A DNA stretch of 64,000 nucleotides. It comes from a virus (lineage: Duplodnaviria > Caudoviricetes). How positions within the stretch are numbered: the first letter of the stretch is position 1; the number at the start of each line of letters is the position of its first letter. Location: the IMG/VR virus record IMGVR_UViG_3300035698_029580; one strand, given 5' to 3'. The translations under genes were made by a program, and so were the position numbers. The notes beneath the pieces were generated by a model. That model worked only from the letters and a program-made list of their open reading frames with translations. It ran no database searches and had not been told where the DNA came from. Positions 1 to 64,000 of this stretch are shown here, one piece after another.

Positions 1-13
1 ACGTGGGTACAAT

Positions 14-433
14 ATGTTTTTGACTATTTTTAAAGAAAAAATTAAAGCACCTGAAGAAGGGACTGTAAACAAATCAGACCATATTGTTAAAAAAGAAGTA
101 GAAGGAATGTATGTTAGTAATGAGGGTTATTTAGCTGTTATTTCTAAGAAAAATAATAAATGGGATAGTTTTGAAGCATATCCTATTTTAGATGAAAAAT
201 TTATAGGTGAACCTTGTATTATATCTGTTTTTTTAGAAAGAAATTATTCTAAATGTCGTAGGGGAAAATGGTTTAAATGGAATGATCGTCAGTTTAAAAA
301 GTTAAAAATTGATGAAATACAAAAATTTTTACATAATAAAGTATTTTTAAGTTGGCCAGACAAAAATGACAAATACAGTGATTTGAAATGCAAAATAAAA
401 AAATTTAGAAGATTTACGAATGCCACCCGATAA
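14..433 (+). CDS. hypothetical protein
   Basis: 139-aa ORF, first of four overlapping co-oriented ORFs; no recognised motif. Confidence 0.6.
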   Translation: MFLTIFKEKIKAPEEGTVNKSDHIVKKEVEGMYVSNEGYLAVISKKNNKWDSFEAYPILDEKFIGEPCIISVFLERNYSKCRRGKWFKWNDRQFKKLKIDEIQKFLHNKVFLSWPDKNDKYSDLKCKIKKFRRFTNATR

Positions 434-773
434 TAATTCAAAAATACCAGAGTCTTTTAACGAAAGAGTATCCTATCCATTTTTGTGGTACAAATCTGAT
501 GATGATAGTTTAATTTACTTAGAAAAGGAGGAGGCTCATTATTTTGAAAAGATGAATAATTATTTATCTTTAATAATGGCTTGTGATGACAGTAAAGTGA
601 TAGGTTTTCAGTTAAAACAAGCTAAAACCATTTTAGAAGCCATAAATAAAGGGACCATTGTTGATAAAATGGGACTTAATAATCAATCAAAATATTCTCC
701 TCGTAGTCCTTCTGATGAAGAACCAAGTGTATTTGATAAAATGAAAGAAACAGATAATGCAGATGAACGTTGA
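420..773 (+). CDS. hypothetical protein
   Basis: 117-aa ORF overlapping both neighbours. Confidence 0.6.
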   Translation: MPPDNNSKIPESFNERVSYPFLWYKSDDDSLIYLEKEEAHYFEKMNNYLSLIMACDDSKVIGFQLKQAKTILEAINKGTIVDKMGLNNQSKYSPRSPSDEEPSVFDKMKETDNADER

Positions 774-984
774 TAAATCGGACGATACTTATATTTACAA
801 GATGTCTATTAGTAATGAAGAATTAAAACCAAAAACTTTGGTTAATTTAATAAAATTTGCGATAGATAGAATAACTGGTGAGGACTGTTCTGTAAAGGTA
901 CAGACTCTCAATAATGAATTTAGACTAGAAATACAGAAACCTTTAGGAGATAAATATGATAGACATAAAGAAACTTTTAGATGA
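757..984 (+). CDS. hypothetical protein
   Basis: 75-aa ORF in operon-like run. Confidence 0.55.
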   Translation: MQMNVDKSDDTYIYKMSISNEELKPKTLVNLIKFAIDRITGEDCSVKVQTLNNEFRLEIQKPLGDKYDRHKETFR

Positions 985-1705
985 TATTAATTTGCCTTTT
1001 ATGTTAGCAGAGCAAATTATGGGAATTATTAGTAAACGTAGTAACCCTGAGAATATGTATTGTGATTTTCATTACAATGCTAATAGTAATTCTATGACAG
1101 ATAATAAGCAAAATACTTTTTTTAAATGTGATCTGACACCAGAGGATGGATTTTTAAATGAATTTAAAACAGAATTATTTTCTGACGAATTTGCAAATCT
1201 TTCTGAAGAAGACCCAAGTATTAACGACAAGATAAAAAAAGTATTTGTTGCTGTTTCCGATATAATCAGCACTAGATATAGTGATGTTTGTCGAGATATT
1301 ATAAGAAAAAATTGTATGCCCACCTCTAAACCAGAAAATATGCCACTTTCTAATATAGAAGTTAAAGAAATGGAAATTGTAGATACATCTGCTATATACT
1401 CTCCTCCTGGACCATATATACTTAGTAATCCACCTCATTCTGAAATTTACTTGTCTCATCGGCACAATACGAGTATAAAAGAAAGAATGAAAGATCTTAT
1501 GGCTTATATTGCAGATAAAAATGAGAAAACTGGAAAATCATTTTTAGAAATATTTAACGAAGATAAAAAGGGAACCGACCGGCCTGAGTGTTTCTGGTGG
1601 GTATCTCCGGAAGCTTCATTCCGTAAAATTGATTGGGATTTAATCGTTTATTTCTTTGTTGATTATAGATTAGACAAACCTTTGGAGAAACCTGTTGATG
1701 CCTAA
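956..1705 (+). CDS. hypothetical protein
   Basis: 249-aa ORF with AGGAG SD. Confidence 0.7.
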   Translation: MIDIKKLLDDINLPFMLAEQIMGIISKRSNPENMYCDFHYNANSNSMTDNKQNTFFKCDLTPEDGFLNEFKTELFSDEFANLSEEDPSINDKIKKVFVAVSDIISTRYSDVCRDIIRKNCMPTSKPENMPLSNIEVKEMEIVDTSAIYSPPGPYILSNPPHSEIYLSHRHNTSIKERMKDLMAYIADKNEKTGKSFLEIFNEDKKGTDRPECFWWVSPEASFRKIDWDLIVYFFVDYRLDKPLEKPVDA

Positions 1706-1766
1706 TGATGAAAAAAATAATTTATGGGAAATAAAAAATAAATCTGATATTAAAAAAAATGGTTAT

Positions 1767-2079
1767 AAATAAGGTCTAAGAAAACCCCAAAGCTTGCCTT
1801 AGGGGACGAATTGCTAACTAAAAAATCTCAAGTTCTTTGAAAAGTGAGTATTTCATTAAGGCTTTTTAAATTTTTTAGTCGATACTTATATATGATATGA
1901 TAACCAAGTATCAAAAAAGAAAATATAGAAACTACCGTAGGGCATACGGGAAGTAACGCCTGTGGAGATGATAAGGTTACAGAACCACTTTGTGGTTCAG
2001 TGGTCGTCTGTGAAACAGGAAAAAGAATTCTTAATTTAGTTTAAGAAGAAGCCCCAAGGCTTGCCTTGGGGAGTGTCAC
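1767..2079 (+). mobile_element. non-autonomous IS200/IS605-family element (MITE/PATE), 313 bp
   Basis: Follows TTAT; left hairpin AAAA-CCCCAAAGCTTGCCTTAGGGG, right hairpin GAAG-CCCCAAGGCTTGCCTTGGGG then AGTGTCAC; blocks 1929-1978 and 2047-2079 are identical to the tnpB element at 56990-57039 and 57113-57145; no ORF. Confidence 0.9.
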
Positions 2080-2099
2080 TTGCTTAAAATTGCTCAGGA
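1921..2099 (+). ncRNA. TnpB omega-RNA (reRNA) scaffold plus flank-derived guide TTGCTTAAAATTGCTCAGGA
   Basis: Homologous to the 3-prime end of the tnpB element; ends approximate. Confidence 0.7.
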
Positions 2100-2224
2100 A
2101 ATAAGCTCTGAAAAGCTTACTGATGAAGAAAAAGTACAATTTAAAGAAATGATAGATATATTAAAAAAATCATAAGTTCTTTATTTGCAGTAAGATATAT
2201 AATATTCTTCTTCTTATATTATTA

Positions 2225-2255
2225 TTTTCCAGCATTATAATTTTTGCTGTATAAT
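2225..2255 (+). promoter_or_regulatory. TTTTCCAGCATTATA motif followed by TATAAT, upstream of ligase
   Basis: Exact 15-mer recurs at 13091 (+) and 37136 (-), each in sense orientation upstream of a gene run. Confidence 0.6.
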
Positions 2256-2303
2256 ACTATGTGAGATGGTGTTTTTTTAAAAATTTATTTTTAGGAAGTA
2301 AAA

Positions 2304-4379
2304 ATGAAAAATGTAGATTTGTTTGCTGAAGATGTTCCGGAAGAGGCTATAGAGTTAGAAGTAATAATTGCCAAATTAGACGAAATGTATGAAAGTGGGG
2401 ACGATTGTATACATCCTATCACTGGGGAATCCGTAACTGACAATGAATATGATTTTTTCAAGAAAAAATTATTTTTAATTTATCCTGAGTCTCATGTATT
2501 TCATAAAGTTGTTTCTGGGATAAAGAACAGGGGAAGAAATAAAATAAAACATGATCCTCCTATGACATCTATTGACAAATGCAATGGAACAGAAGATGAA
2601 AAAGGAAAAATTTTAAAGAAATGGCTTGGGGAACGTATACCATTTAATAAAGTTTTAGAAAAAAATATTTTTTGTATGTCTTTGAAGTATGATGGTATAG
2701 CATTATCTCTCACATATAAAGATGGTAAATTAAAAACAGCAGCTTTACGATCTGATGGTATAATGGGAGAAGATGTCACTGCATCAGTCAAACATATAGA
2801 TGGTATTTCATTGAAATTACCTATTTCTATCAGTTGTACTATAAGGGGAGAAGTTATTTGTCTCAAATCTGAATTTTTAAAAGTTAACAAAAAATTAGAG
2901 CAAGAGGGAATGCCAATTAAGGCAAATCCTAGAAATCATGCTGTCGGTGTTCTTCATAGAGAGAATTCTGATGAAGTAAAAGATATGGGGTTGAAGTTTG
3001 TAGCATATAATATTATTGATTTTAAAGATGCTCCCTATGAAACTGAGATTGAGAGGGCTAATTGGGCTGTTGAAAATTTAAATCTTAATTATATTCGTAT
3101 TGTACCATTTGATTATTTTCTTTTGGAGAAATGGGAAGAAACCCATCGGCAGTTGGATTTTCTTGTAGATGGAATTGTTATAGCAGCAAACAATATAAAA
3201 CATCAAGAAGGGTTGGGTACTACTGGAAGTTCGGCTACAGGCAATCCCAAGGGGAAAATAGCATATAAATTTGCTGATGAAGTAAAAAAGGTTGTTGTCA
3301 AAGATATTATATGGGATACTGGTAGGACCGGTCATATAACACCTGTTTTACATTTTGATGGTGTTAATCTTGAGGGAACAGTTGTTTCTAAATGTACTGC
3401 TCATAATTCTGGTGTAGTTATAAATGAGAAGATTGGGATTGGTTCAGTAATTGAAGTTATTAAGTCTGGTAAAATTATTCCAAAGTTGAAACGAGTTGTT
3501 AGAAGTAAGGGCTTTTCTGGTTTGCCGGATAAATGTCCTGTTTGCGATAGTACTCTTCATAGGGTGAGTGGTAAAGATGAAGCACAAAGTCTCTTTTGTA
3601 GGAATTCAAATTGTCCTTCTCAAGTAATAAAAAATGTTATTCATTATTTAAACATAATAGGGATCAAAGGGGTTGGTGAATACGTTCTTAATAAAATAAG
3701 TGAACATGCTAAAAGTTTGAATATTAATCTTTTATATTCTTTAAGTTATCAACAATTAATTGATGAATTTGGAATAAGTCCAAGAACAGCATTGTTAACG
3801 GTAGCAAGAATTAATATGATTTCTTCTGCGGAAAAAATGGAAGATGATGAATTAAAATCTGAGATTAAAAAAATATTTAATAAAAAGAAAAAAATTCCTA
3901 TTGCCACATTTTTTGCTGCTTTAGGGATAAATGAGGCTGGAAAAGAGGCTGGTAAATTATTATCTAATCATTTTGGTAATTGGGCACAGATTAGGAATGC
4001 CTCTGCAATAAGTTTAGAAAATATTGCAGGAATTGGACCTATCTCAGCAAAAAATATTTGTGAATTTTTTCAAAATTGGGGAGAAGGTATTGATGATTTA
4101 TTGGAAAATTACGTTGAATTGGAATTACCATCAAAAGGAATTTTAACTGGAAAAAGTTTTGTCTTTACAGGTGGCTTTCCTGGTGGTAAAAAGAAATGGC
4201 AATTAGAAGTAGAAAAAGCCGGAGGACAGATTAAAGGCAGTGTTTCCAAACAAGTGGATTTTGTTGTGGCTGGAACGGACTCTGGTAATAAATCCAAAAA
4301 AGCTAAAGAACTTAAGATAGAAATAATTGATATTAATGAATTACAGGATTTATTAAAAGTTAGGAGTTTCAATGTTTGA
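2304..4379 (+). CDS. ligA: NAD+-dependent DNA ligase
   Basis: KYDG adenylation motif, NPRN, DGIV, AYKF, GRTG, C4 Zn finger, HhH repeats, C-terminal BRCT (FVFTG...SVSKQVDFVVAG). Confidence 0.95.
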   Translation: MKNVDLFAEDVPEEAIELEVIIAKLDEMYESGDDCIHPITGESVTDNEYDFFKKKLFLIYPESHVFHKVVSGIKNRGRNKIKHDPPMTSIDKCNGTEDEKGKILKKWLGERIPFNKVLEKNIFCMSLKYDGIALSLTYKDGKLKTAALRSDGIMGEDVTASVKHIDGISLKLPISISCTIRGEVICLKSEFLKVNKKLEQEGMPIKANPRNHAVGVLHRENSDEVKDMGLKFVAYNIIDFKDAPYETEIERANWAVENLNLNYIRIVPFDYFLLEKWEETHRQLDFLVDGIVIAANNIKHQEGLGTTGSSATGNPKGKIAYKFADEVKKVVVKDIIWDTGRTGHITPVLHFDGVNLEGTVVSKCTAHNSGVVINEKIGIGSVIEVIKSGKIIPKLKRVVRSKGFSGLPDKCPVCDSTLHRVSGKDEAQSLFCRNSNCPSQVIKNVIHYLNIIGIKGVGEYVLNKISEHAKSLNINLLYSLSYQQLIDEFGISPRTALLTVARINMISSAEKMEDDELKSEIKKIFNKKKKIPIATFFAALGINEAGKEAGKLLSNHFGNWAQIRNASAISLENIAGIGPISAKNICEFFQNWGEGIDDLLENYVELELPSKGILTGKSFVFTGGFPGGKKKWQLEVEKAGGQIKGSVSKQVDFVVAGTDSGNKSKKAKELKIEIIDINELQDLLKVRSFNV

Positions 4380-5130
4380 AGATATGGTTATAAAATACTT
4401 TGATTGTGAATGTTTAGACAGAGATCATGCTATTCGTTTCATGTACTTTCCAGAAATAGACTCTGCTAAATCAGAATTATATCTAGGTCTTAAATTTGGC
4501 CGAAATTATTATACTAATTGGGTGCCAAATTTAATTGAGTTTTGGAGAATGGCTAAGGACATGTCTGTTGTGGAAGAAGATTATGTTAGTGAGATAAAAT
4601 GGTTTTGGAGTTATTTTTGGAGATTTTTATTTATAAAGCGTATTGCTTTGGGTTTTTATCATTTAATTAATAAAGATCACGAATTGGATGGATATGGTGA
4701 TACCATTATTTCTCATGGTGGTCCCCATAAATTGGCTGAATTTTTAGAAAAATATTGTAATGATTGTAAATATGAAGAAGAACATACAGAAAAATTACGT
4801 TTTTATGAAGTAGAAAATAATGAATTTATTTTACGTATTGGGTATGATAGAAAAGATATGTTTGATTTTAATTGGCATCCTGAGTTAGTTACCAGTAGAT
4901 TTTTTATTAAGAAAAAGTGGTATATTAGATTAAAACAGTTTTTCAAGTGTGTTTTTGGTACATATAGTCATACGGAAGACACATATGAAATAAGTCCTTC
5001 TCAAGCACATAAAATAGTTAATGTAATAAAAACACATCAAACAGAATTAATTGAAAGAAATAAAAAGTGGGAAAAAGAAAAAGAAACATTTAAGGGGGGA
5101 ATTTATGCAGCGAAAAATAAAAAAGTATGA
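4372..5130 (+). CDS. hypothetical protein
   Basis: 252-aa ORF with SD, overlaps ligase stop. Confidence 0.7.
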   Translation: MFEDMVIKYFDCECLDRDHAIRFMYFPEIDSAKSELYLGLKFGRNYYTNWVPNLIEFWRMAKDMSVVEEDYVSEIKWFWSYFWRFLFIKRIALGFYHLINKDHELDGYGDTIISHGGPHKLAEFLEKYCNDCKYEEEHTEKLRFYEVENNEFILRIGYDRKDMFDFNWHPELVTSRFFIKKKWYIRLKQFFKCVFGTYSHTEDTYEISPSQAHKIVNVIKTHQTELIERNKKWEKEKETFKGGIYAAKNKKV

Positions 5131-5214
5131 TTTTCATTTAAAAGTGATTTTTTTAAGATATAATGAATGTCGTGTCAGATTTGAAAATTTTTTAGAAGAA
5201 AGGACAGAAGTATT

Positions 5215-5889
5215 ATGTTCAGTATCACAAAAGAAACGATTAATTGGTTAAGATTTAAGAAGAACATGTTTATTAAGAAAAATTTTAGGGCTGGTGTTCG
5301 TAGTGGCAGAATGGCAATAGAAAATGCTAAAGTAGAATTGGAGAAAATTGGATCTCGTATTTGTGAGTTTGCTGGGCACATAAAGGCACAGGAAAAGACT
5401 CTTGATGCATTAAAGGAAGAGTTAGGGAGATGGGAACAATTATCTGCCAAAGCAGTTGAGTCAAAGAATGAGAGTGATGTAAGAATAGCAGTAAAAAATA
5501 AATTTAGAATAGAAACTCACATTGCAGAGCTTGCTGACCAAATAAACAAAGATAATGAGATACTTCAGTCCATCCAGGCTCAACATAGAGAGCGACAAAA
5601 TAAGTTGTGTCAAGCTGAAAAGCATTTCTTACAGCTTTTAATTCGTAAGGAAAATGCTGCTATTCGTAAAGAAATGAAAGCAACAGAATGTGGAATTTCT
5701 TCTAGTTCTTCTTTTGCTCAATTGGATGATTTTGAAAAAGAGGTTAATAAAGAAGAGTGTGAGGTTGAGGCCATTGAGGAAATGGCAACTGTCACATCCG
5801 GAGAGTCTATTGCAGCACTGGAAGAAAAATATAATAGCAACGACGATATTACAATAGAAGATGAAGTAAAAAGATTATTAAATAAATAA
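5215..5889 (+). CDS. pspA: PspA/IM30 (Vipp1-like) coiled-coil protein
   Basis: All-helical 224 aa; WEQLSAKAVESKNESDVRIAV and SSFAQLDDFEKEVNKEECEVEA...LEEKY...IEDEVKRL resemble PspA. Confidence 0.75.
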   Translation: MFSITKETINWLRFKKNMFIKKNFRAGVRSGRMAIENAKVELEKIGSRICEFAGHIKAQEKTLDALKEELGRWEQLSAKAVESKNESDVRIAVKNKFRIETHIAELADQINKDNEILQSIQAQHRERQNKLCQAEKHFLQLLIRKENAAIRKEMKATECGISSSSSFAQLDDFEKEVNKEECEVEAIEEMATVTSGESIAALEEKYNSNDDITIEDEVKRLLNK

Positions 5890-5900
5890 TTTTTATAAAA

Positions 5901-6116
5901 TTGTTAAGTATGAAAAACTCCCCTAAATTTAAGTTTAAGGTGGGGGATACTGTAAAGTACCATCCTCTCATAGGAGGGGAAGATGATGGAAAGGTATACA
6001 GGGTTGTTTTAGCTAGAGTTTTATGGCCGAACAACCCTGTATATCATCTTGAACATAGGGCAGGATGTGTAGTTGAAGCATCTTTGACAAAGATTAAAAC
6101 AAGAGAGAAAAAATGA
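5901..6116 (+). CDS. small hypothetical protein (KFKVGDTV beta-barrel type)
   Basis: ORF track; typical phage KFKVGD N-terminus. Confidence 0.5.
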   Translation: MLSMKNSPKFKFKVGDTVKYHPLIGGEDDGKVYRVVLARVLWPNNPVYHLEHRAGCVVEASLTKIKTREKK

Positions 6117-6352
6117 TTGAAACATGTATTGTTCTTGATATGTGGTATAAACTTTATTGTCCTAAATGTAATAATATAAATTGGTTAGAAGCAGATTGTG
6201 TTGAAGAAGAACATGAAGAAAATGGTAATTTATATGACGCTTGTATATGTTGTCATTGTCAAGAAACTTTTTGGATAACAGATTTAATTAAAGAATTTGC
6301 AGAAGATATTAATGAAGCCTGTATAGGTGAAGGAAAAGAAAGTCCTTATTAA
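6113..6352 (+). CDS. Zn-ribbon protein, paralog of 19147-19380
   Basis: WYKLYCPKCNNINW...CCHC. Confidence 0.65.
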   Translation: MIETCIVLDMWYKLYCPKCNNINWLEADCVEEEHEENGNLYDACICCHCQETFWITDLIKEFAEDINEACIGEGKESPY

Positions 6353-6359
6353 TTAAATT

Positions 6360-6947
6360 ATGTTATATTACAATGATTGTCTTGTTTATTATGTAACAAA
6401 AGAGTATTTTGTTCTTCCTCCTAAATCATTAAAAAACGACATTTATTTACAAAGTTTATTTTGTCTTTTATGCGAAAGCGAATTTTATTGTTTTGATTCT
6501 TTTCTTAGTTTTACATGGTCTAATGCCCAAATATTTGATGATTATATTTTTAAGTTGTTCTCTCGTTTAAAAAAACATAATACCAAAGAATTAGATAAGA
6601 AAGTAAAAGATTGGAGTTTATCTCAACGTTCTATTAAAATTATTTCTGATTTTAAAAATTATTATGAGAAAGAATTAAAAAACATTCGTTCTATGGAAAT
6701 AATTGGTACAGTATCTTATTTGAATTCTGTTAATTGGTATAATTATTCCGACAAAGAATTTGTAAAATTCTTTTTAGATCATAAGAAACAATGTTTTTAT
6801 GACGATTCTGATATAGGCGTTTTTGAGATTAAATTGGCAAGAAAAAAAATATTAGACAGAAAAAAGAAACCAGAAAAAAAGACAGTAAATAAGCCTAAAA
6901 TAGAAAATATTAAAGGAAAAAACAGATGGGAACTGATGGATCTGTGA
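6360..6947 (+). CDS. hypothetical protein
   Basis: 195-aa ORF. Confidence 0.6.
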   Translation: MLYYNDCLVYYVTKEYFVLPPKSLKNDIYLQSLFCLLCESEFYCFDSFLSFTWSNAQIFDDYIFKLFSRLKKHNTKELDKKVKDWSLSQRSIKIISDFKNYYEKELKNIRSMEIIGTVSYLNSVNWYNYSDKEFVKFFLDHKKQCFYDDSDIGVFEIKLARKKILDRKKKPEKKTVNKPKIENIKGKNRWELMDL

Positions 6948-7165
6948 AAAAAGAACATTTTTGTCCTTCTTGTGGAAAAGGAAAAATGAGGATTATTTAT
7001 GGTACATTTAAATTTGATCCTCCACAAAATATTCCTGGAGGAACGATGACAATACCAGATGTTATGTGGGAAGAATGTGAAATATGTCATGAGATTCTTC
7101 AACCTGATACATTAAAAATAGAATTAGAAAAAGAATATAAAAAAAGAATAAACACTAAAACTTAA
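6926..7165 (+). CDS. YgiT/MqsA-type zinc-finger protein (no HTH)
   Basis: CPSCGKGKM...TIPDVMWEECEICHEIL. Confidence 0.6.
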   Translation: MGTDGSVKKEHFCPSCGKGKMRIIYGTFKFDPPQNIPGGTMTIPDVMWEECEICHEILQPDTLKIELEKEYKKRINTKT

Positions 7166-7176
7166 AGGAGCAATTT

Positions 7177-7560
7177 GTGAAAGTAGAATTTCCAGTAAGA
7201 ACTGTAACGGTATATCAATGTGGAGATGGTAGCATAATTGAAGAACATAAGAAATCTTTTACTATAGAAAGAGATATGAAAGAGCAAAAAGAACCCGTAA
7301 ATATAGATATGGATGATGTTTTATATATAGGAGTATTTCAACTACCGTTGCCTAATGGTGGGTCTCATGATATAAAATTTAAAATACCAGCCGAAAGTAT
7401 ATCCGAAGCATTTGAGAGATTTCCGGAGGCAGTAGAGAGTGTCATGCAACAAATACAAAATCAACAGTCTGATATTGTTACAGCATCGGAACAAGATATT
7501 AATATGTTAAATTCTATGTCTGATCAAAACAGTTCTCCTGGTGGCATTATACTAAATTGA
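7177..7560 (+). CDS. hypothetical protein
   Basis: GTG start with AAGGAG SD. Confidence 0.7.
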   Translation: MKVEFPVRTVTVYQCGDGSIIEEHKKSFTIERDMKEQKEPVNIDMDDVLYIGVFQLPLPNGGSHDIKFKIPAESISEAFERFPEAVESVMQQIQNQQSDIVTASEQDINMLNSMSDQNSSPGGIILN

Positions 7561-7919
7561 ACAAACGTAAAAGATATCTATTCGAAATTTTCCTAAAGAC
7601 TAGTGGACAATATGATTATTATAAAGAGATTCTATCATCTTGTTTATTATCTTTGTCTGCTAAACACGCTGGGATTTCAGAAGATAAGCTATTATATATA
7701 ATTCAAAGATTTGATGTTGAATTTTTATGTGAAGAAATTTTTGATGTATATAACAGTATTTTTTCAACTGAAGAAATTGAAAAATTAATTGATTTTTACA
7801 ATGGGAAAATAGGTAAAAAATTGGTATCTAAATCTTTTGTAAAACAATCTTCTGGAGTATTAAAAAATATTATAGATAAGATAGAGAAAGAAATGACAAT
7901 CTATGAAAGAGAATTATAA
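7557..7919 (+). CDS. DUF2059-like protein
   Basis: YNSIFSTEEIEKLIDFYNGKIGKKL motif. Confidence 0.6.
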   Translation: MNKRKRYLFEIFLKTSGQYDYYKEILSSCLLSLSAKHAGISEDKLLYIIQRFDVEFLCEEIFDVYNSIFSTEEIEKLIDFYNGKIGKKLVSKSFVKQSSGVLKNIIDKIEKEMTIYEREL

Positions 7920-8460
7920 GTTTAAATACGATAAAAAATATTATTACAATTTTTTTTATACTCATTCTCACACAGCAAAATTAATATCTGATATTAGGTG
8001 GAATTTTATTTCTTATTTAAAACCTAAAATAGTTTTGGACTATGGAGCGGGATGTGGTTTTTTAAGTAAATATGCACCAAGTGATATAGTTATGGATTCT
8101 TATGATATAGGTATGTTAAATGGAGAATCCTATCCTCAGACAGGTATACTTCATGATAAGTATGATTTAATATTTTGTAATGATGTATTAGAGCACGTTG
8201 ATTGGGAGAGTGAACCAGATAAAAAAATGGAAGAGATGTTTTTAAAGACAAAATATATTTGTGCTAGTGTACCAATTATAGCAGAAGATAAGAAATTAGA
8301 AGAATGGAAACATTATAAACCTGGAGAACATCTTACCAATTTTGATTATAAAACAATAATTAGTTTTTTTGTATCACGTGGATTTTCCGTAATTAAATGG
8401 GGTTTTCCAGAATGTCCTCCGAGAGAAGATGTTGCCACAATAATTGTTGAGAATAAATGA
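7903..8460 (+). CDS. class I SAM-dependent methyltransferase
   Basis: VLDYGAGCG; YDLIFCNDVLEHV. Confidence 0.85.
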   Translation: MKENYKFKYDKKYYYNFFYTHSHTAKLISDIRWNFISYLKPKIVLDYGAGCGFLSKYAPSDIVMDSYDIGMLNGESYPQTGILHDKYDLIFCNDVLEHVDWESEPDKKMEEMFLKTKYICASVPIIAEDKKLEEWKHYKPGEHLTNFDYKTIISFFVSRGFSVIKWGFPECPPREDVATIIVENK

Positions 8461-9410
8461 AATTAATACCTCATCATACTCCTTTTCAGGAAAAATTATT
8501 ATATCCTCAAGAAATAAGGAGAATAATCTTAAAACAGAAAAATTCTCCTGGGGATATTTTAACTTTTACAAGGGCTTTAGCAGATTTAAAATTAACTTTT
8601 CCAGAATGGGAAATTGATGTTAGAAGTCCCTGTCCAGAGATATTTGAAAATAATCCTCATCTTACTCCTTTAGATGAAAAGGATCCAAACGTAGAAATAC
8701 ATGAAATTGGATATTCAGATATAAATCAAAGTGGGTGGAGTGGTTTACATTATACAGATGCTTTTAGAAATGATATGGAGAAGAAATTAGGGGTAAAAAT
8801 AAATAAAACAGGAATTAAACCTGAGCTTTATATATCTGATTTAGAAAAGGGTTGGATAAATCATGTAGAGTGTGAATTTGGATGGAAGGGAAAATTTTGG
8901 CTTTTAAATGCTGGAAGAAAAGCAGATAATGAGTTAAAATTTTATGATGGATGGCAACAAGTAGTTAATCTTTTAAATAATTATTTTGAAGATCAGGTAA
9001 AAATTGTACAGATAGGACATAAAAATCATATACATCCTAAATTAGATGGAGTATTAAATTTAGTAGGTAAGACTGATTTAAGACAATTAATAAGATTATG
9101 TTATTGGTCTGAGGGAACAATGGGTCCTTTGTCTTTTCAATTTGTTATGGCTGCTGCATTCGAAAAGCCTGGGGTGGTAGTAGCTGGAGGCAAAGAAGGA
9201 GTTCGATGGCACATATATCCTCACATACGTCATTTATGTGTTAATGGTGCTATTGATTGTTGTAAGTGGGATGGATGTTGGTTAGGTGGAGAGAAGGGAC
9301 AATGTAAGCATTTAATTGATGGTGTTCCTCTTTGTTTTAGTATGATTGAACCATATATGATAGCAGATGCAGTAAAAATGTATTATGAAGGTGGAGTGTT
9401 AGAGAAATGA
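8457..9410 (+). CDS. GT9 (heptosyltransferase-like) glycosyltransferase
   Basis: PGDIL, IFENNPH, NLVGKTDLRQL, AAAFEKPGVVV. Confidence 0.8.
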   Translation: MKLIPHHTPFQEKLLYPQEIRRIILKQKNSPGDILTFTRALADLKLTFPEWEIDVRSPCPEIFENNPHLTPLDEKDPNVEIHEIGYSDINQSGWSGLHYTDAFRNDMEKKLGVKINKTGIKPELYISDLEKGWINHVECEFGWKGKFWLLNAGRKADNELKFYDGWQQVVNLLNNYFEDQVKIVQIGHKNHIHPKLDGVLNLVGKTDLRQLIRLCYWSEGTMGPLSFQFVMAAAFEKPGVVVAGGKEGVRWHIYPHIRHLCVNGAIDCCKWDGCWLGGEKGQCKHLIDGVPLCFSMIEPYMIADAVKMYYEGGVLEK

Positions 9411-9952
9411 TTTATACTTTTATACCATATGCCCCTGATAAAACACATGATTTAGGCTCTACTTATAATCATTATATGACATTAATAAAAGAAGATGATT
9501 GGGCATGTTTTGTTGATCATGATGCAATGTTTACTACTTCTTCTTGGTATGAACAACTTGAAGATATTGTAAGCTCAACTAAATATGGTTTATTAACAAC
9601 TATAACAAATAGAATTTTACATTCTTATCAACAAGTACCAGGTATTTCTAGATATAAACGTAATCATGATATTCAGTTACATAGACAAATAGGTAAAATG
9701 AGGCAGGAAAAATATGGAAATCAAATACAAGAATCTCCAGGAGCCATTGGAGGAGTTGTACTTTTAATTAGGAAAAAAGTATGGCAAGAAGTAGGCGGGT
9801 TTAGAATTCATAAATTATATACTGTAGATAAGGATTTTTGTGGTAGAATTTTAAAAAACGGTTATAAAATAGGTATAATGCTGGGAGTATATATTTACCA
9901 TTGGAGGAGAGCGGCTTTAAATGATTCCTATAGCCTTGAGAAACTACAATAG
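9407..9952 (+). CDS. GT-A fold glycosyltransferase (GT2-like)
   Basis: WACFVDHDAMF (DxD), VWQEVGGF, DFC, YIYH. Confidence 0.75.
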   Translation: MIYTFIPYAPDKTHDLGSTYNHYMTLIKEDDWACFVDHDAMFTTSSWYEQLEDIVSSTKYGLLTTITNRILHSYQQVPGISRYKRNHDIQLHRQIGKMRQEKYGNQIQESPGAIGGVVLLIRKKVWQEVGGFRIHKLYTVDKDFCGRILKNGYKIGIMLGVYIYHWRRAALNDSYSLEKLQ

Positions 9953-10739
9953 ACCTGTTTATTTAGATTTAAACTTGAGAAGTATTTTGGCATCTAATTT
10001 GCCAAATAATACAGATATAATTATAACAGATGACTGTTCCACAGATGAAATTTCACAAAGATATTTAAATACAAATGATATTATTCAATTAAATGAACCA
10101 TATAAATTCCCTAATGATGACTTATGGAACCGTGTTGTTGGAGAAATAGAACCAATTAAAAATTTAAAAGGTATTAAAAATAAATTTTCTGTATTGTTTC
10201 CAAAATCACATTTAGGATCAAGAGGCGGTCTTTTTTGGCTTTTAAAAAATCTTTTTGAAACATATGACTCGGAATATGTTCATATTTTTGAAGGGGATTC
10301 TCTTGTTAACAAGGAATGGTTTGCAAAAGCACATTACGTTTATGAATCAATAAAAGATTTAGAAGGTCCTAATGGAGATAAACTTGGACTTATTTCTATG
10401 TATGATAGGAAAGGAGGATTTGCAGAAAAGACTTATTGCTGGAGAAGTGTTTCTCTTAGAAAAAGTGGTAATTGGAATTGTGGTAATGCTATTGGATCGG
10501 TTCATCTTTTGGTTACTAGAAAATTATATAATGCCATGACTAAAGAAGTTAATATGGTAATACATCCAAGTAAAAGGTCTGCTGATGGAGCTATTTTAGG
10601 AGATTGTGGTAAATACAACTTTAATATAGCAACAACTTGCCCGTCTTGTTGTCAACATATAGGTTATGAAAGTATAGCTTGGAAAGGACAAAAGGGTTGG
10701 AGGTTTTGTAAAAATTTTCTTAAACCTTATAGTTTATGA
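9921..10739 (+). CDS. GT2-like glycosyltransferase
   Basis: YNRP, IIITDDCSTD, FEGD, QHIG. Confidence 0.75.
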   Translation: MIPIALRNYNRPVYLDLNLRSILASNLPNNTDIIITDDCSTDEISQRYLNTNDIIQLNEPYKFPNDDLWNRVVGEIEPIKNLKGIKNKFSVLFPKSHLGSRGGLFWLLKNLFETYDSEYVHIFEGDSLVNKEWFAKAHYVYESIKDLEGPNGDKLGLISMYDRKGGFAEKTYCWRSVSLRKSGNWNCGNAIGSVHLLVTRKLYNAMTKEVNMVIHPSKRSADGAILGDCGKYNFNIATTCPSCCQHIGYESIAWKGQKGWRFCKNFLKPYSL

Positions 10740-11485
10740 ATAATGAAACAGATTATTTATCAGACAGTCGTAAAATAAGAAAAAAATATTCACATTTTCT
10801 TAAAGGTAAAAAGGTAGTTATTATATGTAATTCTCCTCATGTAGTTGGTACAAATGAAGGAAAGAAAATAGAACAATATGATGTGGTAGTAAGATTAAAT
10901 GGTGGTTATATTATAGTTACAGATAAATATAGAAAAGATGTCGGGAGAAGAACGGATATTTTATACTCTGGGTTACATTCTTCAACTGATCTTTATAGCC
11001 AAGATAGTTTAGAATATTTAATAAAAAAAGGCAAATGTAAATGGATGTCAGTTACTGCTCCTTTAGTAACGAGAATAAAAAAATGGCAAAGAAATAACAA
11101 AGAAAGATTACCTTTACATATTATAAACTTAGACACCAGATTATTATTAAATAAAAAAATGAAATTGGGGAAAAAGAGTCCTACTTCAGGAATTACATCT
11201 TTATATGATTTACTTACTTTTGATATTAAAAAACTCTATGTTAAGGGCTTTACATTCTACCGAGATATTCCTAAACATATATATTCTGGGTATATAAAAG
11301 GAAAGCATTATGTAGATTGTTTAGTTGACAGTAATGCTTATTCCTTTCCTAGAAGTCATTCTCCCGTAAGAGAGTTTCATTTTTTTAGAAAGATTTGCGA
11401 AAAAGATAAAAGAGTTGTTTGCGATGATGTTTTAGGGCAATTATTACTATATTACAAAGACGAAAAGTGTGATGTTGAAATTTGA
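10736..11485 (+). CDS. GT29 sialyltransferase-like protein
   Basis: Sialylmotif-L-like (VIICNSP..GKKIEQYDVVVRLN..DVGRRT), S-like (PTSG..LYVKGFTFY), VS-like (HSPVRE). Confidence 0.7.
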   Translation: MNNETDYLSDSRKIRKKYSHFLKGKKVVIICNSPHVVGTNEGKKIEQYDVVVRLNGGYIIVTDKYRKDVGRRTDILYSGLHSSTDLYSQDSLEYLIKKGKCKWMSVTAPLVTRIKKWQRNNKERLPLHIINLDTRLLLNKKMKLGKKSPTSGITSLYDLLTFDIKKLYVKGFTFYRDIPKHIYSGYIKGKHYVDCLVDSNAYSFPRSHSPVREFHFFRKICEKDKRVVCDDVLGQLLLYYKDEKCDVEI

Positions 11486-12083
11486 TATAGATGTAAGAAA
11501 AATAAGACATAGAACACATATTATCAACTATTTTATAAATAAATACTTATATCAATCATATTTAGAAATTGGAGTATCTAATCCTAAAGCAAACTTTAAT
11601 CAAATAAATTGCAAACTTAAAGAAGGGATAGATCCAAAAGGTAAATGTATATTTCCAATGACATCTGATGATTTTTTTGCCTTGTTACCTAAAGAAAAAA
11701 AATATGATATAATTTTCATAGATGGATTGCATTTAGAAGAACAAGTGTTGAAAGATGTTTATAATTCTTTGTGCCATTTAAATGAGATGGGAACAATTTT
11801 ACTTCATGACTGCAATCCTAATTCTAAAGAACTTCAAGAAGAAATACCTGTTATAAAATCATGGTGTGGCACAGTATGGAAAGCTTTTGCTAAATTAAGA
11901 ATGACAAGAAAAGATTTGCATATGTTTGTGATTGATACTGATTATGGAATAGGTATTATAAGAAGAGGAAAACAAAAGTTGATTAAAAAAATGTCTGATG
12001 ATGATTTAAATTATAGATTTTTAAATATAAATAGAAGACATGTTTTGAATTTAATATCTGTACAAGAATTTTTAAAAGGATGA
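11469..12083 (+). CDS. Methyltransf_24-like methyltransferase
   Basis: YLEIGV, YDIIFIDGLH, ILLHD. Confidence 0.85.
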   Translation: MMLKFDIDVRKIRHRTHIINYFINKYLYQSYLEIGVSNPKANFNQINCKLKEGIDPKGKCIFPMTSDDFFALLPKEKKYDIIFIDGLHLEEQVLKDVYNSLCHLNEMGTILLHDCNPNSKELQEEIPVIKSWCGTVWKAFAKLRMTRKDLHMFVIDTDYGIGIIRRGKQKLIKKMSDDDLNYRFLNINRRHVLNLISVQEFLKG

Positions 12084-12094
12084 TATAAAACAAA

Positions 12095-13081
12095 ATGAAA
12101 AATAATTATGCCATTTTTGTTTCTTCTAATAACCAATATCTATCATTTCTAAATACTTTATTAAATAGCTTAGATATTAATAATATTGATGTAGATGTTT
12201 TTCTGATCCATAATGATATTAATCAAGATTATCTTTCTTCTCTTGCAAAATTTAATTTTCCAATTAATATAATTCCTATAGAAAGATCTGATTTTAATAT
12301 TGATCCATCTAATGAACATAATAATAACCTTTATCTGAAACAAACTAGGTTCAAATATATACGAGAGTATGGAACATTATATAAAGCCATTTGCATGTTG
12401 GACGCAGATATGTTTGTTACAACTCCTAATTTTATGAATTTGTTTCATTTGGTTGAAAATACAAATCTAATGATCGGATGTAATGAAAGATTTAAATGGA
12501 CCTTTGATGAGAGATTTACTTTTGAAGAAAAATCTTTATTTACCAATTCTATAAAAGCTTATAAATTTCATTGTTCTGTGCCTATTATATTTGATTTAAA
12601 TAAGTGGTTAGATGTTTTTGATTTTTATAATAAAATTGCATTTAACACATTTGAGAAAAAAAGAGATGGAGAAATAAAATCAGCAGGAGATATCTATTGT
12701 TGGAATATGTCTGTATATAAAAATAATAGACAAGATGATATAATTTTATTTCCTATGGAAACTATGACACAAGTTCATTATACTAATCTTTTTCCTTGGA
12801 GTAATATTAAGAAGATTAATGATAAATGGTGGACTGCTAATGGAGATGAAGTATTTACTATTCATGGACGAGTGGGAAGAAAAGCATGGTATGATGGACA
12901 TTTAAATAATTTAGAAAAAAATAAAGAAAAATATTCTGAAAAATATTTTAATCAAATAAAAAATATTGCAATTAATACTATGAGATCAATTCAAAGAGAA
13001 TGGTATTATTTAAATTTTTCTCATAAATTAAATCTTTATAATTTCTTGCCCGTTGATGATTATTGGGAAACACTTAAATAA
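12095..13081 (+). CDS. GT8-like glycosyltransferase
   Basis: LNTLLNSL, CMLDADMF (DxD). Confidence 0.65.
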   Translation: MKNNYAIFVSSNNQYLSFLNTLLNSLDINNIDVDVFLIHNDINQDYLSSLAKFNFPINIIPIERSDFNIDPSNEHNNNLYLKQTRFKYIREYGTLYKAICMLDADMFVTTPNFMNLFHLVENTNLMIGCNERFKWTFDERFTFEEKSLFTNSIKAYKFHCSVPIIFDLNKWLDVFDFYNKIAFNTFEKKRDGEIKSAGDIYCWNMSVYKNNRQDDIILFPMETMTQVHYTNLFPWSNIKKINDKWWTANGDEVFTIHGRVGRKAWYDGHLNNLEKNKEKYSEKYFNQIKNIAINTMRSIQREWYYLNFSHKLNLYNFLPVDDYWETLK

Positions 13082-13090
13082 GTTCTGAAA

Positions 13091-13123
13091 TTTTCCAGCA
13101 TTATATATTTCCCCATATATAGT
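13091..13123 (+). promoter_or_regulatory. TTTTCCAGCATTATA motif plus -10-like box upstream of pncA operon
   Basis: Second exact copy of the 15-mer. Confidence 0.6.
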
Positions 13124-13252
13124 TAGTTGGAAAGGCTTAAATATGGTTTTTTATTGTAAAAAACGGGTTTTTCTGATTTTTAGAAGGAATATTTCCTTGT
13201 TGTTTGGGAAAAATTCGGTATAATGTGATTATTTCACAGAAGGAGTAAAACA

Positions 13253-14059
13253 ATGAGTCAGAGAGTAGAACTACTGGTAATCGACCCTCAGACGGATTTT
13301 TGTGATCCAGACAAGGGGTCTTTGTATGTCAAGGGAGCAGAAGAAGACATGCAGAGATTAGCAAAATTGGTTGATTTAAGAGGTAATAAATTTAAGGAAA
13401 TACATGTTACCTTGGATTGTCATAATTCTGTAGATGTAGCTCATCCTTGTTTTTGGGTTGATAGTAAGGGTTCTAATCCCGCTCCATTTACAATTATTTC
13501 AGCTAATGATGTAAAAGATGGAAAATGGATACCTGTCTTTCCCCAGTATAGGGAGAGAATGGTACAGTATGTAGAAGGACTGGAAAATAGTGGTAGGTAT
13601 CCTCTATGTGTTTGGCCGCCGCACTGTCTGATTGGTAGTGTTGGTAATGCAGTATATCCTCCTTTGTATGAATCTCTTTTGAAGTGGGAGAGTCTTAGAC
13701 CGTGGAATGTAAGATATGTCAGTAAGGGTTCTAATCCTTTTACTGAACATTATTCTGCTGTTAAAGCTGAGGTACCTGATACTGCTGATGCTTCTACTCA
13801 ACTTAATGTTGATTTTATTAATACTTTGATGAAAGCTGATGTAGTAGCAATTGCTGGAGAAGCCGGGAGTCATTGTTTGGCGAATACGGTTCGTGATATC
13901 GCCTCGGGATTCGGAGATGATAGTGCTATTAGCAAATTAGTTCTTCTTGAAGATGCCACATCTCCTGTTTCTGGTTTTGAGCAATTTCAGATTGATTTTA
14001 TTAAAGAAATGAAGGCCAAAGGTATGAAAACTTCAACTACTGTAGATTTTTTGGCATAA
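13253..14059 (+). CDS. pncA: nicotinamidase (isochorismatase family)
   Basis: IDPQTDFC, DCH, WPPHC, KG..EHYS, GEAGSHC. Confidence 0.85.
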   Translation: MSQRVELLVIDPQTDFCDPDKGSLYVKGAEEDMQRLAKLVDLRGNKFKEIHVTLDCHNSVDVAHPCFWVDSKGSNPAPFTIISANDVKDGKWIPVFPQYRERMVQYVEGLENSGRYPLCVWPPHCLIGSVGNAVYPPLYESLLKWESLRPWNVRYVSKGSNPFTEHYSAVKAEVPDTADASTQLNVDFINTLMKADVVAIAGEAGSHCLANTVRDIASGFGDDSAISKLVLLEDATSPVSGFEQFQIDFIKEMKAKGMKTSTTVDFLA

Positions 14060-14078
14060 GCTGAAGAAAGGATAAAAA

Positions 14079-14831
14079 ATGAACTCTAAAAATTTGCAAA
14101 GTAATAATTTGGAATCTCATTCTCTTTCTACTGGTAGTTTTGGCTATTCAGCAGCAGGATTAGAAGATTTGGGAGCCACAGAATATACCTTGGTTACTAT
14201 TGTGGTAGACACAAGTGGTTCTGTTGCATTTTTCAAAAAAGATATGGAAAAGGCTATTATGGAAGTAGTTAGTTCATGTAAATACTCCAAACGTTCAGAT
14301 AACTTAATGATTCGTTTTGTTACGTTTCATAATGATATGACGGAGGAACATGGATTTAAATTACTTTCAGATTGTGATGCTTCTAATTATGATGATTGTC
14401 TTATGGTAGGAGGATCAACAGCATTGTTTGATGCTTCTCAAAATAGCATTGAAGCCACAAGAGATTATGGTAAAAAACTTGTTGATAATGATTTTGATGT
14501 GAATGGTATTATTTTCATCATCACAGATGGAGATGATAATTCTTCTACTATGACTGCTGATGGAGTAAAGAAAAGTTTAGCAGAAGTTTTAAGAACTGAA
14601 GCTCTTGAATCTTTGATGACAATTTTAATTGGTGTCGGAGTTGGAGGATACCCTGGAATTCAAAAGTATTTGAATGATTTTCAAAAAGATGCTGGTTTAA
14701 CTCAATATGTCAACATCAAAGATGCTGATGAAAAATCATTAGCTAAATTAGCTCAATTTATTTCTAAATCAATTTCGTCTCAATCTAATGCTTTGGGTAG
14801 TGGCGGAGAGAGTCAACCTTTGACATTTTAA
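14079..14831 (+). CDS. vWA domain protein (TerY/YegL-like)
   Basis: MIDAS DTSGS, GGSTALFDA, ITDGDDN. Confidence 0.85.
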   Translation: MNSKNLQSNNLESHSLSTGSFGYSAAGLEDLGATEYTLVTIVVDTSGSVAFFKKDMEKAIMEVVSSCKYSKRSDNLMIRFVTFHNDMTEEHGFKLLSDCDASNYDDCLMVGGSTALFDASQNSIEATRDYGKKLVDNDFDVNGIIFIITDGDDNSSTMTADGVKKSLAEVLRTEALESLMTILIGVGVGGYPGIQKYLNDFQKDAGLTQYVNIKDADEKSLAKLAQFISKSISSQSNALGSGGESQPLTF

Positions 14832-14837
14832 AAGAGA

Positions 14838-14996
14838 AGTCTTGTGGCGGAAGGGTAGACGCAGGGTGATTAGCCAGTCACCTGTTACAGTGAAGCGTTG
14901 TAGCATCGACATGCATGGCAGATATAGTTTGGCTGATTTTTATCTGTTCTGGTGCTATTCGGTAGTAGCGTGCAGGTTCGAGTCCTGCCAAGGCTT
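14838..14996 (+). ncRNA. tRNA-Leu-like RNA with enlarged anticodon loop and ~85-nt variable arm
   Basis: Acceptor AGTCTTG/CAAGGCT, D-arm TGGCGGAAGGGTAGACGC, stem GGGTG/CACCT around ATTAGCCAGT, T-arm GCAGG-TTCGAGT-CCTGC; no encoded CCA. Confidence 0.7.
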
Positions 14997-15045
14997 ATTA
15001 AATAATGTAAACTATTAATATTATATTTTGTAGAAAGGTAATAAC

Positions 15046-15957
15046 ATGTTATTTTCTACTGACTGTGCATTTAGAATTGGTTCTACTCATAAAATTTGTC
15101 AAGATTATGGTATATCTGGTACGGTTTGTGATACAGCATATGCCATAATTGCTGATGGTTGTTCTGGTTCAGATCTTTCTGAATTTGGTTCTAAATTATT
15201 GTGCAAAGCAATAGAAAATGAAATTGTAGAAGATGAGTTTCAAAATTTTACTTCTAATAACAGTGGTTATAGAATAAATTCTGAGATTAGTCTTAGCAAG
15301 GTTTTTACTACTCTTTTTGATATAGGTAATAAATTAAAAATGCCTGACTATTGGCTAGATGCAACTTTAGCCTATGCAGTTGCAAAAAAAGGTGTGGCAC
15401 AAATATATCTTTATGGAGATGGGGTTATAGTTAGGGAATGGCCTGATGGAACATTTACTGTAACTAGTGTTGAGTTTCCTTCAGGCTACCCATTTTTTCT
15501 TAATTATATAACAACATCTAATAGAAAGAGATTTGAAAAGTGGAAATCTATTCCTAATCACAAAAAAGTGGTACTTACTTATCATTTAGATAAAAAGGGA
15601 AATTTAGAAGATACAGAAGAAAAATATTATGATTTATCTTCATGTGATAACGAAAAAGATTTACCATTTGAAATGTCAATATTAGATTTTGAGAACTCAA
15701 AATTGGCATTATTTACAGATGGGATAAAAAGTTTTTTTAGAATAGCACAAACAGATACATCAAAAGTAAATGTACCAGTTTCAATGCTTGATATTATTCC
15801 TTCTTTAATGAAAATTAAAAGTTTTCAAGGACAATTCGTTAATAGGCGTTTAAACAAATTTTTACAAAAAGAAGATGTTTTACATTTTGATGATGTTACA
15901 ATGGCTGTAATTAAGATGGAAGAAAATCTATTACATTTTAATGATGTTGTAGATTAA
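15046..15957 (+). CDS. PP2C-like protein phosphatase (YegK-like)
   Basis: GSTHKICQDY, IIADGCSGS, LFTDGI, DDVT. Confidence 0.85.
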   Translation: MLFSTDCAFRIGSTHKICQDYGISGTVCDTAYAIIADGCSGSDLSEFGSKLLCKAIENEIVEDEFQNFTSNNSGYRINSEISLSKVFTTLFDIGNKLKMPDYWLDATLAYAVAKKGVAQIYLYGDGVIVREWPDGTFTVTSVEFPSGYPFFLNYITTSNRKRFEKWKSIPNHKKVVLTYHLDKKGNLEDTEEKYYDLSSCDNEKDLPFEMSILDFENSKLALFTDGIKSFFRIAQTDTSKVNVPVSMLDIIPSLMKIKSFQGQFVNRRLNKFLQKEDVLHFDDVTMAVIKMEENLLHFNDVVD

Positions 15958-15989
15958 TGATGTTATGATGATTTTAATAAAGATGGAAG

Positions 15990-17696
15990 ATGCAGATGAA
16001 ATTAATTGTTCAGGGAAAAGGAATAGTTGATCTAGATAAAAGATATTTTCTAGATTCAGGGGGAGAAGGAAATATTTACGCTCGTAAAGGAGTCGTTTAT
16101 AAGATTTATCATGAGCCTTCTAGATGTATACAATTTGCTAAGATGCAAGAACTTTCATTGATTACTGATCCTAATGTAATCATTCCAAATAATATGCTTC
16201 TTAATAGTCGTAATAAACCCATAGGTTATACAATGAAGCATGTTAAAAATACTTTTGCTCTTTGTCAACTTTTTACAAAATCGTTTCGTGATCGTAATCA
16301 GGTTACAAACGAACAAATTGCAAAAATTGTTTTACAAATGAGACAAATGGTACATCATATTCATTCAAATAAAATACTAATTGTTGATTTGAATGAAATG
16401 AATTGTTTGGTAAGCGATGATTTTAGAACTGCTTATTTCATTGATACAGATAGCTATCAAACTCCTTCTTTTCCTGCTACTGCTATTATGGAAACAATAA
16501 GAGATAGACATTCTGATAATTTTAGTGAAGAAACAGATTGGTTTGCCTTTGGTATTGTTAGTTTTCAATTGTGGATAGGTATCCACCCATATAAAGGAAA
16601 ACATGCTACCATCAAAACTTTAGATGATAGAATGAAAGCTAATATACCTGTTTTTCATAAAGATGTTAGTTTCCCCAAGGTTTGTCAACCATTTGATATC
16701 ATACCTCAGACATTTAAAGATTGGTATAAAGCAATTTTCTATGATGGCAAAAGATTGCCTCCCCCCAAGAATATGCAGGATATTATTGTTATTACTCCTG
16801 TTAGACAGGAAATTTCTGGAACAGATAATTTTGATATAATTGAAATATTGAAATTTGATAATGATGAATATGTAGTTGATTTTTTATCAGCAAATGGAGT
16901 AAGGTCTGTTCTCACTAATAAAGCAATCTATAAGGATTATAAATGGGTTAAAAATCAGAGAGACAAGCAATCTAAAATTTGTGTTACACCACAATATAAT
17001 AGATTAATAAAAGCATCTGTGGTAAATTATCAATTACATTTATATGATGAGACATTGCAAAAACCAATTGATTTTTTAGCACAAGTTGAAAAAATAATGA
17101 CATACCAAGGAAGATTATTTGCTAAATATGAAGACAAAATTTTGGAAATAGAGTTTATAGAATTACCTAATAAAACTCTTGCTGGAGCAAAAATTATTAC
17201 TTCAGTTATGGCTCAAGCCACAAAGTTCTATGAAGGTGTGGCTATTCAGAATATACTGGGTAGTTATGTTGCTGGTATTTTTGATAAGCCATTTAATTGT
17301 TATCAGATAAATTTGGACCAATTAAATGGATATAAAATTATTAATGCCAAATACAGTGATAATATTTTAATGGTAGTTGGACAGGTTCTTTTGGGAAAAA
17401 GGTCTGGAAAATATGATAAATTTATTTATTGTTTTTCTTCTAATTTTCAAGGTTGCACTACAAGGATTATAGAAGACGTTTCGTATTTGGGAGTTAATTT
17501 TGTAGTTTTAGAAAATGGAGTTGTTGTTCATATAAGTGATGATGAGCAAATAGAAATTTTTAGCAATAAAAAAGGGCATTCTTCTTTGAAAGTGATTAAC
17601 GATCCGGTAATAGGGGAAGATATGAAACTCTATAGAGATGAAGTAAAAGTTATTTTTGTTAAAGATAATAAGTTGTTTAGAATAAAAGTGAAGTAA
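15990..17696 (+). CDS. Ser/Thr kinase (YegI-like) with C-terminal beta-rich domain
   Basis: GGEGNIY, VYKIY, DLNEMN, IDTDSY, TDWFAF, GIHPYKG. Confidence 0.85.
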   Translation: MQMKLIVQGKGIVDLDKRYFLDSGGEGNIYARKGVVYKIYHEPSRCIQFAKMQELSLITDPNVIIPNNMLLNSRNKPIGYTMKHVKNTFALCQLFTKSFRDRNQVTNEQIAKIVLQMRQMVHHIHSNKILIVDLNEMNCLVSDDFRTAYFIDTDSYQTPSFPATAIMETIRDRHSDNFSEETDWFAFGIVSFQLWIGIHPYKGKHATIKTLDDRMKANIPVFHKDVSFPKVCQPFDIIPQTFKDWYKAIFYDGKRLPPPKNMQDIIVITPVRQEISGTDNFDIIEILKFDNDEYVVDFLSANGVRSVLTNKAIYKDYKWVKNQRDKQSKICVTPQYNRLIKASVVNYQLHLYDETLQKPIDFLAQVEKIMTYQGRLFAKYEDKILEIEFIELPNKTLAGAKIITSVMAQATKFYEGVAIQNILGSYVAGIFDKPFNCYQINLDQLNGYKIINAKYSDNILMVVGQVLLGKRSGKYDKFIYCFSSNFQGCTTRIIEDVSYLGVNFVVLENGVVVHISDDEQIEIFSNKKGHSSLKVINDPVIGEDMKLYRDEVKVIFVKDNKLFRIKVK

Positions 17697-17706
17697 GGAG
17701 AATATT

Positions 17707-17970
17707 ATGGAAAATCATGTACAATTAAACAAGGATAGATATAAAATGACACCCGAACAGCGTGATTATTTGGAGCGGGCGGCGAAGATGGGGACGTTTA
17801 TGCTAGACCAACCAGGGAGTATATGGATTGGAGCAGCACTACGCGACGAGCTTGGTTACATCAAGGATCAAACGATAGTTGAATGGTCTCCGGGGGGGCA
17901 CCAGTACCGCCTTACCCCTGCAGGTCGTATAGCATTGGAAAACGAGACAGAAAGTGAAAAGGACAATTAA
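17707..17970 (+). CDS. hypothetical protein, GC-richer than surroundings
   Basis: SD AAGGAG; C-terminal YRLTPAGR (winged-helix-like). Confidence 0.65.
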   Translation: MENHVQLNKDRYKMTPEQRDYLERAAKMGTFMLDQPGSIWIGAALRDELGYIKDQTIVEWSPGGHQYRLTPAGRIALENETESEKDN

Positions 17971-17971
17971 A

Positions 17972-19021
17972 ATGAAAATATTAGAAAATTCAACTATTAA
18001 AAGAGTAAAAAGTGAAAAGTATAATTATATTTTTTCTAAAAAAACTGGTTCTTTTTTAAGATGGGGAAAAACTTTAGAAGATGATCCTGAGATGTCTCCT
18101 GCAGGTCCAGAACTCGCGGATATTGAAATAACTACAATATGTCATGGAGTAAAAGGTAAACTTTGTGATTGTTGTTATAAAGCAAATAATCCAAATGGCA
18201 AGAATATGAGTTTTGAAACATTTAAAAAATTATTTCATTCTTTGCCCAAAAATCTTACTCAAATTGCGTTCGGATCTGGATCCTCAGCTATGGAAAATCC
18301 TGATTTATTTAAAATGATGGCTTATTGTCGGGAAAATGATTATAATTATGTTGTTCCTAATATAACTGTTTCTGATATTACTGAAGAAACTGCCAAAAAA
18401 CTAGCAAAGATTTGTGGTGCAGTTGCCGTCAGTAAATATGATGATAAAAATGTTTGTTATGATATAGTTAAGATGTTGACTGACAATGGGTTATCACAAA
18501 CAAATATTCATATTTGTATTTGTGAAGAAAATTATGAACAGACTTTAGAGGCATGTAAGGATTATTTAACTGATCCTCGATTAAAAAAACTTAAATCCTT
18601 TGTATTTCTCTCTCTCAAGCAAAAAGGAAGAGGAATAAAACTTACACCTTTAAGTATGGAAAAATTTAAGGAATTGGTGAATTTTTGTATTGACAATAAT
18701 GTTCCAATAGGTTTTGATTCATGTTCAGCTATGAAGTTTCTTTCTTCAGTGAAAAATCATGAAAAATTTGATCAATTTGAAATGTGTAGCGAGCCGTGTG
18801 AATCTTCGATTTTTTCGGCGTATTTTAACGTCGATGCCGAATTTTTTCCTTGTAGTTTTACTGAAGGCACTTCTGGGTGGGAAGAAGGTTTGCCTGTTAA
18901 TGGTGATTTTATAAATGATATTTGGCAGCATCCCAAAACAATAGAATTTAGAAATAAATTATTAAAAACAATTGATAATAATTCGTTTGGATGTAGAGAG
19001 TGTCCTATTTTTAAAATTTGA
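17972..19021 (+). CDS. radical SAM enzyme with SPASM/Twitch-like C-terminus
   Basis: DIEITTIC-x7-CDCCY (extended CxxxCxxC), NMSFETF, C-terminal CES..FFPCSF..IW..FR..CRECP; start moved to ATG 17972 behind AAGGA. Confidence 0.85.
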   Translation: MKILENSTIKRVKSEKYNYIFSKKTGSFLRWGKTLEDDPEMSPAGPELADIEITTICHGVKGKLCDCCYKANNPNGKNMSFETFKKLFHSLPKNLTQIAFGSGSSAMENPDLFKMMAYCRENDYNYVVPNITVSDITEETAKKLAKICGAVAVSKYDDKNVCYDIVKMLTDNGLSQTNIHICICEENYEQTLEACKDYLTDPRLKKLKSFVFLSLKQKGRGIKLTPLSMEKFKELVNFCIDNNVPIGFDSCSAMKFLSSVKNHEKFDQFEMCSEPCESSIFSAYFNVDAEFFPCSFTEGTSGWEEGLPVNGDFINDIWQHPKTIEFRNKLLKTIDNNSFGCRECPIFKI

Positions 19022-19031
19022 GGTAATAATT

Positions 19032-19136
19032 ATGAAAATTAGAAATGGTTTTGTATCTAATAGTAGTTCTACTGCATTTGTTATAGAGAATCGAACAAAT
19101 GACACAAAATATCTACTAAATTTTGTGAGGCATTGA
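19032..19136 (+). pseudogene. 34-aa SNSSS-tag ORF (copy 1), internally deleted paralog of 19393-19740
   Basis: MKIRNGFVSNSSSTAFVIENRTNDTKYLLNFVRH-stop; shifted frame reads FCEALR-stop, like FCEYLR-stop of the paralog. Confidence 0.75.
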
Positions 19137-19146
19137 GGTAAATTAA

Positions 19147-19380
19147 ATGTGTGAAACATGGTATAAAAGTTATTGCTCTAAATGTAATACTATTAATTGG
19201 ATTTGCAATGGAGACACATCAGATTTATCAGGTGTAGACATTGATGGATATAAATGCTGGAAATGTGGAAATATAAAATATTTTGGAGATGAAGAACAAT
19301 ATGAAATTGAGAGAAATATTAATGAGTGGACAAATAAAGAAGATATTTATTGGGAGTTAGGATTAGAATTTCCAAAGTAA
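19147..19380 (+). CDS. Zn-ribbon protein, paralog of 6113-6352
   Basis: WYKSYCSKCNTINW...CWKC. Confidence 0.65.
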   Translation: MCETWYKSYCSKCNTINWICNGDTSDLSGVDIDGYKCWKCGNIKYFGDEEQYEIERNINEWTNKEDIYWELGLEFPK

Positions 19381-19392
19381 AAAGGAATAATC

Positions 19393-19740
19393 ATGAAAAT
19401 TAGAAATGGTTTCGTATCAAATAGTAGTTCTACCGCATTTATTATTACTAATGATTCTCGAGAAGTAAAAACTCTTGTAGATTTTGTTACAGAAAACCCT
19501 CAATTAATAGAAAAGTTTAAAGAACAATATGGGTGGGATAAAGATGATGATCGTTTTTCTCAAGGAAATTTAATAGTTTCTGCAGAGGAAAATAATATAG
19601 AATTTCCTCCTGGGGAAAATAAATATTGTGTTTTTGGAGATGAACAAGACACTCTTATTGGTCAGGTATTTGATTATATTTTACGAGATGGTGGAAATTC
19701 TGAAAGTTTTGGTTGGAGATTTTGTGAATATTTGAGGTGA
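19393..19740 (+). CDS. SNSSS-tag protein copy 2
   Basis: MKIRNGFVSNSSSTAF. Confidence 0.85.
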   Translation: MKIRNGFVSNSSSTAFIITNDSREVKTLVDFVTENPQLIEKFKEQYGWDKDDDRFSQGNLIVSAEENNIEFPPGENKYCVFGDEQDTLIGQVFDYILRDGGNSESFGWRFCEYLR

Positions 19741-19744
19741 TATT

Positions 19745-20113
19745 ATGAAAATCAGAAATGGATTTGTTTCAAATAGTAGTTCTTCTAGTTTTATGATTAG
19801 TAAATCTGTTCTTTCTCAAGAACAGATAAGTGCTATTCATAACCATATGAATTATGCAAAAAATAATTTTCCAAATATGGTTGATAAATATTCTGGGAAA
19901 AATCAATATATTTGGTCATGGAATATTTTAGAAAATGATGAGCATATGTTTGGATTTGTTGATATGAATAACTTTGATATGAGGTATTTTTTAGAAAAAA
20001 TTGACATACTCGATAAGGATATTATTCTTAAGAGAGTATATGGCAATACATACGGAATGTCTTATCACGAAAAGATAAGTTTTATTACCAAAGAACTAAA
20101 AAAAGTTGATTAA
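19745..20113 (+). CDS. SNSSS-tag protein copy 3
   Basis: MKIRNGFVSNSSSSSF; body paralogous to 21642 (QIxAI..H.NYAKNNF..MNNFD). Confidence 0.85.
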   Translation: MKIRNGFVSNSSSSSFMISKSVLSQEQISAIHNHMNYAKNNFPNMVDKYSGKNQYIWSWNILENDEHMFGFVDMNNFDMRYFLEKIDILDKDIILKRVYGNTYGMSYHEKISFITKELKKVD

Positions 20114-20143
20114 CAATTATTTTAAATATTAGAAAGTGAAAAA

Positions 20144-20794
20144 ATGTTTAAAAAGATAAAATTATTACTAGTAATTTTTTTATTTTCTCTTCCTTCTATG
20201 GCTCTTACTGTTTCTGATGGACAATATTTTGAGACATTAGAATTCTACAACAATGATGTTGTTGACGTTTTAGGGGGAACAATAGACAACTTGACCCTCT
20301 ATGAACAAAGTCTTGCTAATGTAATAAATACAGAAGGAGATTTTCTTTCTGATGGAGCTATATGGGAAATAAATGCTTTTGATAATTCTCACATAAGTTT
20401 ATCAGGTGGCAATATTTATGAGATGAATTTATATGGGGATAGCATTACTGATGTTATAGGTGGCAGAGTAACCCTTCTAAATGTAAGTGGAAATGCAGAA
20501 TTATATTTATCTGCAGGATTATACAGAGGAACAGTGTTGGATTTAAAAGACGACACAGCACAAATTCACATGTATTGTACAGATTATAGTTTTAATCAAT
20601 TATTCCAACAGTTTAGTTTATCAGGAACATGGTCTAATGGAGATAGATTTTATATAGGTGTTGATAATGATACTTATAATAATATAAATTTTCACGTTAT
20701 AGAAAGCAATGATATTCCAGAGCCCATTATATTGTGTTTTCTTATTTTAGGAATTATAACAATTTTACAAATGGATAAATATCATGAAATTTAG
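20144..20794 (+). CDS. secreted PEP-CTERM sorting-domain protein
   Basis: Signal peptide, Gly-rich beta repeats (xxGG), C-terminal IPEP plus hydrophobic helix. Confidence 0.75.
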   Translation: MFKKIKLLLVIFLFSLPSMALTVSDGQYFETLEFYNNDVVDVLGGTIDNLTLYEQSLANVINTEGDFLSDGAIWEINAFDNSHISLSGGNIYEMNLYGDSITDVIGGRVTLLNVSGNAELYLSAGLYRGTVLDLKDDTAQIHMYCTDYSFNQLFQQFSLSGTWSNGDRFYIGVDNDTYNNINFHVIESNDIPEPIILCFLILGIITILQMDKYHEI

Positions 20795-21161
20795 AAATGG
20801 ATTTGTATCAAATAGTAGTTCTAGTAGTTTTCTTATAGTTGGAGTTGAAGACGAAAATTTAGTGGAAAAATTAAAAGCTGCTTCTTGTGGAGATATGTCA
20901 GAACGATATGTGGAATCAGATGGTAGTATACGTTATGAGACTATGGAACATGGAGTAATACATGCGGGATTGATCAATTTTTATGGAAGTTATATTCTTG
21001 AAGATTGTTATTTATCTGGAATGCCCATAGAAGATTTATTGGAAACAATGAATTTAGCAGAAATTAGGTTGCGTTTTCAAAAATGTGTTAAAGAAAAATA
21101 CAATATAAATATAGATATGTCTGAAATATGTCTACATTATGGCGAAGTGTCTGATGAATAA
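20784..21161 (+). CDS. SNSSS-tag protein copy 4
   Basis: MKFRNGFVSNSSSSSF. Confidence 0.85.
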   Translation: MKFRNGFVSNSSSSSFLIVGVEDENLVEKLKAASCGDMSERYVESDGSIRYETMEHGVIHAGLINFYGSYILEDCYLSGMPIEDLLETMNLAEIRLRFQKCVKEKYNINIDMSEICLHYGEVSDE

Positions 21162-21181
21162 TTATTTAATAGGAGAAAAAA

Positions 21182-21640
21182 ATGAAAATTAGAAATGGTT
21201 TTGTAAGTAATAGTAGTTCTTCTTCCTTTGTTATTATTGGTCATCAAATAAAAATGGGAGGTAATTATGAAAAAATTTGTCGTATTTTTTTACCAGAAGA
21301 TTTTATTGAAAAAGAAATGGATAGTTGGGATTATAATAAAATGGAGGATAAGCATCAGAAAGAAAATTTTTGGGCAGAGATTTTTTATGAGAATTTAAGT
21401 GATATAAAAAATGAATTTGTGTGCTATTCATCATATAGTATACTCGGACATAGTGAAGATTGGGAGTTTTTTGGAAAACTATTATATTATAAATATGACG
21501 ATCCAGGAATTTATGATGATATTGAAGTGAAGGCTCCTCTTTCTGAAATTATTGAGGGCATAAGAAAAGAAGTTGAGAGATTGGGAATGCAAGACCAAGT
21601 AAGTGAAATAATGATTTATAGTGGAGTTAAATCAGATTAA
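21182..21640 (+). CDS. SNSSS-tag protein copy 5
   Basis: MKIRNGFVSNSSSSSF. Confidence 0.85.
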   Translation: MKIRNGFVSNSSSSSFVIIGHQIKMGGNYEKICRIFLPEDFIEKEMDSWDYNKMEDKHQKENFWAEIFYENLSDIKNEFVCYSSYSILGHSEDWEFFGKLLYYKYDDPGIYDDIEVKAPLSEIIEGIRKEVERLGMQDQVSEIMIYSGVKSD

Positions 21641-21641
21641 A

Positions 21642-21935
21642 ATGAAAATTAGAAATGGTTTTGTTTCAAATAGCAGTTCTTCTAGTTTTGTTATTAAAAA
21701 ATATGTTTTAAGTAAAAAACAAATAGATGCTATTTATGATCATATAAATTATGCAAAAAATAATTTTTCAGAAATGGAAGAAACAAGTGATTTAAATGAT
21801 GGATCTGCATGGGTAATAGTAGAAGGTGAAAAAAAAATATATTGCAGCACATTTATGAATAATTTTGATTTACATGAGTTTTTAATAAAAATAGGTGTTG
21901 ATGATAAAGATATTCGTGACTTGGAAGTGTTTTAA
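21642..21935 (+). CDS. SNSSS-tag protein copy 6
   Basis: MKIRNGFVSNSSSSSF at ATG 21642 (ORF track start extends upstream). Confidence 0.85.
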   Translation: MKIRNGFVSNSSSSSFVIKKYVLSKKQIDAIYDHINYAKNNFSEMEETSDLNDGSAWVIVEGEKKIYCSTFMNNFDLHEFLIKIGVDDKDIRDLEVF

Positions 21936-21951
21936 TCTAAAGGAGAAATCA

Positions 21952-22299
21952 ATGAAATTTAGACAAGGTTTTGTATTAAATAGTGGTACAACTAGGGTTG
22001 ATGTTTATGGGACTATTATAAAGGCTGAAGATATGGAAGAAATTCTTGTAAAAAAAAATATTGTACAAAAAAATTCTGAAGGTGATCGTGATATATATGA
22101 TTTTCTTAATGACTTAACAGAAAAAGAAAAAATAGTTTGGGATCATCAAGAAGAACCTGAGGGAGAATATTATATTGGATTAAAAATAACAGAAATGGAA
22201 GACAATGAAACTCTTGACCAATTTAAAAAACGAATAGGAAACAAAATAGAAGAAATATTCGGTGAAAAATTATATGTTGAATTAATTCTTTCCACTTAA
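21952..22299 (+). CDS. SNSSS-tag protein copy 7 (degenerate tag)
   Basis: MKFRQGFVLNSGTT at ATG 21952 behind AAGGAG. Confidence 0.8.
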   Translation: MKFRQGFVLNSGTTRVDVYGTIIKAEDMEEILVKKNIVQKNSEGDRDIYDFLNDLTEKEKIVWDHQEEPEGEYYIGLKITEMEDNETLDQFKKRIGNKIEEIFGEKLYVELILST

Positions 22300-22321
22300 T
22301 CATTGTTAAAGGAGATTTAAA

Positions 22322-22690
22322 ATGAAATTTAGACAAGGATTTGTATCAAACAGTAGTACCACGAGCTTTTGTATTTGTGGAATTAGTACAAATGAAGAAC
22401 AGTTAGAAGATTGGTTAAAAGATAAAGTTTCCGAAGAGGAGAAAGAAGAAGATGATTATGAGGTATATGATATAGTCGAAGAACTTTGTGACAAAGAAGG
22501 TCTTTCAGTGCATGCGGAACCCGATAGTTATTATTCTTATTGGATAGGACTTGATATACAAAAATTGGATGATAATGAAACGTTGAAAGATTTTAAAAAC
22601 AAAACAAAAGAAAAACTTAAAAAAATATTTGGAGATAATATTGATAAAAAAATCATTAATATTATTGAAAAAGCTTGGCATGATGGTTAA
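22322..22690 (+). CDS. SNSSS-tag protein copy 8
   Basis: MKFRQGFVSNSSTTSFCICGI. Confidence 0.85.
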   Translation: MKFRQGFVSNSSTTSFCICGISTNEEQLEDWLKDKVSEEEKEEDDYEVYDIVEELCDKEGLSVHAEPDSYYSYWIGLDIQKLDDNETLKDFKNKTKEKLKKIFGDNIDKKIINIIEKAWHDG

Positions 22691-22720
22691 AACATATGAT
22701 ATTCTTTAAAGGAGAAATTA

Positions 22721-23071
22721 ATGAAATTTAGACAAGGTTTTGTATCAAACAGTAGTACCACGAGCTTTTGTATTTGTGGAATTTGTCTAGATAGAAAAAA
22801 TATGGAAGAATTAATAGAAGAAAAAAATGTTGATGGAAAAGATATAAATGAGAGATTGTTGGAAAAACTTTGTAAGGCAGAGGGACTTGCCAGTATTGCT
22901 GATCCAGAAGATGAGTATTATTATATTGGAATTAATGTAGAAGATATGGATGAGGATAAGACAATAAGAGATGTTAAAAAAGAAGCAAAGGAAAAAATAA
23001 AAAAATTGTTCGGAGATAATGCTGATAAACATAATGTTAGAGTCATTACTGATGGTTGGTATAATGGTTGA
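22721..23071 (+). CDS. SNSSS-tag protein copy 9
   Basis: MKFRQGFVSNSSTTSFCICGI; first ~60 nt nearly identical to copy 8. Confidence 0.85.
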   Translation: MKFRQGFVSNSSTTSFCICGICLDRKNMEELIEEKNVDGKDINERLLEKLCKAEGLASIADPEDEYYYIGINVEDMDEDKTIRDVKKEAKEKIKKLFGDNADKHNVRVITDGWYNG

Positions 23072-23121
23072 TTGTAAGAGTTTTAACTAAGTATTTTATT
23101 TATTTTTGAAAAGGAAAAGTT

Positions 23122-23817
23122 ATGAGTGGAAAAGTGCAAGTTCATCATTTAATTATTTTGGACAAAAGTAGTTCAATGCTAGAAGTTTGTAGTGAAACTA
23201 TTGATGGATGTAATAAACAATTTGATGTAATTCGTAAAATGTCAGAAGAAAATCCAGAACAAGAACATTTTGTTTCTATGGTCATATTTAGCTATTCTCA
23301 TAAAATAGATATGGAAACAATATGGATGAAAAAATCAGATGAAGTGGAAAATATTAATGAAGAAAGTTATGTTCCTCAGGGATACACGGCTTTATTTGAT
23401 GCCATAGGTAAAGGCGTGACAAAACTACAAACAGAAATACAGGAACAATTAAATAATAGAGGTGCTAGAGTTGTTGTTACAATATTGACAGATGGTTATG
23501 AAAATAATTCTCAAGAATTTACTGGTAAGAAGATTAAATCTTTAATAGATGAACATCAAAAAGGTGGTTTATGGACAATTACGATGGCTGGATGTACTGA
23601 TGATGTATTCAATGTAGCAGATAATCTTAATATTTGCAGAGGAAATGTTCTTAAATATGATATGGGAGCAGTAGGAACTACTAATGCTTTTGCTAAAATG
23701 GCAAAGAGTCGTTGCATGTATTGTTCTTCCATAGGGACAGATGTAGAATTAAAAGCGACATCAAGTTATTATTCTCAAGATGAAGAAAAGAAAGATGAAG
23801 AAAAGAAAGATGATTAA
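23122..23817 (+). CDS. vWA domain protein
   Basis: MIDAS DKSSS, TALFDAIG, LTDGYEN. Confidence 0.85.
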   Translation: MSGKVQVHHLIILDKSSSMLEVCSETIDGCNKQFDVIRKMSEENPEQEHFVSMVIFSYSHKIDMETIWMKKSDEVENINEESYVPQGYTALFDAIGKGVTKLQTEIQEQLNNRGARVVVTILTDGYENNSQEFTGKKIKSLIDEHQKGGLWTITMAGCTDDVFNVADNLNICRGNVLKYDMGAVGTTNAFAKMAKSRCMYCSSIGTDVELKATSSYYSQDEEKKDEEKKDD

Positions 23818-24074
23818 AATTTTCTAATTGGACATCTAAAGTGGGGGTCCTGGAATATAATTTCTAGGACCTTTCCACTTTTTTTACATCTTTTTTTAAC
23901 TGTTTTTTGTGGAGGTCTAGTTGTTTTTGTCATAAAGTAGATTTTATCAACATGAGGACAACTTTTACATATTTTTGGTCTAATATCTAGAAGTTTAATT
24001 CTTTTGTCTTTTAGTATTGGTTTAGCACTTTTATTTTTTATTGCAGAAGCTCTTTTTCCACAGCCACATCCCAT
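23814..24074 (-). CDS. small basic Cys-rich protein
   Basis: MGCGCGK, CKSC, C..CPIRKF; last gene of the minus-strand array. Confidence 0.65.
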   Translation of the reverse strand: MGCGCGKRASAIKNKSAKPILKDKRIKLLDIRPKICKSCPHVDKIYFMTKTTRPPQKTVKKRCKKSGKVLEIIFQDPHFRCPIRKF

Positions 24075-24850
24075 TATCTAACTCCTCTCATTTTTTGGAT
24101 TAGGTTATTTCTTCTAATTCTTCCTACTTGATGATACCATTTTGAATCTACCATTTCATCGGCAGCTTTTTGGAAATCTCTTCTTATTAAAGCTTGTCTA
24201 AATCTTTTAAACTGTCTTAATCTATTTGGTCCCATAGCAAATGCCATATCAATAATAACTTGTTGAACAGCATCATCATATGTTTCAAAATTGGGTAAAA
24301 AAGAATGTGCTATATCGGAGGCTTCGAAAAAGGTATATTCAAATAATTTATTTATTTGTTCGTCTGTAAGACCAACTTTTCCATTAATAATGTCATTATA
24401 ATTTAGTCCAAAACTTTCTATTTTTTGTTTAGCATCTGGTCTATTTAACATATATCCTATTCCTATTGTTTTGTTTCCTAATGGACCGGGATATACAAAA
24501 TTTCTTCTTCCCTCATGCTGAGATATCATATCTCTAGTTTTTTGAATAAAATTATTTTGATCTGTATTTTTTCTTTCTACGGAAGTTCCTTGGGGATTTT
24601 CTTGTGTTGCAGGAATATTTTGTTGTGTTATTTCTTGTGTTTGTTGAGGGGTTGTATTTTCTTGTTTTTTTATTTCTTGGACACCTTGTATTACTGTTTG
24701 GGGAGATTGTTTAAAAAGATCTTTAACTTCTAGAATTCCTATTCCCCATAGACCTGCCAAACCTAATAAAGCTGTTAGTCCAGTCATTTGAACAAATCTA
24801 TTCCATCTAAACTCTTCTTCTGCTATTTTTGTTTGATTGTACCAATTCAT
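24074..24850 (-). CDS. GH24 (T4-like) lysozyme with MNWY leader and TM segment
   Basis: HEG..VY...GNKTIGIG, DMAFAMG, AADEMVDSKWYHQV. Confidence 0.85.
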   Translation of the reverse strand: MNWYNQTKIAEEEFRWNRFVQMTGLTALLGLAGLWGIGILEVKDLFKQSPQTVIQGVQEIKKQENTTPQQTQEITQQNIPATQENPQGTSVERKNTDQNNFIQKTRDMISQHEGRRNFVYPGPLGNKTIGIGYMLNRPDAKQKIESFGLNYNDIINGKVGLTDEQINKLFEYTFFEASDIAHSFLPNFETYDDAVQQVIIDMAFAMGPNRLRQFKRFRQALIRRDFQKAADEMVDSKWYHQVGRIRRNNLIQKMRGVR

Positions 24851-24851
24851 A

Positions 24852-25214
24852 TTAAATTGTTGTTTCTCCTATATATCCACCTTCGGCAGAAAAAGTTATT
24901 ATTTTAATATTATTCCCAAATTCTTTTTTTAATTTATTAATAATAACATTGGGAATATCCCAATACCATTCATAAGGAGTCATAATGGATACCTCCATAG
25001 TGTTCGGATCATATCTACCTCGGAATTTTTTTTCGAATGCTTTTTCTAAGCCTCCTTCCATCATATTTCCATGTCCTTCAATATACCATCCTTCTTCGAC
25101 TTTAAAATTACTACCATCGGGATTACTCATCCATAACATATTTTCATTACCAGAGCCAACTCCAGAATGCCCTATATCTCCGTAATTTTTTTGTGCTAAT
25201 TTATACCAATTCAT
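24852..25214 (-). CDS. MNWYK-leader protein, IGH/GRYD family
   Basis: MNWYKLAQ start at 25214 (ATGA overlap with upstream stop); paralog of 28122 and 28498. Confidence 0.8.
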   Translation of the reverse strand: MNWYKLAQKNYGDIGHSGVGSGNENMLWMSNPDGSNFKVEEGWYIEGHGNMMEGGLEKAFEKKFRGRYDPNTMEVSIMTPYEWYWDIPNVIINKLKKEFGNNIKIITFSAEGGYIGETTI

Positions 25215-25855
25215 TTTCTTATCCATAATGTTAAATCGTCTTTAACCTCTTCCCAGTGAGGTATATAAATTTTTTCTATTTCTTTCCATTCTGAATCAAG
25301 AAGATTATAAAATTGGTCATTAGCTGTACATCCTTTCCATTCTCCCACCAAAATTAGTTTATTTCCTTCAAAAAATGCTAATGCTTCATATGCCATGGGA
25401 CTACCGCAGGGAGGCCAAACCATCATTAATGTATCAAAATGACCATATTTTTCAATAGCATCTAAATGATCCATTTTCTCTATGTCTGTAAATCTTTTAC
25501 TCTCAGGCTTATAATATTTTTCATTTTGTCTTTCTATAACACCTAAATCTGTAGCTGTTACAGATATTCCTTCGTCTCTCATTAATTTAGCCCAGAGCCC
25601 ATACCCTGACCCTATTTCTAATACATTGCCTTGTTCTACGAAAATTTTTATTTTTTCGATTGCTTCTTTATCTGGGACTCCCCATCCATATTCTTTTATA
25701 TATCTGTTTCTTCTCAACCATGGACGAGTAAGATCAGAGTTCCAAAAGTTAAGTTCTTCTTCTGAAGGTTCAGATGCATATTCTTTACCTTCAGGCCCAA
25801 ATTTATTTAAATCTTCATAAATATCAGCTATTTTTTTATTTTTATACCAATTCAT
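25211..25855 (-). CDS. MNWYK-leader SAM-dependent methyltransferase
   Basis: VLEIGSGYGLW, VTATD, VWPP, LVGE. Confidence 0.8.
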   Translation of the reverse strand: MNWYKNKKIADIYEDLNKFGPEGKEYASEPSEEELNFWNSDLTRPWLRRNRYIKEYGWGVPDKEAIEKIKIFVEQGNVLEIGSGYGLWAKLMRDEGISVTATDLGVIERQNEKYYKPESKRFTDIEKMDHLDAIEKYGHFDTLMMVWPPCGSPMAYEALAFFEGNKLILVGEWKGCTANDQFYNLLDSEWKEIEKIYIPHWEEVKDDLTLWIRK

Positions 25856-26876
25856 ATTCTACCTCTCCTATTAAATCTACCGTCTTTCCACTCCATGTTC
25901 TCCATTCCCCTAATGCCGATACTTTATATCCTAGTGATCCAGGTATAGATCTGAATTCTAATATAGCAATTTGGTCTTCTGGAACACTATATAAACCTTG
26001 TTCATCACTAAATGCAAATAATCCATATTCTGGACCACCTGCCTGTTCTCTCATCCACGCCCATGTATGATATGCTTTAAATTTTCTATAAACTTTTTCT
26101 TTGTTAGTTAATATTTTTTTAAATTTTCTGTATGTTGGAGGAATTCTATTCCCTGTTTCTGATTCTTCTATAGGTCCCCAATTTTCTTTTTTATTTTTAT
26201 TAAATTCTTTTACTGTTGATGGGAATAATGTTGCACTCGTGATTTCATAGTCAGAATTAACATAATTTATTATCTCTTCTACGGTTCCTGTCCCTACTGC
26301 GTGTTTTTGAGCTTGTATCCATTCATTTACCCAAGGTTTTTTTGCTCCGATTCCATTTTGAGCTTGCATTATCATATCTTCTATAGATAATTCTCCAAAC
26401 ATGACCTTTCTGCCCTCAATCAAAGTTCTATATATATCTTGAGATACTTTTAAATTTTCTGTGAAACTAATTGTATCACTACTTCCTCCTCCTAGCCCTC
26501 TTCCTCCTTTTTGAGATAGATCATCTCTAGTTCTTAATTGATCTTTTATCACTTCATTTTTAGATGTTGTTACATGATATAAAGTTTCAGGGAGAGGAAG
26601 GAGTTGTCCATGACCAGGAATTTTATATGAATTCTCTTGATATCTATCTTGAGTTAAATCATAACCTAAATTAAATGCTTCTGATGGACTTATTTTTCCA
26701 GTTGCTAAAGATTTAGATATCTCACTATCCCACTCTTTTTGTTTTGTTCTAATATTATCAAATATTATAGTTTTCTGTTCATCGGATAAATTATCATAAT
26801 CATGAGGATAGTTTCTACCAGAATAATCATTTCTAGAAATTTGTAATATATTTTGTGCTAATTTATACCAATTCAT
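25842..26876 (-). CDS. MNWYK-leader protein with possible ADP-ribosyltransferase fold
   Basis: TLYHVT...GGRGLGGG..TISFT. Confidence 0.6.
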   Translation of the reverse strand: MNWYKLAQNILQISRNDYSGRNYPHDYDNLSDEQKTIIFDNIRTKQKEWDSEISKSLATGKISPSEAFNLGYDLTQDRYQENSYKIPGHGQLLPLPETLYHVTTSKNEVIKDQLRTRDDLSQKGGRGLGGGSSDTISFTENLKVSQDIYRTLIEGRKVMFGELSIEDMIMQAQNGIGAKKPWVNEWIQAQKHAVGTGTVEEIINYVNSDYEITSATLFPSTVKEFNKNKKENWGPIEESETGNRIPPTYRKFKKILTNKEKVYRKFKAYHTWAWMREQAGGPEYGLFAFSDEQGLYSVPEDQIAILEFRSIPGSLGYKVSALGEWRTWSGKTVDLIGEVEYELV

Positions 26877-26879
26877 TAT

Positions 26880-27608
26880 TTATCCATAATTAATTTTTTT
26901 AACAGGAAGATTGTTTGTCTCAATATAATTAATCATCTTTTTTAACCTGTCTATATAACTGCTTAATTGACTATAACTTCTTCCATAGTCATACATTGCA
27001 GATTGTCCAGGAGTTTTTTCTTCAGTTGGTTCTTGGGTATAGGTATTTATTGTGAAATCATTGTCTTCTATATTTTTTATAGCAGATTTTAATTCATCTA
27101 TATTTAATGTCCCTCCATAGGGATCTAAATTACTCATTCCTTCATTTTGCAACAATTGTATCAATGCTACACTATTTGCATTTGCTATATTTATTTCTGG
27201 CAATTTTTCTAGATCTGTTGTGTTGTTTTCTTCAACTAATACTCTAGCAACATTTATGTCTCTTGCACCGGACTTATTTATTTCTAAAAATTTTAACTTA
27301 ATTAAACCCATTCTATTATTATTATATTGGTCTACTATATTTTTTATAATTCCACTTTTTATATTAGGATTTTCTAGATAAATATTAATTTGCCCAGTAG
27401 GAGCAAAAGTATCTCCAGAACTCATATCAGGATCAACATCTTGCCACCCAATACCTAATTTTTGTCCAATATTCATCTCATAAATTATAAACTTGGATAA
27501 ATCACTACAAACTTCTAATTTATTCATAGGTTGAGTTATTTTATCAGAGCCTTCAATCCAGAAGGTGACACTAGACTGTTTATAAAATGCTAATTTATAC
27601 CAATTCAT
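26880..27608 (-). CDS. MNWYK-leader hypothetical protein
   Basis: MNWYKLAF start at 27608 (ATGA overlap). Confidence 0.75.
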   Translation of the reverse strand: MNWYKLAFYKQSSVTFWIEGSDKITQPMNKLEVCSDLSKFIIYEMNIGQKLGIGWQDVDPDMSSGDTFAPTGQINIYLENPNIKSGIIKNIVDQYNNNRMGLIKLKFLEINKSGARDINVARVLVEENNTTDLEKLPEINIANANSVALIQLLQNEGMSNLDPYGGTLNIDELKSAIKNIEDNDFTINTYTQEPTEEKTPGQSAMYDYGRSYSQLSSYIDRLKKMINYIETNNLPVKKINYG

Positions 27609-28111
27609 TCGGGCCATACTCCAAATCTTCTTAAGAATTTTTCCATTTTATTACCTATTAAAATTTGTACAGGGCCAATATTTCCTTCAGAATAATAATC
27701 TCCTGGTTCTACACTTGGGTATCTATTGTCTGTTTCTCCCTGCCAATCACCCAAAGGACCCTCTTCTTCTTCTGGTCTATGTTCAAATTGATCTTCCCCT
27801 TCTTTTATAATAACTAACATACCATAACTTTTTAATTCATTAGGAGTTACGTCTCCCCATTTTTTATTTAACATTTTCATTACTGCGTATTGCATAGCAT
27901 TAACTGCTCTTTGTAATCCTTGTTTGTCTGTAGCATAAGTCACATCAACAGGATCAAACTCTATTCCTGCAGATTCATATTCTCCGGCATAAGAATCTGA
28001 AACAAAATCACCTGTATCAGGGATGAGTCCTATATCTTTTATGGAATCGTAGTTATTAATAGAGGTTCCGTGATAAAGAGTTCTGGATTTTGCTTTTTTA
28101 TACCAATTCAT
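27605..28111 (-). CDS. MNWYK-leader protein with possible ADP-ribosyltransferase fold
   Basis: TLYHGTS....SIKDIGLIP...VTYAT. Confidence 0.6.
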   Translation of the reverse strand: MNWYKKAKSRTLYHGTSINNYDSIKDIGLIPDTGDFVSDSYAGEYESAGIEFDPVDVTYATDKQGLQRAVNAMQYAVMKMLNKKWGDVTPNELKSYGMLVIIKEGEDQFEHRPEEEEGPLGDWQGETDNRYPSVEPGDYYSEGNIGPVQILIGNKMEKFLRRFGVWPE

Positions 28112-28121
28112 TTATTCTTTT

Positions 28122-28496
28122 TCAATAAGTATATATTTGAGTTATGTTAGGGAATTTACTGTAGAGTTTATTTACTAAACGAGAAGGAACACCGCGGAAT
28201 GCATTTAATCCTTTTAAGGGTACAATTATACTTAATTTTCCAGTACTAGTTTCATATCTACCTTGGTATGTTCTACTAAAAGAAAAATTTTCATCATTAA
28301 AAACATAACCAAAAGCATCATCATGAGTGGGTTCTTCTTCTGTTTCTGGACGAACTGCTAGAATTCCATTGTAATATATCCAAAGATAATTATTTAGTGT
28401 GTCTTCGTCCTCAGTCAGTTTAGCATGACCAATATTAAGATAAGATGGTTTATCTAGTGTTTGTTGAGATAATATTGTTCTTTTATACCAATTCAT
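28122..28496 (-). CDS. MNWYK-leader protein, IGH/GRYD family
   Basis: YLNIGH, HDDAF, YQGRYE, KLYSKFP. Confidence 0.8.
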   Translation of the reverse strand: MNWYKRTILSQQTLDKPSYLNIGHAKLTEDEDTLNNYLWIYYNGILAVRPETEEEPTHDDAFGYVFNDENFSFSRTYQGRYETSTGKLSIIVPLKGLNAFRGVPSRLVNKLYSKFPNITQIYTY

Positions 28497-28497
28497 T

Positions 28498-28881
28498 TTA
28501 ATTATAATAAAATATTTGTTTTATGTCGGGAAATTTTTTATAAAGTTTACTAATTAAAGCATTAGGTGGTTCTCTATGTGCATTTACTCCGGTAACTGGT
28601 TTGACGACACTCAAATAACCTGTTACTGGATCAAATCTACCATTATATATATAATCACTATCTATGTTTGGGAATGCTTCTCTATGATGTTCTTTTCCTT
28701 TTTGTTCTTTAATAACATCTATTCTTCCATTTAAATATACCCACATATATCCCACATCTTTTCTGTCATAAGGATTTTGAATATTATGTACATTTCTTTT
28801 GTAACTTCTATGTCCTATCTCGAAATACATAGGTTGTTCTTCTAATTCTTGAGAATATATTATTCTTTTATACCAGTTCAT
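28498..28881 (-). CDS. MNWYK-leader protein, IGH/GRYD family
   Basis: YFEIGH, HREAF, YNGRFD, KLYKKFP. Confidence 0.8.
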   Translation of the reverse strand: MNWYKRIIYSQELEEQPMYFEIGHRSYKRNVHNIQNPYDRKDVGYMWVYLNGRIDVIKEQKGKEHHREAFPNIDSDYIYNGRFDPVTGYLSVVKPVTGVNAHREPPNALISKLYKKFPDIKQIFYYN

Positions 28882-28885
28882 AATG

Positions 28886-28915
28886 TTTATTAGTAATTTT
28901 TTGTTAAATATCCTT
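28886..28915 (-). promoter_or_regulatory. putative late promoter AAGGA-N19-AATAAA driving the MNWYK array
   Basis: Same architecture as sites at 44072, 48212, 55674, 57300, 59045; ATG lies 4 nt downstream. Confidence 0.55.
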
Positions 28916-28951
28916 CAAAATAGTCGATAAAACAATAGATAAGGAGATATT

Positions 28952-29314
28952 ATGATTGATTTTTTTATATGTTTAATAATAAGCGTTCTTGTTTCTTATG
29001 GTTCGGCAATAGCTTTAGTGGAAAAAGGCAATGAATATCCTATTCGTAAATATAAACTTTTGTTAAAATTATTTATACATGATCATATTAGTTGGAAATT
29101 CTGTCAAGTTTTAGATTGCAGTACCTGTAGTAGTTTTTGGAATTCTTTTTTTATTGACTGTATTTTATGTGTTTTTGTATTTTTGATATTTGGAAATTTT
29201 TATTTTTTCTGGCCCTTTAGTGGTTTTATTACTTTAGGTTTTACATGGTTTATTATCGAATTTTTAAATGCTATAGATAAAAAACAAGATATCAATATTT
29301 TTACAGAAAAATAA
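28952..29314 (+). CDS. membrane protein with CxxC (DUF1360-like)
   Basis: Hydrophobic helices, LDCSTCSSFW. Confidence 0.55.
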   Translation: MIDFFICLIISVLVSYGSAIALVEKGNEYPIRKYKLLLKLFIHDHISWKFCQVLDCSTCSSFWNSFFIDCILCVFVFLIFGNFYFFWPFSGFITLGFTWFIIEFLNAIDKKQDINIFTEK

Positions 29315-29379
29315 ATATTTTTAAAAAATAAATGATTTCTTGTTCAATATTTGAAATAAAGAATAGGAGATTGTTTATT

Positions 29380-30288
29380 ATGGCTATTAAATATCTGTTT
29401 TTTGTTTTTTTCTTATTGTTTATTGCTGGCTGCAAACCTGCCATTATACCTCATTTTTCACAAAGTGATTTTAACTTAGCAGAAGATATAACTACTGTCT
29501 CCACAAGTATTTCTGATACAACAGGTGGAATAAGAGACACTAATAATCAAATTAGAGAAAATGCTGTTTCAATTAGAAATTCTGCAGAAACAGTTTCAAC
29601 TGGACTTTTATCAGGAAGTAATCTTAACTCAGAAGTAGAAATAATAAAAAGTAAATCTGTAGATATTCTCTCTCATACGGATAATATTGCCAAATTAACA
29701 GGACAATTAGAATTAGCTCAGGGAAACCTACAGATATCTGTTGCTAAAGTTGATCAAATTAAAGAAAATAATAAAATATTACAAAAAGAAAAAGATGAAG
29801 TTATAAATGAAAATGAAAAATTAAAACAAGAAATACAAGCCACTCAGCAAAGAATGTTTAAGGTTACTACTTTTCTATTCCCTATTTGTGCTATAGGTAT
29901 AGGTTTGAGTGCTGCTCTTATATTTTTTAAACAAATTAAATTTGGTATAGCAGGAATTGTAGCATGTGGGACTACTATTGTGGTAGCCATTACCATTAGT
30001 AAAATGGCAGCTTATTTGGCTATAGCAGGTGCCATTATTTTATTATTAATTATGGGATTTATTGTATGGCATTTATTTGTCAACCGTAAGACAATCTTTG
30101 AATTAGTAGAGACTGTAGAGGTAGCAAAAGATAATATGTCTGAAGATGCTAAAACAAAAGTTTTTGGAGACAATAAGAACCCAGGGTTAGCAGATAAATT
30201 ACAGAGTCCAAATACAAAAACAGTAGTTAAAACAGAGAAAAAGAACATAGGAAATCTCTGGTCATATGCAAAAGGTAAAACACCTTAA
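29380..30288 (+). CDS. lipoprotein with coiled coil and C-terminal TM helices (spanin/holin-like)
   Basis: Lipobox FIAG-C after ATG 29380, long coiled coil, ~3 TM segments. Confidence 0.55.
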   Translation: MAIKYLFFVFFLLFIAGCKPAIIPHFSQSDFNLAEDITTVSTSISDTTGGIRDTNNQIRENAVSIRNSAETVSTGLLSGSNLNSEVEIIKSKSVDILSHTDNIAKLTGQLELAQGNLQISVAKVDQIKENNKILQKEKDEVINENEKLKQEIQATQQRMFKVTTFLFPICAIGIGLSAALIFFKQIKFGIAGIVACGTTIVVAITISKMAAYLAIAGAIILLLIMGFIVWHLFVNRKTIFELVETVEVAKDNMSEDAKTKVFGDNKNPGLADKLQSPNTKTVVKTEKKNIGNLWSYAKGKTP

Positions 30289-31059
30289 TTAGTCTCTTTT
30301 GTATGATGGAGGTAATGCATTTTTATGAGCAGATTTAGCTATTAATTCTTTTACCTTTTCTGTTGCTTCTTTAGAAACTTCATCTCGTAAACCCTTGAGA
30401 TAACGTAAGGTATTGTCTAAATCTTCATATGACAAACCTAATTCTTTTTCATCTGTTTGTCCTTTCCAAAGACCTGCACTGGGAACTTTTTCTATTATTT
30501 TAGAAGGTATATCAAGATATTTTGCCAATTGATAAATTTCTGTTTTGTAGTATTTTCCGATTGGTTCGATGTCAACTCCTCCATCACCAAATTTACTAAA
30601 ATAGCCGCATAAAATTTCTGATAGATTTCCTGTTCCTGCTACAAGAAATTTATATATTTCAGATTGGGCATACAAACATGTCATTCTTAATCTTGCTTTA
30701 ATATTTCCTATCTCTAATTTGGTCATTTTTATAGCTTTATTATATCCTTTTTCTTTGGTTGTTTTTATAAAATGACATTTTTTAAATTCATCTAATACAT
30801 TATTGAGTTGAATAATTGTATAATGTATATCTAACTTAGAAGCCACTAGTATAGCATCTTCTTTATCATTTAGATTAGAAAAACAAGGCATAATTAATGC
30901 CAATACTTTATCTTTTCCTACGGCTTCTTTAGCTAATGCTGCTACTACTGAACTATCAATACCTCCGCTTAAGCCAAGAACATAGCCTAAAGTTCCGGCA
31001 TTTTTACAATAATCTCTCATCCAAGAACTTATATTTTTTATTTCTTTTTGGTAGTCCAT
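30289..31059 (-). CDS. nadE: NH3-dependent NAD+ synthetase
   Basis: GLSGGIDSS, NIKARLRM, GYFSKFGDG, PSAGLW.GQTDE. Confidence 0.95.
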   Translation of the reverse strand: MDYQKEIKNISSWMRDYCKNAGTLGYVLGLSGGIDSSVVAALAKEAVGKDKVLALIMPCFSNLNDKEDAILVASKLDIHYTIIQLNNVLDEFKKCHFIKTTKEKGYNKAIKMTKLEIGNIKARLRMTCLYAQSEIYKFLVAGTGNLSEILCGYFSKFGDGGVDIEPIGKYYKTEIYQLAKYLDIPSKIIEKVPSAGLWKGQTDEKELGLSYEDLDNTLRYLKGLRDEVSKEATEKVKELIAKSAHKNALPPSYKRD

Positions 31060-31062
31060 TCT

Positions 31063-31731
31063 TTACTTCCTTATACACTTATAAATATCAGTTTTTTCTT
31101 TTCTAATTATTTCAATATCAAAATAATCAGACAGTAAATCTTTGTATTCTTGTTCATCTATCCACCTGAATTCTGTAGCATGAGGTTTATATCCTTCTCT
31201 TATTTGAACATGATGAACCATATCATTAATAAGATAACTAATTTCGACAAATTTATTATTATCTATATCATATTTTTTTATTTTTGGCTTTTCAGACGGT
31301 TTTGAGTTAAAGGTATTAAAAACAAAAATGCCTTCACTTTTAATTTTGTCAGATAACATAGAAACTATTTCGTTATTAAGCCAATAATTAATTGCTTGTC
31401 TACAGAAAGCAATATCAAATAGTTCCCGTAGTTGTTTTTTTTTCATCATACAAAAACTACCATAAACAGAATCAATAGACACTCGTATATCTCGTATTTT
31501 TTTTTGATTATAAAATTTAGATGGTATCATTCTTATTTCTTGGTTAATCATAAAACAATAAGAAGCACCCCGATTTAAAGCTTCTTGTGTGGCTGCTCCG
31601 TTGCCACAACAAATATCTAAAAATGATTTTCCTTTATAATCTCCTGCTAAATCCATCATTTTAAATAAATTGTCTGGATTAATATATTTTTGATATATTT
31701 TTTCATATTCTTCATAAGATGGATATCTCAT
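31063..31731 (-). CDS. class I SAM-dependent methyltransferase
   Basis: FLDICCGNG, FDIAFCRQAINYW, GIFVFN. Confidence 0.8.
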   Translation of the reverse strand: MRYPSYEEYEKIYQKYINPDNLFKMMDLAGDYKGKSFLDICCGNGAATQEALNRGASYCFMINQEIRMIPSKFYNQKKIRDIRVSIDSVYGSFCMMKKKQLRELFDIAFCRQAINYWLNNEIVSMLSDKIKSEGIFVFNTFNSKPSEKPKIKKYDIDNNKFVEISYLINDMVHHVQIREGYKPHATEFRWIDEQEYKDLLSDYFDIEIIRKEKTDIYKCIRK

Positions 31732-32903
31732 ATTAATAATTCTCCCTTTTCGTTATAGCTTAAAACACACCCATGTCCTTCTATATTAAAAGATGGGTTT
31801 TTCATATCATATCTATCACTGTCTTTGTCTGTTCCGGGAGTAGCGTATTTTAGTGTCGTTAAATCATTTCTTTGATGATGAAAATGTAGTATTTTTTTAA
31901 CGTTGTTAAATTGTCTAAAAATATAATGAAATAAAGGAGCGTTTAAAGAGGCTTTTTTAGTTGTCATACAAAAAACTTCTTTTTTATCATGTTTTACAGT
32001 ATCTACAAAAGCAATATCATCTATTTCATTTTTACCTCTTGTTGTGGTAACAAAACCGAAACATTCAGGTTGTCCAAATCTCAAAGCAGCAGAACCAAAA
32101 ATATATCCTTCATCTGTTTTTATAAAAGAATTTTTATTTTTTTCAATGATATTTTTTAGATCTTTTTCTGCTTTTTTCATAACATCATTTTTACAATTTT
32201 CTGGTCTCACGATAGTTTTGTAATATTTTTCATCTATTCTGTCTAATACCCATTTCATAATTTCATTATTATCGGGAAGAATGTGAATTCCCCTTTCTTT
32301 AGTAACGGCAAATCTTTGAGTAAGATTTTTAACATCATTAGCAAATACTGTTACTGCTTTAGATTCAAGAAGAACTCCATAAGCAGCTCTTATCAATTCT
32401 TTGGGGCTTACATTGGATAATAATTTAAATCCAAATAAATGAGTCTTAGGATTAACTTCTTTTACTTTGTCAATTACTCTAGGAGCAATAGTAAAATCAA
32501 TAGGAATAATATCTCCTGGTTTATAATTGTGGCTAGGAAATTTTCCTTCTATTTTTTTTGCGGGAATAAGATTAACTACAGCAGCACCAAGAATTACAGC
32601 GTCCATTTCTGGGGCAAGACTTAATACTTGTTGCATGTAATCTTCTAATCCTTTGTGGTGTTGTACACGACAATAAGGATTTAAAATACTATTTTCAAAT
32701 TTATCCCATGGTGGTTGTTTAGAGTCTTTTGAACAAAGATAAGTAATCTCTACTTCTCTATCAATAGATGCTGTTTTTTCACTCATTTTGACAAATTTTC
32801 CTGCCAAATCTGCCATTAATCCACCTTTAAAACGATTTGTCACCACCTTTACGTCATCGATTGGAGCCGCAACTGGTCCACCGCTAATAAGTATCTTCTT
32901 CAT
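31728..32903 (-). CDS. CoaB/Dfp-like ligase domain fused to possible class II aldolase-like domain
   Basis: ILISGGP..PIDDVKVVTNRFKG, GAAV, LFGFKL, FAND; C-terminal ASLNAPL..ILHFHH..GHG. Confidence 0.6.
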   Translation of the reverse strand: MKKILISGGPVAAPIDDVKVVTNRFKGGLMADLAGKFVKMSEKTASIDREVEITYLCSKDSKQPPWDKFENSILNPYCRVQHHKGLEDYMQQVLSLAPEMDAVILGAAVVNLIPAKKIEGKFPSHNYKPGDIIPIDFTIAPRVIDKVKEVNPKTHLFGFKLLSNVSPKELIRAAYGVLLESKAVTVFANDVKNLTQRFAVTKERGIHILPDNNEIMKWVLDRIDEKYYKTIVRPENCKNDVMKKAEKDLKNIIEKNKNSFIKTDEGYIFGSAALRFGQPECFGFVTTTRGKNEIDDIAFVDTVKHDKKEVFCMTTKKASLNAPLFHYIFRQFNNVKKILHFHHQRNDLTTLKYATPGTDKDSDRYDMKNPSFNIEGHGCVLSYNEKGELLI

Positions 32904-32959
32904 GGTTTTTACCTTTCCAATATATAAGGTTTCATTCCTTTTGCTTTTCTATCTTGAGG

Positions 32960-33334
32960 CTAACCAAGCCATAATGTTTTTCCTTTTGTATTTTCTAAAC
33001 GATGATAATAAGATGTTCCATATTCCAAGGGTACCAAGTTGTATTTTTGTAAAAGTTTTTTTTCTAAAGAACGAAATTCTTTACCATGATTATCATCATA
33101 GTAAACATGATATCTTATAAGGTGAGCTATTTCGTGTATCACATAAGCTATAAAATAGTGAATACCTCCTTGTTCATAAGTAGCTATGGGTATGGAAATA
33201 TATCTTGTCTCAAATCTAATCCTGCCACGTGTTTTTAAATTTTTAACTTTTATATTATATGGTTCTAGATTATATTTTTCACAATAAATTTTAATTAGTT
33301 TTTCTGCTATATTTTGCAATTTTTTAAGTGTCAT
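32960..33334 (-). CDS. SprT-like Zn metallopeptidase
   Basis: HEIAH...HGKEF. Confidence 0.75.
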   Translation of the reverse strand: MTLKKLQNIAEKLIKIYCEKYNLEPYNIKVKNLKTRGRIRFETRYISIPIATYEQGGIHYFIAYVIHEIAHLIRYHVYYDDNHGKEFRSLEKKLLQKYNLVPLEYGTSYYHRLENTKGKTLWLG

Positions 33335-33569
33335 TATTATATTTTTCTATTTCCTTATATCTATATATTGTTGGGTATTCTTTTATTATTCTAGCACTGA
33401 CTTTAACATTCATTTGCCAACAATCTCCTTCTTTATGTCTTCCTCCATCAGAAACTATTTTCTCTGCTTCTTCTATAGTTTCTACAAATCCTATAGGGTT
33501 ATATCCGTAAGCATCTCTATTTTCTAAATTATCTATCCAAGTTTTTTCAATTAAATAAATTTTATTCAT
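33324..33569 (-). CDS. hypothetical protein
   Basis: 81-aa ORF in minus-strand run. Confidence 0.6.
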   Translation of the reverse strand: MNKIYLIEKTWIDNLENRDAYGYNPIGFVETIEEAEKIVSDGGRHKEGDCWQMNVKVSARIIKEYPTIYRYKEIEKYNNDT

Positions 33570-33595
33570 TTTTGTGTTCTAACTCTTTTAGTATT

Positions 33596-33826
33596 TTAAG
33601 TATAATCTTTTGCTAAATTACAAATTATATGTCCTAACGTGGTCTTACCAGATCCCGGGGTCCCCCAGGTTATGATCCCTCTTTTATGTATTCCAACAGC
33701 ATTATATTCTTTCAAATTTTTCAGAAAACCAAAAACTTCAATATCGAAAAGATTAATAATATCATCATCATAATAGTAATTGTCCCAAGTATATTTTTCA
33801 TCAGGAATAACTTCGTCAAATAAACT
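33596..33826 (-). pseudogene. AAA+ ATPase gene fragment
   Basis: Startless frame ...NAVGIHKRGIITWGTPGSGKTTLGHII...stop (Walker A). Confidence 0.65.
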
Positions 33827-34032
33827 TCATCTATGAATTCTCTTATAAAATCTTCAGATAATTCTTGATTTCGAGTAATGAAATGCCAGTCTAATTCATC
33901 TTTAAATTCACGAATAAAATCTTCTGATAAAGTTGGAAATTCTTCAATTGCACAATTTAACTCTAATTTCTCAATTAATTTTTCAACTTCTTTTCTAACT
34001 GATTTTTTCATAATATTCTTTCCATTCTTCAA
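33721..34032 (-). pseudogene. truncated LSEDFIREF-repeat protein fused out of frame to the ATPase remnant
   Basis: Two LSEDFIREF repeats, then a tail read out of frame through the ATPase fragment. Confidence 0.55.
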
Positions 34033-34825
34033 GTGCTATTCTACTAACTTCTTTAACAATTGGTACAGGGTCCGAAAAATACAATCCTGAACAACTAAAA
34101 CTATTTGCTTCAAGTAAATGATATTGACCATCAGATTTACAAATATCTAAGGTATAAGCTCTATCTGGTTGCCAATCTGTTTTTGCTACTTCTTCCGCAA
34201 AATAAAATGCATCAATATTTATTTCTCTTTTTGAGTTTAATCTATCATTTTTTCTATATTGACTAAATGCTTCTATTTTTCTATCAACAATAAAACATCT
34301 CCATTCTACATCTATTTTTTTAGGGGGAGCAATAATAACAATAATTTGGTCTAAATCTTTTCCCGCATAGTTTCCAAATAATTCAAATTCTTTTTCTAAC
34401 CTATCATATTCAACAAGTTGTCCTGTGAATGTTTTTGCTCCAGAATTAGGGCGGATAAAAATACTTCCTTTTATTCCAAAATTATTAAAAATATATTCTC
34501 TTTGTCTTAATACTTCCATCATCGGAAGCATTATATAATTTTTATTTAATAAATATTTTGCCCAATAAGAGTAATAGACATTACAACAAAAATTTGCAAA
34601 ATTACAATAAACCCCCGGAACCCAAGTTTTTTGTCTTTGTAATTGTCTAGCAAGATTTAGGGAACCATAAAATACAACACAATCATCATTATTGAAGAAG
34701 TTATATTCTCCACTTTCAAATGGATGATATTTTGTGGTTTCCAGAACCATTCCTTGCTTTACAACTTCGTCCATTAAAGGTTGTAAGGAACTATCATATT
34801 CTTCTATTAACCACTTAACTTTCAT
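33995..34825 (-). CDS. ATP-grasp protein (DUF4343/R2K-like)
   Basis: FIRPNSGAKTFTG, EWRCFIV, YTLDI, LLEANSFSCSGLY. Confidence 0.8.
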   Translation of the reverse strand: MKVKWLIEEYDSSLQPLMDEVVKQGMVLETTKYHPFESGEYNFFNNDDCVVFYGSLNLARQLQRQKTWVPGVYCNFANFCCNVYYSYWAKYLLNKNYIMLPMMEVLRQREYIFNNFGIKGSIFIRPNSGAKTFTGQLVEYDRLEKEFELFGNYAGKDLDQIIVIIAPPKKIDVEWRCFIVDRKIEAFSQYRKNDRLNSKREINIDAFYFAEEVAKTDWQPDRAYTLDICKSDGQYHLLEANSFSCSGLYFSDPVPIVKEVSRIALEEWKEYYEKIS

Positions 34826-35100
34826 TCTTGGTTTTCTTTTTCACTCATCAATTCTTGAACAAAATCATCTAGCAATTGAATTGAGTCAAAATTAATTGCT
34901 AATAAATCTTCTTCGTTTATAACATTTACTGTGCCTTCTGAACAGAGAATTCTTGTATTATTAGGCAAAGTGATAGTTTCATTTAAACCAAAAATTTCAA
35001 CTTTTCTTTTTATTGTATATGGTTTGCTTCCTGTTGGTTTGTAAACAACAGATCCATCTGGTATGTTCCATGCACTCAGTATTAATTTGAAAGTTTCCAT
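34822..35100 (-). CDS. hypothetical protein
   Basis: 92-aa ORF. Confidence 0.6.
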   Translation of the reverse strand: METFKLILSAWNIPDGSVVYKPTGSKPYTIKRKVEIFGLNETITLPNNTRILCSEGTVNVINEEDLLAINFDSIQLLDDFVQELMSEKENQE

Positions 35101-35130
35101 ATTACTTGCCTTTCAACGAGTTTTTAAAAT

Positions 35131-36357
35131 CTAATTATCTAAAGGTTGGTTAAGGAACATCCATTTGGCTACCTTTATGGCTTCCTTGTCTCCACATTCT
35201 TTTCCGATATCATCAGAAAGTTTTACAACAGGAATAATTTTTCCATTTTGTTCTATGGAATAAAGTTTTATTACCATATTTAAAGCGGGACTATTAGGCA
35301 TATCATTTGTAAAATGAGTTCCTATTCCGAAAGAACATTTAATTTTTCCCTCACAATATTCTTTTATTTTAATAGCCTTTTCTACATTAAGGGCATCACT
35401 AAATACAATTGTTTTTGATAAAGGATCAATTCCTAATTTTTTATAATGAGATACCATCTTATCTGTGAATACAAATGGATTACCCGAATCTTGTCGAATT
35501 CCATCAAATAATTTTGCTAATCTCATATCGAAATTATTTAAAAAAGCATCGGTTCCGTAAGTGTCTGTGAGCATAATTCCTAATTCTGTGCCAAATACTT
35601 TTATCCAATTTTGCATTGCAAAATAATTTGCATTTCTTAGTCCTTCTAGTGCAGAACATCCTTGGATGAGTTCATGTCCCATTGTTCCGATTGCTTTTAA
35701 ATTATATATTCTGGCCAAATTTACATTGCTTGTTCCCCCAAAAGTACTTTGGGGATTTTTATATTGTGCAAATGTTTCTACAACTGTTTTTTGAACCCGA
35801 TAGCTTCGACGGCGACGAGTTCCGAAATCTGCAAATTTACATCCATTTTTTGTTAAAGCATCTATTTTTTCCCATGCCTTTTCTCTTTGTTCTTTTAAAA
35901 CTTTCATAGAATTATAGTCAGTACTTTCTTGAGTCTGAAAATACAATTCACTAATTATTGCCATAAGAGGAACTTCAAATAAAATTGTTTCTACCCATGG
36001 TCCAATTATTTTAAGCGAAAAATCTTTTCCCTCTTCAACTTCAATTTTTACTTGATGAGGTTTAAAACGAAAATTTTTCAAATACGCAACATAACCTTTC
36101 CCTAAATAAGGACAACTTTCCATTAAAAAATCTTCTTCATAATCTTGTAATTGTAATCTAGATAATTTACTAATTTCTTTTTTTAATCTTTGTATAAAGA
36201 TGGGATTAGCAAAATCATGTTTACCCCTATTAGTAAATCTATATTCAGCAATAGCATCAGGATACAGGTCTAGTACAAATTTCTGCATTGAAAATTTATA
36301 TAAGTCACTATCTAGCAAACTCTGAATTATTCTATTCGGTTGACTTATGAGCGACAT
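35131..36357 (-). CDS. pncB: nicotinate phosphoribosyltransferase
   Basis: LLDSDLYK, DFGTRRR, GTSNV, GTMGHE, GIRQDSG, FSDALN, FGIGT, NMVIK. Confidence 0.95.
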   Translation of the reverse strand: MSLISQPNRIIQSLLDSDLYKFSMQKFVLDLYPDAIAEYRFTNRGKHDFANPIFIQRLKKEISKLSRLQLQDYEEDFLMESCPYLGKGYVAYLKNFRFKPHQVKIEVEEGKDFSLKIIGPWVETILFEVPLMAIISELYFQTQESTDYNSMKVLKEQREKAWEKIDALTKNGCKFADFGTRRRRSYRVQKTVVETFAQYKNPQSTFGGTSNVNLARIYNLKAIGTMGHELIQGCSALEGLRNANYFAMQNWIKVFGTELGIMLTDTYGTDAFLNNFDMRLAKLFDGIRQDSGNPFVFTDKMVSHYKKLGIDPLSKTIVFSDALNVEKAIKIKEYCEGKIKCSFGIGTHFTNDMPNSPALNMVIKLYSIEQNGKIIPVVKLSDDIGKECGDKEAIKVAKWMFLNQPLDN

Positions 36358-37045
36358 TGCAAACTCCTTCTATTTCACTTATAACATTTGCCACATGTTT
36401 TATAATAAATCTATTTGATAAAGGCTTTAAACAACTCCATTCTATCACTTGTTCTTTTAATCTTCTAAGCAATAAATCACTGAACCAAGATGGTAAATAT
36501 TTGATTTCTAGGGTTAAATTATTTATCTCTTTGCTTCCCGTATATATTAAGGCTTGAAGTGCATTCATTACTAATGCTCCTCCAAAGCTATGAAGTTCTT
36601 TGCCTTTGTATACTGTTTTTGATGGAAATAAATCATTTAACATTAATTTTTTAATTTCTTTGGCCATTTCTTCATAATGATCTGGACCATTTACACGATT
36701 AGCAATAAATTTACGTTTTATCATCTTCATTATTTCTAATTGTATAGAAACTGGTGTATCATCTTTCATGAATTCAATAATTGAGTCCATTTTGCTATCA
36801 TCTATTATTGCTATATATTTTCGTATGACTGAACCAACAGATGTCACATAACCTTCTTTATTTATATTTATTTTTATAAAATTAAAAAGAAATTTTTCTA
36901 GTTCCAATTCTTGTTTTGTAGTAAATTCTGTTATTTCAGCCCAAAGTACCAATTTTTGGTATTTATTGCAAGCGGGATGGAATAATGCCATTTGTTCTAA
37001 AATCTCTGTATTTGTCATTTCTTCTATATTTGTCATTTTATCCAT
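36332..37045 (-). CDS. hypothetical protein
   Basis: 237-aa ORF with SD. Confidence 0.65.
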   Translation of the reverse strand: MDKMTNIEEMTNTEILEQMALFHPACNKYQKLVLWAEITEFTTKQELELEKFLFNFIKININKEGYVTSVGSVIRKYIAIIDDSKMDSIIEFMKDDTPVSIQLEIMKMIKRKFIANRVNGPDHYEEMAKEIKKLMLNDLFPSKTVYKGKELHSFGGALVMNALQALIYTGSKEINNLTLEIKYLPSWFSDLLLRRLKEQVIEWSCLKPLSNRFIIKHVANVISEIEGVCNVAHKSTE

Positions 37046-37135
37046 TCTTTATTCCTTTATTTACAAGGGTTTACGTATTTTACAGCCATTTCCTTCACTT
37101 TTTAATGCTTTTCTCTATATATATCTATAGAAGGA

Positions 37136-37150
37136 TATAATGCTGGAAAA
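37136..37150 (-). promoter_or_regulatory. TTTTCCAGCATTATA motif upstream of the minus-strand pncB/nadE run
   Basis: Third exact copy. Confidence 0.6.
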
Positions 37151-37250
37151 TTAGTAATTTAACTTATACGGCAATTCTTAGTTGTTGAAAAGTGAAAAAA
37201 ATTTTTTTATAATAATTTTGTATTAAATATTAAAGATTTCTGGAGTTCAA

Positions 37251-38063
37251 ATGAAAAGTGATTTACTTGATTTATGGAAAAAATATAAGGAATTAAATGA
37301 TGTAGAACAGAAGAACCAATTGATAGAATATTATTTTCCGTTAGTACAAAAAATTTCATATAAGGTAGCTAAGAGAATTGGTTGGAAATTACAGCCGGAG
37401 GAATTAGCATCTTATGGAGTCGATGGACTATATTCAGCAATAGAAAAATTTGATTTAGATAGAGAGATCAAATTTGAGACATATGCTGGTGGAAGAATTT
37501 GGGGGGCAATGATAGATGAATTACGACGACAGGATCAGGTTCCAAGAACGGTTAGAATTAATACAACAAAATTTTTAAATAAAAAACATGAATTAGAATC
37601 TGCACAAGGTATATCTGTTTCTGATGATGAAGTAGCGGAGGCAATAGGATTAGATATTAAAGAATTTAATCTGTCTAATCGTAAATATAAAGCCGTAACT
37701 TTTTCTAGTTTAAATGCTGCTATTGCTAATGATGAAGAAATAAAAGAGTCTCTAAATATAAATATGATAGACGAGAAAGCTTGTCAGCCAGAAGGACATC
37801 TTCTTAGACGAGAATTTTTAAGTAAATTGGTTGGTAAAGATTTTACCAAACTTGAGAAAAAAATTATTTATTATTATTTTTATAAAAAATATACCATGGA
37901 AAATATAGCTCAAGTTGTTGGTCTTTCTGAATCTAGAATAAGCCAGGTATATAAAGATATTACAGAAAGATTACGAGATAAAATAAGAAGAAATCCAAAT
38001 TATTTTGACGAAGATATTTATAAAGTAATTTCATTATGTTCCATAAGAGAACCAATAATTTAG
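37251..38063 (+). CDS. RNA polymerase sigma factor, FliA/WhiG family
   Basis: GLYSAIEKFD..KFETYA..RIWGAMIDELR.QD.VPR; region 4 IAQVVGLSESRISQ. Confidence 0.9.
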   Translation: MKSDLLDLWKKYKELNDVEQKNQLIEYYFPLVQKISYKVAKRIGWKLQPEELASYGVDGLYSAIEKFDLDREIKFETYAGGRIWGAMIDELRRQDQVPRTVRINTTKFLNKKHELESAQGISVSDDEVAEAIGLDIKEFNLSNRKYKAVTFSSLNAAIANDEEIKESLNINMIDEKACQPEGHLLRREFLSKLVGKDFTKLEKKIIYYYFYKKYTMENIAQVVGLSESRISQVYKDITERLRDKIRRNPNYFDEDIYKVISLCSIREPII

Positions 38064-38070
38064 GAAAAAA

Positions 38071-39096
38071 ATGTTTTCACTAGAGTCTATTAGTGTTCTT
38101 GCTGAACAAGAAAATAAATATCTATCTTTTCCCGACATAATTGCAAGTCCCAAAGATAGGAACAAATACTTTATTGTTTTTAGAAGTGGAGATGAACATC
38201 ATCCTACAAAATCAACATTACACATATTATCATCAAATGATTGTTGCAAAACTTGGGAAAAAACAGATAGTCTAACATTACAATTGTCTACTAATGGTTA
38301 TGTTTGGAATTGTCCTCGTCTTAGTTTATTTGATGATGGAGATATTCATATGGTAGCTGATGTTAAAAGTAGTCAGTCTGAAGCTATTGCTAAATTTATG
38401 ATTGTACAAGCTGTAATTTCAGAAAAAGGAAAAATTGTACTTCCTAAAATTATGTTTTCTAATGGCATGGTACCCGATAAAATTGTTAAGTTTAAAAATA
38501 AATTATTTTGTGCTAATCATTACGTCTCATTATATCAAGTATTGTCTAGTGATGATAAAGAAAAGAAAAAAATAAAAACTCGTTATACTCAAGCTATTAA
38601 TTGGTCTGATAATAATGGTTTAACATGGACCAATAAAAGTATTATTCAACAGGGAACTCAAAATCTTTTTTGTGAAGCTTCTGTTGTAAATTGTGCTGAT
38701 AAATTTTTATTAGCTTTTGTAAGAAATAATAAATCTAGAATGGAATATATTGCCTGTTTTAGATCATATAACGGAACAAATTGGGACAGAATAACAGATG
38801 TTCCATATTTTGGGCATAGAATGGTAGCGTTTTGTGATAAAAATGAAATATTTGGTGTTTTTAGAGAAACTAATAAAATGGGACTTGCCCTGTATCACTC
38901 TAAATTAGATTTATATAATGATGAAGAATTTGATAAAGAAGTTTTTTATGTAGAAATGGAAGAACGAAAAAACTTGTATAATTTTGGTTATGCGGGACTT
39001 GTTCGATTAAATAAAAACTTATTCTATGTTACATATTATATACAGCAAGATAGGGCTAATCCTGTAATCAAAGGGGCATTTGTGAGATATGATTAA
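38071..39096 (+). CDS. sialidase-like BNR/Asp-box beta-propeller
   Basis: Asp-boxes SNDCCKTW, SDNNGLTW, SYNGTNW; FPD, CPRL, GYAG. Confidence 0.7.
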   Translation: MFSLESISVLAEQENKYLSFPDIIASPKDRNKYFIVFRSGDEHHPTKSTLHILSSNDCCKTWEKTDSLTLQLSTNGYVWNCPRLSLFDDGDIHMVADVKSSQSEAIAKFMIVQAVISEKGKIVLPKIMFSNGMVPDKIVKFKNKLFCANHYVSLYQVLSSDDKEKKKIKTRYTQAINWSDNNGLTWTNKSIIQQGTQNLFCEASVVNCADKFLLAFVRNNKSRMEYIACFRSYNGTNWDRITDVPYFGHRMVAFCDKNEIFGVFRETNKMGLALYHSKLDLYNDEEFDKEVFYVEMEERKNLYNFGYAGLVRLNKNLFYVTYYIQQDRANPVIKGAFVRYD

Positions 39097-39604
39097 AGTT
39101 ATACTGGGAGATATTCTTTATCCCAAGTCAGAAATTCTTGTATGTCCTTGTAATCTGTCTGGGACTGTTACCAAAGGTATTCCATCAATTATCTCTGGTG
39201 TGCTTGGTTCCGGAAGAAATCTAGTATTACAAATAAGAGAAATAACTAGCAGTAGAAAAGGAGAATTAAAAATTGGAGATTGTTTTTGGACAGAACCCTA
39301 TCGGATGAAAAGGAAAAGAGTAAAAAAAATTTGTCACACTATTGTAAGTGAAACACAAGAAGATTGTCCTTCTATACATATTGTAGAATCTTGTATGAAA
39401 ACTGTTCTTCAAGAAGCAAAAGGAAAAGGTAAAAGTATTGCATTTCCTCCATTGATAGAAAGATGCTTAGATAAATTTTCTCTTGCTAAAAGAATGGTAT
39501 TATCTTGTGAAAATTTTTCTGATATACTTGATATCAAGATTATATCAGATGATAAAGAATTTGTTAAGTACGCTCAAAAAAGTTTAAAGATTGAAATGGA
39601 ATAA
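39089..39604 (+). CDS. macrodomain protein (divergent)
   Basis: IKVILGDI, LVCPCN..G, ICHT, KSIAFP. Confidence 0.7.
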   Translation: MIKVILGDILYPKSEILVCPCNLSGTVTKGIPSIISGVLGSGRNLVLQIREITSSRKGELKIGDCFWTEPYRMKRKRVKKICHTIVSETQEDCPSIHIVESCMKTVLQEAKGKGKSIAFPPLIERCLDKFSLAKRMVLSCENFSDILDIKIISDDKEFVKYAQKSLKIEME

Positions 39605-39607
39605 AAT

Positions 39608-40198
39608 ATGTCGTTGCGAAAACCAGCTTTGATTCTTAATAAAACATGGACACCCATTCGTATAAAAGATCTTAGATCTGTTATTAAGTTAGTATTTAAG
39701 GACAGGGCATCTATAGTAGATCCAAAAGATTATTCTGTTTATAATTGGGAACAATGGATAAAGTTACGTGTTGTTGATATCGAGAATATAATTATGACAA
39801 CGCGTGGACCTATAAGATCTCCACAAATTCTTATACTTTCTTATTACGATAAGGTTCCTAATTATTCTTTAAGACTGACAAAACGTAATTTATTATTAAG
39901 AGATGACCATAAGTGCCAATATACGGGAAAAAAATTGAAAATTTTTGAATTAGACATAGACCATGTCGTTCCTAAATCAAGAGGTGGAAAAACTAGATGG
40001 GATAATTTGGTAACATGTTCTATAAAAGCAAATAGAAAAAAATCAAATAGAACTCCAGAAGAAGCTGGTTTAGAATTAATTACTAAACCTAAGAAACCAG
40101 TTGGTAACTTTTTCTGTGTAAATAGTAGGGAAGATATAGCAGATTGTTGGAGTAAATTTATTGATATAAATAGAATTAAAGTGTACAAACAAAAATAA
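39608..40198 (+). CDS. HNH endonuclease family protein
   Basis: LLRDDHKCQYTG..DIDHVVPKSRGG..WDNLV..N..K. Confidence 0.9.
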   Translation: MSLRKPALILNKTWTPIRIKDLRSVIKLVFKDRASIVDPKDYSVYNWEQWIKLRVVDIENIIMTTRGPIRSPQILILSYYDKVPNYSLRLTKRNLLLRDDHKCQYTGKKLKIFELDIDHVVPKSRGGKTRWDNLVTCSIKANRKKSNRTPEEAGLELITKPKKPVGNFFCVNSREDIADCWSKFIDINRIKVYKQK

Positions 40199-40204
40199 AA
40201 TTTA

Positions 40205-40918
40205 GTGAAAAAAAATAAGAATAAAAGTAAAATAAAACATAAATCTGTAGGACAAGCTGTAAAGCCAGTAAAAGAATGGGCTAATAGATTAAAAAATATT
40301 CCCTGTTTTATCGTGGGCAACGGTACTTCTTTAGACAAAGAACTGCCATATGATACAGCAAATAAACTAGAACCCTATTTTACCATAGGCATTAATAGAG
40401 CCTTTCTTCGTATAGAAACAACTGTGTTAATCTGGCAAGATATGTCCCTCTGGTTCCAAGAGAGAAAAAAAGTATCTAAATTAAAATCTATACTTTTAGC
40501 CAGAGATAGGGCAGATCCGGAAAATTTTGCATTTCATTTTCGTTTGGCAGGAAGAGAATATAAACTTGTCAACGATCCCACTACACTTTATGGTAGAGGT
40601 AGTTCAGGTGCTTTAGCATTTCAATTAGCCTATTCTTTTGGGTGTGATCCAATTATTTTATTGGGTATGGACTGTAAATATTTTGGCAATAAAACAAATT
40701 TTTATGGGAATAATTCAGGACATAATCATTCAACTCTACCCAATTGTCTTAAAGGCTTAAAATGGGTAAGAGATTGTAAAAGTAAAAGAAAAATTATAAA
40801 TTGTTCTGATAACGATGTTTTTAAAGAACGTCATCATTTAGATGATATTTTAAAAAAAATAAAAGATTTAGGATCTTGGTCACAAGTAGAGTTAAAAAAG
40901 ATGCTGTTGTATGGTTAA
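40205..40918 (+). CDS. DUF115/MptE-like (Maf/sialyltransferase-related) protein
   Basis: CFIVGNGTSL, TIGINR, ALAFQLAY.FGC.PIILLGMD. Confidence 0.7.
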   Translation: MKKNKNKSKIKHKSVGQAVKPVKEWANRLKNIPCFIVGNGTSLDKELPYDTANKLEPYFTIGINRAFLRIETTVLIWQDMSLWFQERKKVSKLKSILLARDRADPENFAFHFRLAGREYKLVNDPTTLYGRGSSGALAFQLAYSFGCDPIILLGMDCKYFGNKTNFYGNNSGHNHSTLPNCLKGLKWVRDCKSKRKIINCSDNDVFKERHHLDDILKKIKDLGSWSQVELKKMLLYG

Positions 40919-41004
40919 ATGCCGTTGTAAAAAACTTTTTAAAAATCTGAAGGATTAATTTTGCACCAAGACAAAGTTTATAAGAGACAATTAACCTTTA
41001 AAAA

Positions 41005-43461
41005 GTGGAGAGTGCAATGGCGGATATTGAACCAGTGGAATATACTTATGATCAAGTTTTTGAAGCATCATTAGAATATTTTAAGGGGGATGAATTAGCT
41101 GCTAAAGTTTTTGTAGATAAATATGCTTTAAGAGACAAAGAGGGGAATATTTTAGAAAAAACTCCTGAAGATATGCATAGGAGAATTGCTAAAGAAATAG
41201 CTAAAGTTGAAAAAAACAAGTTTAAAAAACCCTATACAGAAGAAGAAATTTATTATTATCTCAAAGATTTTAAATATATCGTTCCACAAGGAAGTAGTTT
41301 AAGTGGAATAGGGAATAATTCTCAATTTGTTAGTTTAAGTAATTGTTTCGTGGTTTCATCTCCTTTAGATAGTTATTCTTCTATTTGCAAGACAGATGAG
41401 CAAATAGTGAGCATAAGTAAGCGTAGAGGAGGAGTCGGGCTGGATGTTTCTAATCTAAGACCTGTCGGTACGTCCACTTCAAATGCTGCTAGATCTTCCA
41501 CAGGAATTGTTTCTTTTTGTAAAAGATATTCTAATACTATTAGAGAAGTCGGTCAGGCGGGCCGTCGAGGGGCATTAATATTGACAATTTCTGTTCATCA
41601 TCCACAAATTTTAGATTTTGTAGAAATGAAAAGGGATTTAACCAAGGTTACGGGAGCCAATATATCTGTTCGTTTAACAAATGAATTTCTTAATGCAGTA
41701 CATAATAATGAAGAATATGAGCAAAAATGGCCAGTAGATTCAGATAGTCCAAAAATATCTCAAATGGTTGATGCAAAAATAATTTGGGATAAGATTATAG
41801 AAAATGCGTGGTCTTTTGCAGAACCCGGTTTATTATTCTGGAATAATATTATCGATGAAAGTCCTGCTGATTGTTATTCTGATTTAGGGTTCAAAACCAT
41901 TTCGACGAATCCCTGTTCAGAATTACCGTTAAGTGGATTTGATTCTTGTCGTCTTCTCTTGTTAAATTTATATAGTTATGTGGATTTTCCATTTACTTCT
42001 AAAGCAAAATTCAATTTTGATAAGTTTTGTAGACATGCTAAAGTAGCTCAAAGATTTATGGATGATATAGTTGATTTAGAACTAATATCAATAAAAAAGA
42101 TTATAAAAAAAATAGAAAACGATCCAGAACCAATGGAAATCAAAAGAGATGAACTTCAATTGTGGAAAAATATTCACAAGTATTGCAAACAGGGTAGAAG
42201 AACTGGAACTGGGGTAAATGCAGTAGGAGATGTTTTAGCATCTTGTAATATAAAATATGGCTCTCCAAAGAGTATTAAATTTTTAGATGAAGTGTTTAGA
42301 ACTTTAAAGTTGGCTTGTTATCGTTCATCAGTTGATATGTCTAAAGAAATTGGAGCATTTGAAGTATATAATTATGACTTAGAAAAAAATAATTGTTTTT
42401 TGTCTCGTATAAAAGATGAAGATAAAAAATTGTGGAAAGATATGAAAAAATATGGAAGAAGAAATATTGCATTATTAACTTTAGCTCCTTCTGGAAGTGT
42501 TAGTATTTTAACACAAACAACATCAGGTATAGAACCTTTGTTTCAAATGTCCTATAAAAGGCGTAAAAAAATAAATAATGAATTAAATGCAAAAGTAGAT
42601 TTTGTAGATGATAGTGGAGATAAATGGCAAGAATTTGAAGTTTTACATCCTAAAATAAAAGAATGGGAAGAAGTCTCTGGCAAAAATGATATTACATTGT
42701 CTCCATGGCATGGATGTTGTGCTTCAGATATTGATTGGAAGTCTAGAGTTGAACTACAGGCTGTTGTAAATAAACACATAGATCATTCAATATCGAGTAC
42801 TATAAATTTGCCTCAAGAAGCAACTTTAGAAGATGTATCAACCATTTATAAAACAGCTTGGAAAAGCGGTTGCAAAGGAGTAACCGTATATAGAGATGGT
42901 TGTCGTTCAGGAGTTTTAATTTCTGAAAAAAAATCTAATGAATGTCAAATTAAAAAAACCACTTGTCCTAAAAGACCAAAAACCCTTCCTTGCGATATTC
43001 ACCATACTTCAGTAAAAGGAGAAGAATATTTTGTTATAGTTGGTCTTTTAAACAATGAACCATATGAAGTTTTTGCTGGAAAAAATGGACAGGTTATTAA
43101 ACGAGGCAATACCAAAGGGTTCACAACAAAAGTAAAAAGAGGCCAATATCAAGTAGAAATGGAAAATGGTGTTGTCTTCGAAGATATTAATCAATTTATT
43201 AGTGATGACCAGGAAAGTATTACACGATTAATATCTACTGCATTGAGACACGGATCTGATATACAATTTATTGTACATCAAATTGAAAAGACAAAGGGAG
43301 ACATGATGAGTTTTGGCAAGGCTATTGCCAGAACATTAAAAAAATATATAAAAGACGGTTCTAAGGTAACTGGGGAAGAATGTCCAAATTGCAAAAATAG
43401 TGATTTAAGACGAGCTGAAGGCTGTATAAGCTGTACTTGCGGCTGGACCAAATGTGCTTAA
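41005..43461 (+). CDS. nrdJ: class II (B12-dependent) ribonucleotide reductase
   Basis: SNCF, GGVG, TNPCSE, RRTGTG, APSGS, KGVTVYRDG, C-terminal Zn ribbon; no beta subunit nearby. Confidence 0.9.
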   Translation: MESAMADIEPVEYTYDQVFEASLEYFKGDELAAKVFVDKYALRDKEGNILEKTPEDMHRRIAKEIAKVEKNKFKKPYTEEEIYYYLKDFKYIVPQGSSLSGIGNNSQFVSLSNCFVVSSPLDSYSSICKTDEQIVSISKRRGGVGLDVSNLRPVGTSTSNAARSSTGIVSFCKRYSNTIREVGQAGRRGALILTISVHHPQILDFVEMKRDLTKVTGANISVRLTNEFLNAVHNNEEYEQKWPVDSDSPKISQMVDAKIIWDKIIENAWSFAEPGLLFWNNIIDESPADCYSDLGFKTISTNPCSELPLSGFDSCRLLLLNLYSYVDFPFTSKAKFNFDKFCRHAKVAQRFMDDIVDLELISIKKIIKKIENDPEPMEIKRDELQLWKNIHKYCKQGRRTGTGVNAVGDVLASCNIKYGSPKSIKFLDEVFRTLKLACYRSSVDMSKEIGAFEVYNYDLEKNNCFLSRIKDEDKKLWKDMKKYGRRNIALLTLAPSGSVSILTQTTSGIEPLFQMSYKRRKKINNELNAKVDFVDDSGDKWQEFEVLHPKIKEWEEVSGKNDITLSPWHGCCASDIDWKSRVELQAVVNKHIDHSISSTINLPQEATLEDVSTIYKTAWKSGCKGVTVYRDGCRSGVLISEKKSNECQIKKTTCPKRPKTLPCDIHHTSVKGEEYFVIVGLLNNEPYEVFAGKNGQVIKRGNTKGFTTKVKRGQYQVEMENGVVFEDINQFISDDQESITRLISTALRHGSDIQFIVHQIEKTKGDMMSFGKAIARTLKKYIKDGSKVTGEECPNCKNSDLRRAEGCISCTCGWTKCA

Positions 43462-43481
43462 TTTTTAAAGAAAGGAAAAAA

Positions 43482-44009
43482 ATGAGTAAAAATGATGTCT
43501 GTTGTGGAAGTTTAGGAAATGAATTTGAAATTTCTAAAGTAGTTACAATTAAATTCAAAAAATTGAGTAAAGATGCTATTATTCCACAATATCAAAAAGA
43601 GGGAGATGCTGGTTTTGATTTCCATGCAGTAATAGATAATAAAGATTATGTTACAGGTGAAAAAGAAATTTGTATTGCTTCTAAAGAACAGAAAATTGTA
43701 CGAACTGGATTAGCTATGTCTATTCCAAAAGGATATGAATTACAAATAAGACCTAGAAGTGGATTGGCTGCAAAACATGCAATTACAATTACCAATAGTC
43801 CAGGAACTATAGATAGTTTTTTCAGGTGCGAAATAAAAATTATAATTTATAATATGGGATCAGAAGAATTTAAAATATGCCAAGGAGATAGAATAGCCCA
43901 AGGAGTTTTAAATAAACTTCCCTTAGCAGTAATAGAAGAAATAGAAGATTTTTCTCAAGAAGATAATGAAAATGATAGAGGAGGAGGATTTGGTTCTACA
44001 GGAAAATAA
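43482..44009 (+). CDS. dut: trimeric dUTPase
   Basis: AGFD, RPRSGLA, PGTID, DRIAQ, RGGGFGSTG. Confidence 0.95.
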   Translation: MSKNDVCCGSLGNEFEISKVVTIKFKKLSKDAIIPQYQKEGDAGFDFHAVIDNKDYVTGEKEICIASKEQKIVRTGLAMSIPKGYELQIRPRSGLAAKHAITITNSPGTIDSFFRCEIKIIIYNMGSEEFKICQGDRIAQGVLNKLPLAVIEEIEDFSQEDNENDRGGGFGSTGK

Positions 44010-44039
44010 AAATATTATAATTTAAAAAACATTATTTAT

Positions 44040-44065
44040 AGCCCATGGCTTCCTTGGGCTTTTTT
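44040..44065 (+). terminator. rho-independent terminator
   Basis: AGCCCATGG-CTTC-CTTGGGCT hairpin then T-run after dut. Confidence 0.75.
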
Positions 44066-44071
44066 AATTAT

Positions 44072-44100
44072 AAGGATTTTTTTATTTTTTATCGAATATA
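44072..44100 (+). promoter_or_regulatory. putative late promoter AAGGA-N18-AATATA
   Basis: Directly after terminator, 8 nt before ATG 44109. Confidence 0.55.
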
Positions 44101-44108
44101 TAGTATAT

Positions 44109-45866
44109 ATGTCAATTAATTCAAATAATGTTGTGTTCGTTTATCGAGCCGGAGACTCAAATAGTCTAGAGGTGGCTAGGCACTATCAAAATCTTCATGA
44201 TCTAGATGATAGACAATTAATTTCAGTTCCTTGCTCCGATACTGAAATACTTGATAATGAAACTCAGTTTAATTCTGAGGTTCTTAATCCTCTGGATGAA
44301 GCTCTTTATGGTACTTCTTCTCAATTAATAAATGATGAATATGGTAGTTTCTTAAATATTTGGGTTATTGTATTAGGATATAATGTTCCAGGAGGATTTT
44401 ATGATGATTTTGATATAGTTTCTTCTACTTCTCGTATTTCTAGAATTAATTATAATTTTTCCAAAAAAGTAAGAAATGATTTATATGACAGAAAAGTATT
44501 CAAGAGATTTGATGCAGAAGATGCTGAAAAATGTTTAATTGTATCGAGAATTGATGCTCCAACAGCAGCATTAGCTAAAGAAATAATAGATAATGCTGAG
44601 ATGGTAATTAAACAAAGATATGTTAATGGAAAATTATTCTTTGATCCTTATTCTGATATTTCTGGAGTTGATGCAGAAAATTATACTCAATTAATGTTAG
44701 ATTTTTTTGAAAAAGTTTTTCCTAGTTTAAATATAGAATATTTTTCTACTGTTTATTTAGATCCATATATAGATTCTGTTCTTCCTTATGCTTTAGATGA
44801 TTCATTTGTTTGGTCTTGGTTTTCTGATCGTGGTTCTTCAGATTTTTTCAGAAATTCAGTGACATCTCGTATATTTCATTATAATGCTGATTATGATGGA
44901 GCATTTACGGTTAGAGATTTATTATGGAGAGGTTGGCCTCGTTTGGCTTTAGAATCTGGTTATACCAATTGTGCAGGTTCTATGTCAATGCCAGGTATAG
45001 ATGCTTTTTTAAATCCTAAATCTATGTTTGTTAATCTTTATCGTGGAGCCACCATAGGAGAAGCTTTTTTAGTTAGTATGCCTTATTTTGATTGGACTGT
45101 TACTTTTTTTGGAGATCCATTAATACAAATAGAATTTCCTGTAACTTTAGCTATTGATGATTCTGAAATTGAAGAAAACGAAGATTATAAAAGAATGTCA
45201 GAAAAGTTGGCTCGTTCATTGGCATATTATGATTTTAAAAGGATAAAATTTGAAGAAATTAGAGATAGTATAATAGATTCAGTAGATGTGGAAGCATCTG
45301 TGGACTTATTGGCTCCAGTTATGAAATTATATCTTTCATGTGATACTTCTAAACAAAATCAATTATTTGAAAAAGTTGTGCAAAGATTTTTTGAGTATCC
45401 GATAGTACGTTTTCAATCTACTGTAAATGATTATCTTACACAGAAAGATTATAAATTAAGTGAATTAATAACAAATACACTAAAAGAAGAAAATATTGTA
45501 TCTTCTTCAAATATTTTGCCGGAAGGTTATTGGAAATTTGAATCTGATATTTATGATGATGCTGGTGTGTTTTCTTTTTATCATTTTGAACTTCAAATTT
45601 CTGAACAAGAAAATTTTTCTAGTATATTATTTACGATGAATAGTAGTAGTGATCAAGATAATTGGTATTATGAAAAAGACAAGAATGAGTTTACTCCAAT
45701 TGCCAAACTTGGGGTTCCCTCTAGTTTTGTTGGTAGAAGAGTTAGGTATACCAGTCCAATTTTAGAATATATGGATAGATCAACAATATACTATTGTCGT
45801 ATAAGACAACTTGCAAATAACCAAGAATATCAATTTAGACCAAATAGAGATATTATTTACTCATGA
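44109..45866 (+). CDS. TIGR03790-like protein with C-terminal beta domain
   Basis: VVFVY..DSNSLEVARHY, IVSRIDAP, GATIGEAF...W....GDPL. Confidence 0.65.
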   Translation: MSINSNNVVFVYRAGDSNSLEVARHYQNLHDLDDRQLISVPCSDTEILDNETQFNSEVLNPLDEALYGTSSQLINDEYGSFLNIWVIVLGYNVPGGFYDDFDIVSSTSRISRINYNFSKKVRNDLYDRKVFKRFDAEDAEKCLIVSRIDAPTAALAKEIIDNAEMVIKQRYVNGKLFFDPYSDISGVDAENYTQLMLDFFEKVFPSLNIEYFSTVYLDPYIDSVLPYALDDSFVWSWFSDRGSSDFFRNSVTSRIFHYNADYDGAFTVRDLLWRGWPRLALESGYTNCAGSMSMPGIDAFLNPKSMFVNLYRGATIGEAFLVSMPYFDWTVTFFGDPLIQIEFPVTLAIDDSEIEENEDYKRMSEKLARSLAYYDFKRIKFEEIRDSIIDSVDVEASVDLLAPVMKLYLSCDTSKQNQLFEKVVQRFFEYPIVRFQSTVNDYLTQKDYKLSELITNTLKEENIVSSSNILPEGYWKFESDIYDDAGVFSFYHFELQISEQENFSSILFTMNSSSDQDNWYYEKDKNEFTPIAKLGVPSSFVGRRVRYTSPILEYMDRSTIYYCRIRQLANNQEYQFRPNRDIIYS

Positions 45867-46267
45867 TTACTATAGCAACCTATCAATCAATTGCAGATGA
45901 TTTAGCGATTGCCCAAGATGAGGGACTTTTAATTAAAGCATATTTAGGAGAAATGCAAACTACCCTAGAAGCTTCTGAGGTTCCATCTACTGAGAGTGCC
46001 AAAGATAATCTAAGTTCTGAAATTAATAATACTTATAATAAGGCAAATATCTACCATAATGATATAAATCCTGAAGTAATCAGGTTTGTAACAAGTCTTC
46101 AAAGTCATGTATTAAAATATTATAACTCTGTAGATGATTATTTAGAAGCAACAGGAATTAGGGTTTATTGTACTTTTGCTCGTATTTCATTAGCAGCTAG
46201 TTTTCCAATAAGTTTGGACTATATAATAGATGCTGAATATTGTGATTTAAATATTTTTGGTGATTAA
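45863..46267 (+). CDS. hypothetical protein
   Basis: 134-aa ORF upstream of terminase. Confidence 0.65.
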   Translation: MITIATYQSIADDLAIAQDEGLLIKAYLGEMQTTLEASEVPSTESAKDNLSSEINNTYNKANIYHNDINPEVIRFVTSLQSHVLKYYNSVDDYLEATGIRVYCTFARISLAASFPISLDYIIDAEYCDLNIFGD

Positions 46268-46292
46268 ATAATAATGGACAAATAATAACAAA

Positions 46293-48209
46293 ATGGCATT
46301 AACCCCAAAACATGCAAAATCTTTAGCATCTGCTCTTTCTGATTTAAAACAACAGATTACTATTTCTAATTCTGGAACAAAAGAAATACCTGATATAGTT
46401 ACGTTTTGTGAAGATCCAGAATGGTTAGGATTGGCTAATCACCCAACCAATCCCATTTCTTTATATCGAGTGCAAAAATTAGTACTTAAGGCTTTTTATA
46501 GGGGAAGCATAGGAAATGAAAAGTTAACATTAACTGAAGAAGAAATAGAAATGTGCAACAAGTTAGGATTAACAAATGATGACAAAGGTAATTTGTTAGA
46601 AAAATATAAAAGTGGAGAGTTATTCAACGAATTAATTTTAGTTTGGGGAAGACGTTCTGGTAAAGATTTTTGTGTTGGTATTATTGCTTTATATGAAGCC
46701 ATGAAAATATTGGAGTGTCCTGGGGGAGATCCATATTCACTTTATGAAATATCTTCGGCAAACTCAATAAATATTTTGACAGTGGCAAATTCCGGTAAAC
46801 AGGCACAATTAGCGTTCCAAGAGATTAAAGATAAAATTTTATATAGTCCATATTTCAGGGATAAATATTTAAAAGAGGGCATTACGTCTTCTTCTATCTA
46901 TTTACTTACTCCTCAAGATAAGGAAGATAATAAAAATTTTAAAAATAAAGGTTTACCTTTAAAAAAGGGCAGTGTTTGTGTGGTGGTGGGACATAGTAAC
47001 TCAGATACTCTTTTAGGAATGGGTTGTATTGTTCTTATCCTTGATGAGATGGCGTCATACAAAACTACTGGAGGTGCTTCTTCCGGAGATAGAATTTATG
47101 CTGCTCTTACCCCAACATTAAGTACTTATTGTCGAAAAACTTATGAGATTGATGAAAATGGAGAATTTGTTAGAGAAGAAAATGGACAAAGAATAGTAGC
47201 AAAAAGAGAATATGATGGCAAAGTCATTAGTATTTCCTCTCCTCGAGGTAAAGAAGGAAAATTTTATTCTTTATTTTCAAATTCTCATGAATCAAAACGT
47301 AGATTAGTTTGTCGTTTGGCCACATGGGAAGTTAACCCAACTCATACCAAGGAATCACTAAGGAATGAACATTTGGATATGAGTGAACAAGAATTTATGA
47401 TGGAGTTTGGTGCTGAATTTTCTGGTTTAGCTGGAGAATCATTCTTTTTAGAAGAACAAGTAGAAGATTGTTTTTATGGAAATATAGAAAATAAAGAACA
47501 CGGGCAGGCAGGATTTGTTTATTTCGTTCATTTAGACCCTGCCACATCGTCTCATAACTATGCTTTAGTGGTTGTCCATAAAGAACAATATATTGACAAA
47601 GAAAAAAATGAATCTGATTTTGTTGTTGTGGTAGATCATATAAAATGTTGGTATCCAACTAAGAATAATCCCATTAATCCTCTTGAAGTTGATAATTATG
47701 TATTAGGACTAAAGAGAAGATTTTATTTAGGAATGTTGACTTATGATCAGTGGAATGAACAGAGAGCAATTTTAAAATTAAAAAATGCTGGAATTCCCAA
47801 TAAAAAAACACAATTTAGTAACAGATATAAAAATATGATTTATGGAGAATTAGAACAATTAGTTATGACCCGTAGATTAATTATTCCTCATCATCATCTA
47901 TTAAAACAGGAAATGTTAGAATTACAAAGAAAATTTACTGCAACAGGATTTAAAGTATATCCCAAAACTGATGGTGAAGGAGCAAAGAGCGATGATGTTT
48001 GCGACGCATTAGCGGGAGCTTGTTATATCGCAATTAACCATGAGATTAAAAAATTACCCCATGGAAGAACTGTGGAAATGCCTGCTTTTGCTAATAATCA
48101 GAATATTACTTGGAGAAGTATGCAGGGAACCCCTTATGGAGTAGGACCAGGACAAGTTGTAGCCAAACAACTTGAAAATAGAAGTAGTTGGCCTAAATAC
48201 AAGAGATAA
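46293..48209 (+). CDS. terL: terminase large subunit
   Basis: WGRRSGKD Walker A, ILDEMA Walker B, ISSP motif III, EFGAEF, nuclease HLDPA...DDVCDA. Confidence 0.9.
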   Translation: MALTPKHAKSLASALSDLKQQITISNSGTKEIPDIVTFCEDPEWLGLANHPTNPISLYRVQKLVLKAFYRGSIGNEKLTLTEEEIEMCNKLGLTNDDKGNLLEKYKSGELFNELILVWGRRSGKDFCVGIIALYEAMKILECPGGDPYSLYEISSANSINILTVANSGKQAQLAFQEIKDKILYSPYFRDKYLKEGITSSSIYLLTPQDKEDNKNFKNKGLPLKKGSVCVVVGHSNSDTLLGMGCIVLILDEMASYKTTGGASSGDRIYAALTPTLSTYCRKTYEIDENGEFVREENGQRIVAKREYDGKVISISSPRGKEGKFYSLFSNSHESKRRLVCRLATWEVNPTHTKESLRNEHLDMSEQEFMMEFGAEFSGLAGESFFLEEQVEDCFYGNIENKEHGQAGFVYFVHLDPATSSHNYALVVVHKEQYIDKEKNESDFVVVVDHIKCWYPTKNNPINPLEVDNYVLGLKRRFYLGMLTYDQWNEQRAILKLKNAGIPNKKTQFSNRYKNMIYGELEQLVMTRRLIIPHHHLLKQEMLELQRKFTATGFKVYPKTDGEGAKSDDVCDALAGACYIAINHEIKKLPHGRTVEMPAFANNQNITWRSMQGTPYGVGPGQVVAKQLENRSSWPKYKR

Positions 48210-48280
48210 AAGAGGAAATCTTAAAAAAATATAAAAATAAAACAAGAGAAATATGTAATTTTTATTTATAGGAAAGAAAC

Positions 48281-49201
48281 ATGAAATCATTTAACCTAAA
48301 TAAGCAGGCAAAAAACGACTATATTTCAACTGAAAAGATGTTAAATCAGTATAATCAAGATAAGAAGAACAAGTCTCCTGATACTATCACAGATATGACA
48401 TTGGGAGAAAATGGTAGAAAAGATGCTGACAATACAGTGCCATTAGACACTCAGCTTTCTGCAGTTATGCCCTCTGTAAAACAAGATACTATAGTAGAAT
48501 CTAGATTAGATAAAGAAGGCAAAGATGGTAAGGGCATGAATGATAAGAGATTAGATTTATGGGATACAAATATTAGTACATATGCATTATTGTCAGAATC
48601 TTATGATCAAAAAAAATTACGTGCTTTTAATGATGCTAACAAAGAAAAAAGAGACACAAGTTTTTGGGACAAATATGTTGGTCAACAAATGGAGGGGAAA
48701 GAAACAACAATAGTTAGTGATTTACAACGTAGTCAGCTAGAAAATGATCCAGAACGATTTAAAAAGATGTCTGTAAAAGGAAATATGGTTGAAAATGTTA
48801 AAAAATTCATCACGAAACAAGATTTAGAAAAGATGGTTTCTGCTTCTATAAAGGATGCTGATAGTATGTTATTTCATATTTATGCTAATTCTTTTTCAGA
48901 GGGCAGAGAATTGAATGATAAAGAAAAACAAATAGTTAGAGATATAAATGCTGGCAAATTAAGAAAATTTTGTCAAAAATCTAGTTGGATGGATGTGTCT
49001 AGTTTATCTTTTGATGATATGGCAGGGGGAAAACTTCCTCAAGAAGAACCGTGGCAAGAAACACCTAGAGAATATGATGATATTACAATAAAACAAGAAA
49101 ATGGAAAAGCTGTAGTTTATGAAGAAAATATTCCTATAGATAACTATGCGTCAGTAAGAGAAGCTAAGGACAATTATCCCGAAGCTAAGATTGTTCAATA
49201 A
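48281..49201 (+). CDS. putative virion protein
   Basis: Behind promoter motif at 48212; starts MKSFNLNKQAK. Confidence 0.6.
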   Translation: MKSFNLNKQAKNDYISTEKMLNQYNQDKKNKSPDTITDMTLGENGRKDADNTVPLDTQLSAVMPSVKQDTIVESRLDKEGKDGKGMNDKRLDLWDTNISTYALLSESYDQKKLRAFNDANKEKRDTSFWDKYVGQQMEGKETTIVSDLQRSQLENDPERFKKMSVKGNMVENVKKFITKQDLEKMVSASIKDADSMLFHIYANSFSEGRELNDKEKQIVRDINAGKLRKFCQKSSWMDVSSLSFDDMAGGKLPQEEPWQETPREYDDITIKQENGKAVVYEENIPIDNYASVREAKDNYPEAKIVQ

Positions 49202-49214
49202 ATAATTGGTACAA

Positions 49215-49643
49215 ATGAGTAATTGGTATAAAATTAGTGCTCTTAGTCATCTTTCTAGATGGTATGTTCAAATACAAGCTAATATCTGGGTCCCACCACA
49301 AGAAACTGAAGAACAAACAATAAAATTGGCTAGAGAAGCTCTCAAAAATCATCTTCCTCAAAATGGAGATGCCAGTAGTAGGTCTGGTATAGATTCGTTT
49401 GTTAGATATACTATACAAGAGGTTAAACCATTTGGTGGTAGAAAGTCCTACGGTCGTGTTCGTTATTTAGGAGTGATTACAGCAGATGTGTGGGTCCCTC
49501 CTCAGGAAAATAAAGAAGAAGAATATTCTACAGCATATCGAGTTGTGATAAATCATTTAGATAATAATGATGATGCTGGAGCCAGACTAGGAATAGATGC
49601 TAGCGTAAATTATATAATTACGGAATTGGAACTATACAGGTGA
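49215..49643 (+). CDS. NWYK-leader protein with tandem duplicated domain
   Basis: MSNWYKISA; two A.(I/V)WVPPQE...NHL..N.DA..R.GID..V.Y.I units. Confidence 0.75.
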   Translation: MSNWYKISALSHLSRWYVQIQANIWVPPQETEEQTIKLAREALKNHLPQNGDASSRSGIDSFVRYTIQEVKPFGGRKSYGRVRYLGVITADVWVPPQENKEEEYSTAYRVVINHLDNNDDAGARLGIDASVNYIITELELYR

Positions 49644-50104
49644 ACTGGTATAAAAAAAAATTAGCTCATAGAGGTAATTTTCCCAAAGCATGGGATATTG
49701 ATAATATGCTACAGGTTCGTCAAGATCCTTATGCTTGGTATAAAGATAAATTAACGATGCCATCAGATGAAAATATTAGTGGTGGATTAGGAACAAGAGC
49801 TAGAGGCGGAGATTGGCCAGAAGATATCAGTGCTAATAAAGATATGTATGATCAACAACGAAAAATGGATATTCCTGGAGAAGAAGTTATAATGGATTTA
49901 CCTCATTGGGAAGGTATTCCTCCAGGTGCATTAGCAGATCCTGTAGACGCAATTAGTTTAAATAGAAAAACAATGGATGAGTTGTCTAGTCCTTCTCCAC
50001 CCGTTGGTCCTTATAATCTACAGTCTGGTCGTAGAAAAAGACATTATCCTAGAAGGTTGAATAAGGATACTTTTGATTATATTGCAGTTAATCAAAAGAG
50101 TTAA
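49640..50104 (+). CDS. NWYK-leader protein
   Basis: GTG start, NWYKKKLA. Confidence 0.75.
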   Translation: MNWYKKKLAHRGNFPKAWDIDNMLQVRQDPYAWYKDKLTMPSDENISGGLGTRARGGDWPEDISANKDMYDQQRKMDIPGEEVIMDLPHWEGIPPGALADPVDAISLNRKTMDELSSPSPPVGPYNLQSGRRKRHYPRRLNKDTFDYIAVNQKS

Positions 50105-50184
50105 TTTTCTACTAAATTCTCATTTTCTTCAACTTTTTAGCTATTTTCTTTCGATATAAAATTAAATAGTCTTATAAGGAGAAA

Positions 50185-51045
50185 ATGATGATTTTACGTG
50201 TGAATAAAAATTTAAAGGGTGAAATAGTTCTACCTACATTTAACCATTCTTTGAAGGCAAATGCAACAATAACTGTATCAGACGAACAATTGTCTAATCC
50301 AGACATACAGATGGCTATTAACAGAGGTTATCTTATTGCTGGCAAAAAAACAGAAAAAACAACACCTAATAAAAAAGTTAAATTAATTAATTGTTCTTCT
50401 AAAACGGTTACGATTGACAGCATTATTTTAACTCCTAATGCTGTTTTTTATGTAGACGAAAACAACATGGAAGATCCAAAATTGCAAACTGCTTTATCTG
50501 CTAATCTTATCAAAAGAGCAAAAGTAAAAGAAAAAGTCAAAAAAACTGTTGCTACGAAGAAAAATAATTCTAAAAAAGAAGCATTTCTTCCAGAAAAAAT
50601 ATTAAAAGAACATGAAACTACTCCTCAATCATATAATCTTCGTTCTAAAAAAACTATGACAAATAAAGATGCTCATAAGAATATGTTTGGTAAAGAACCT
50701 CAAGTTTTAGAAACGAAATTTATCGATGAAGATGAAGAAAAGGTGGAAAAGAAAGAAATAAAATTAAAAACACGTAAAAAACGCAGAAAATCAATTTCTT
50801 CTAAAAAAACTACAAAAAAAAGAACTAAAAAAAAGACAAAAAAAAGGGCTGCTATTGAGCCAGTTGGAACCAGAAGAATACCTGTAAGTTCAGATGATGA
50901 TTTGACAATATCGTTAAATAGTAATGGCCAACCCCTTAATGAAACACAGGGATTAGGCAATGATATAAGTTTTGTTGATAATGAACAAAAAATAGAACGT
51001 ATGAAAAAATCAGGTAAATTGCCAAACAACTCAGAAGTAAAATAA
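50185..51045 (+). CDS. Lys-rich hypothetical protein
   Basis: Two small N-terminal repeats, basic tail. Confidence 0.65.
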   Translation: MMILRVNKNLKGEIVLPTFNHSLKANATITVSDEQLSNPDIQMAINRGYLIAGKKTEKTTPNKKVKLINCSSKTVTIDSIILTPNAVFYVDENNMEDPKLQTALSANLIKRAKVKEKVKKTVATKKNNSKKEAFLPEKILKEHETTPQSYNLRSKKTMTNKDAHKNMFGKEPQVLETKFIDEDEEKVEKKEIKLKTRKKRRKSISSKKTTKKRTKKKTKKRAAIEPVGTRRIPVSSDDDLTISLNSNGQPLNETQGLGNDISFVDNEQKIERMKKSGKLPNNSEVK

Positions 51046-51078
51046 AAGGTTTTTTCATCTTTTTTAGTATTTAAATTC

Positions 51079-51873
51079 ATGGAAAATCAATCAAGAGAAA
51101 TACTGAATAAGGAACTCTGTCGATATGGAATAAAAATAATTGGCGGAGGAAAATGTCAATTTCACGACGTAGAAGGAAAACTCTATGTTCACAGAATAAG
51201 TGGATTAATTAATAGAATACAAAAAGCAATTGATCACAATATATATCTATTTTCCTCTTTGTGGAAAAAAGTAGACAAAATAATTACTTCAGAATTAGAT
51301 ATGAAAAATGAAGATAAATGTTATGACACTAAGCTTAATCAACTTTTTACATGTAGTCTTAAAGATCTTTACAAATTGTTATTTTGTTTTGAGGAATATG
51401 ATAGCACAGACATAGCCCGTCATTTATCAATTGCTCTCAATAGCGATATTAATTCTTTTTCTTTAAAACAAATAGAACAAATACCATCTCTTAAAATGTG
51501 TTTAGATTGGATTCATAGACTAATCCATCGTTTAATGTACGTAAAAAAAATGCTCATAGTTTCTGGGACAAAAAAAGAAACTAGTTCTCAATATGCAATT
51601 AAAATAGCAAGAGGTGTCAGTGGTCCATGGGCTAATCTTGATGTTCCTCTGGGGGAAAGAATGTACCCATATGAAGGTGATGAATTGAGAGGTAGAGATA
51701 TAGATAAAAGAAATCAAAGACGTTATAAAGCTGGATTAGACAATTATAATGGAGATGGTCGAGTAAATGAAGGTCATTATTGGAGGGAAATTCGTAACGA
51801 ACCCTTTAGTTGGTATGATTTAGAGACACAATCTCCTTATCCACATAGAAACACTCTTATTTATTGGGGCTAA
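51079..51873 (+). CDS. hypothetical protein
   Basis: 264-aa ORF. Confidence 0.65.
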   Translation: MENQSREILNKELCRYGIKIIGGGKCQFHDVEGKLYVHRISGLINRIQKAIDHNIYLFSSLWKKVDKIITSELDMKNEDKCYDTKLNQLFTCSLKDLYKLLFCFEEYDSTDIARHLSIALNSDINSFSLKQIEQIPSLKMCLDWIHRLIHRLMYVKKMLIVSGTKKETSSQYAIKIARGVSGPWANLDVPLGERMYPYEGDELRGRDIDKRNQRRYKAGLDNYNGDGRVNEGHYWREIRNEPFSWYDLETQSPYPHRNTLIYWG

Positions 51874-51877
51874 ATAA

Positions 51878-52129
51878 ATGAAAATAATAATTTCTGAAAA
51901 TGTTAAAAATAAAATAATAGAAGAATTATCGGATTTAGAGCATGAACAGTGGGTATATTGGTCTAAAGATATATCTAAAAAAGAAGATATTTCTCAAGAC
52001 AGAAAAAATAGGTGGAAGAAACATTGGGTAGATTATGACAAATTAGATAATGAAGTAAAAGAAGAAGATAGAAAATGGGCTCGAAAAGTAATGAAAATTA
52101 TAAAAAAATATTATAGATTGAAAGATTAA
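51878..52129 (+). CDS. RyR-domain-like small protein
   Basis: EELSDLEHEQW...YDKLDNEVKEEDR. Confidence 0.6.
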   Translation: MKIIISENVKNKIIEELSDLEHEQWVYWSKDISKKEDISQDRKNRWKKHWVDYDKLDNEVKEEDRKWARKVMKIIKKYYRLKD

Positions 52130-52131
52130 GA

Positions 52132-52554
52132 ATGAAGTTAACTCAACATAAAATTGGCAAATCAATATTTGATTCTTTAATAGATTTTCTACCTGATATG
52201 CAAATATCTCGTCACAAAGATTTTATCAATCCAATTGCAGCAGCAAATCTATTTAGAATATGGAGAAATTCCCCAAATAAAGTTGGGAAAAAGACTTACG
52301 AACGACCCCCAACAATGGGAGCAAATGATTTAGAAGATATGGAAAAGTCAGGTTTAATAAAAATAATTGGTAGTAATATTGAAATTACTAAAAAAGGAGA
52401 AGAGGTTATAAAAGTTATGATATTAGGTGATGATCGTTCAGCATATGAAGAAGATGGAATTATTGTGGATTATAATACTTCTCTTAAAAATATAAAAAGT
52501 GTAAAAACAGCTAAAAAGAAAAGTAATTCGTGGTGGGATCGGTTTTCCAAATAA
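52132..52554 (+). CDS. hypothetical protein (winged-helix-like)
   Basis: MEKSGLIK....IEITKKG. Confidence 0.55.
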   Translation: MKLTQHKIGKSIFDSLIDFLPDMQISRHKDFINPIAAANLFRIWRNSPNKVGKKTYERPPTMGANDLEDMEKSGLIKIIGSNIEITKKGEEVIKVMILGDDRSAYEEDGIIVDYNTSLKNIKSVKTAKKKSNSWWDRFSK

Positions 52555-52557
52555 ACT

Positions 52558-52941
52558 ATGGCACTTGTATCAGTAAACATTCCAGCTGTAAAAATAACTG
52601 AAAAAGTTAAAAAAAATAAAAACTTATGTTGGTATGATCCAGATGCTAGAAAGATGTTATATTTTAACGGAGGAAAATTATCATTTGATTATAAATATGA
52701 TGAAAAAGATGGAAAATATAAAGTGGTTCCCAAAGTAGAAGATGTAGAAATTAATAAATATGTAACTAAAAAAGACAAAGATGTTATTATAAAATGGTTC
52801 GATAGAGAATATTTGTCTACTTCTATTTCGGTTCAAGATAAACATAATAATGTTATAATTTTTGATGTTCCAAATGATGAATTAAATGATTTTTTATATT
52901 CTTTAGACAGAAAACGGTTTGAATATTTCGTGGAAAAATAA
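52558..52941 (+). CDS. hypothetical protein
   Basis: 127-aa ORF. Confidence 0.6.
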   Translation: MALVSVNIPAVKITEKVKKNKNLCWYDPDARKMLYFNGGKLSFDYKYDEKDGKYKVVPKVEDVEINKYVTKKDKDVIIKWFDREYLSTSISVQDKHNNVIIFDVPNDELNDFLYSLDRKRFEYFVEK

Positions 52942-52944
52942 AAT

Positions 52945-53388
52945 ATGAAAATAATTATTACAGCTAAAGCTAAGTTAAAAGAAGTTGAAATGTTTGGAAC
53001 TTTAAAACAAACAAAAGATGGATTTGTATATCTTGATGTTTCTAATGATATAATTGATGGTTTATTTTCTTTAATAAATTCTGATAATAAAGAAAAACCC
53101 CCTTATAATCTTAAGTCTTTTAATAGTGTAGGTGCTCATGTTTCTGTTATAGGTACTGATGAATATAATGATAATGAAATAGGTAAAATTGAGGAACTGG
53201 GAGAGGAAATCAGTTTTAAGCCAGATAAATTTTCTCAGGTAAATCCTGATGGTTGGGACGAAATGGAAAAAGTATATTTTTTAAAGGTAAAATCTCCTAG
53301 ACTTGAAGAAATACGTAAAAATTATGGATTATCTAAAAAACAAAATGGACACGAATTTCATATTACTTTTGCGGTAGAAAGAAAATGA
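52945..53388 (+). CDS. 2H phosphoesterase family protein
   Basis: Two Hx(S/T) motifs: AHVSV and FHITF. Confidence 0.75.
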   Translation: MKIIITAKAKLKEVEMFGTLKQTKDGFVYLDVSNDIIDGLFSLINSDNKEKPPYNLKSFNSVGAHVSVIGTDEYNDNEIGKIEELGEEISFKPDKFSQVNPDGWDEMEKVYFLKVKSPRLEEIRKNYGLSKKQNGHEFHITFAVERK

Positions 53389-53747
53389 TTAAATTAAAGG
53401 CTGAAATAGCACAAACTCCAGAGGAACTTGCCAGAGGTTTAATGTTTCGCAAAACATTAGCTGATGACAGTGGTATGTTATTTGTTTTTAGCAGGTCTGG
53501 AAAACATCGTTTCTGGGGCAAAAACACTTATTTACCACTTGATGTTGCTTTTGTTGATGAAAATGACACTATAGTAAAAATATCTCATATTTCTCCTTTT
53601 AATGATAATCCTGTTATGAGTGAAAAGGATTGTCAAATGGTAATAGAAGCTAATTATGGATATTTTTCAAAAAATCACATCAAAGAAGGACAATCCATAT
53701 CTGTAGAAAGAATAAATGATGATATTGTTCATGTTTTATTTTCTTGA
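53385..53747 (+). CDS. DUF192 family protein
   Basis: ELARGLMFR...GMLFVF...FWGKNTYLPLDVAFV. Confidence 0.85.
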   Translation: MIKLKAEIAQTPEELARGLMFRKTLADDSGMLFVFSRSGKHRFWGKNTYLPLDVAFVDENDTIVKISHISPFNDNPVMSEKDCQMVIEANYGYFSKNHIKEGQSISVERINDDIVHVLFS

Positions 53748-53819
53748 AATAATACAATATATCTGGCTTGAAAAACGTTACTCAATATGTATTCCTATAT
53801 TGTTTAAAGGAGAAAAAGA

Positions 53820-54242
53820 ATGAAAAAATTTGTAAAATTACTAGGAATTGCCTTGTTATCAACATTGATGACTTCTTCTGTTTCTGCTGAAAGGCCACAA
53901 AGAGGTACAAGAAGGCATTATATAATGCAGAGAGGTAGAGGATTAGGCAGAGGCAGAGGCAGAGTTTTAAGTGTTGGTAGAGGTATAAATAGAAATACTG
54001 GTCCTTGTCAGAATAATGGTCCTGGGTATGGGCACGGGCAACGCAGAGGTAGAGGATTAGGAAGAGGTAGGGAATTGGGATTGGAATTAAGTAGAAGCAG
54101 GAGATTAGGATTAGGACTAGGATATGGTAGAGGTAGAGGACTAGGATATGGTAGAGGTAGAGGGCTAGGATATGGTAGAGGTAGAGGGCTAGGATATGGT
54201 AGAGGATATGGTAGAGGATTAGGATTAGGTAGAGAAAAATGA
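53820..54242 (+). CDS. secreted Gly/Arg-rich protein
   Basis: SD AAGGAG, signal peptide, GRGRGLGY repeats. Confidence 0.6.
   Translation: MKKFVKLLGIALLSTLMTSSVSAERPQRGTRRHYIMQRGRGLGRGRGRVLSVGRGINRNTGPCQNNGPGYGHGQRRGRGLGRGRELGLELSRSRRLGLGLGYGRGRGLGYGRGRGLGYGRGRGLGYGRGYGRGLGLGREK
54113..54215 (+). repeat. 24-bp tandem repeat GG(A/G)CTAGGATATGGTAGAGGTAGA, ~4 copies
   Basis: Visible directly; encodes GLGYGRGR. Confidence 0.8.
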
Positions 54243-54607
54243 GAAAATTAATAGGAATTAGTTTATTATTGGTTTTAATGGTATTTTCTTTTGGGTGTAA
54301 ACAGGCTGAAGGAAATAGATATACATATAGAAGAATAAGATATGCCCCATACAGGGGCATGAGATATATGTCATATAGAATAACAAGAGGAAGAGGAAGA
54401 GGAAGAATAATAACAAGAGGAAGAGCAATAAGGGAAAGAAGAATAAGACAGATAATAAAACAAAGAAGACCACAAATAATAGAACAAAAAAATAGACCAA
54501 GAAATAGACGTATAATAGAGAGAAGAGAACAGAGAAACATTCAAAGAGAACAGAGAAATACTCAAAGAGAACAGAAAAATAGAGGTAGAGGTCGTCGAAA
54601 TAGATAG
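54239..54607 (+). CDS. Arg-rich putative lipoprotein
   Basis: Lipobox SFG-C, then protamine-like R-rich chain; ATGA coupling to previous gene. Confidence 0.6.
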   Translation: MRKLIGISLLLVLMVFSFGCKQAEGNRYTYRRIRYAPYRGMRYMSYRITRGRGRGRIITRGRAIRERRIRQIIKQRRPQIIEQKNRPRNRRIIERREQRNIQREQRNTQREQKNRGRGRRNR

Positions 54608-54730
54608 CAATTTTAAAAAAATTAACATTCCACAATCAATTTAACAGTTCAAGTGTCTCATCATTTTTTCTTGTCATGTCGATATTTCTTTAGACATGAA
54701 CAAATTGCAACTAATTAAAGGAGATTTTTT

Positions 54731-55102
54731 ATGCAATTCACTGTTGGAGAGTTATACGCAATGCAACAAATTATTTACAAATTAACTATGAAGGAAATGC
54801 CTATTAGAACAGCATACAAACTTAGTAAGTTTGTAAAAAAAATGGGTGACGATTTACGCACTTTTGATGAGCAAAGAAAAAAATTAGTAGAAAAACATGG
54901 AGAAGAATATGTAGACAAAAATAATCAAAAACAAATTAAGGTTAAACAAGAAAATATGGAAGCATTCAGAAAAGAAATAGCTGAAGTCGCTGAGTTAGAG
55001 GTAGAGATAGATATAGAACCTATAAAAATTTCCGAGTTAGGTGCTGATATCCAGGTATCTCCTGGAGATCTTGCTTTACTGGACAAAATTATCAAGGAAT
55101 AA
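54731..55102 (+). CDS. DUF1617-like phage protein
   Basis: PIRTAYKLSK...FDEQRKKLVEKHG. Confidence 0.55.
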   Translation: MQFTVGELYAMQQIIYKLTMKEMPIRTAYKLSKFVKKMGDDLRTFDEQRKKLVEKHGEEYVDKNNQKQIKVKQENMEAFRKEIAEVAELEVEIDIEPIKISELGADIQVSPGDLALLDKIIKE

Positions 55103-55104
55103 AA

Positions 55105-55593
55105 ATGAAAACAGAAGTTATGGCATTAAATACTACAGGCAAAACACTTATAGTTGTTACTGACAATAATTACACAACTACTATTAATCCTGATAGTTTT
55201 GTGGATATTAATGTGGAAGGTTTGAAGGGTTCAAGTAAAATTAAATATATGCTCGAAAAAGGATGGCTTAAAATAGTAGAAAGGGAAGAAGAACCAGAAA
55301 AAGGTGAACTTGGATTGGAAGAACTACATGAAGCATATGGTAAAGAATCTTTTGAAGAGCAAATAGAAAATCTATATTTTCCTGAAGAAGATGAAAATGA
55401 AGATTTTACAAACGAAAACGATTGGGAAAAAGTACGAGACATTATAAAAAATGAAGTAGAAAATGGTTTGTCTTCATTAAAATTGCAAATAAATAAACAA
55501 GAAGACCAAATTGATCTTATGCAAAATCAGGTAGAGGCTTTAACAAGTTATATAAGCTGTCTGAGAAAATTCCATCGCTCGTTTTGGAGATGA
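55105..55593 (+). CDS. hypothetical protein whose 3-prime end is interrupted by the tnpB element
   Basis: Last 13 codons derive from the element left end after TTAT 55548-55551. Confidence 0.65.
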   Translation: MKTEVMALNTTGKTLIVVTDNNYTTTINPDSFVDINVEGLKGSSKIKYMLEKGWLKIVEREEEPEKGELGLEELHEAYGKESFEEQIENLYFPEEDENEDFTNENDWEKVRDIIKNEVENGLSSLKLQINKQEDQIDLMQNQVEALTSYISCLRKFHRSFWR

Positions 55594-57145
55594 ATCAGAC
55601 GTTGAATCAACCGAAGGTTGATAATTTTATAGATATTTCTTTAAAAAGTTAATATATTTTTTAATAAAAAAAGAAGGATAATTAGTTTTATTCTTTAATA
55701 TATAATTATAAGATACTTAAACTGTACACCAAAATATTTAAAAATACATTAAAGAGTAAATATCTTCTTCTTTTAGTACAGTTTAAGAATTAGGTTTTAC
55801 TCTTTTTTTATGAGAATTTAAGTGTTAATTCATAAAAGTTTTAAATTTAGACTTTATCCTACTAAAAAACAAGAGTCTCAACTCTTACAACAAGCAGGTA
55901 ACACCAGATTTCTCTGGAATAAACTGTTAGAGTCCAATCTTGAAACTTACAAAAATACTAAAAAATTCCAGTTTTCTTATGAAATGATTATGAGCATTCC
56001 TAAGATGAAAGAAAAGTTTGAGTTTCTCAAACTTTCTTTTAGTCAATCTCTTCAACAAGTAGGAAGACATTTAGATAAATCTATTAAAAACTCGTTTGCC
56101 CCCAAAATCATTAAAGAAAGAAATAAAAAGATAGTTGAAGATAAAACTCCTAAAGAAAAAATGAAGGCTTATGAGTATGGAAGACCTAAGTTTAAAAAGA
56201 AAAAACAATTTGACTCTTTTACAATTCCTCAGACGTTCAGTATTCATAGTAAGTTTGTAAAACTACCTAAAATAGGTAAAGTCAAATGGATTAAACATAG
56301 AAAAATACAAGGAAATCCTAAATTCATAACTGTTTCAAGAGATGGAAATCAATGGTATTGCTCTGTTACTTCTGAAGTTAAAATACTTGATAAACAATAT
56401 TCTCAGAGTACTGAGAATATTGTAGGAATAGATGTAGGTTTAAAAGAGTTTGCTACTCTTTCAAACAATATTGTAATTCATAATCCTAGACACTTAAATA
56501 AGAAGTTAAAGAAACTTGTAAGAGAACAAAGATGGTTAAGTAGGAAGGTTAAAGACAGTAATAATAGAAAGAAACAAATAGAAAAAGTTCAAACAATTTA
56601 TAGAAAAGTAAGAAATGATAGAAAAGATTTTCTTCATAAAACTAGTTCTGATATGATAGTCAAGTATTCAGGAGTAGTTTTAGAAGATTTGAGTGTTTCA
56701 GGTATGATGAAGAATAAAAAATTAGCTAGACATATTTCTGATGTAGGTTGGTACGAGTTTGGTAGAATGTTAGAGTATAAATCTTTATGGAACTCAAAAC
56801 ATTTCATAAAGGTTGACAAATGGTATGCAAGTAGTAAAATCTGTAATAAATGTGGTAATAAGAAAATAGATTTAACTTTAAAGGATAGAGTTTATATTTG
56901 TGAGAATTGTGGAAATGTGGTAGACAGAGATTTTAATGCAAGTGTAAATATTAGAGATGAGGGTATTAAAATGTTAAAAGAAAATATAAAAACTACCGTA
57001 GGGCATACGGGAAGTAACGCCTGTGGAGATGATAAGGTTCATGTTCTCCCCAAAGGGGAGATTCAGGTGGTCGTCAAGGAAACAGGAAAAGTTCTAACCA
57101 GTTCAATAGGTCAGAAGCCCCAAGGCTTGCCTTGGGGAGTGTCAC
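55552..57145 (+). mobile_element. IS200/IS605-family tnpB-only (IS1341-like) element
   Basis: TTAT then left end with AAAA at +15 to +18 as in the MITE; right end GAAG-hairpin-AGTGTCAC; no tnpA. Confidence 0.85.
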
Positions 57146-57162
57146 CAGTCTATTCAAATTAA
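55822..57162 (+). CDS. tnpB: RNA-guided endonuclease TnpB
   Basis: FKFRLYPT HTH, RuvC GIDVG / LEDL / DRDFNA, Zn ribbon CNKC..CENC; catalytic D-E-D intact. Confidence 0.95.
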   Translation: MLIHKSFKFRLYPTKKQESQLLQQAGNTRFLWNKLLESNLETYKNTKKFQFSYEMIMSIPKMKEKFEFLKLSFSQSLQQVGRHLDKSIKNSFAPKIIKERNKKIVEDKTPKEKMKAYEYGRPKFKKKKQFDSFTIPQTFSIHSKFVKLPKIGKVKWIKHRKIQGNPKFITVSRDGNQWYCSVTSEVKILDKQYSQSTENIVGIDVGLKEFATLSNNIVIHNPRHLNKKLKKLVREQRWLSRKVKDSNNRKKQIEKVQTIYRKVRNDRKDFLHKTSSDMIVKYSGVVLEDLSVSGMMKNKKLARHISDVGWYEFGRMLEYKSLWNSKHFIKVDKWYASSKICNKCGNKKIDLTLKDRVYICENCGNVVDRDFNASVNIRDEGIKMLKENIKTTVGHTGSNACGDDKVHVLPKGEIQVVVKETGKVLTSSIGQKPQGLPWGVSPVYSN

Positions 57163-57165
57163 ATG
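56982..57165 (+). ncRNA. TnpB omega-RNA overlapping tnpB 3-prime end; guide CAGTCTATTCAAATTAAATG
   Basis: Position at IS right end; conserved with MITE copy; ends approximate. Confidence 0.75.
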
Positions 57166-57345
57166 TCAAAATAGGAAACCTTCCCTTTTTGTGGGCGAAA
57201 AGAAAAATTTGAAAAGTTTGATAAGATTAACTATTTATTATCTCAGGTCATGAACGAATTAAAGGAATTATGTTAAAAATTAAACAATGTAAGTAATAAG
57301 AGGATTTTTATTAAAAAATTCAAAATAAATAATGTGTTTATTGGT

Positions 57346-57377
57346 GTCGCACCACGTAGGGGTGCGTGGATTGAAAT
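57346..57377 (+). CRISPR. solitary type I-C-like CRISPR repeat (no array)
   Basis: GTCGCACCACGTAGGGGTGCGTGGATTGAAAT, 32 nt, CGCACC/GGTGCG stem, ATTGAAAT tail; single copy, no cas genes in window. Confidence 0.75.
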
Positions 57378-57379
57378 AA

Positions 57380-59029
57380 TTGAATTTTAGTATAAAAAAT
57401 AAATTAGCACAGGAGCAGATAAATACTGATGACATAAATAATAAAGTTGAAGAAGAGACGTATGATACTCCTGTAATTGATGAAAATAACCTTAATGATT
57501 ATTTGGCTGATAATTTTGAAGAAGATGAAAAACAAGTTATAGTTCCAGAAGATCAAGTAGATACTATCGAAGTAGAAAGCCCAGAAGTAGTTGCTCCAGA
57601 TGAGAATTTACCGGAATTTGGAAATAATTTTGAGGCTATGAAGTGGGCTCAAGATAATCAAAAAGTTGTAAGAATTAATTACATAACGAAAAAAGGTATT
57701 GATCTATCAAGATTAGTAGAGGTTCATGGTATTATTTCTGCTAATACTGGTAATACCATAGTTGTTACATTTGATAGAACAATAGGTGAAATACGAGCAT
57801 TTATAATCGATAATATTGTAAATTATGCAATATTAGAACAAGATTTTATACCAAAATTTAAAGTGCAATCCAGAAAAAGGATAATGGCTATGAAAACAAA
57901 CTCTCTTTTACAATTAAAAACAATTGGTGATGAATTAGACTCCCTTAAATTATATAAGGGGGCTGCTGTTGTTACTGGAATGATGGAGGATATATTTAAT
58001 TATAAACAAGCTCAATATGAGGGATTTCAAGGACATTGGATAAGAAATAGTCGTTGTTTTGGCAATTGTTATCGTCAAAAAAGAGCCACTAAGAAAGAAA
58101 TGCCAGCCCAAGAAGTTTGGATGGAATGTCAAAAAGAATATGAAGTTGCTTTAAGTGGAGATACTGAAAGTTGGGATAAATATGCTGGTAAAGATAAATT
58201 TATGACCAAAACAGCAAGTAAAAATTCTCAGGAATTATTTAAAAAAGAACAAAAGGTATTTAACTCCCTTTTAAATAGAAAGATAAAAAGTGGTATGGCT
58301 TTTGAAAATGCTGTTTTTGCTTCTATTGAAGAAGGAAAAAATAGATATAACGATATGTTATTAGATGATACAACAGCATTGATGAGTATGGCTAAGAAAT
58401 TGAAAGAAAATGGACATTCTGAATTATCTCAGAAATGTGCAGAAGCTTCGGCTCAGATAATAAAAGAAGCTCAATTTTGGCAAGGAGTAGGAGATGTTGC
58501 CAGGGGAATAGGAAGAGATATTGGAAATAAGGCTAAGGATATGTGGGGTAGAGGGCAGCAGACAGTAGATAGATATAAGCAACAAGGAGATGAACGTAGA
58601 GAAATGGCATTAGCTAATAAAATTATAAATGATTTAAAACAACACCATCAACAATCAGATGTTATAAAAAATAATTATAGAAATTTAAGAAATGGAGTTG
58701 TAAGCTACTTGCAACAGCAATTGCCAGTCTTACGCCAAACTAGTAATCCTATTTCCAACAGAATTTCTATGGAAATAGAACGAAATTTACCAACAATATT
58801 ACAAAATGGTTCTGTAAAGAATTTAATTCCTGCACTAGAAGCAATTTTGAATGGCACAAATCAACCTGTCCAAACTCAACAAGGGGCAAATCAACCACCC
58901 GTAGATTTACAAAATACTTCATTTGATACCAATCAATCTCAGGGAGTTTCAAATACTTCATATGCCAATCCTTCTGCCAATGTCCAAATGAATAGACCGA
59001 GGAAGGTTTTGGAAAATACTGTATCTTAA
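57380..59029 (+). CDS. multi-domain protein with WYL-like domain, probable virion component
   Basis: VVRINY...SRLVEVHG...VVTFD...EIRAFIIDNI; several KxAQ sites. Confidence 0.6.
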   Translation: MNFSIKNKLAQEQINTDDINNKVEEETYDTPVIDENNLNDYLADNFEEDEKQVIVPEDQVDTIEVESPEVVAPDENLPEFGNNFEAMKWAQDNQKVVRINYITKKGIDLSRLVEVHGIISANTGNTIVVTFDRTIGEIRAFIIDNIVNYAILEQDFIPKFKVQSRKRIMAMKTNSLLQLKTIGDELDSLKLYKGAAVVTGMMEDIFNYKQAQYEGFQGHWIRNSRCFGNCYRQKRATKKEMPAQEVWMECQKEYEVALSGDTESWDKYAGKDKFMTKTASKNSQELFKKEQKVFNSLLNRKIKSGMAFENAVFASIEEGKNRYNDMLLDDTTALMSMAKKLKENGHSELSQKCAEASAQIIKEAQFWQGVGDVARGIGRDIGNKAKDMWGRGQQTVDRYKQQGDERREMALANKIINDLKQHHQQSDVIKNNYRNLRNGVVSYLQQQLPVLRQTSNPISNRISMEIERNLPTILQNGSVKNLIPALEAILNGTNQPVQTQQGANQPPVDLQNTSFDTNQSQGVSNTSYANPSANVQMNRPRKVLENTVS

Positions 59030-59116
59030 GTCTAATTGAGAATAAAGGAATTTACTAAGTCTTACGTAAATAAAAGAGTTATGTTTAGTTGATAGTCAAA
59101 TAAAGGAGATATTTTA

Positions 59117-59713
59117 ATGAGGTTTGTTACTAATACAATAAAAACTGGCAAGGGAAGATCTTTTGAAGATTTGGTTGCAGAAAAATATCAGGAAAAAGAA
59201 AATCTGATCAAAGCATCTGCTGCAAAGACAGATGTTAAAGTTGCTGAGGCTGATGAAGCTGATTCAAGTGGTCAGCCAGAAGCTGAAGCTAAACTCGTCA
59301 ACGAACCCAAAGTTGAAGATGACGAAAAGGTTGCCGTAAGCACAAAGAAAGAAGATGAAGGTCCAGATAGTGGACAACCTGCTGCAGAAGCAAAATTAGT
59401 TAATGTTCCTAAAAAGCCCACAGAAGCATCAGAAAAAACTGAGGAAAAAGTTGCAGAAAAAGAAGATGAAAAAGAAGATGAAAAAGAAGATGAAAAAGAA
59501 GATGAAAAAGAGGAAAAAGAAGCATCTAAAGAAGAAGAAAAAATAGAAAAGAAAGAAGAATGTGAAAAAGAGGAAGAAGAAAAGGAAGCTGCTAAACCTA
59601 ATAAATTTGTAAAAATAGCTACTCTTGATGACAAAAGTAAAAGTTGGTTACGTGAATATTGGTCAAACATATTTCCAAAAGAATATGTAGATGCCATGTT
59701 GATGGATAAATAA
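59117..59713 (+). CDS. acidic low-complexity protein (scaffold-like)
   Basis: Duplicated SGQP.AEAKLVN.PK; EKED repeats. Confidence 0.6.
   Translation: MRFVTNTIKTGKGRSFEDLVAEKYQEKENLIKASAAKTDVKVAEADEADSSGQPEAEAKLVNEPKVEDDEKVAVSTKKEDEGPDSGQPAAEAKLVNVPKKPTEASEKTEEKVAEKEDEKEDEKEDEKEDEKEEKEASKEEEKIEKKEECEKEEEEKEAAKPNKFVKIATLDDKSKSWLREYWSNIFPKEYVDAMLMDK
59459..59508 (+). repeat. 12-bp tandem repeat AAAGAAGATGAA x4
   Basis: Visible directly; encodes KEDE. Confidence 0.8.
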
Positions 59714-59737
59714 AATAGTTTAGTCTGGAGTAATCAT

Positions 59738-60448
59738 ATGGCTATCGTTCCGTCTGGTCGTTTGAAAATAATGCAGGCCCAAAATATTGGGAATTCTTCT
59801 CTATTGGGTTATGATAATTCTATGCCCTGGGGTAATAATCAACCCTCAAACGAAGAAGTTCCAGTTGATGTTCCAGGTGTTGACTCTGATACTATTCCTA
59901 CGGATCCTATAGAACAAAATCAGCCAGAAGAACAAATCCAACCAGAGATAGAAGAAAATAATTTTCCTAATTCTGGAAAAAAAAGTAACACAATAAAAGA
60001 TTTTATCTTCCAAAAGTTGCAAAAATTTGGCTGGCCTGGCAGATTATTGCAAGAATATAAAGATAATTTTGAAAATACTTCAATTGCTGCTGATGGTACC
60101 GAAGAAGTAAAGATAGAATTGGTAGATAGACATTATCCCGACATGTCTGCTATTACAAAAGACGAAATACTGCAAATTGTTTCAGAAATACAAAAGTCGT
60201 TTGGACTACATTTTAATGGAGCATCTAACAGTAATGGCAAATGGACTATTGATTTTACTTCAAGAGAAGAACGTCCTCAAGAAGATGGTAATGATGTTGG
60301 TGCTCAAAGTTATCTAGATAGTGTATATGGTAAACAACCAGGTAGTCATGAAGAAACTAAATCTGCCTTTACTTTAAATGAACTTATTTATGCCAGTAAA
60401 GATAGTATGGTAAAAAAATTGGCTACAAAATCCAAGGATATTAAATAA
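59738..60448 (+). CDS. hypothetical protein (head module)
   Basis: 236-aa ORF with SD. Confidence 0.65.
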   Translation: MAIVPSGRLKIMQAQNIGNSSLLGYDNSMPWGNNQPSNEEVPVDVPGVDSDTIPTDPIEQNQPEEQIQPEIEENNFPNSGKKSNTIKDFIFQKLQKFGWPGRLLQEYKDNFENTSIAADGTEEVKIELVDRHYPDMSAITKDEILQIVSEIQKSFGLHFNGASNSNGKWTIDFTSREERPQEDGNDVGAQSYLDSVYGKQPGSHEETKSAFTLNELIYASKDSMVKKLATKSKDIK

Positions 60449-61128
60449 TGGGACTGAAAAAAACACTTAATCAAAGTAAAATAAATTTTTTGGGGGAAAA
60501 TCCTGATTCTAATTTTTCTAAAATAGATTTTAACAAAGTTGCAGAAGAATTAAAAGTCACAGAAGCAGAAAATAATACAGAAAATAATGACGATCAACAA
60601 AAAGCTAAAAAATTAGATCATAAAAACCTGCATCTAACTTCTAGTTCTGTTTTCTCAGCTAGAACAGGAAAGATAAAAGATATTGGTGGTCCATCAAAAC
60701 AAATAAAGACAGAATCATCTAATTCTATTTGGGATAGTCAAAAATTAGCAAAACTTTTTGATACAATTGATAATAAAACTAAAACTAAACAAGATAAAGA
60801 AGCTATATCTGCTAATAAAAGAGCAGATGAACAAAATAGAATGGATGAATTAGCAGACTCTATTAAAAGTACAGAACAAAGAAATTCTTCATCAGTTGCT
60901 CCTATGTCTAATTATTCAGGTAGCAAATATAATACTCCCTCTTTAGGAATTAGTATATTTGACAAAGATAATTTTGAAAGAGTTCCAGAAAAAACAGATG
61001 GAGAAATAATGGCTCAAGAATCACAGAAAAAAAGAGCAGATAAAGATGAATCATGGAAGAAAAACAGTAAACGTTGTAATTCAAAAAAAATAGTTAATGA
61101 TTTATTTGATAGTTTAATAGGAAAATAA
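60448..61128 (+). CDS. hypothetical protein (head module)
   Basis: 226-aa ORF, TAATG coupling. Confidence 0.65.
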   Translation: MGLKKTLNQSKINFLGENPDSNFSKIDFNKVAEELKVTEAENNTENNDDQQKAKKLDHKNLHLTSSSVFSARTGKIKDIGGPSKQIKTESSNSIWDSQKLAKLFDTIDNKTKTKQDKEAISANKRADEQNRMDELADSIKSTEQRNSSSVAPMSNYSGSKYNTPSLGISIFDKDNFERVPEKTDGEIMAQESQKKRADKDESWKKNSKRCNSKKIVNDLFDSLIGK

Positions 61129-61131
61129 CAT

Positions 61132-62259
61132 ATGTATGATCCAATAATTATTAATCAAGCGATTGAATTAATAAGGCAAAGTAGAATGGAAGTTCCTCAA
61201 GATCCTGCCGCTATTATCACTTTAGCTAATGAACTTCAATCTGCGTCTCAAATAGGAGGCGAAGTAATGGATAATATACAAGATGTGGCGAATACTCAAG
61301 AACAAATTGGAATACAACAACAGGAAATAGAGAATATGGCTATAGCCAGTAAAAAATTCAATTTATCTAAATACTCTCAAGAACAACCCTTCTATATGGA
61401 CGACATAGCATTAAATGATAATTCTGAATTAGCGGGAGATCAATTAGAAACTCAAGAAGTGTCTGGACCTCCATTTTTACGAGGAGCAGATTTAGCTGAC
61501 TGGATGAACACAATGGACAGGTTCGAAACACGTAATCAAATTCTTGGTGCTATTAATGAAGAAAATCAACAAATTGTTGAAGATTTAATAGATGGTTATT
61601 ATGAGGGTTCCGATATGAATGAACAAGAAATAATTGCTACCCAATTGTTTGAAATGTTGCCTCCAGAATGGCATAAAGCTGATATGGAAGATGAATCTGC
61701 CATTATAGCTCCCTTGGTAGAAGCAGTAGAAAATACAGAAAATATAATAAAAAAATTAGCTCAAAAATATGCAAAAGAACATAAAAAAGATTCTTCATTT
61801 AATCTCACTAAAACTGCCCAACATAAAGCATTTGATACTTCAACTATTATGTATGGTCCTTCTGAAGTTCGTATAGATCCTTTTTATCGTCAACCTGTTT
61901 CTGATTATAGTGTTCTAGAAAGAAACAAAGGTTTTGGATTAGTTGTTGATGATGTTTGGGATATCGATTGGGAGACTATTTGGAGAGGTACTGTTATGGA
62001 TAAATATTCACGTCCATATCGTACCAATGATGGAAAATGGGTTGGTGGATATATAGAAAAAAGATTTGAAGTTGATAATAATGTCCCAGAAACTAATAAC
62101 TTACAATTAAAACCAGGACAAAGAAGAAGACCATATCTACCAGAATTTGCTGGAACAGAAGCTCGTCTTGAAAGTATGAGAGAAAAAGATGATAGAGGAT
62201 ATGGTCCATTTACCGAAGGAAAACCTTTTAATTGGAAAGAAGCTAAAAAAAAAACTTAA
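61132..62259 (+). CDS. putative virion protein
   Basis: FNLSKYSQ and FNLTKTAQ sites; ends in an A10 run. Confidence 0.65.
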   Translation: MYDPIIINQAIELIRQSRMEVPQDPAAIITLANELQSASQIGGEVMDNIQDVANTQEQIGIQQQEIENMAIASKKFNLSKYSQEQPFYMDDIALNDNSELAGDQLETQEVSGPPFLRGADLADWMNTMDRFETRNQILGAINEENQQIVEDLIDGYYEGSDMNEQEIIATQLFEMLPPEWHKADMEDESAIIAPLVEAVENTENIIKKLAQKYAKEHKKDSSFNLTKTAQHKAFDTSTIMYGPSEVRIDPFYRQPVSDYSVLERNKGFGLVVDDVWDIDWETIWRGTVMDKYSRPYRTNDGKWVGGYIEKRFEVDNNVPETNNLQLKPGQRRRPYLPEFAGTEARLESMREKDDRGYGPFTEGKPFNWKEAKKKT

Positions 62260-62738
62260 ATAAGGTTGCTGATTTAGCTCCATTGGAGCCTCTTCAACCT
62301 TTAAAACCCTTTAAAAGCCCTTTTGATGGTAAAGCCGTTGAAAGGGCTGTTTATTGCTCATTTTGCCATGGAAGATTAGGAAATGATCAAGCTGGACAAA
62401 ATTGTCCTCTTTGTAAAAATGGACAAGGAGTTTGGATGGAAGTTCAAAATAATTTCCCGGATTTACCTGGTAAAAAACCAAATCCATTAGGTGTTAATGA
62501 TACCGTTTATATAGATAAAAATAAACCTATACAAAATGAGGCAAATACGAAAATTGCTAAAAAAGATGAAAAAGATGAAGTAGAAAAAATAGAGATAGAA
62601 GAGGATATTCCTATGGTTAGTGATACATTTGAATCAGAGGAATTTAAACAGCTTCTTATGCCAAAACAAAAATCAGACGATGTTATAGATGAAGAGGAAA
62701 TTATAATGTCTGCAGATTCTTTAGCAATTGATGGTTAA
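62247..62738 (+). CDS. Zn-finger segment, probably a -1 frameshift extension of 61132-62259
   Basis: Frame open from the A10 run (KKNLNKVADLAPLEP...); CSFC..CPLC; only a TTG start without a well-placed SD. Confidence 0.55.
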   Translation, partial: KKNLNKVADLAPLEPLQPLKPFKSPFDGKAVERAVYCSFCHGRLGNDQAGQNCPLCKNGQGVWMEVQNNFPDLPGKKPNPLGVNDTVYIDKNKPIQNEANTKIAKKDEKDEVEKIEIEEDIPMVSDTFESEEFKQLLMPKQKSDDVIDEEEIIMSADSLAIDG

Positions 62739-62762
62739 AATAATTTTATAGGATAGTCCTGT

Positions 62763-64000
62763 ATGGCAAAAATGATATTATCAGACAAGTCTCCTAAAAA
62801 CAATAGAAGAAAAGTAGCTTCCAGTGGGGGATATACAGTTCCCACTAAAAATGATCAAAATTATGCTGGAGCACAAACCGCCAATATGCCAATCACAAAA
62901 TCGGCACAGTTCACGGGCTCTTCTGCTAATGTAGTATTTACACAACCTATGTTCTTTAGCCCAATGCATACTCCTCAAAACTGGCAAATTGCTAGTAAAC
63001 GAAGAGAGGTAATGCAATGGGCTCGTTTTTATTATGAAAATGAACCTACAATTGCTGCTGGTGTAGATTTTTACTCGGAATTTTCCATGAATGGTTTCAA
63101 ATTAGAGTGTAAGAGTAAAAAAATACTTAAATATTTTGAACGTGTAGTTGACAGAATTGCTTTACCTACTTGGTTAGATTTTATAAGTCATGAATATTTT
63201 CTTCTTGGAGATGTTTTTCCGTTTGCTGAAATAGATTGTCCTGTCTGCCACGGAACAGGTCAGCTACAAACTCCCGAAGGTATGGAAACATGTAATCATC
63301 CTGATGGAACAATTAAATCAATTAAAATAATGAACCCTGACTATATAGAAGTACAAGATAATGTACTTGCTGATGAACCAGTTATAGCTCTTATTCCTGA
63401 TGAAGAATTAAAAATGATAGTTATGAGGCAACAGCCTCAACATATTTATAATAATTTGCCCATGAGATTAATTGATCTTATTTCAGGTGGGCGTCCTATT
63501 CCTCTTTCAAATAGAAGTGTCAGTCATATAAAATATAATGCTAGTCCTTATGGGACTTATGGTACTTCACTTCTTCGTCGATGTTTCACTCCTCTTGCAT
63601 ATAAAACTAAGATAATGACGGCAAATTGGATTATTGCCGAAAGACTCATATTACCTATTAGAGTTGTAAAAATAGGAGAAGAAAAGCGTCCTGCTTCAGA
63701 AGCAGATATTGCAGATGTAGTAGATCAAATGGCAGCAGTTGCTAATGATCCGAATCTAACAATTGTTACTCATCATGCTTTTGACCTCGAGTGGTTCGGG
63801 GCAGCGGGCAAGATACATAATATAACTCCTGAATTAGAACATATTGATAAAGAATTATTAAATGGATTAATGTTAAACCAAGCTATTTTGAACGGTGAGG
63901 CAGCAGGATATAATTCGGCACAGGTTGGTATTGAAGTTCTTATTAGAAGATTAGAAAACTGGAGAAACAAATTAAAAGAATGGGTTGAAAAACATATATT
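62763..64000 (+). CDS. portal protein (partial, runs off window)
   Basis: Open frame from ATG 62763 to the end (absent from ORF track): ..RFYYENEPTIAAGVDFYSEF..YFLLGDVF..MNPDYIEV..VSHIK..YGTSLLRR.. Confidence 0.75.
   Translation, partial: MAKMILSDKSPKNNRRKVASSGGYTVPTKNDQNYAGAQTANMPITKSAQFTGSSANVVFTQPMFFSPMHTPQNWQIASKRREVMQWARFYYENEPTIAAGVDFYSEFSMNGFKLECKSKKILKYFERVVDRIALPTWLDFISHEYFLLGDVFPFAEIDCPVCHGTGQLQTPEGMETCNHPDGTIKSIKIMNPDYIEVQDNVLADEPVIALIPDEELKMIVMRQQPQHIYNNLPMRLIDLISGGRPIPLSNRSVSHIKYNASPYGTYGTSLLRRCFTPLAYKTKIMTANWIIAERLILPIRVVKIGEEKRPASEADIADVVDQMAAVANDPNLTIVTHHAFDLEWFGAAGKIHNITPELEHIDKELLNGLMLNQAILNGEAAGYNSAQVGIEVLIRRLENWRNKLKEWVEKHI

Follow-up and report, generated by a model that had tools for sequence, protein, structure and literature searches.

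We analyzed a 64,000-nucleotide stretch of giant-phage DNA (the window) and found that its segment 1767–2079 is almost certainly a protein-less, palindrome-associated deletion derivative of a tnpB-only IS200/IS605-family element, from a family shared by related giant phages. The 3′ 145–158 nt of this mini-element, abutting its right end, form an omega-RNA scaffold that is structurally complete. A family-derived profile detected exactly two scaffold copies in the 64-kb window, the second of which belongs to a resident tnpB element.

Results

Boundaries and ends of the mini-element

The window is AT-rich (30% G+C) and carries genes for a ribonucleotide reductase, NAD synthesis enzymes, a sigma factor, and an NAD-dependent ligase. 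The mini-element is flanked by a 249-codon ORF (956–1705) on one side and by the ligase gene (2304–4379) on the other. Its G+C content is 36%, and stops occur throughout all six frames. The initial annotation had described a 313-bp ORF-less element here; we confirmed the boundaries 1767 and 2079 and found zero ORFs in six frames. The features of the locus, with their basis in brackets, are:

1698..2175, + strand: small host gene split by the mini-element, without the 49 central codons of its relatives (relatives L038 and L040)
1763..1766, + strand: TTAT insertion motif and predicted TAM, left flank of the mini-element (family insertions)
1767..2079, + strand: ORF-less IS200/IS605-type mini-element (PATE/MITE), 313 bp (flank homology to L038/L040, no ORF, ends homologous to those of tnpB elements)
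1781..1805, + strand: left guide AAAA and imperfect left hairpin; outer stem and third hairpin absent (family comparison, fold)
1892..1913, + strand: hairpin-tip island retained from inside tnpB, loop GAUARCCAA (homologous to 56648–56671)
1935..2079, + strand: omega-RNA scaffold of the mini-element, ending in TCAC (alignment, covariation)
1935–1949, + strand: scaffold stem P1
1982–1998, + strand: scaffold variable hairpin
2028–2047, + strand: scaffold hairpin P4
2048–2051, + strand: GAAG
2052–2071, + strand: right-end hairpin
2080..2095, + strand: predicted guide segment, the right flank (by position, analogy with ISDra2)

Both ends are homologous to the ends of gene-bearing elements and each bears a subterminal hairpin, imperfect on the left (1785–1805) and perfect on the right (2052–2071); the right terminus reads TCAC (2076–2079). 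As had been noticed from the start, TTAT precedes both the mini-element (1763–1766) and the tnpB element (55548–55551), and IS608-like guide tetranucleotides lie 5′ of the hairpin feet, AAAA (1781–1784) on the left and GAAG (2048–2051) on the right. The combination of AAAA with TTAT, compared with AAAG and TTAC in IS608, is the expected co-change. The parallel between GAAG/TCAC and IS608 depends on what we take to be the right guide of IS608.

The left end is weaker than in the rest of the family. It folds with −8.9 kcal/mol versus −16 to −36 kcal/mol for other family left ends, and it lacks the enclosing stem and the third hairpin that are present in all of them. Both left ends in the window are weakened (1767–1840 and 55559–55600) and both right ends are intact.

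The omega-RNA scaffold is structurally complete

We aligned 22 distinct right ends of the family and defined invariant columns among the nine tnpB-linked copies. The consensus structure comprises 31 pairs, arranged as a 5′ stem, two long-range helices around a variable hairpin, a fourth hairpin, and the right-end hairpin. Across the family, 99% of the cells are paired, and compensatory change is seen at 17 of the 31 pairs. These values were not attained in any of 500 shuffles, and pairing in slid controls amounted to 29–46%. In the mini-element, all 31 consensus pairs are formed and 78 of the 80 invariant columns are unchanged, confirming the earlier proposal that an ORF-less element retains a complete omega-RNA. 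The two departures from invariant columns correspond to one compensatory exchange, from C-G to U-A.

Comparison with the right end of the resident element (56976–57145) recovered the two shared blocks that had been described: a 64-nt block with a single mismatch, which contains the identical run of 50 nt, and an identical block of 33 nt. In a gapped alignment of 175 nt, the two sequences are 80% identical. The variable hairpins (1982–1998 and 57045–57061) differ in sequence and both pair, again in line with the first description. Rfam returned no family at gathering score for the scaffold and holds no model of such a scaffold type. A hit to a Helicobacter sRNA (E 1.6) was dropped as noise, as it was not reproduced in relatives.

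A family of gene-bearing and gene-less elements

We searched for the family with a 25-nt degenerate pattern taken from the scaffold core. The pattern matched 34 further loci (32 JGI metagenome loci and two contigs of an Anaerolineaceae MAG), and it had no match in IMG/VR. A full tnpB is present in at least eight of these loci, and at least 10 distinct elements consist of a left end and a right end without a gene (207–443 bp) and keep the scaffold. TTAT precedes 20 of the 21 family insertions and is itself preceded by G in 19 of the 21; TTAT also adjoins the target in L038 and L040, so the role first assigned to it as the insertion motif holds. Every complete right end closes with TCAC. The spacing fits the layout of IS608: TTAT and the left hairpin are 18 nt apart, and the end of TCAC lies 8 nt beyond the right hairpin.

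In the gene-less copies, the right-side deletion break points cluster at TnpB codons 389–391, at the 5′ foot of P1; apparently, deletions into the scaffold did not survive. Hairpin type does not follow the TnpB tree. Several contigs have genes in common with the window (L032, L013), and a 254-kb scaffold bears two tnpB copies. The arrangement seen in the window recurs in L031, where a full tnpB (3754–5016) is accompanied 9 kb away by a gene-less element (14057–14314) with a different variable hairpin.

In two pairs of loci, L032/L033 and L035/L036, the members share the element and right flanks that are >99% identical, and their left flanks are unrelated from the left-end boundary on. Such a pattern arises either from recombination at the element or from chimeric assembly. 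We set it aside as evidence of homing because chimeras assembled at repeats account for it just as well.

In the phage databases, INPHARED contained no relatives of the flanks and only distant matches to tnpB; IMG/VR gave zero exact matches to four patterns (ends, scaffold, empty site) and no relatives of two flanking proteins.

The resident tnpB element

The tnpB element of the window comprises the following features:

55548..55551, + strand: TTAT, left flank of the tnpB element (element-free L041 reads TTAC here)
55552..57145, + strand: tnpB-only IS605-family element, 1594 bp, with a degenerate inner left hairpin (alignment to relatives, element-free L041)
55822..57162, + strand: tnpB ORF, GTG start, 446 codons, running past the right end into the flank (Pfam, ISDra2 alignment)
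56996..57145, + strand: omega-RNA scaffold of the resident element (alignment, profile search)
57146..57161, + strand: predicted guide of the resident element (by position)

Alignment to the closest relative, the L001 element of a related metagenomic phage, together with the element-free L041, placed the left boundary at 55552, ∼270 bp upstream from the tnpB start. Homology to L001 runs from ∼55586 to exactly 57145; the two TnpB proteins are 85% identical, and their cores 88%. The resident TnpB has three Pfam domains (HTH, OrfB_IS605 [RuvC], and zinc-ribbon) and matches ISDra2 TnpB over residues 1–383 (E 3e-50), with the catalytic D, E, and D and the zinc-finger cysteines kept. Judged by these residues, the protein looks catalytically intact. 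No Y1 transposase (tnpA) was found among the 67 ORFs of at least 90 codons in the 64-kb window.

Compared with L041, the resident element is a simple insertion, L041 reading TTAC instead of TTAT; in L041 the next gene starts 54 bp after the uninterrupted gene. The 3′ remnant of the split gene (57146–57288) is out of frame with the 5′ part, the shift being due to two single-base differences from L041. The insertion of the tnpB element is not recent, given that this remnant is out of frame.

Two further observations concern this region. A CRISPR-repeat-like sequence (57345–57377) lies ∼200 bp downstream from the tnpB element, before the next gene, and is absent from L041. The tnpB GTG start is abutted by the stop of a three-codon mini-ORF that begins with ATG, both in the window (55808–55824) and in L001 (1202–1218).

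The two halves of the mini-element have decayed unequally

We considered the resident tnpB copy as the source of the mini-element scaffold and rejected it: the identity to that copy is ∼80%, as against 94.7% to L001. The last 131 nt of the mini-element are 94.7% identical to the L001/L021 element, the variable hairpin included; its first stem is of a type common to the resident copy and several others. On the alignments, the scaffold is thus assigned to a lineage other than the resident tnpB copy.

The left 155 nt show no match longer than 20 nt to any other left end. Between the two halves, a 22-nt island (1892–1913) is retained; in tnpB, the corresponding sequence is the tip of a hairpin of about 20 bp that lies within the RuvC-coding part. 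The same island is kept alone in other gene-less copies (L024, L023, L028, L013, L016, and L005), with co-varying stems, and in the gene-less subset it lies 50–76 nt upstream from the scaffold core. The unequal decay of the two halves, together with the family-wide retention of the scaffold, argues that the RNA module is under selection.

Insertion of the mini-element was coupled to a loss of host sequence

The initial annotation had stated that precise excision restores the interrupted host ORF in frame. Joining 1766 to 2080 indeed yields an in-frame ORF of 54 codons. The ancestral gene, however, is longer. In the two relatives of the flanking gene, L038 and L040 (78% protein identity and ∼82% DNA identity), homology to the window stops exactly at 1766 and restarts exactly at 2080; their intact gene has 103 codons, and 147 bp, the middle 49 codons, lie between the junction points. 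Excision would therefore not restore the ancestral gene. The locus differs in this respect from the resident tnpB element, which is a simple insertion.

L038 and L040 carry TTAT directly before the homologue of the right flank, a sequence context that fits insertion at, or cleavage after, this motif. The right boundary of the proposed empty site is confirmed by both relatives, which also carry the 147 bp that are absent from the window. An empty allele with TTAT joined directly to position 2080 and preceded by the left flank of the window, as had been predicted, was not found among the relatives. As read from the junctions, the locus represents an insertion plus the loss of an adjacent 147 bp, both end points of the loss lying right after a TTAT-like motif. 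Two routes could lead to this arrangement. The element may have entered at the upstream GTTAT, its right end then being joined to the next TTAT in a transposase-type reaction, or it may have entered at the downstream site, with a later loss between the two short repeats.

The intergenic region next to the ligase gene holds another insertion in L038. There, an ORF-less segment of ∼305 bp (2722–3025) separates the ribosome-binding site from the ligase start codon, and its first 85 nt give a below-threshold match to Rfam HEARO, the IscB guide RNA (40 bits, E 6.5e-7). The segment could represent an OMEGA mini-element of a second kind within this intergenic region.

Predicted targets and transcription

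The predicted guide is the right flank itself, so that targeting of the element's own empty allele follows by construction and adds no evidence. Compared with the natural empty targets, the guide has mismatches at positions 6, 7, and 10 in L038 and at positions 6 and 7 in L040. For ISDra2 TnpB, double mismatches within positions 1–12 abolish cleavage (PMC10097598). Within the window, neither predicted guide (2080–2095 and 57146–57161) had secondary targets beyond chance.

A promoter-like AAGGC-N18-GATACT had been proposed to precede the scaffold. The letters are present (1858–1886) but do not give a sigma-70-like match, and GATACT is one arm of the conserved hairpin; a sigma-70 scan recognized no promoter inside the mini-element. 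The mini-element is co-oriented with the surrounding operon. With this orientation and no recognizable promoter of its own, read-through followed by TnpB trimming would be the simplest route to a guide RNA.

Discussion

A further member of a described kind of element

Meers et al. (2023; PMC10055086) noted that palindrome-associated elements (PATEs) frequently carry an omega-RNA, which depends on a TnpB supplied in trans. According to the summary by Altae-Tran et al. (PMC10691335), omega-RNAs that stand alone are active in trans and broaden the range of targets. Homing of transposons against co-infecting phages is listed in a 2026 review. The concept of a single nuclease with trans guides, and of homing against co-infecting phages, is thus already in the literature, and because the work on PATEs and trans omega-RNAs is published, the mini-element is a further example of a described kind. 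It adds three local twists: a scaffold of foreign lineage, a coupled deletion, and a retained hairpin island.

The PATEs of Geobacillus stearothermophilus (PMC10055086) resemble the mini-element in that they have no protein gene, family-type ends with subterminal hairpins, and an omega-RNA that needs the TnpB of another element. The mini-element differs from them in residing in a giant phage rather than in a bacterial chromosome, in its degraded left end, in its tnpB hairpin island, and in the coupling of its insertion to a 147-bp host loss. Like the stand-alone omega-RNAs of OMEGA systems (PMC10691335), it is an effector-less guide locus accompanying an effector locus in the same genome, with a predicted second target; unlike them, its putative trans-acting scaffold is of a sister lineage instead of a near-identical copy.

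The ISDra2 TnpB–omega-RNA complex (PDB 8EXA, 8H1J; PMC10097598) has a similar layout, with several stems up to the right end followed by a guide of ∼16 nt, and the one peripheral variable stem of our family resembles stem 3b of ISDra2, which is dispensable (PMC10097598). The insertion motif is TTAT (mostly GTTAT) here and not TTGAT, and the scaffold of our family is without an Rfam match. In IS608 of Helicobacter pylori, the cleavage sites are read by 4-nt guides beside hairpins (PMC3201880). The ends of the present family are alike: one cleavage tetranucleotide precedes the left hairpin by 18–19 nt, another follows the right hairpin at a distance of a few nt, and a 4-nt guide lies 5′ of each hairpin foot. 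They depart from IS608 in that the end of the right cleavage site is 8 nt away from the hairpin instead of 10 nt, in that the family left end has an extra enclosing stem, and in that no tnpA turned up in the window.

Free-standing homing endonucleases of T-even phages, such as SegF, carry out intronless homing. The outcome proposed below for the mini-element would be the same, in that the element-free allele of a co-infecting relative is cut and repair copies the donor. The proposed recognition would be RNA-guided, however, and guide and nuclease are encoded 54 kb apart.

How the cassette might work

The mini-element would be transcribed by read-through of the co-oriented operon. TnpB would then trim the transcript and load the mini-element scaffold in trans, and the complex would cut, in an element-free genome, a TTAT-flanked match to the 16 nt after 2079. 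Recombinational repair would copy the mini-element in, so that it homes or is maintained. If this selfish benefit is selected for, the preservation of the guide-RNA half beside a decayed left end would be explained.

The central step, loading by the TnpB encoded 54 kb away as the initial annotation had proposed, is a plausible prediction. Such cross-use may occur because the scaffold type is native to L001, whose TnpB shares 88% core identity with the resident protein, and because hairpin type does not follow the TnpB tree and the equivalent stem of ISDra2 is dispensable. Against use in trans, the scaffold is only 80% identical, with gaps, to the resident one, no promoter is recognized inside the mini-element, and the natural empty alleles have two to three mismatches at positions 6–10. 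We hold only tentatively, at slightly less than an even chance, that the resident TnpB actually uses the mini-element scaffold. The complete account, including trans use and homing or maintenance, seems to us evenly poised between right and wrong. As the window has no Y1 transposase and its left ends are weak, excision, and so restorative homing, may not occur at all.

Alternative explanations

The mini-element might be an inert relic, a decaying and inactive insertion whose guide half looks intact through youth or because a conserved block was copied. The degraded left end, the lack of a Y1 transposase in the window and of a recognized promoter, and the 49 codons missing from the host gene all fit such a history, as does the frameshift in the gene remnant beside the tnpB element, which points to old, fixed insertions. 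Decay alone, however, sits poorly with a left half diverged beyond recognition next to a right half that is 94.7% identical to a relative, with sole departures from invariant columns that compensate each other, and with independent gene-less copies that all end their deletions at the foot of P1; we consider a relic unlikely, though it deserves to be taken seriously. If the scaffold is in use, its partner need not be the TnpB encoded 54 kb away: an L001-type TnpB could serve it, encoded by a second tnpB elsewhere in the genome or by a relative that co-infects. The scaffold matches L001 at 90–95%, compared with 80% for the resident copy, and a single sample series yielded both L001-type elements and relatives of this phage. 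Since no second tnpB copy is seen within the 64-kb window and hairpin type does not track the TnpB tree, we think a different partner improbable.

It could also be the phage, and not the element, that benefits, with TnpB and dispersed guide cassettes forming a domesticated weapon that excludes competing phages. One tnpB and one gene-less guide occur together again in L031, guide modules are kept as left ends decay, and a review has put forward co-infecting phages as targets. The guides are nonetheless mere insertion flanks, as in any IS605 element; neither matches elsewhere in the window beyond chance, known relatives are matched too poorly to be cut, and the window holds just two copies. We judge such domestication very improbable. 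A broader scenario is that the TnpB elements of this group of giant phages have given up transposition and that one nuclease serves several dispersed, gene-less guide cassettes exchanged among phages in homing or exclusion, each cassette converting or destroying empty alleles in co-infecting relatives, so that the 147-bp replacement would be the footprint of a conversion. The decay of left ends and the lack of a transposase in the window would fit this reading, which we offer as a speculation with a small chance of being right.

Implications

Returning to trans use of the cassette: if the resident TnpB does use it, the window would hold a natural case of an RNA-guided nuclease with a separately encoded guide in a lytic giant phage. 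The pay-off would then be homing between co-infecting genomes, not repair from a sister chromosome. The family itself provides a compact test system, with ∼10 gene-less and 8 gene-bearing copies, a GTTAT motif, a strongly covarying scaffold, and filled and empty alleles.

Follow-up and report, generated by a model that had tools for sequence, protein, structure and literature searches.

Organization of the tagged gene array

The window analyzed here is a 64,000-nt stretch of DNA from a large salt-lake phage, in which an array of tagged genes sits directly behind a gene for a radical SAM enzyme (phrog_7293; positions 17972..19021, + strand; 349 aa). As the initial annotation had reported, nine starts sharing a serine-rich 16-residue tag follow this gene on the + strand, one of them (copy 7) in degenerate form. 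A regular expression for the core motif matched eight times in the window, compared with a mean of 0.15 (maximum 2) in 60 codon shuffles, copy 7 being the degenerate ninth. All nine starts are present, but copy 1 (19032..19136) is a 34-aa stub of a copy-2-type gene with its tag intact; its counterpart in an 87%-identical relative is a full 160-aa gene (76% identity over 33 aa). The remaining copies, likewise on the + strand, are copy 2 (19393..19740; 115 aa; body family 6), copy 3 (19745..20113; 122 aa; body family 1), copy 4 (20784..21161; 125 aa; body family 13), copy 5 (21182..21640; 152 aa; the small body family 43), copy 6 (21642..21935; 97 aa; body family 1) and three members of body family 0: copies 7 (21952..22299; 115 aa), 8 (22322..22690; 122 aa), whose structure was modelled, and 9 (22721..23071; 116 aa). 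Copy 7 carries the replacements S9L, S12G, S15R and F16V and also lacks the conserved C-terminal end of its family.

Two untagged ORFs on the + strand interrupt the run of tagged genes. The first (19147..19380; 77 aa) is Cys-rich and Zn-ribbon-like and is present at three loci, not as a conserved partner. The second (20144..20794; 216 aa) has a signal-like start and a hydrophobic end, and we take it to resemble a PEP-CTERM-like protein; it gave no match in a Pfam search and was found at one other locus, as a passenger. A vWA gene (23122..23817, + strand) closes the run as originally described, but it is not a conserved neighbor, with close homologues near only four enzyme loci. Both vWA and kinase genes were rejected as core partners of the tag system because neither is a conserved neighbor of the enzyme. 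A terminator-like hairpin of 13 pairs with a T tail (23843..23874, + strand) ends the run. A promoter scan gave a result at chance level, and among the neighbors of the enzyme within the window no peptidase was found and no exporter was seen.

The Ser, Gly and Asn codons of the tag vary from copy to copy within the array, and across 668 tags each Ser position uses both AGY and TCN codons, which bears out the earlier view that selection acts on the peptide. Among 968 tags, N10, S11 and S12 are near-invariant (967, 966 and 963, respectively); Asn is the invariant residue, and Ser is much favored over Thr at positions 11, 12 and 15. The alternatives to Phe at residue 7 are mostly aromatic (Tyr in five tags, Trp in four, His in two, Leu in four and Met in one). 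In more than 98% of tags the aromatic-X-X3 motif (F-V-S/T or F-E-T) has an X3 that bears a beta carbon; a W-V-G and an H-V-G lineage do not have it. G6 is replaced by Asp in the clade with FVT tags and by Val or Thr in that with FET tags. The tag is strictly N-terminal, with the start codon six residues upstream of F7 in nearly all cases, and its profile matches 23,787 clusters at 50% identity.

Positions 3 and 5 of the tag track the genome (0.44 versus 0.295 ± 0.010; 0 of 1000 permutations), and positions 17–20 track the body family (0.53 versus 0.21). One locus (L182) uses a tag variant of its own on members of three body families, encoded by differing codons, and another (L169) has a W7/G9 tag on all four of its genes. 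Ser codons are more alike within a genome (0.40 versus 0.28), and where rare residues are shared within a genome the codon differs in only 70 of 247 cases. This likeness of codons indicates that copying at the DNA level accounts for part of the within-genome likeness of tags.

The radical SAM enzyme and the tagged proteins

The enzyme comprises an N-terminal four-strand RRE-like sheet, a partial TIM barrel with C57, C65 and C68, and a Twitch-type domain with C251, C276, C294 and C344. Among 204 enzymes, the three SAM-cluster cysteines are kept at 97–100%; their spacing is CX7CX2C in the window enzyme and CX3CX2C in many relatives. C251, C276, C294 and C344 are kept at 100%, C341 at 76% and C338 at 26%. 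The C-terminal part contains a hairpin (E282–292), and PF13186 was found on homologues. Because only four C-terminal cysteines are invariant, the enzyme is predicted to have one auxiliary cluster site of the Twitch type. The initial assignment as radical SAM/SPASM-type was thus right about the superfamily and the likeness to peptide maturases, but the SPASM class, with two auxiliary clusters and seven or eight Cys ligands, was rejected. The FVT sister clade, which is richer in Cys, may differ in its auxiliary clusters. Auxiliary cysteines are missing from the FET clade, whose enzymes may carry out a different chemistry or none.

The enzyme model (pLDDT 96) contains a partial (beta/alpha)6 barrel and matched SuiB best (Z 23.4; residues 4–349; rmsd 3.6 over 310 residues), with further matches to SkfB (Z 21.5), anSME/AtsB (Z 18.8), ChlB (Z 18.4) and viperin, BlsE and MoaA (Z 16–17). 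Its N-terminal sheet aligns with the N termini of SuiB and SkfB, and under the criterion of three strands plus three helices for an RRE the three helices are absent. No NCBIfam triceptide maturase model matched the enzyme; the scores obtained, for NirJ2 and TIGR04053, were weak and fell well short of the cut-off. Two other enzyme classes were considered and rejected: a Cys-dependent epimerase, for which there is no spare invariant Cys (C162 is kept at 78%), and a glycyl-radical activating enzyme, whose target is an invariant Gly in an R-V-x-G-aromatic loop, since G6 is not kept and the spacing differs.

The bodies behind the tag are diverse, as the initial annotation had proposed in counting at least three types; BLAST separates the window copies into five families (1/2, 3/6, 4, 5 and 7/8/9), of which that of copy 4 is probably related to the 7/8/9 family (HH probability 84). 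Overall there are at least 20 families. In a profile comparison made to look for a common fold, 24 body profiles were for the most part unmatched, with 5 of the 276 pairs above probability 50, and one Cys-rich family has a different C terminus. The tagged partners are folded proteins of 85–270 aa (median 134 aa), and 95% of the bodies are net negative. A known Pfam domain occurs in only 1 of 140 representative tagged proteins, and none of the 140 has a sulfatase domain. These small, acidic and fast-changing bodies would most probably be directed at host targets in the course of infection.

In the model of copy 8, residues 1–12 are free and residues 13–23 form the first strand. Tag residues 13–16 therefore belong to the fold, and some of the conservation of the tag is structural. 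Fold searches with copy 8 gave weak ferredoxin-like matches only (best Z 5.0; BFVD E >0.02), which does not show that the fold is new; its Atlas matches, at TM 0.7, were to unnamed viral clusters only. Among body homologues collected without using the tag, 106 of 114 were still tagged; bodies without a tag almost never occur, and rare intact ones exist. The description of the tag as portable accordingly holds for the diversity of its bearers and is limited by its part in the fold, by the scarcity of Pfam domains and by the rarity of untagged bodies.

Linkage and co-evolution of tag and enzyme

A tag was found near the enzyme at 151 of 186 loci, and 513 of 516 tags lay on the enzyme strand; 145 of 173 non-redundant loci had a tag within 10 kb. 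When loci were picked by the tag instead, the enzyme was nearby in 45 of 74, and among the remainder it was present in all four near-complete genomes. The co-occurrence suggested by the window therefore holds in both directions. In KP15 and RB16 two tags lie ∼20 kb from the enzyme, and on a 793-kb archaeal contig tag and enzyme form a convergent pair. No enzyme was seen on about 40–45% of the FVT and FET stretches, which are short arbitrary pieces. Among the genes tested, none other than tag and enzyme was a conserved neighbor.

Three enzyme clades pair with FVS, FVT and FET tags (661 of 663, 156 of 156 and 110 of 110, respectively). Tag type tracks the enzyme clade and not the body family, and body families are common to the clades: 164 of 235 bodies with an FVT tag and 79 of 194 with an FET tag belong to FVS body families. 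Enzyme residue 152 is other than Ala or Ser in only 2 of 204 enzymes, and the same two are the only loci with Gly9 tags and are not sisters on the tree; this match concerns two lineages, one of them on a long branch, and was noticed post hoc. In hundreds of phages a given tag version is accompanied by a matching enzyme version, so the enzyme probably reads the tag and chemically alters it.

A candidate maturase and its alternatives

Taken together, the linkage, the co-evolution and the maturase-like anatomy are best explained if the enzyme is a dedicated maturase of the tagged proteins that would bind the tag and act on the F7–S12 stretch, a reading to which we assign a probability of roughly 0.6. 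The free first 12 residues would thread into the enzyme, the basic start (K2–R4) binding the RRE-like sheet or the barrel rim and aromatic residue 7 packing on barrel strand 4 (A150/A152), and a 5′-deoxyadenosyl radical would abstract a hydrogen from the F7–S12 stretch. A change at the near-invariant N10-S11-S12 for which the auxiliary cluster is not needed, namely dehydration, oxidation or backbone cleavage, is a plausible if tentative proposal; cleavage would leave a new reactive N terminus where strand 1 begins. A ring of the triceptide type, joining residue 7 to the S/T9 beta carbon, seems doubtful, and some other chemistry on the tag improbable. An F-V-S cyclophane is possible but is weakened by the Gly9 tags of two lineages and by the FET clade, whose lack of auxiliary cysteines weakens the case for a purely oxidative cross-link. 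The altered end would probably lie beside family-specific conserved C-terminal residues and complete a binding or catalytic site. More speculatively, the maturase might install a new protein-derived reactive group (e.g. a cleaved, dehydrated or oxidised N terminus derived from the N-S-S run) on small proteins of tens of unrelated families; placed beside each family's conserved C terminus, this group would form the active or binding site, and one enzyme would activate a diversified arsenal of phage effectors, with at least three orthogonal tag/enzyme pairs.

Among the closest known systems are SuiB/StrB and SkfB, RiPP maturases of the radical SAM SPASM/Twitch type that have an RRE at the N terminus; their structural match, the best obtained, extends over almost the entire chain and takes in the N-terminal sheet. 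As with these enzymes, adjacent genes share an N-terminal leader-like peptide, and a single Cys ahead of the hairpin would be the first auxiliary ligand, as is the linker Cys of SuiB (PMC6231123). The phage enzyme differs in its CX7CX2C motif in place of CX3CX2C, its sheet without RRE helices and its one auxiliary cluster or none. Its partners are folded proteins from many families, in which conservation falls on the presumed reaction site rather than on a leader that is cut away from a short variable core, and no protease or exporter was seen alongside it; the partners were accordingly not classed as classic RiPP precursors, which are short, pair a conserved leader with a variable core and are released by a protease.

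The aromatic-X-Ser/Thr motif of triceptide synthases (FxsB/FxSxx-COOH, ChlB, MicB) fits F7-V8-S9, with residue 7 mostly aromatic and ChlB among the structural matches. However, the motif here lies six residues from the N terminus of a folded protein, whereas that of the triceptides belongs to a C-terminal core (PMC7159879). Two lineages have Gly as X3 and thus lack the beta carbon to which the link would be made (PMC12912966), invariance is higher at Asn10 than at Ser9, and the FET clade lacks auxiliary cysteines. In the VMAP/FtsH ternary conflict systems that have peptide-processing modules, a radical SAM gene likewise neighbors genes for small proteins that change fast yet keep one terminal piece conserved, with vWA genes nearby; in those bacterial systems the piece is C-terminal and a zincin peptidase releases it (Kaur et al. 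2020, PMC7159879), whereas here it is N-terminal, mostly in phages and without a peptidase. Like the phage enzyme as we read it, anSME/AtsB is a radical SAM enzyme whose substrate is a folded protein, in which it changes Ser or Cys of an N-terminal motif. The sulfatase motif for anSME is C/S-x-P/A-x-R; the tag logo lacks it, the partners have no sulfatase fold, and the phage enzyme has one cluster instead of two and an extra N-terminal sheet.

Searches of Pfam, NCBIfam, solved structures and a literature collection with few of the subscription journals gave nothing that names the tag. The tag/enzyme pair is probably a widespread candidate protein-modification system without a published description that we could find. 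If the enzyme modifies the tag, the system would be among the largest uncharacterised ones for protein modification, viral and acting on folded proteins rather than short peptides. It would give a testable role to "hypothetical" genes of the cultured phages RB16, KP15, Vibrio D479 and Ma-LMM01 and of Lak phages, and the three naturally orthogonal pairs could serve site-specific protein labelling.

The tag might instead be a docking peptide only, the tagged proteins being interchangeable subunits or adaptors that steer or regulate an enzyme whose radical acts elsewhere, on a host protein or a nucleotide. This explanation, which we consider rather doubtful, accounts equally well for linkage and co-evolution and is consistent with the diverse, acidic bodies and with the matches to the small-molecule enzymes viperin, BlsE and MoaA; set against it are the top structural matches, which are peptide maturases down to the N-terminal sheet, and the near-invariant, small polar N10–S12 run, which is more what one would expect of a reaction site than of a surface for docking. 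Alternatively, the tag could be the conserved start of one old fold family, a first strand with a self-processing or active-site loop, with the enzyme merely in the same cassette and the likeness due to duplication and gene conversion. The place of residues 13–23 in strand 1, the persistence of the tag on homologues collected without it, the codons common within genomes and the descent of the same body families in all three clades fit this scenario. It is nonetheless unlikely: residues 1–12 lie outside the fold, so that the tag is only in part a first strand, the body profiles are mostly unmatched and one Cys-rich family ends differently, linkage holds at 20 kb and in the convergent archaeal pair, rare intact bodies lack the tag, and tag type goes with enzyme clade.

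It is very unlikely that some other factor, such as a protease or a machine for packaging or export, reads the tag as a targeting or cleavage signal while the enzyme acts at another point of the same proteins or pathway. The strictly N-terminal position of the tag would suit such a signal, and T4-type capsid targeting sequences are shared N-terminal leaders too, but no other gene tested is a conserved neighbor and the tag variants track enzyme variants. Least probable is the earlier suggestion that the Ser run is phosphorylated by the Ser/Thr kinase and dephosphorylated by PP2C: genes for a vWA protein, PP2C and a kinase do lie just upstream on the same strand, but we take them to be the known vWA-PP2C-kinase (TerY-P-type) triad, a separate module, their close homologues occur near only 4 of 126 long enzyme loci whereas the tag is near-universal, and the strong preference for Ser over Thr and the invariance of Asn argue against it.

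Tagged genes and the enzyme that precedes them

The radical SAM gene at 17972-19021 is followed by nine genes sharing a 16-residue N-terminal tag (MKxRxGFVSNSSSSSF), and all nine tagged starts (copies 1-9) were present where the initial annotation had placed them, as was the vWA gene said to close the run, after which lies a terminator-like hairpin (23843-23874). The tag core motif matched the window 8 times, compared with 0.15 matches expected from shuffles. Two untagged genes interrupt the run, and copy 1 ends after 34 residues, a close relative having a complete 160-aa gene at the same place. In the closest relative (L085:4866-5855), a second, different radical SAM gene is inserted within the tag array. 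With a GC content of 30%, the window appears to belong to a large, AT-rich phage genome; related DNA was found in salt-lake metagenomes (best share 0.56, possibly the window's own sample).

Counting conservation over 968 tags with no position fixed beforehand, we found that N10 (967/968), S11 (966), S12 (963), R4 (961), S9 (958) and F7 (952) are conserved. Every Ser position of the tag uses both serine codon families. The tag profile matched 23,787 clusters at 50% identity, with the motif N-terminal in nearly all of the best matches listed. Several proteins (P0354-P0362) have two tag matches each and are probably fused or read-through tandem copies.

The enzyme matched phrog_7293 (E 3e-102) and, weakly, Pfam Radical_SAM, and its more than 2,100 relatives include the gene labelled "putative radical SAM" in RB16, KP15 and Vibrio phage D479 (173 GenBank records). 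Conservation among 204 enzymes is 97-100% at C57/C65/C68 and C251/C276/C294/C344, and no other Cys is invariant. Because these residues fit one fully ligated auxiliary cluster only, the enzyme, initially annotated as SPASM-type, appears from its sequence to be Twitch-type by published definitions (PMC6231123). Its predicted model (pLDDT 96) matched SuiB best (Z 23.4, rmsd 3.6 over 310 residues, aligning residues 4-349 of the model with 3-436 of the SuiB chain), followed by SkfB (Z 21.5) and then by anSME, CteB and ChlB (Z 18-19), in which the N-terminal part was not matched. The alignment with SuiB and SkfB includes the N-terminus; residues 2-31 are therefore predicted to occupy the place of the sheet of a RiPP recognition-type domain (RRE), without the RRE helices.

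Linkage and matching variation of tag and enzyme

Tags were present in 151 of 186 loci collected by enzyme, 513 of 516 tags lying on the enzyme's strand; once enzymes more than 75% identical were collapsed, 145 of 173 loci had complete tagged genes. Conversely, the enzyme lay within 10 kb in 45 of 74 loci collected by tag. The remaining tag-collected loci come from 28 records, 11 of which have the enzyme elsewhere, including all four that are at least 90% complete. In KP15 and RB16, two tags lie ~20 kb from the enzyme, and relatives of the KP15 tagged protein occur in 175 GenBank records versus 173 for the enzyme, with a nearly identical host spread, within one phage group. The two tagged genes of KP15, at that distance of 20 kb, lie on either side of a large vWA gene (L261:3327-5543). 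A tagged gene and the enzyme form a convergent pair (L264:7655-9178, the same place as L176) on a Promethearchaeota (Asgard) contig of 793 kb, and no second tag was found in that genome. In another Promethearchaeota bin, a tagged protein of 423 aa that includes fused leucine-rich repeats is encoded beside the enzyme (L177:2640-3908).

We scanned for two sister tags, FVT and FET, named like the window's FVS type for residues 7-9. With a permissive profile, a related enzyme was found in 62/114 FVT and 66/116 FET stretches, which were arbitrary 1-14 kb pieces, and enzyme scores separated cleanly (FVS >250 bits, FVT 124-163, FET 20-42). Loci of enzyme clade A held 661 FVS-type and 2 FVT tags, those of clade B 156 FVT and no FVS tags, and those of clade C 110 tags, exclusively FET; clade B and C loci were selected by tag and most clade A loci by enzyme. 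Since FVS body families (the body being the protein beyond the tag) include 164/235 FVT and 79/194 FET bodies, tag type tracks the enzyme and not the body. The three clades share 14 residues, including D50, N130, T132, S154, H180, K216 and D249. Clade C, present in Lak phages and in Ma-LMM01 (where gp130 has an FET tag two genes ahead of the enzyme), retains none of the auxiliary Cys (median over the final 110 residues, 0).

Within clade A, tag positions 3 and 5 are shared across the families of one genome above chance (0.44 versus 0.295; 0/1000 permutations), and positions 17-20 of the tagged genes track body family. One locus (L182) carries a private tag variant on three body families, with differing codons. 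Codons are nevertheless more alike within genomes (0.40 versus 0.28), and DNA-level copying therefore contributes to tag likeness. Residue 152 is other than Ala/Ser in only 2 of 204 enzymes, those of L169 (W7/G9 in 4/4 tags) and L045 (tag H7/G9), which are not sisters and in both of which A150 and F21 are also changed; this match with Gly9 consists of two cases picked out post hoc, one on a long branch. Residues 150 and 152 sit on barrel strand 4 of the predicted model.

Tagged bodies and a proposed mechanism

The bodies formed 190 BLAST clusters; among 24 body profiles, match probability exceeded 50 in 5 of 276 pairs, and 1 of 140 representative tagged proteins had a clear known domain (LRR). 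Net charge is negative in 95% of bodies, and many families have their own conserved motif at the extreme C-terminus. The tag was still present in 106 of 114 body homologues found without using it, the other eight being mostly cut gene calls, and was missing from 18 of 620 body matches in loci, a few of these being apparently intact genes. P0289 (106 aa) has a start resembling the enzyme's N-terminal sheet, fused where the tag would be to a body of the copy 7/8/9 family; a deletion or a chimeric assembly could account for this.

The possibility that the tag is no more than strand 1 of a single fold held in part: in the copy 8 model, strand 1 comprises residues 13-23 and thus takes in tag residues 13-16, and residues 1-12 are unstructured (pLDDT minimum at 9-11). 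The fold matches ferredoxin-like structures weakly (best Z 5.0), and its last strand ends at the C-terminus; as first and last strands are neighbours in that topology, the Ser run would adjoin the conserved C-terminus.

Linkage, matching variation, maturase-like anatomy and a free 12-residue arm are the basis of the mechanism we propose. Direct recognition of the tag by the enzyme is the reading we favor, with a probability of about 0.8. The free arm would enter the enzyme barrel, residue 7 would be positioned on barrel strand 4, and the radical would attack the F7-S12 stretch. The enzyme probably changes the tag covalently; the main rival, in which the tag docks on the enzyme and stays unmodified, seems unlikely. 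For covalent change, a triceptide ring, a bond from an aromatic ring to the X3 beta carbon (PMC12912966), suits the F-V-S, F-V-T and F-E-T tags and the mostly aromatic position 7, but fits poorly with Gly9 lineages and with clade C enzymes lacking the auxiliary cluster. Auxiliary-cluster-independent chemistry at N10-S12 is therefore ranked slightly higher.

The system would work like a RiPP maturase but with many substrates, and would resemble anSME in acting on folded proteins; by the features tested, it belongs to none of the SPASM, classic RiPP, anSME and glycyl-radical systems. Kaur et al. 2020 described radical SAM genes next to variable proteins bearing a conserved C-terminal piece (PMC7159879), a different arrangement. 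Our literature search found no paper on the tag-enzyme system, which is real, very widespread and undescribed in the literature searched, its mechanism being a proposal. Our guess, drawn from gene size, charge and turnover, is that tagged proteins act on host targets.

Neighboring genes in the window

The upstream kinase and PP2C, suggested initially as an alternative writer and eraser of the Ser run, have close homologues at just 4 of 126 long enzyme loci, and the downstream vWA gene at 3. The upstream vWA, PP2C and Ser/Thr kinase triad (14079-17696) precedes the enzyme in only a few relatives (e.g. L007, L074 and L101) and is a module separate from the tag system, presumably akin to TerY-P.

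A second shared N-terminal start, MNWYK-like, occurs at 24074-28881 (minus strand), on eight consecutive genes whose bodies are unrelated, one a phage lysozyme and one methyltransferase-like, and also at 49215 (plus strand); we take it to resemble the capsid-targeting leader of internal head proteins. Isochorismatase-like (nicotinamidase-like, weak match; 13253-14059), NAD synthase (30289-31059) and nicotinate phosphoribosyltransferase (35131-36357) genes form a phage NAD salvage set, possibly directed against NAD-depleting defences. A gene run at 7903-13081 resembles, by the look of its sequence, glycosyltransferases and methyltransferases.

Follow-up and report, generated by a model that had tools for sequence, protein, structure and literature searches.

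Encapsulin cargo-loading peptides are short, usually C-terminal and uncleaved, and load unrelated enzymes into an HK97-fold shell. For the internal proteins of phage T4, a capsid-targeting sequence (CTS) is said to have been delineated by Mullaney and Black in 1996. The T4 CTS, carried by IPI, IPII, IPIII and Alt, provides the experimental precedent for a peptide of this kind, since packaging has been proven there (PMC9026906). In the giant phages phiKZ and SPN3US, many non-structural proteins are loaded into the head, and the prohead protease removes N-terminal propeptides from head and ejection proteins by cutting at A-X-E, a motif whose copies recur within the propeptides (PMC10052503). Staphylococcal phages have an N-terminal motif, cut by Prp, that is common to L27 and to capsid, scaffold and tail proteins and whose role is unclear (PMC5744158). 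Finally, for polyvalent proteins (Iyer et al., 2017), packaging and injection have been predicted, with entry alongside the DNA as infection begins (PMC5512222).

Here we describe an N-terminal peptide, the MNWYK tag, in a stretch of 64,000 nucleotides of caudoviricete DNA (the window), for which no published description was found in the literature, including that on capsid-targeting sequences and huge-phage propeptides. Eight consecutive minus-strand genes at 24074-28881 open with MNWY(K/N), as the preliminary description had it, and the tags that it spelled out read as given there. When at most one mismatch was allowed, ATGAAYTGGTAYAA had eight matches in the window, all on the minus strand (24850, 25214, 25855, 26876, 27608, 28111, 28496 and 28881), and every one was the start of an open reading frame (ORF) of 120-344 aa; shuffles gave a mean of 0.23 matches, and 0 of 100 attained eight. 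Two of these ORFs have a further in-frame ATG three to four codons 5' of MNWYK, and MNWYK is favoured as the true start in both because its start codon overlaps the stop of the gene before it (ATGA). Together with two genes just 3' of the terminase gene, the window contains ten tagged genes. Comparison of the array with 50,697 phage records by blastn gave no match. Two membrane-protein genes stand divergent to the array and are still adjacent to it in two related loci (L097 and L132); PHROGs gave neither of them a holin or spanin name. A second tag system lies next door in the same genome and consists of a radical SAM enzyme and nine genes with Ser-rich tags.

The bodies behind the tag belong to unrelated families, although these number six rather than the eight first claimed, because three of the genes are paralogs. 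The paralogs belong to the IGH/GRY family (28498..28881, 127 aa, MNWYKRIIYSQ; 28122..28496, 124 aa, MNWYKRTILSQ; 24852..25214, 120 aa, MNWYKLAQ; all array genes on the minus strand) and are linked by BLASTP E values of 7e-23 to 1e-4, with every other pair in the array at E > 0.5. This large family had no match among known folds, the best being gelsolin-like at Z 5.6, and a single AAA_33 match was found among its fusions. The gene at 24074..24850 (258 aa, MNWYNQTKIAE) encodes, in order, the tag, a hydrophobic segment (residues 22-40), a Q/P/E-rich linker and a GH24 lysozyme, which scores above the PF00959 gathering cut-off (23.1 versus 22.3 bits) and matches phrog_2083, an internal virion lysozyme motif, at E 1.7e-8. 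The gene at 25211..25855 (214 aa, MNWYKNKKIAD) encodes a class I methyltransferase with a variable linker after the tag. Of the two proteins first called ADP-ribosyltransferase-like, the call is supported for one, and the other offers a weak lead. The 168-aa protein (27605..28111, MNWYKKAKS followed by TLYHGT) was modelled at pLDDT 86; all 50 of its top 50 structural matches have the ADP-ribosyltransferase fold, the NAD domain of Tpt1/KptA matches in VIA at a middling Z of 7.5-8.1 (rmsd 2.2-3.0 over 84-90 residues), and an H-Y-E-type triad (H14, Y41, E135) is invariant in the family. The model therefore supports an ADP-ribosyltransferase fold, with a putative enzymatic activity. The 344-aa protein (25842..26876, MNWYKLAQ; LYHVTT / GLGGG family) had no match in Pfam or PHROGs and only a weak Atlas lead to Arr-ms (0.86), so the same reading is putative here; when the 168-aa and 344-aa families were aligned with hhalign, the eight tag columns aligned and nothing more. 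The remaining protein (26880..27608, 242 aa, MNWYKLAF) is without a known family, and its homolog in L135 opens MNWFK. Two array bodies, the 344-aa and 242-aa proteins, accordingly have no assigned function.

The tag behaves as a module. The linker between tag and domain ranges from 0 to ~45 aa, and in two otherwise confident models the tag has a pLDDT of 55-59; in the AF2 model of the 124-aa paralog (pLDDT 84) it is a low-confidence helix at residues 3-11, outside the fold. Beyond the window, 108 tagged ORFs fell into 68 BLAST clusters of bodies. Homologs of the ART-fold protein were tagged in 50 of 55 cases and those of the 344-aa protein in 17 of 25, the distant homologs being untagged. Leaders can also be exchanged on one body: MNWYK heads 121 of 150 IGH representatives and the others open MSFNL.., MKIYRIAQ or MNYFNLLKFS, while the 2H-SAK phosphoesterase of the window (52945..53388, plus strand) opens with the alternative leader MKIIITAKA and its homologs in L031 and L137 with MNWYK and MNNWYN. 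The leaders MKII..TA and xFNL..K.A occur on other bodies as well. In related genomes the array occupies the same site with different cargo, in line with the exchangeable content that had been envisaged for it. Pfam assignments among the tagged proteins include ART-PolyVal, 2H-SAK, PcfJ, zeta toxin, Tad6, Acb1, GNAT, SLT and lysozyme; in relatives the tag is also found on some large metabolic enzymes, G6PD among them, and cargo proteins are mostly acidic.

The tag was found in viral contigs, including complete genomes of 296-548 kb, whose portals are 51-70% identical to that of the window phage, and a search of 596 Gb of cellular genomes recovered real tags in two short MAG contigs only; it is essentially a virus-only label. 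The degenerate pattern MNWYKxAQ outperformed a fixed 15-mer for finding tagged loci; the latter hit viral contigs mostly by chance, and at 102 of 120 loci no ORF began with the tag. No related viral loci were retrieved when the terminase alone was the query, and a 40-mer taken from the end of the window had no exact match in viral_contigs or metagenome_contigs.

The two tagged genes outside the array lie on the plus strand 3' of the terminase gene and were described earlier as further copies in the head module. Both are there, but the block around them is not purely a head block, as it also carries RyR-domain, 2H-phosphoesterase and DUF192 genes. The first (49215..49643) starts MSNWYK (MSNWYKISA) and encodes an internal duplication of a ~70-aa unit; the second (49640..50104) has a GTG start and reads VNWYKKKLA. 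Orthologs of both occur in G001 and L038, so that the pair is kept in three genomes. Directly 3' of the terminase gene, a 306-aa protein (48281..49201, plus strand) has the related leader MKSFNLNKQAK. The earlier claim that the array sits behind the promoter motif of structural genes receives partial support. A promoter-like motif, AGGA-N8-AAAAAAT, lies 33 nt upstream of the array (28896..28916, minus strand), and intergenic AGGA-N6-9-A6T, a short motif defined after the data had been seen, occurs three times only, upstream of the array, of 48281 and of 57380, which makes it common to two portal/terminase-proximal operons. The array is without the TATAAT boxes found at early-looking operons, and in G001 TAGAGG stands 5' of the MNWYK genes as well as of those in the head module.

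A connection with head proteins appears in the second half of the tag, K-x-A-Q/K/S. Internal K-x-A-[QKS] shows a 6.6-fold higher density in the products of the genes that run from 57380 to the end of the window (p 1.4e-5). The protease-scaffold, which lies beyond the window end, was studied through the syntenic relative G001, where the head block shows a 9.2-fold higher density of the motif (p 3e-9); this block includes a 1834-aa protein matching the head maturation protease phrog_18299 (E 5e-9) and adjoins the major capsid protein gene. The related F-N-[LWY]-x-K-x-[AS] has five occurrences versus 0.8 in shuffles. In the window, a 549-aa portal-proximal protein (57380..59029, plus strand) has the leader MNFSIKNKLAQ and five K-x-A-[QKS] sites, one of them an internal FNYKQAQ, and a 375-aa protein just upstream of the portal (61132..62259, plus strand) contains FNLSKYSQ, SSFNLTKTAQHK and a C-terminal PFNWKEA. 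SSFNLTKTAQHK is invariant where the divergent part of this protein meets the conserved part; between the window and G001, SSFNL(T/K)KTAQHK is invariant exactly at the junction of the divergent N-terminal half and the conserved domain. Pfam S77/S78 models had no match in five complete relatives; for PF03420 (gp21, S77) the control genomes gave no match either. The protease region had no match to PDB sequences by phmmer.

From these patterns we propose for the MNWYK tag a role in addressing and trimming, analogous to that of the T4 CTS, most likely loading enzymes into the head, a reading to which we assign about an even chance. The tag, written MNWYK-x-[A/S]-[Q/K] or MNWYK-x-x-K-h-[A/S] (h, hydrophobic), would be the short modular N-terminal address of one huge-phage clade. 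During prohead assembly it would dock unrelated accessory enzymes on the scaffold/protease core; the head-maturation protease would then cut the K-x-A part and free the enzyme inside the head, and the enzymes would exit together with the DNA and work in the newly infected host ahead of any phage gene expression. The array at 24074-28881 would be a cassette of such cargo that turns over fast. What is observed of the packaging address and swappable cassette first suggested is the modular peptide, the unrelated bodies, the turnover of cargo and the motif common with head proteins; from these we infer head-core binding, cleavage, late expression and injection of the tagged proteins, and a protease specificity for K-x-A is predicted in the same way. 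The shared sequence might also act as a recombination handle, as the preliminary description suggested. A bolder version falls somewhat short of an even chance: MNWYKxAQ, xFNLxKxA and MKI(I/Y)xTA may be dialects of a single K-x-A code. In a clade of 300-550 kb phages, the giant protease-scaffold would read this code, and a freely swappable arsenal of dozens of families (ADP-ribosyltransferases and Tad6-/Acb1-like anti-defence enzymes among them) would be loaded through it and injected.

The likeness to T4 lies in a short N-terminal peptide on unrelated proteins (~10-19 residues for the CTS), in a two-part layout in which the targeting half precedes one that resembles a protease site, and in a poorly conserved cargo set that includes an ADP-ribosyltransferase. 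The sequences themselves are unrelated (MKTYQEFIAE in T4 versus MNWYKxAQ here), and in place of the gp21 motif L/I-x-E, of which none is conserved at positions 1-12, the tags end in K-x-[AS]-[QK], with a predicted K-x-A site. The present clade is a different one, with a Mu-like portal and a giant protease-scaffold; its cargo families are far more numerous (68 clusters), its cargo is mostly acidic whereas T4 internal proteins are basic, and packaging, proven in T4, is a prediction here. As in phiKZ and SPN3US, many non-structural proteins are proposed to enter the head, but the propeptides there are long, share no common 8-residue tag and are cut at another motif. The domain repertoire overlaps that of polyvalent proteins (ART-PolyVal, 2H 'Swiss Army Knife', PcfJ, zeta toxin, GNAT and peptidoglycan hydrolases, here including SLT), which combine 2 to 15 disparate domains per polypeptide, often anchored through MuF or portal fusions, in contrast to the separate, single-domain cargo of 120-344 aa in the window. 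Encapsulins likewise address unrelated enzymes to an HK97-fold shell by a short terminal peptide, but their shell is no virion and delivers nothing to another cell.

Several features sit less easily with loading into the head. The tagged lysozyme is as compatible with a secreted endolysin as with an ejection protein, because its hydrophobic segment, like that of its homologs, is SAR-like. Large metabolic enzymes of the G6PD type would be odd as injected effectors, and the ~3 residues between the tag and the first strand in the ART-fold family are tight for a protease. Clade members whose head genes are homologous differ in their strict tag counts, from 1 up to 10, which indicates that the tag is dispensable for assembly itself. 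If the address reading is true, the tag singles out the genes that uncultivated huge phages bring to bear as soon as infection begins, accounts for anti-defence enzymes working before transcription begins, and offers both an 8-residue handle to package foreign proteins in large capsids and a simple sequence rule to find injected effectors in metagenomes; a true K-x-A code would amount to a natural, programmable means of protein delivery on a far larger scale than in T4. Should the capsid reading fail, there would still be a virus-only address peptide on >60 protein families to explain.

Among other explanations, the tag may be a propeptide for processing only, a site for a dedicated protease (of the phage head or of the host, as with Prp) that coordinates folding, assembly or activation and involves no virion carriage or injection. 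Phage 80alpha and its relatives have an L27-like N-terminal motif on non-homologous proteins that is cut by the host Prp (PMC5744158), the FNL..A motif here begins like NLQFFA, and K-x-A marks a domain boundary in one head-module protein. We nevertheless consider this unlikely, since eight residues are insufficient to mask an enzyme and the cargo is of accessory or anti-defence type rather than assembly parts, whereas the Prp motif (N-L-Q-[FL]-F-A|S) labels structural proteins. Mimicry of L27 for Prp in particular found no support: the tag and FNL leaders carry K-x-A and not F-F-A, the Prp homolog (PF04327) was absent from five complete relatives while control genomes did match, and L27 is without an N-terminal extension in both MAGs bearing tagged contigs, which are candidate hosts only.

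It is quite unlikely that the tag docks proteins on another phage hub, such as a replication factory, a membrane complex or a tag-modifying partner enzyme, with no capsid role. The neighbouring radical SAM system, the kept adjacency of the divergent membrane-protein genes and the predicted membrane anchor of one cargo protein are consistent with such a hub. Against it, the loci seen contain no receptor or modifying-enzyme candidate that co-varies with the array, and the motif is specifically common to portal-proximal proteins and the protease-scaffold.

Distinctly unlikely is a role as an N-terminal degron or unfoldase-recognition peptide for ClpXP or a similar AAA+ protease, giving accessory enzymes a common timed lifetime. 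ClpX N-motif 1, reportedly described by Flynn et al. in 2003, runs polar, T or hydrophobic, hydrophobic, basic, hydrophobic; N-W-Y-K-(L/I) resembles it, and the tag is strictly N-terminal. The residue after K, however, is hydrophobic in a minority of tags (K 37, Q 21, I 16, L 13), and the conserved [AS]-[QK], the equivalent FNL..K.A and MKII..TA leaders and the concentration of the motif inside head proteins would all be left unexplained.

That the 15 bases have no protein function, being instead an RNA element for translation initiation or regulation or a recombination relic between gene starts, is very improbable and largely refuted, although the eight window genes carry almost the same 15-mer, several of these lack a clear Shine-Dalgarno sequence, and AAC is enriched at codon 2 relative to background. 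Codon usage was examined in 90 tags from loci retrieved with a codon-degenerate pattern: codon 2 is AAC in 49 and AAT in 41, against a background of 77% AAT, and TAC, AAG, all four GCN codons and CAG are also present. Synonymous sites vary freely in relatives, starts include GTG and TTG, and residues are inserted after Met with NWYK retained (MSNWYK, MVNWYK; also MPNWYE). Because synonymous and start codons vary, conservation lies at the level of the peptide, and the purely nucleotide-level alternative allowed for in the preliminary description falls away; the tag is selected as a modular peptide and is maintained in genomes spanning 24-50% GC.

The window is phage DNA of 30% G+C and, allowing at most one mismatch, contains eight matches to ATGAAYTGGTAYAA, all on the minus strand and each opening one of eight tightly packed ORFs at 24074-28881; shuffled sequence gave a mean of 0.23 matches, and none of 100 shuffles reached eight. 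The run of eight consecutive minus-strand genes with a common MNWY(K/N) start described in the preliminary description is thereby borne out. The same holds for the two copies placed outside the array: a six-frame scan of the window returned ten ORF starts with NWY, namely the eight of the array and those at 49215 (MSNWYK) and 49640 (GTG start, VNWYKKK). Two array ORFs have a possible start 3-4 codons earlier; in both, the start codon of MNWYK overlaps the stop codon of the gene upstream (ATGA), which supports translation from MNWYK. A complete, syntenic huge-phage genome (G001) and locus L038 each encode, at the corresponding place, orthologs of the two small tagged genes that follow the terminase; the similarity is weak but significant. 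The first of them, 49215-49643, carries an internally duplicated unit of about 70 aa; its G001 ortholog is a single unit of 79 aa that aligns with residues 1-74 and 83-139.

When the eight array proteins were trimmed of their first 12 residues and compared all against all by BLASTP, only the genes at 24852, 28122 and 28498 were linked (E 7e-23 to 1e-4), so that the array holds six unrelated bodies rather than the eight-way diversity first proposed. The predicted lysozyme and methyltransferase were both recovered. The GH24 lysozyme (24074-24850, minus strand) scores just above the PF00959 cut-off and matches phrog_2083 at E 1.7e-8 ('internal virion lysozyme motif'); its tag leads into a hydrophobic segment at residues 22-40 and then a linker rich in Q, P and E, and its tagged homologs in loci L058 and L060 share this layout. 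The class I methyltransferase (25211-25855, minus strand) matches PF13489 and phrog_19090 (E 4e-28). Only one of the two suggested ART-like proteins held up. For the 168-aa protein at 27605-28111 (minus strand; predicted structure, pLDDT 86), all 50 of the top 50 structural matches were ADP-ribosyltransferase (ART) folds, the best being Tpt1/KptA NAD domains, with Z 7.5-8.1 and an rmsd of 2.2-3.0 across 84-90 residues, and H14, Y41 and E135 are invariant. For the 344-aa protein (25842-26876), an LYHVTT motif and a weak lead from the Atlas are the sole basis of the label, and profile-profile comparison of the two families aligned the eight tag columns and nothing else. Neither this protein nor that at 26880-27608 matched any family. 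The three paralogs belong to the IGH family, which comprises 724 clusters at 50% identity (E <= 1e-3) with conserved His, Trp, His and Gly-Arg; its fold gave no convincing structural match, the best being gelsolin-like (Z 5.6). Most ART-fold homologs (P0016-P0050) are about 230 aa long, with a C-terminal extension of about 60 residues ending in a conserved ..INELV that could be a second terminal signal; the window copy does not have it. Locus L135 encodes, at 4463-6355 on the minus strand, a 630-aa ORF starting MNWYKFAQ, with an internal Met-Asn-Trp-His-Lys-Glu-Ser-Gln at residue 306, the exact start of its homolog of the 344-aa protein; either two genes lack a stop between them here, or the product is a polyprotein carrying a second, internal tag.

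Among relatives, the cargo turns over at a constant site, as a comparison across genomes proposed at the outset brought out. Locus L097, collinear with window 28952-32903 at 25-59% identity, has a four-gene tagged array at the same site that shares only the IGH family with the window array; it also encodes an ART-PolyVal protein. In G001, the vWA and Ser-tagged genes known from the window likewise adjoin a tagged array, this one of four genes, none of them a clear homolog of any of the eight in the window. A Pfam survey of 89 tagged proteins from relatives found AAA_33 and GNAT (five proteins each), as well as cREC_REC, ART-PolyVal, PcfJ, DUF5661, zeta toxin, Tad6, Acb1, 2H-SAK, SLT, lysozyme, PolyA_pol and G6PD. 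Many of these families recur among the domains of polyvalent proteins, for which packaging and injection were predicted (Iyer et al., PMC5512222). The window's portal fragment (62763-63998) shares 68-70% identity with its counterparts in two complete viral genomes (548 and 461 kb), and 51-62% with those in three further genomes of 296-488 kb; strict tag counts in these five were 10, 9, 3, 2 and 1, against none for a reversed-pattern control. Across bacterial and archaeal genomes totalling 596 Gb, the pattern occurred at only 11 places, and this near-absence thus confines the tag to viruses: nine matches are chance occurrences in short or out-of-frame ORFs, and two lie on short MAG contigs with five and three consecutive tagged genes, which are probably mis-binned phage DNA. 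One of these (CAZYRX010000043.1, 19 kb, GC 0.28, five consecutive tagged genes) was binned as Halanaerobium, a halophilic anaerobe whose G+C is similar; for this salt-lake phage clade the binning is a weak pointer to the host and may be only a composition-driven artefact. A literature search found no paper describing the tag.

The tag is a modular peptide that is gained and lost on a given body. A codon-degenerate MNWYKxAQ pattern recovered 37 stretches in viral contigs, several contigs having more than one, and these loci contain 112 tagged ORF starts; the 108 tagged ORFs outside the window form 68 BLAST clusters. Conservation stops at residue 8 in a short form, MNWYK-x-[AS]-[QK], and at about residue 11 in a long form, MNWYK-x-x-K-h-[AS], and orthologs alternate between them (MNWYKKAKSRTLYHGT versus MNWYKKIKLATARTLYHGT). 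Of the 55 ART-fold homologs, 50 are tagged and the other five are the most distant; of 25 homologs found for the 344-aa protein, 17 are tagged, and it is again the distant ones that lack the tag. The tag-to-domain linker varies from 0 to about 45 residues in the methyltransferase family, and in both structure models the tag (pLDDT 55-59) lies outside the fold. Leaders are also exchanged: the 2H-SAK phosphoesterase at 52945 starts MKIIITAKA, while homologs start MNWYK (L031, 45% identical) or MNNWYN (L137, 42% identical), and 121 of the 150 best IGH representatives open with the tag, the others with MSFNL.., MKIYRIAQ or MNYFNLLKFS. The leader types MNWYK, xFNL..K.A and MKI..(T)A thus behave like variants of a single signal.

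Related motifs recur in head-module proteins; G001 is collinear with window positions 41-64 kb. Outside the first 12 residues of each protein, the density of K-x-A-[QKS] in the proteins encoded between 57380 and the window end (11 sites per 1,663 aa) is 6.6 times that elsewhere in the window (17 sites per 16,974 aa; p 1.4e-5); in G001 block 64,945-81,487 the motif is 9.2 times denser (p 3e-9), of which alanine content accounts for only about 1.5-fold. This block holds the portal and a 1834-aa protein whose residues 75-188 match the head maturation protease family phrog_18299 at E 5e-9; the G001 major capsid protein matches phrog_2522 (E 3e-63). The giant protease-scaffold (G001:C1:74390-79894, L161:4390-9894) starts MAIYKTAT, the MKII..TA leader class thus resembling the protease's own N-terminus, and has KTA[ST] at residues 5, 34 and 52, before the protease-matching region. 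Five copies of F-N-[LWY]-x-K-x-[AS] are present in the window (0.8 in shuffles), always within the proteins at 48281, 57380 and 61132, and F-N-L-x-K-x-A-Q aligns with N-W-Y-K-x-A-Q of the tag. Aligned with its G001 homolog, the 61132 protein has a divergent N-terminal half, an invariant SSFNL(T/K)KTAQHK and a well conserved domain with PFNWKEA at its end, a layout that would be expected of a processing site.

An address-and-trimming tag is the best-supported mechanism, and we give about half of our credence to the tag loading cargo into the capsid. The tag would dock on the scaffold/protease core as the prohead assembles, the head protease would cleave at the predicted K-x-A site, and the cargo would exit with the DNA. 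This proposed action is like that of the T4 capsid-targeting sequence, where the N-terminal 10 residues of IPIII are enough to direct packaging, a gp21 site lies at the peptide end and internal-protein genes differ among relatives (PMC9026906); the tag is not a member of that family, because its sequence and predicted cleavage motif both differ. Capsid loading sits less easily with the SAR-like anchor of the lysozyme (24074-24850), G6PD among the tagged proteins, the short tag-to-fold gap in the ART family and tag counts that differ among genomes with the same head genes. The remaining weight is shared by a propeptide that serves processing only, like the Prp motif of phage 80alpha (PMC5744158), a ClpX-type degron and docking to another hub. 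An RNA or recombination relic is unlikely: among 90 tags from the loci recovered with the codon-degenerate pattern, codon 2 is AAC in 49 and AAT in 41 (background 77% AAT), and TAC, AAG, all four GCN codons, CAG and GTG and TTG starts are used. The conservation, raised initially as a possibly pure nucleotide-level effect, is therefore not accounted for by a signal in the RNA.

TATAAT boxes are present at early-looking window operons and absent at the array. Of the seven copies of the element [AG]GGA-N6-9-AAAAAAT in the window, only three are intergenic, 33-79 nt upstream of the array, 48281 and 57380. In G001, 11 of 47 TAGAGG copies are intergenic, though intergenic DNA is only 8.5%, and the motif precedes two MNWYK genes, 59017, 60420 and the gene before the portal. 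These patterns suggest that the array is co-regulated with head-proximal operons; a promoter motif common to array and structural genes, as claimed at first, is supported in part only, the motifs themselves being short and defined post hoc from the same data.

Two membrane-protein genes adjoin the array divergently (28952-29314, 120 aa, several hydrophobic helices; 29332-30288, 318 aa, lipobox-like LFIAGC, coiled coil, C-terminal hydrophobic helices), as the pair still does in L097 and L132; a PHROGs search gave no name for either, and with the anchored lysozyme at the array's far end they could form a lysis cassette. Converging on the array is a radical-SAM operon (17972-23817; also L102:7019-10489) of genes starting MK(F/I)R(Q/N)GFVSNSS, with a vWA gene; this neighbourhood is kept in G001, and two different N-terminal tag systems thus travel together. 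At 53820-54607 (plus strand), ORFs have long Gly-Arg repeats (RGG/GRG, YGRGRGLG), seen as repeated AGAGGT; a 983-bp stretch of this region has no confident call in the greedy gene map. The terminase-to-portal block also contains a TnpB / IS605 OrfB-type gene (55822-57162; PF01385, PF07282; phrog_506, E 3e-110), followed at 57163-57379, just before 57380, by a GC-rich hairpin-like stretch, GGTGTCGCACCACGTAGGGGTGCGTGG, which could be its guide-RNA region.
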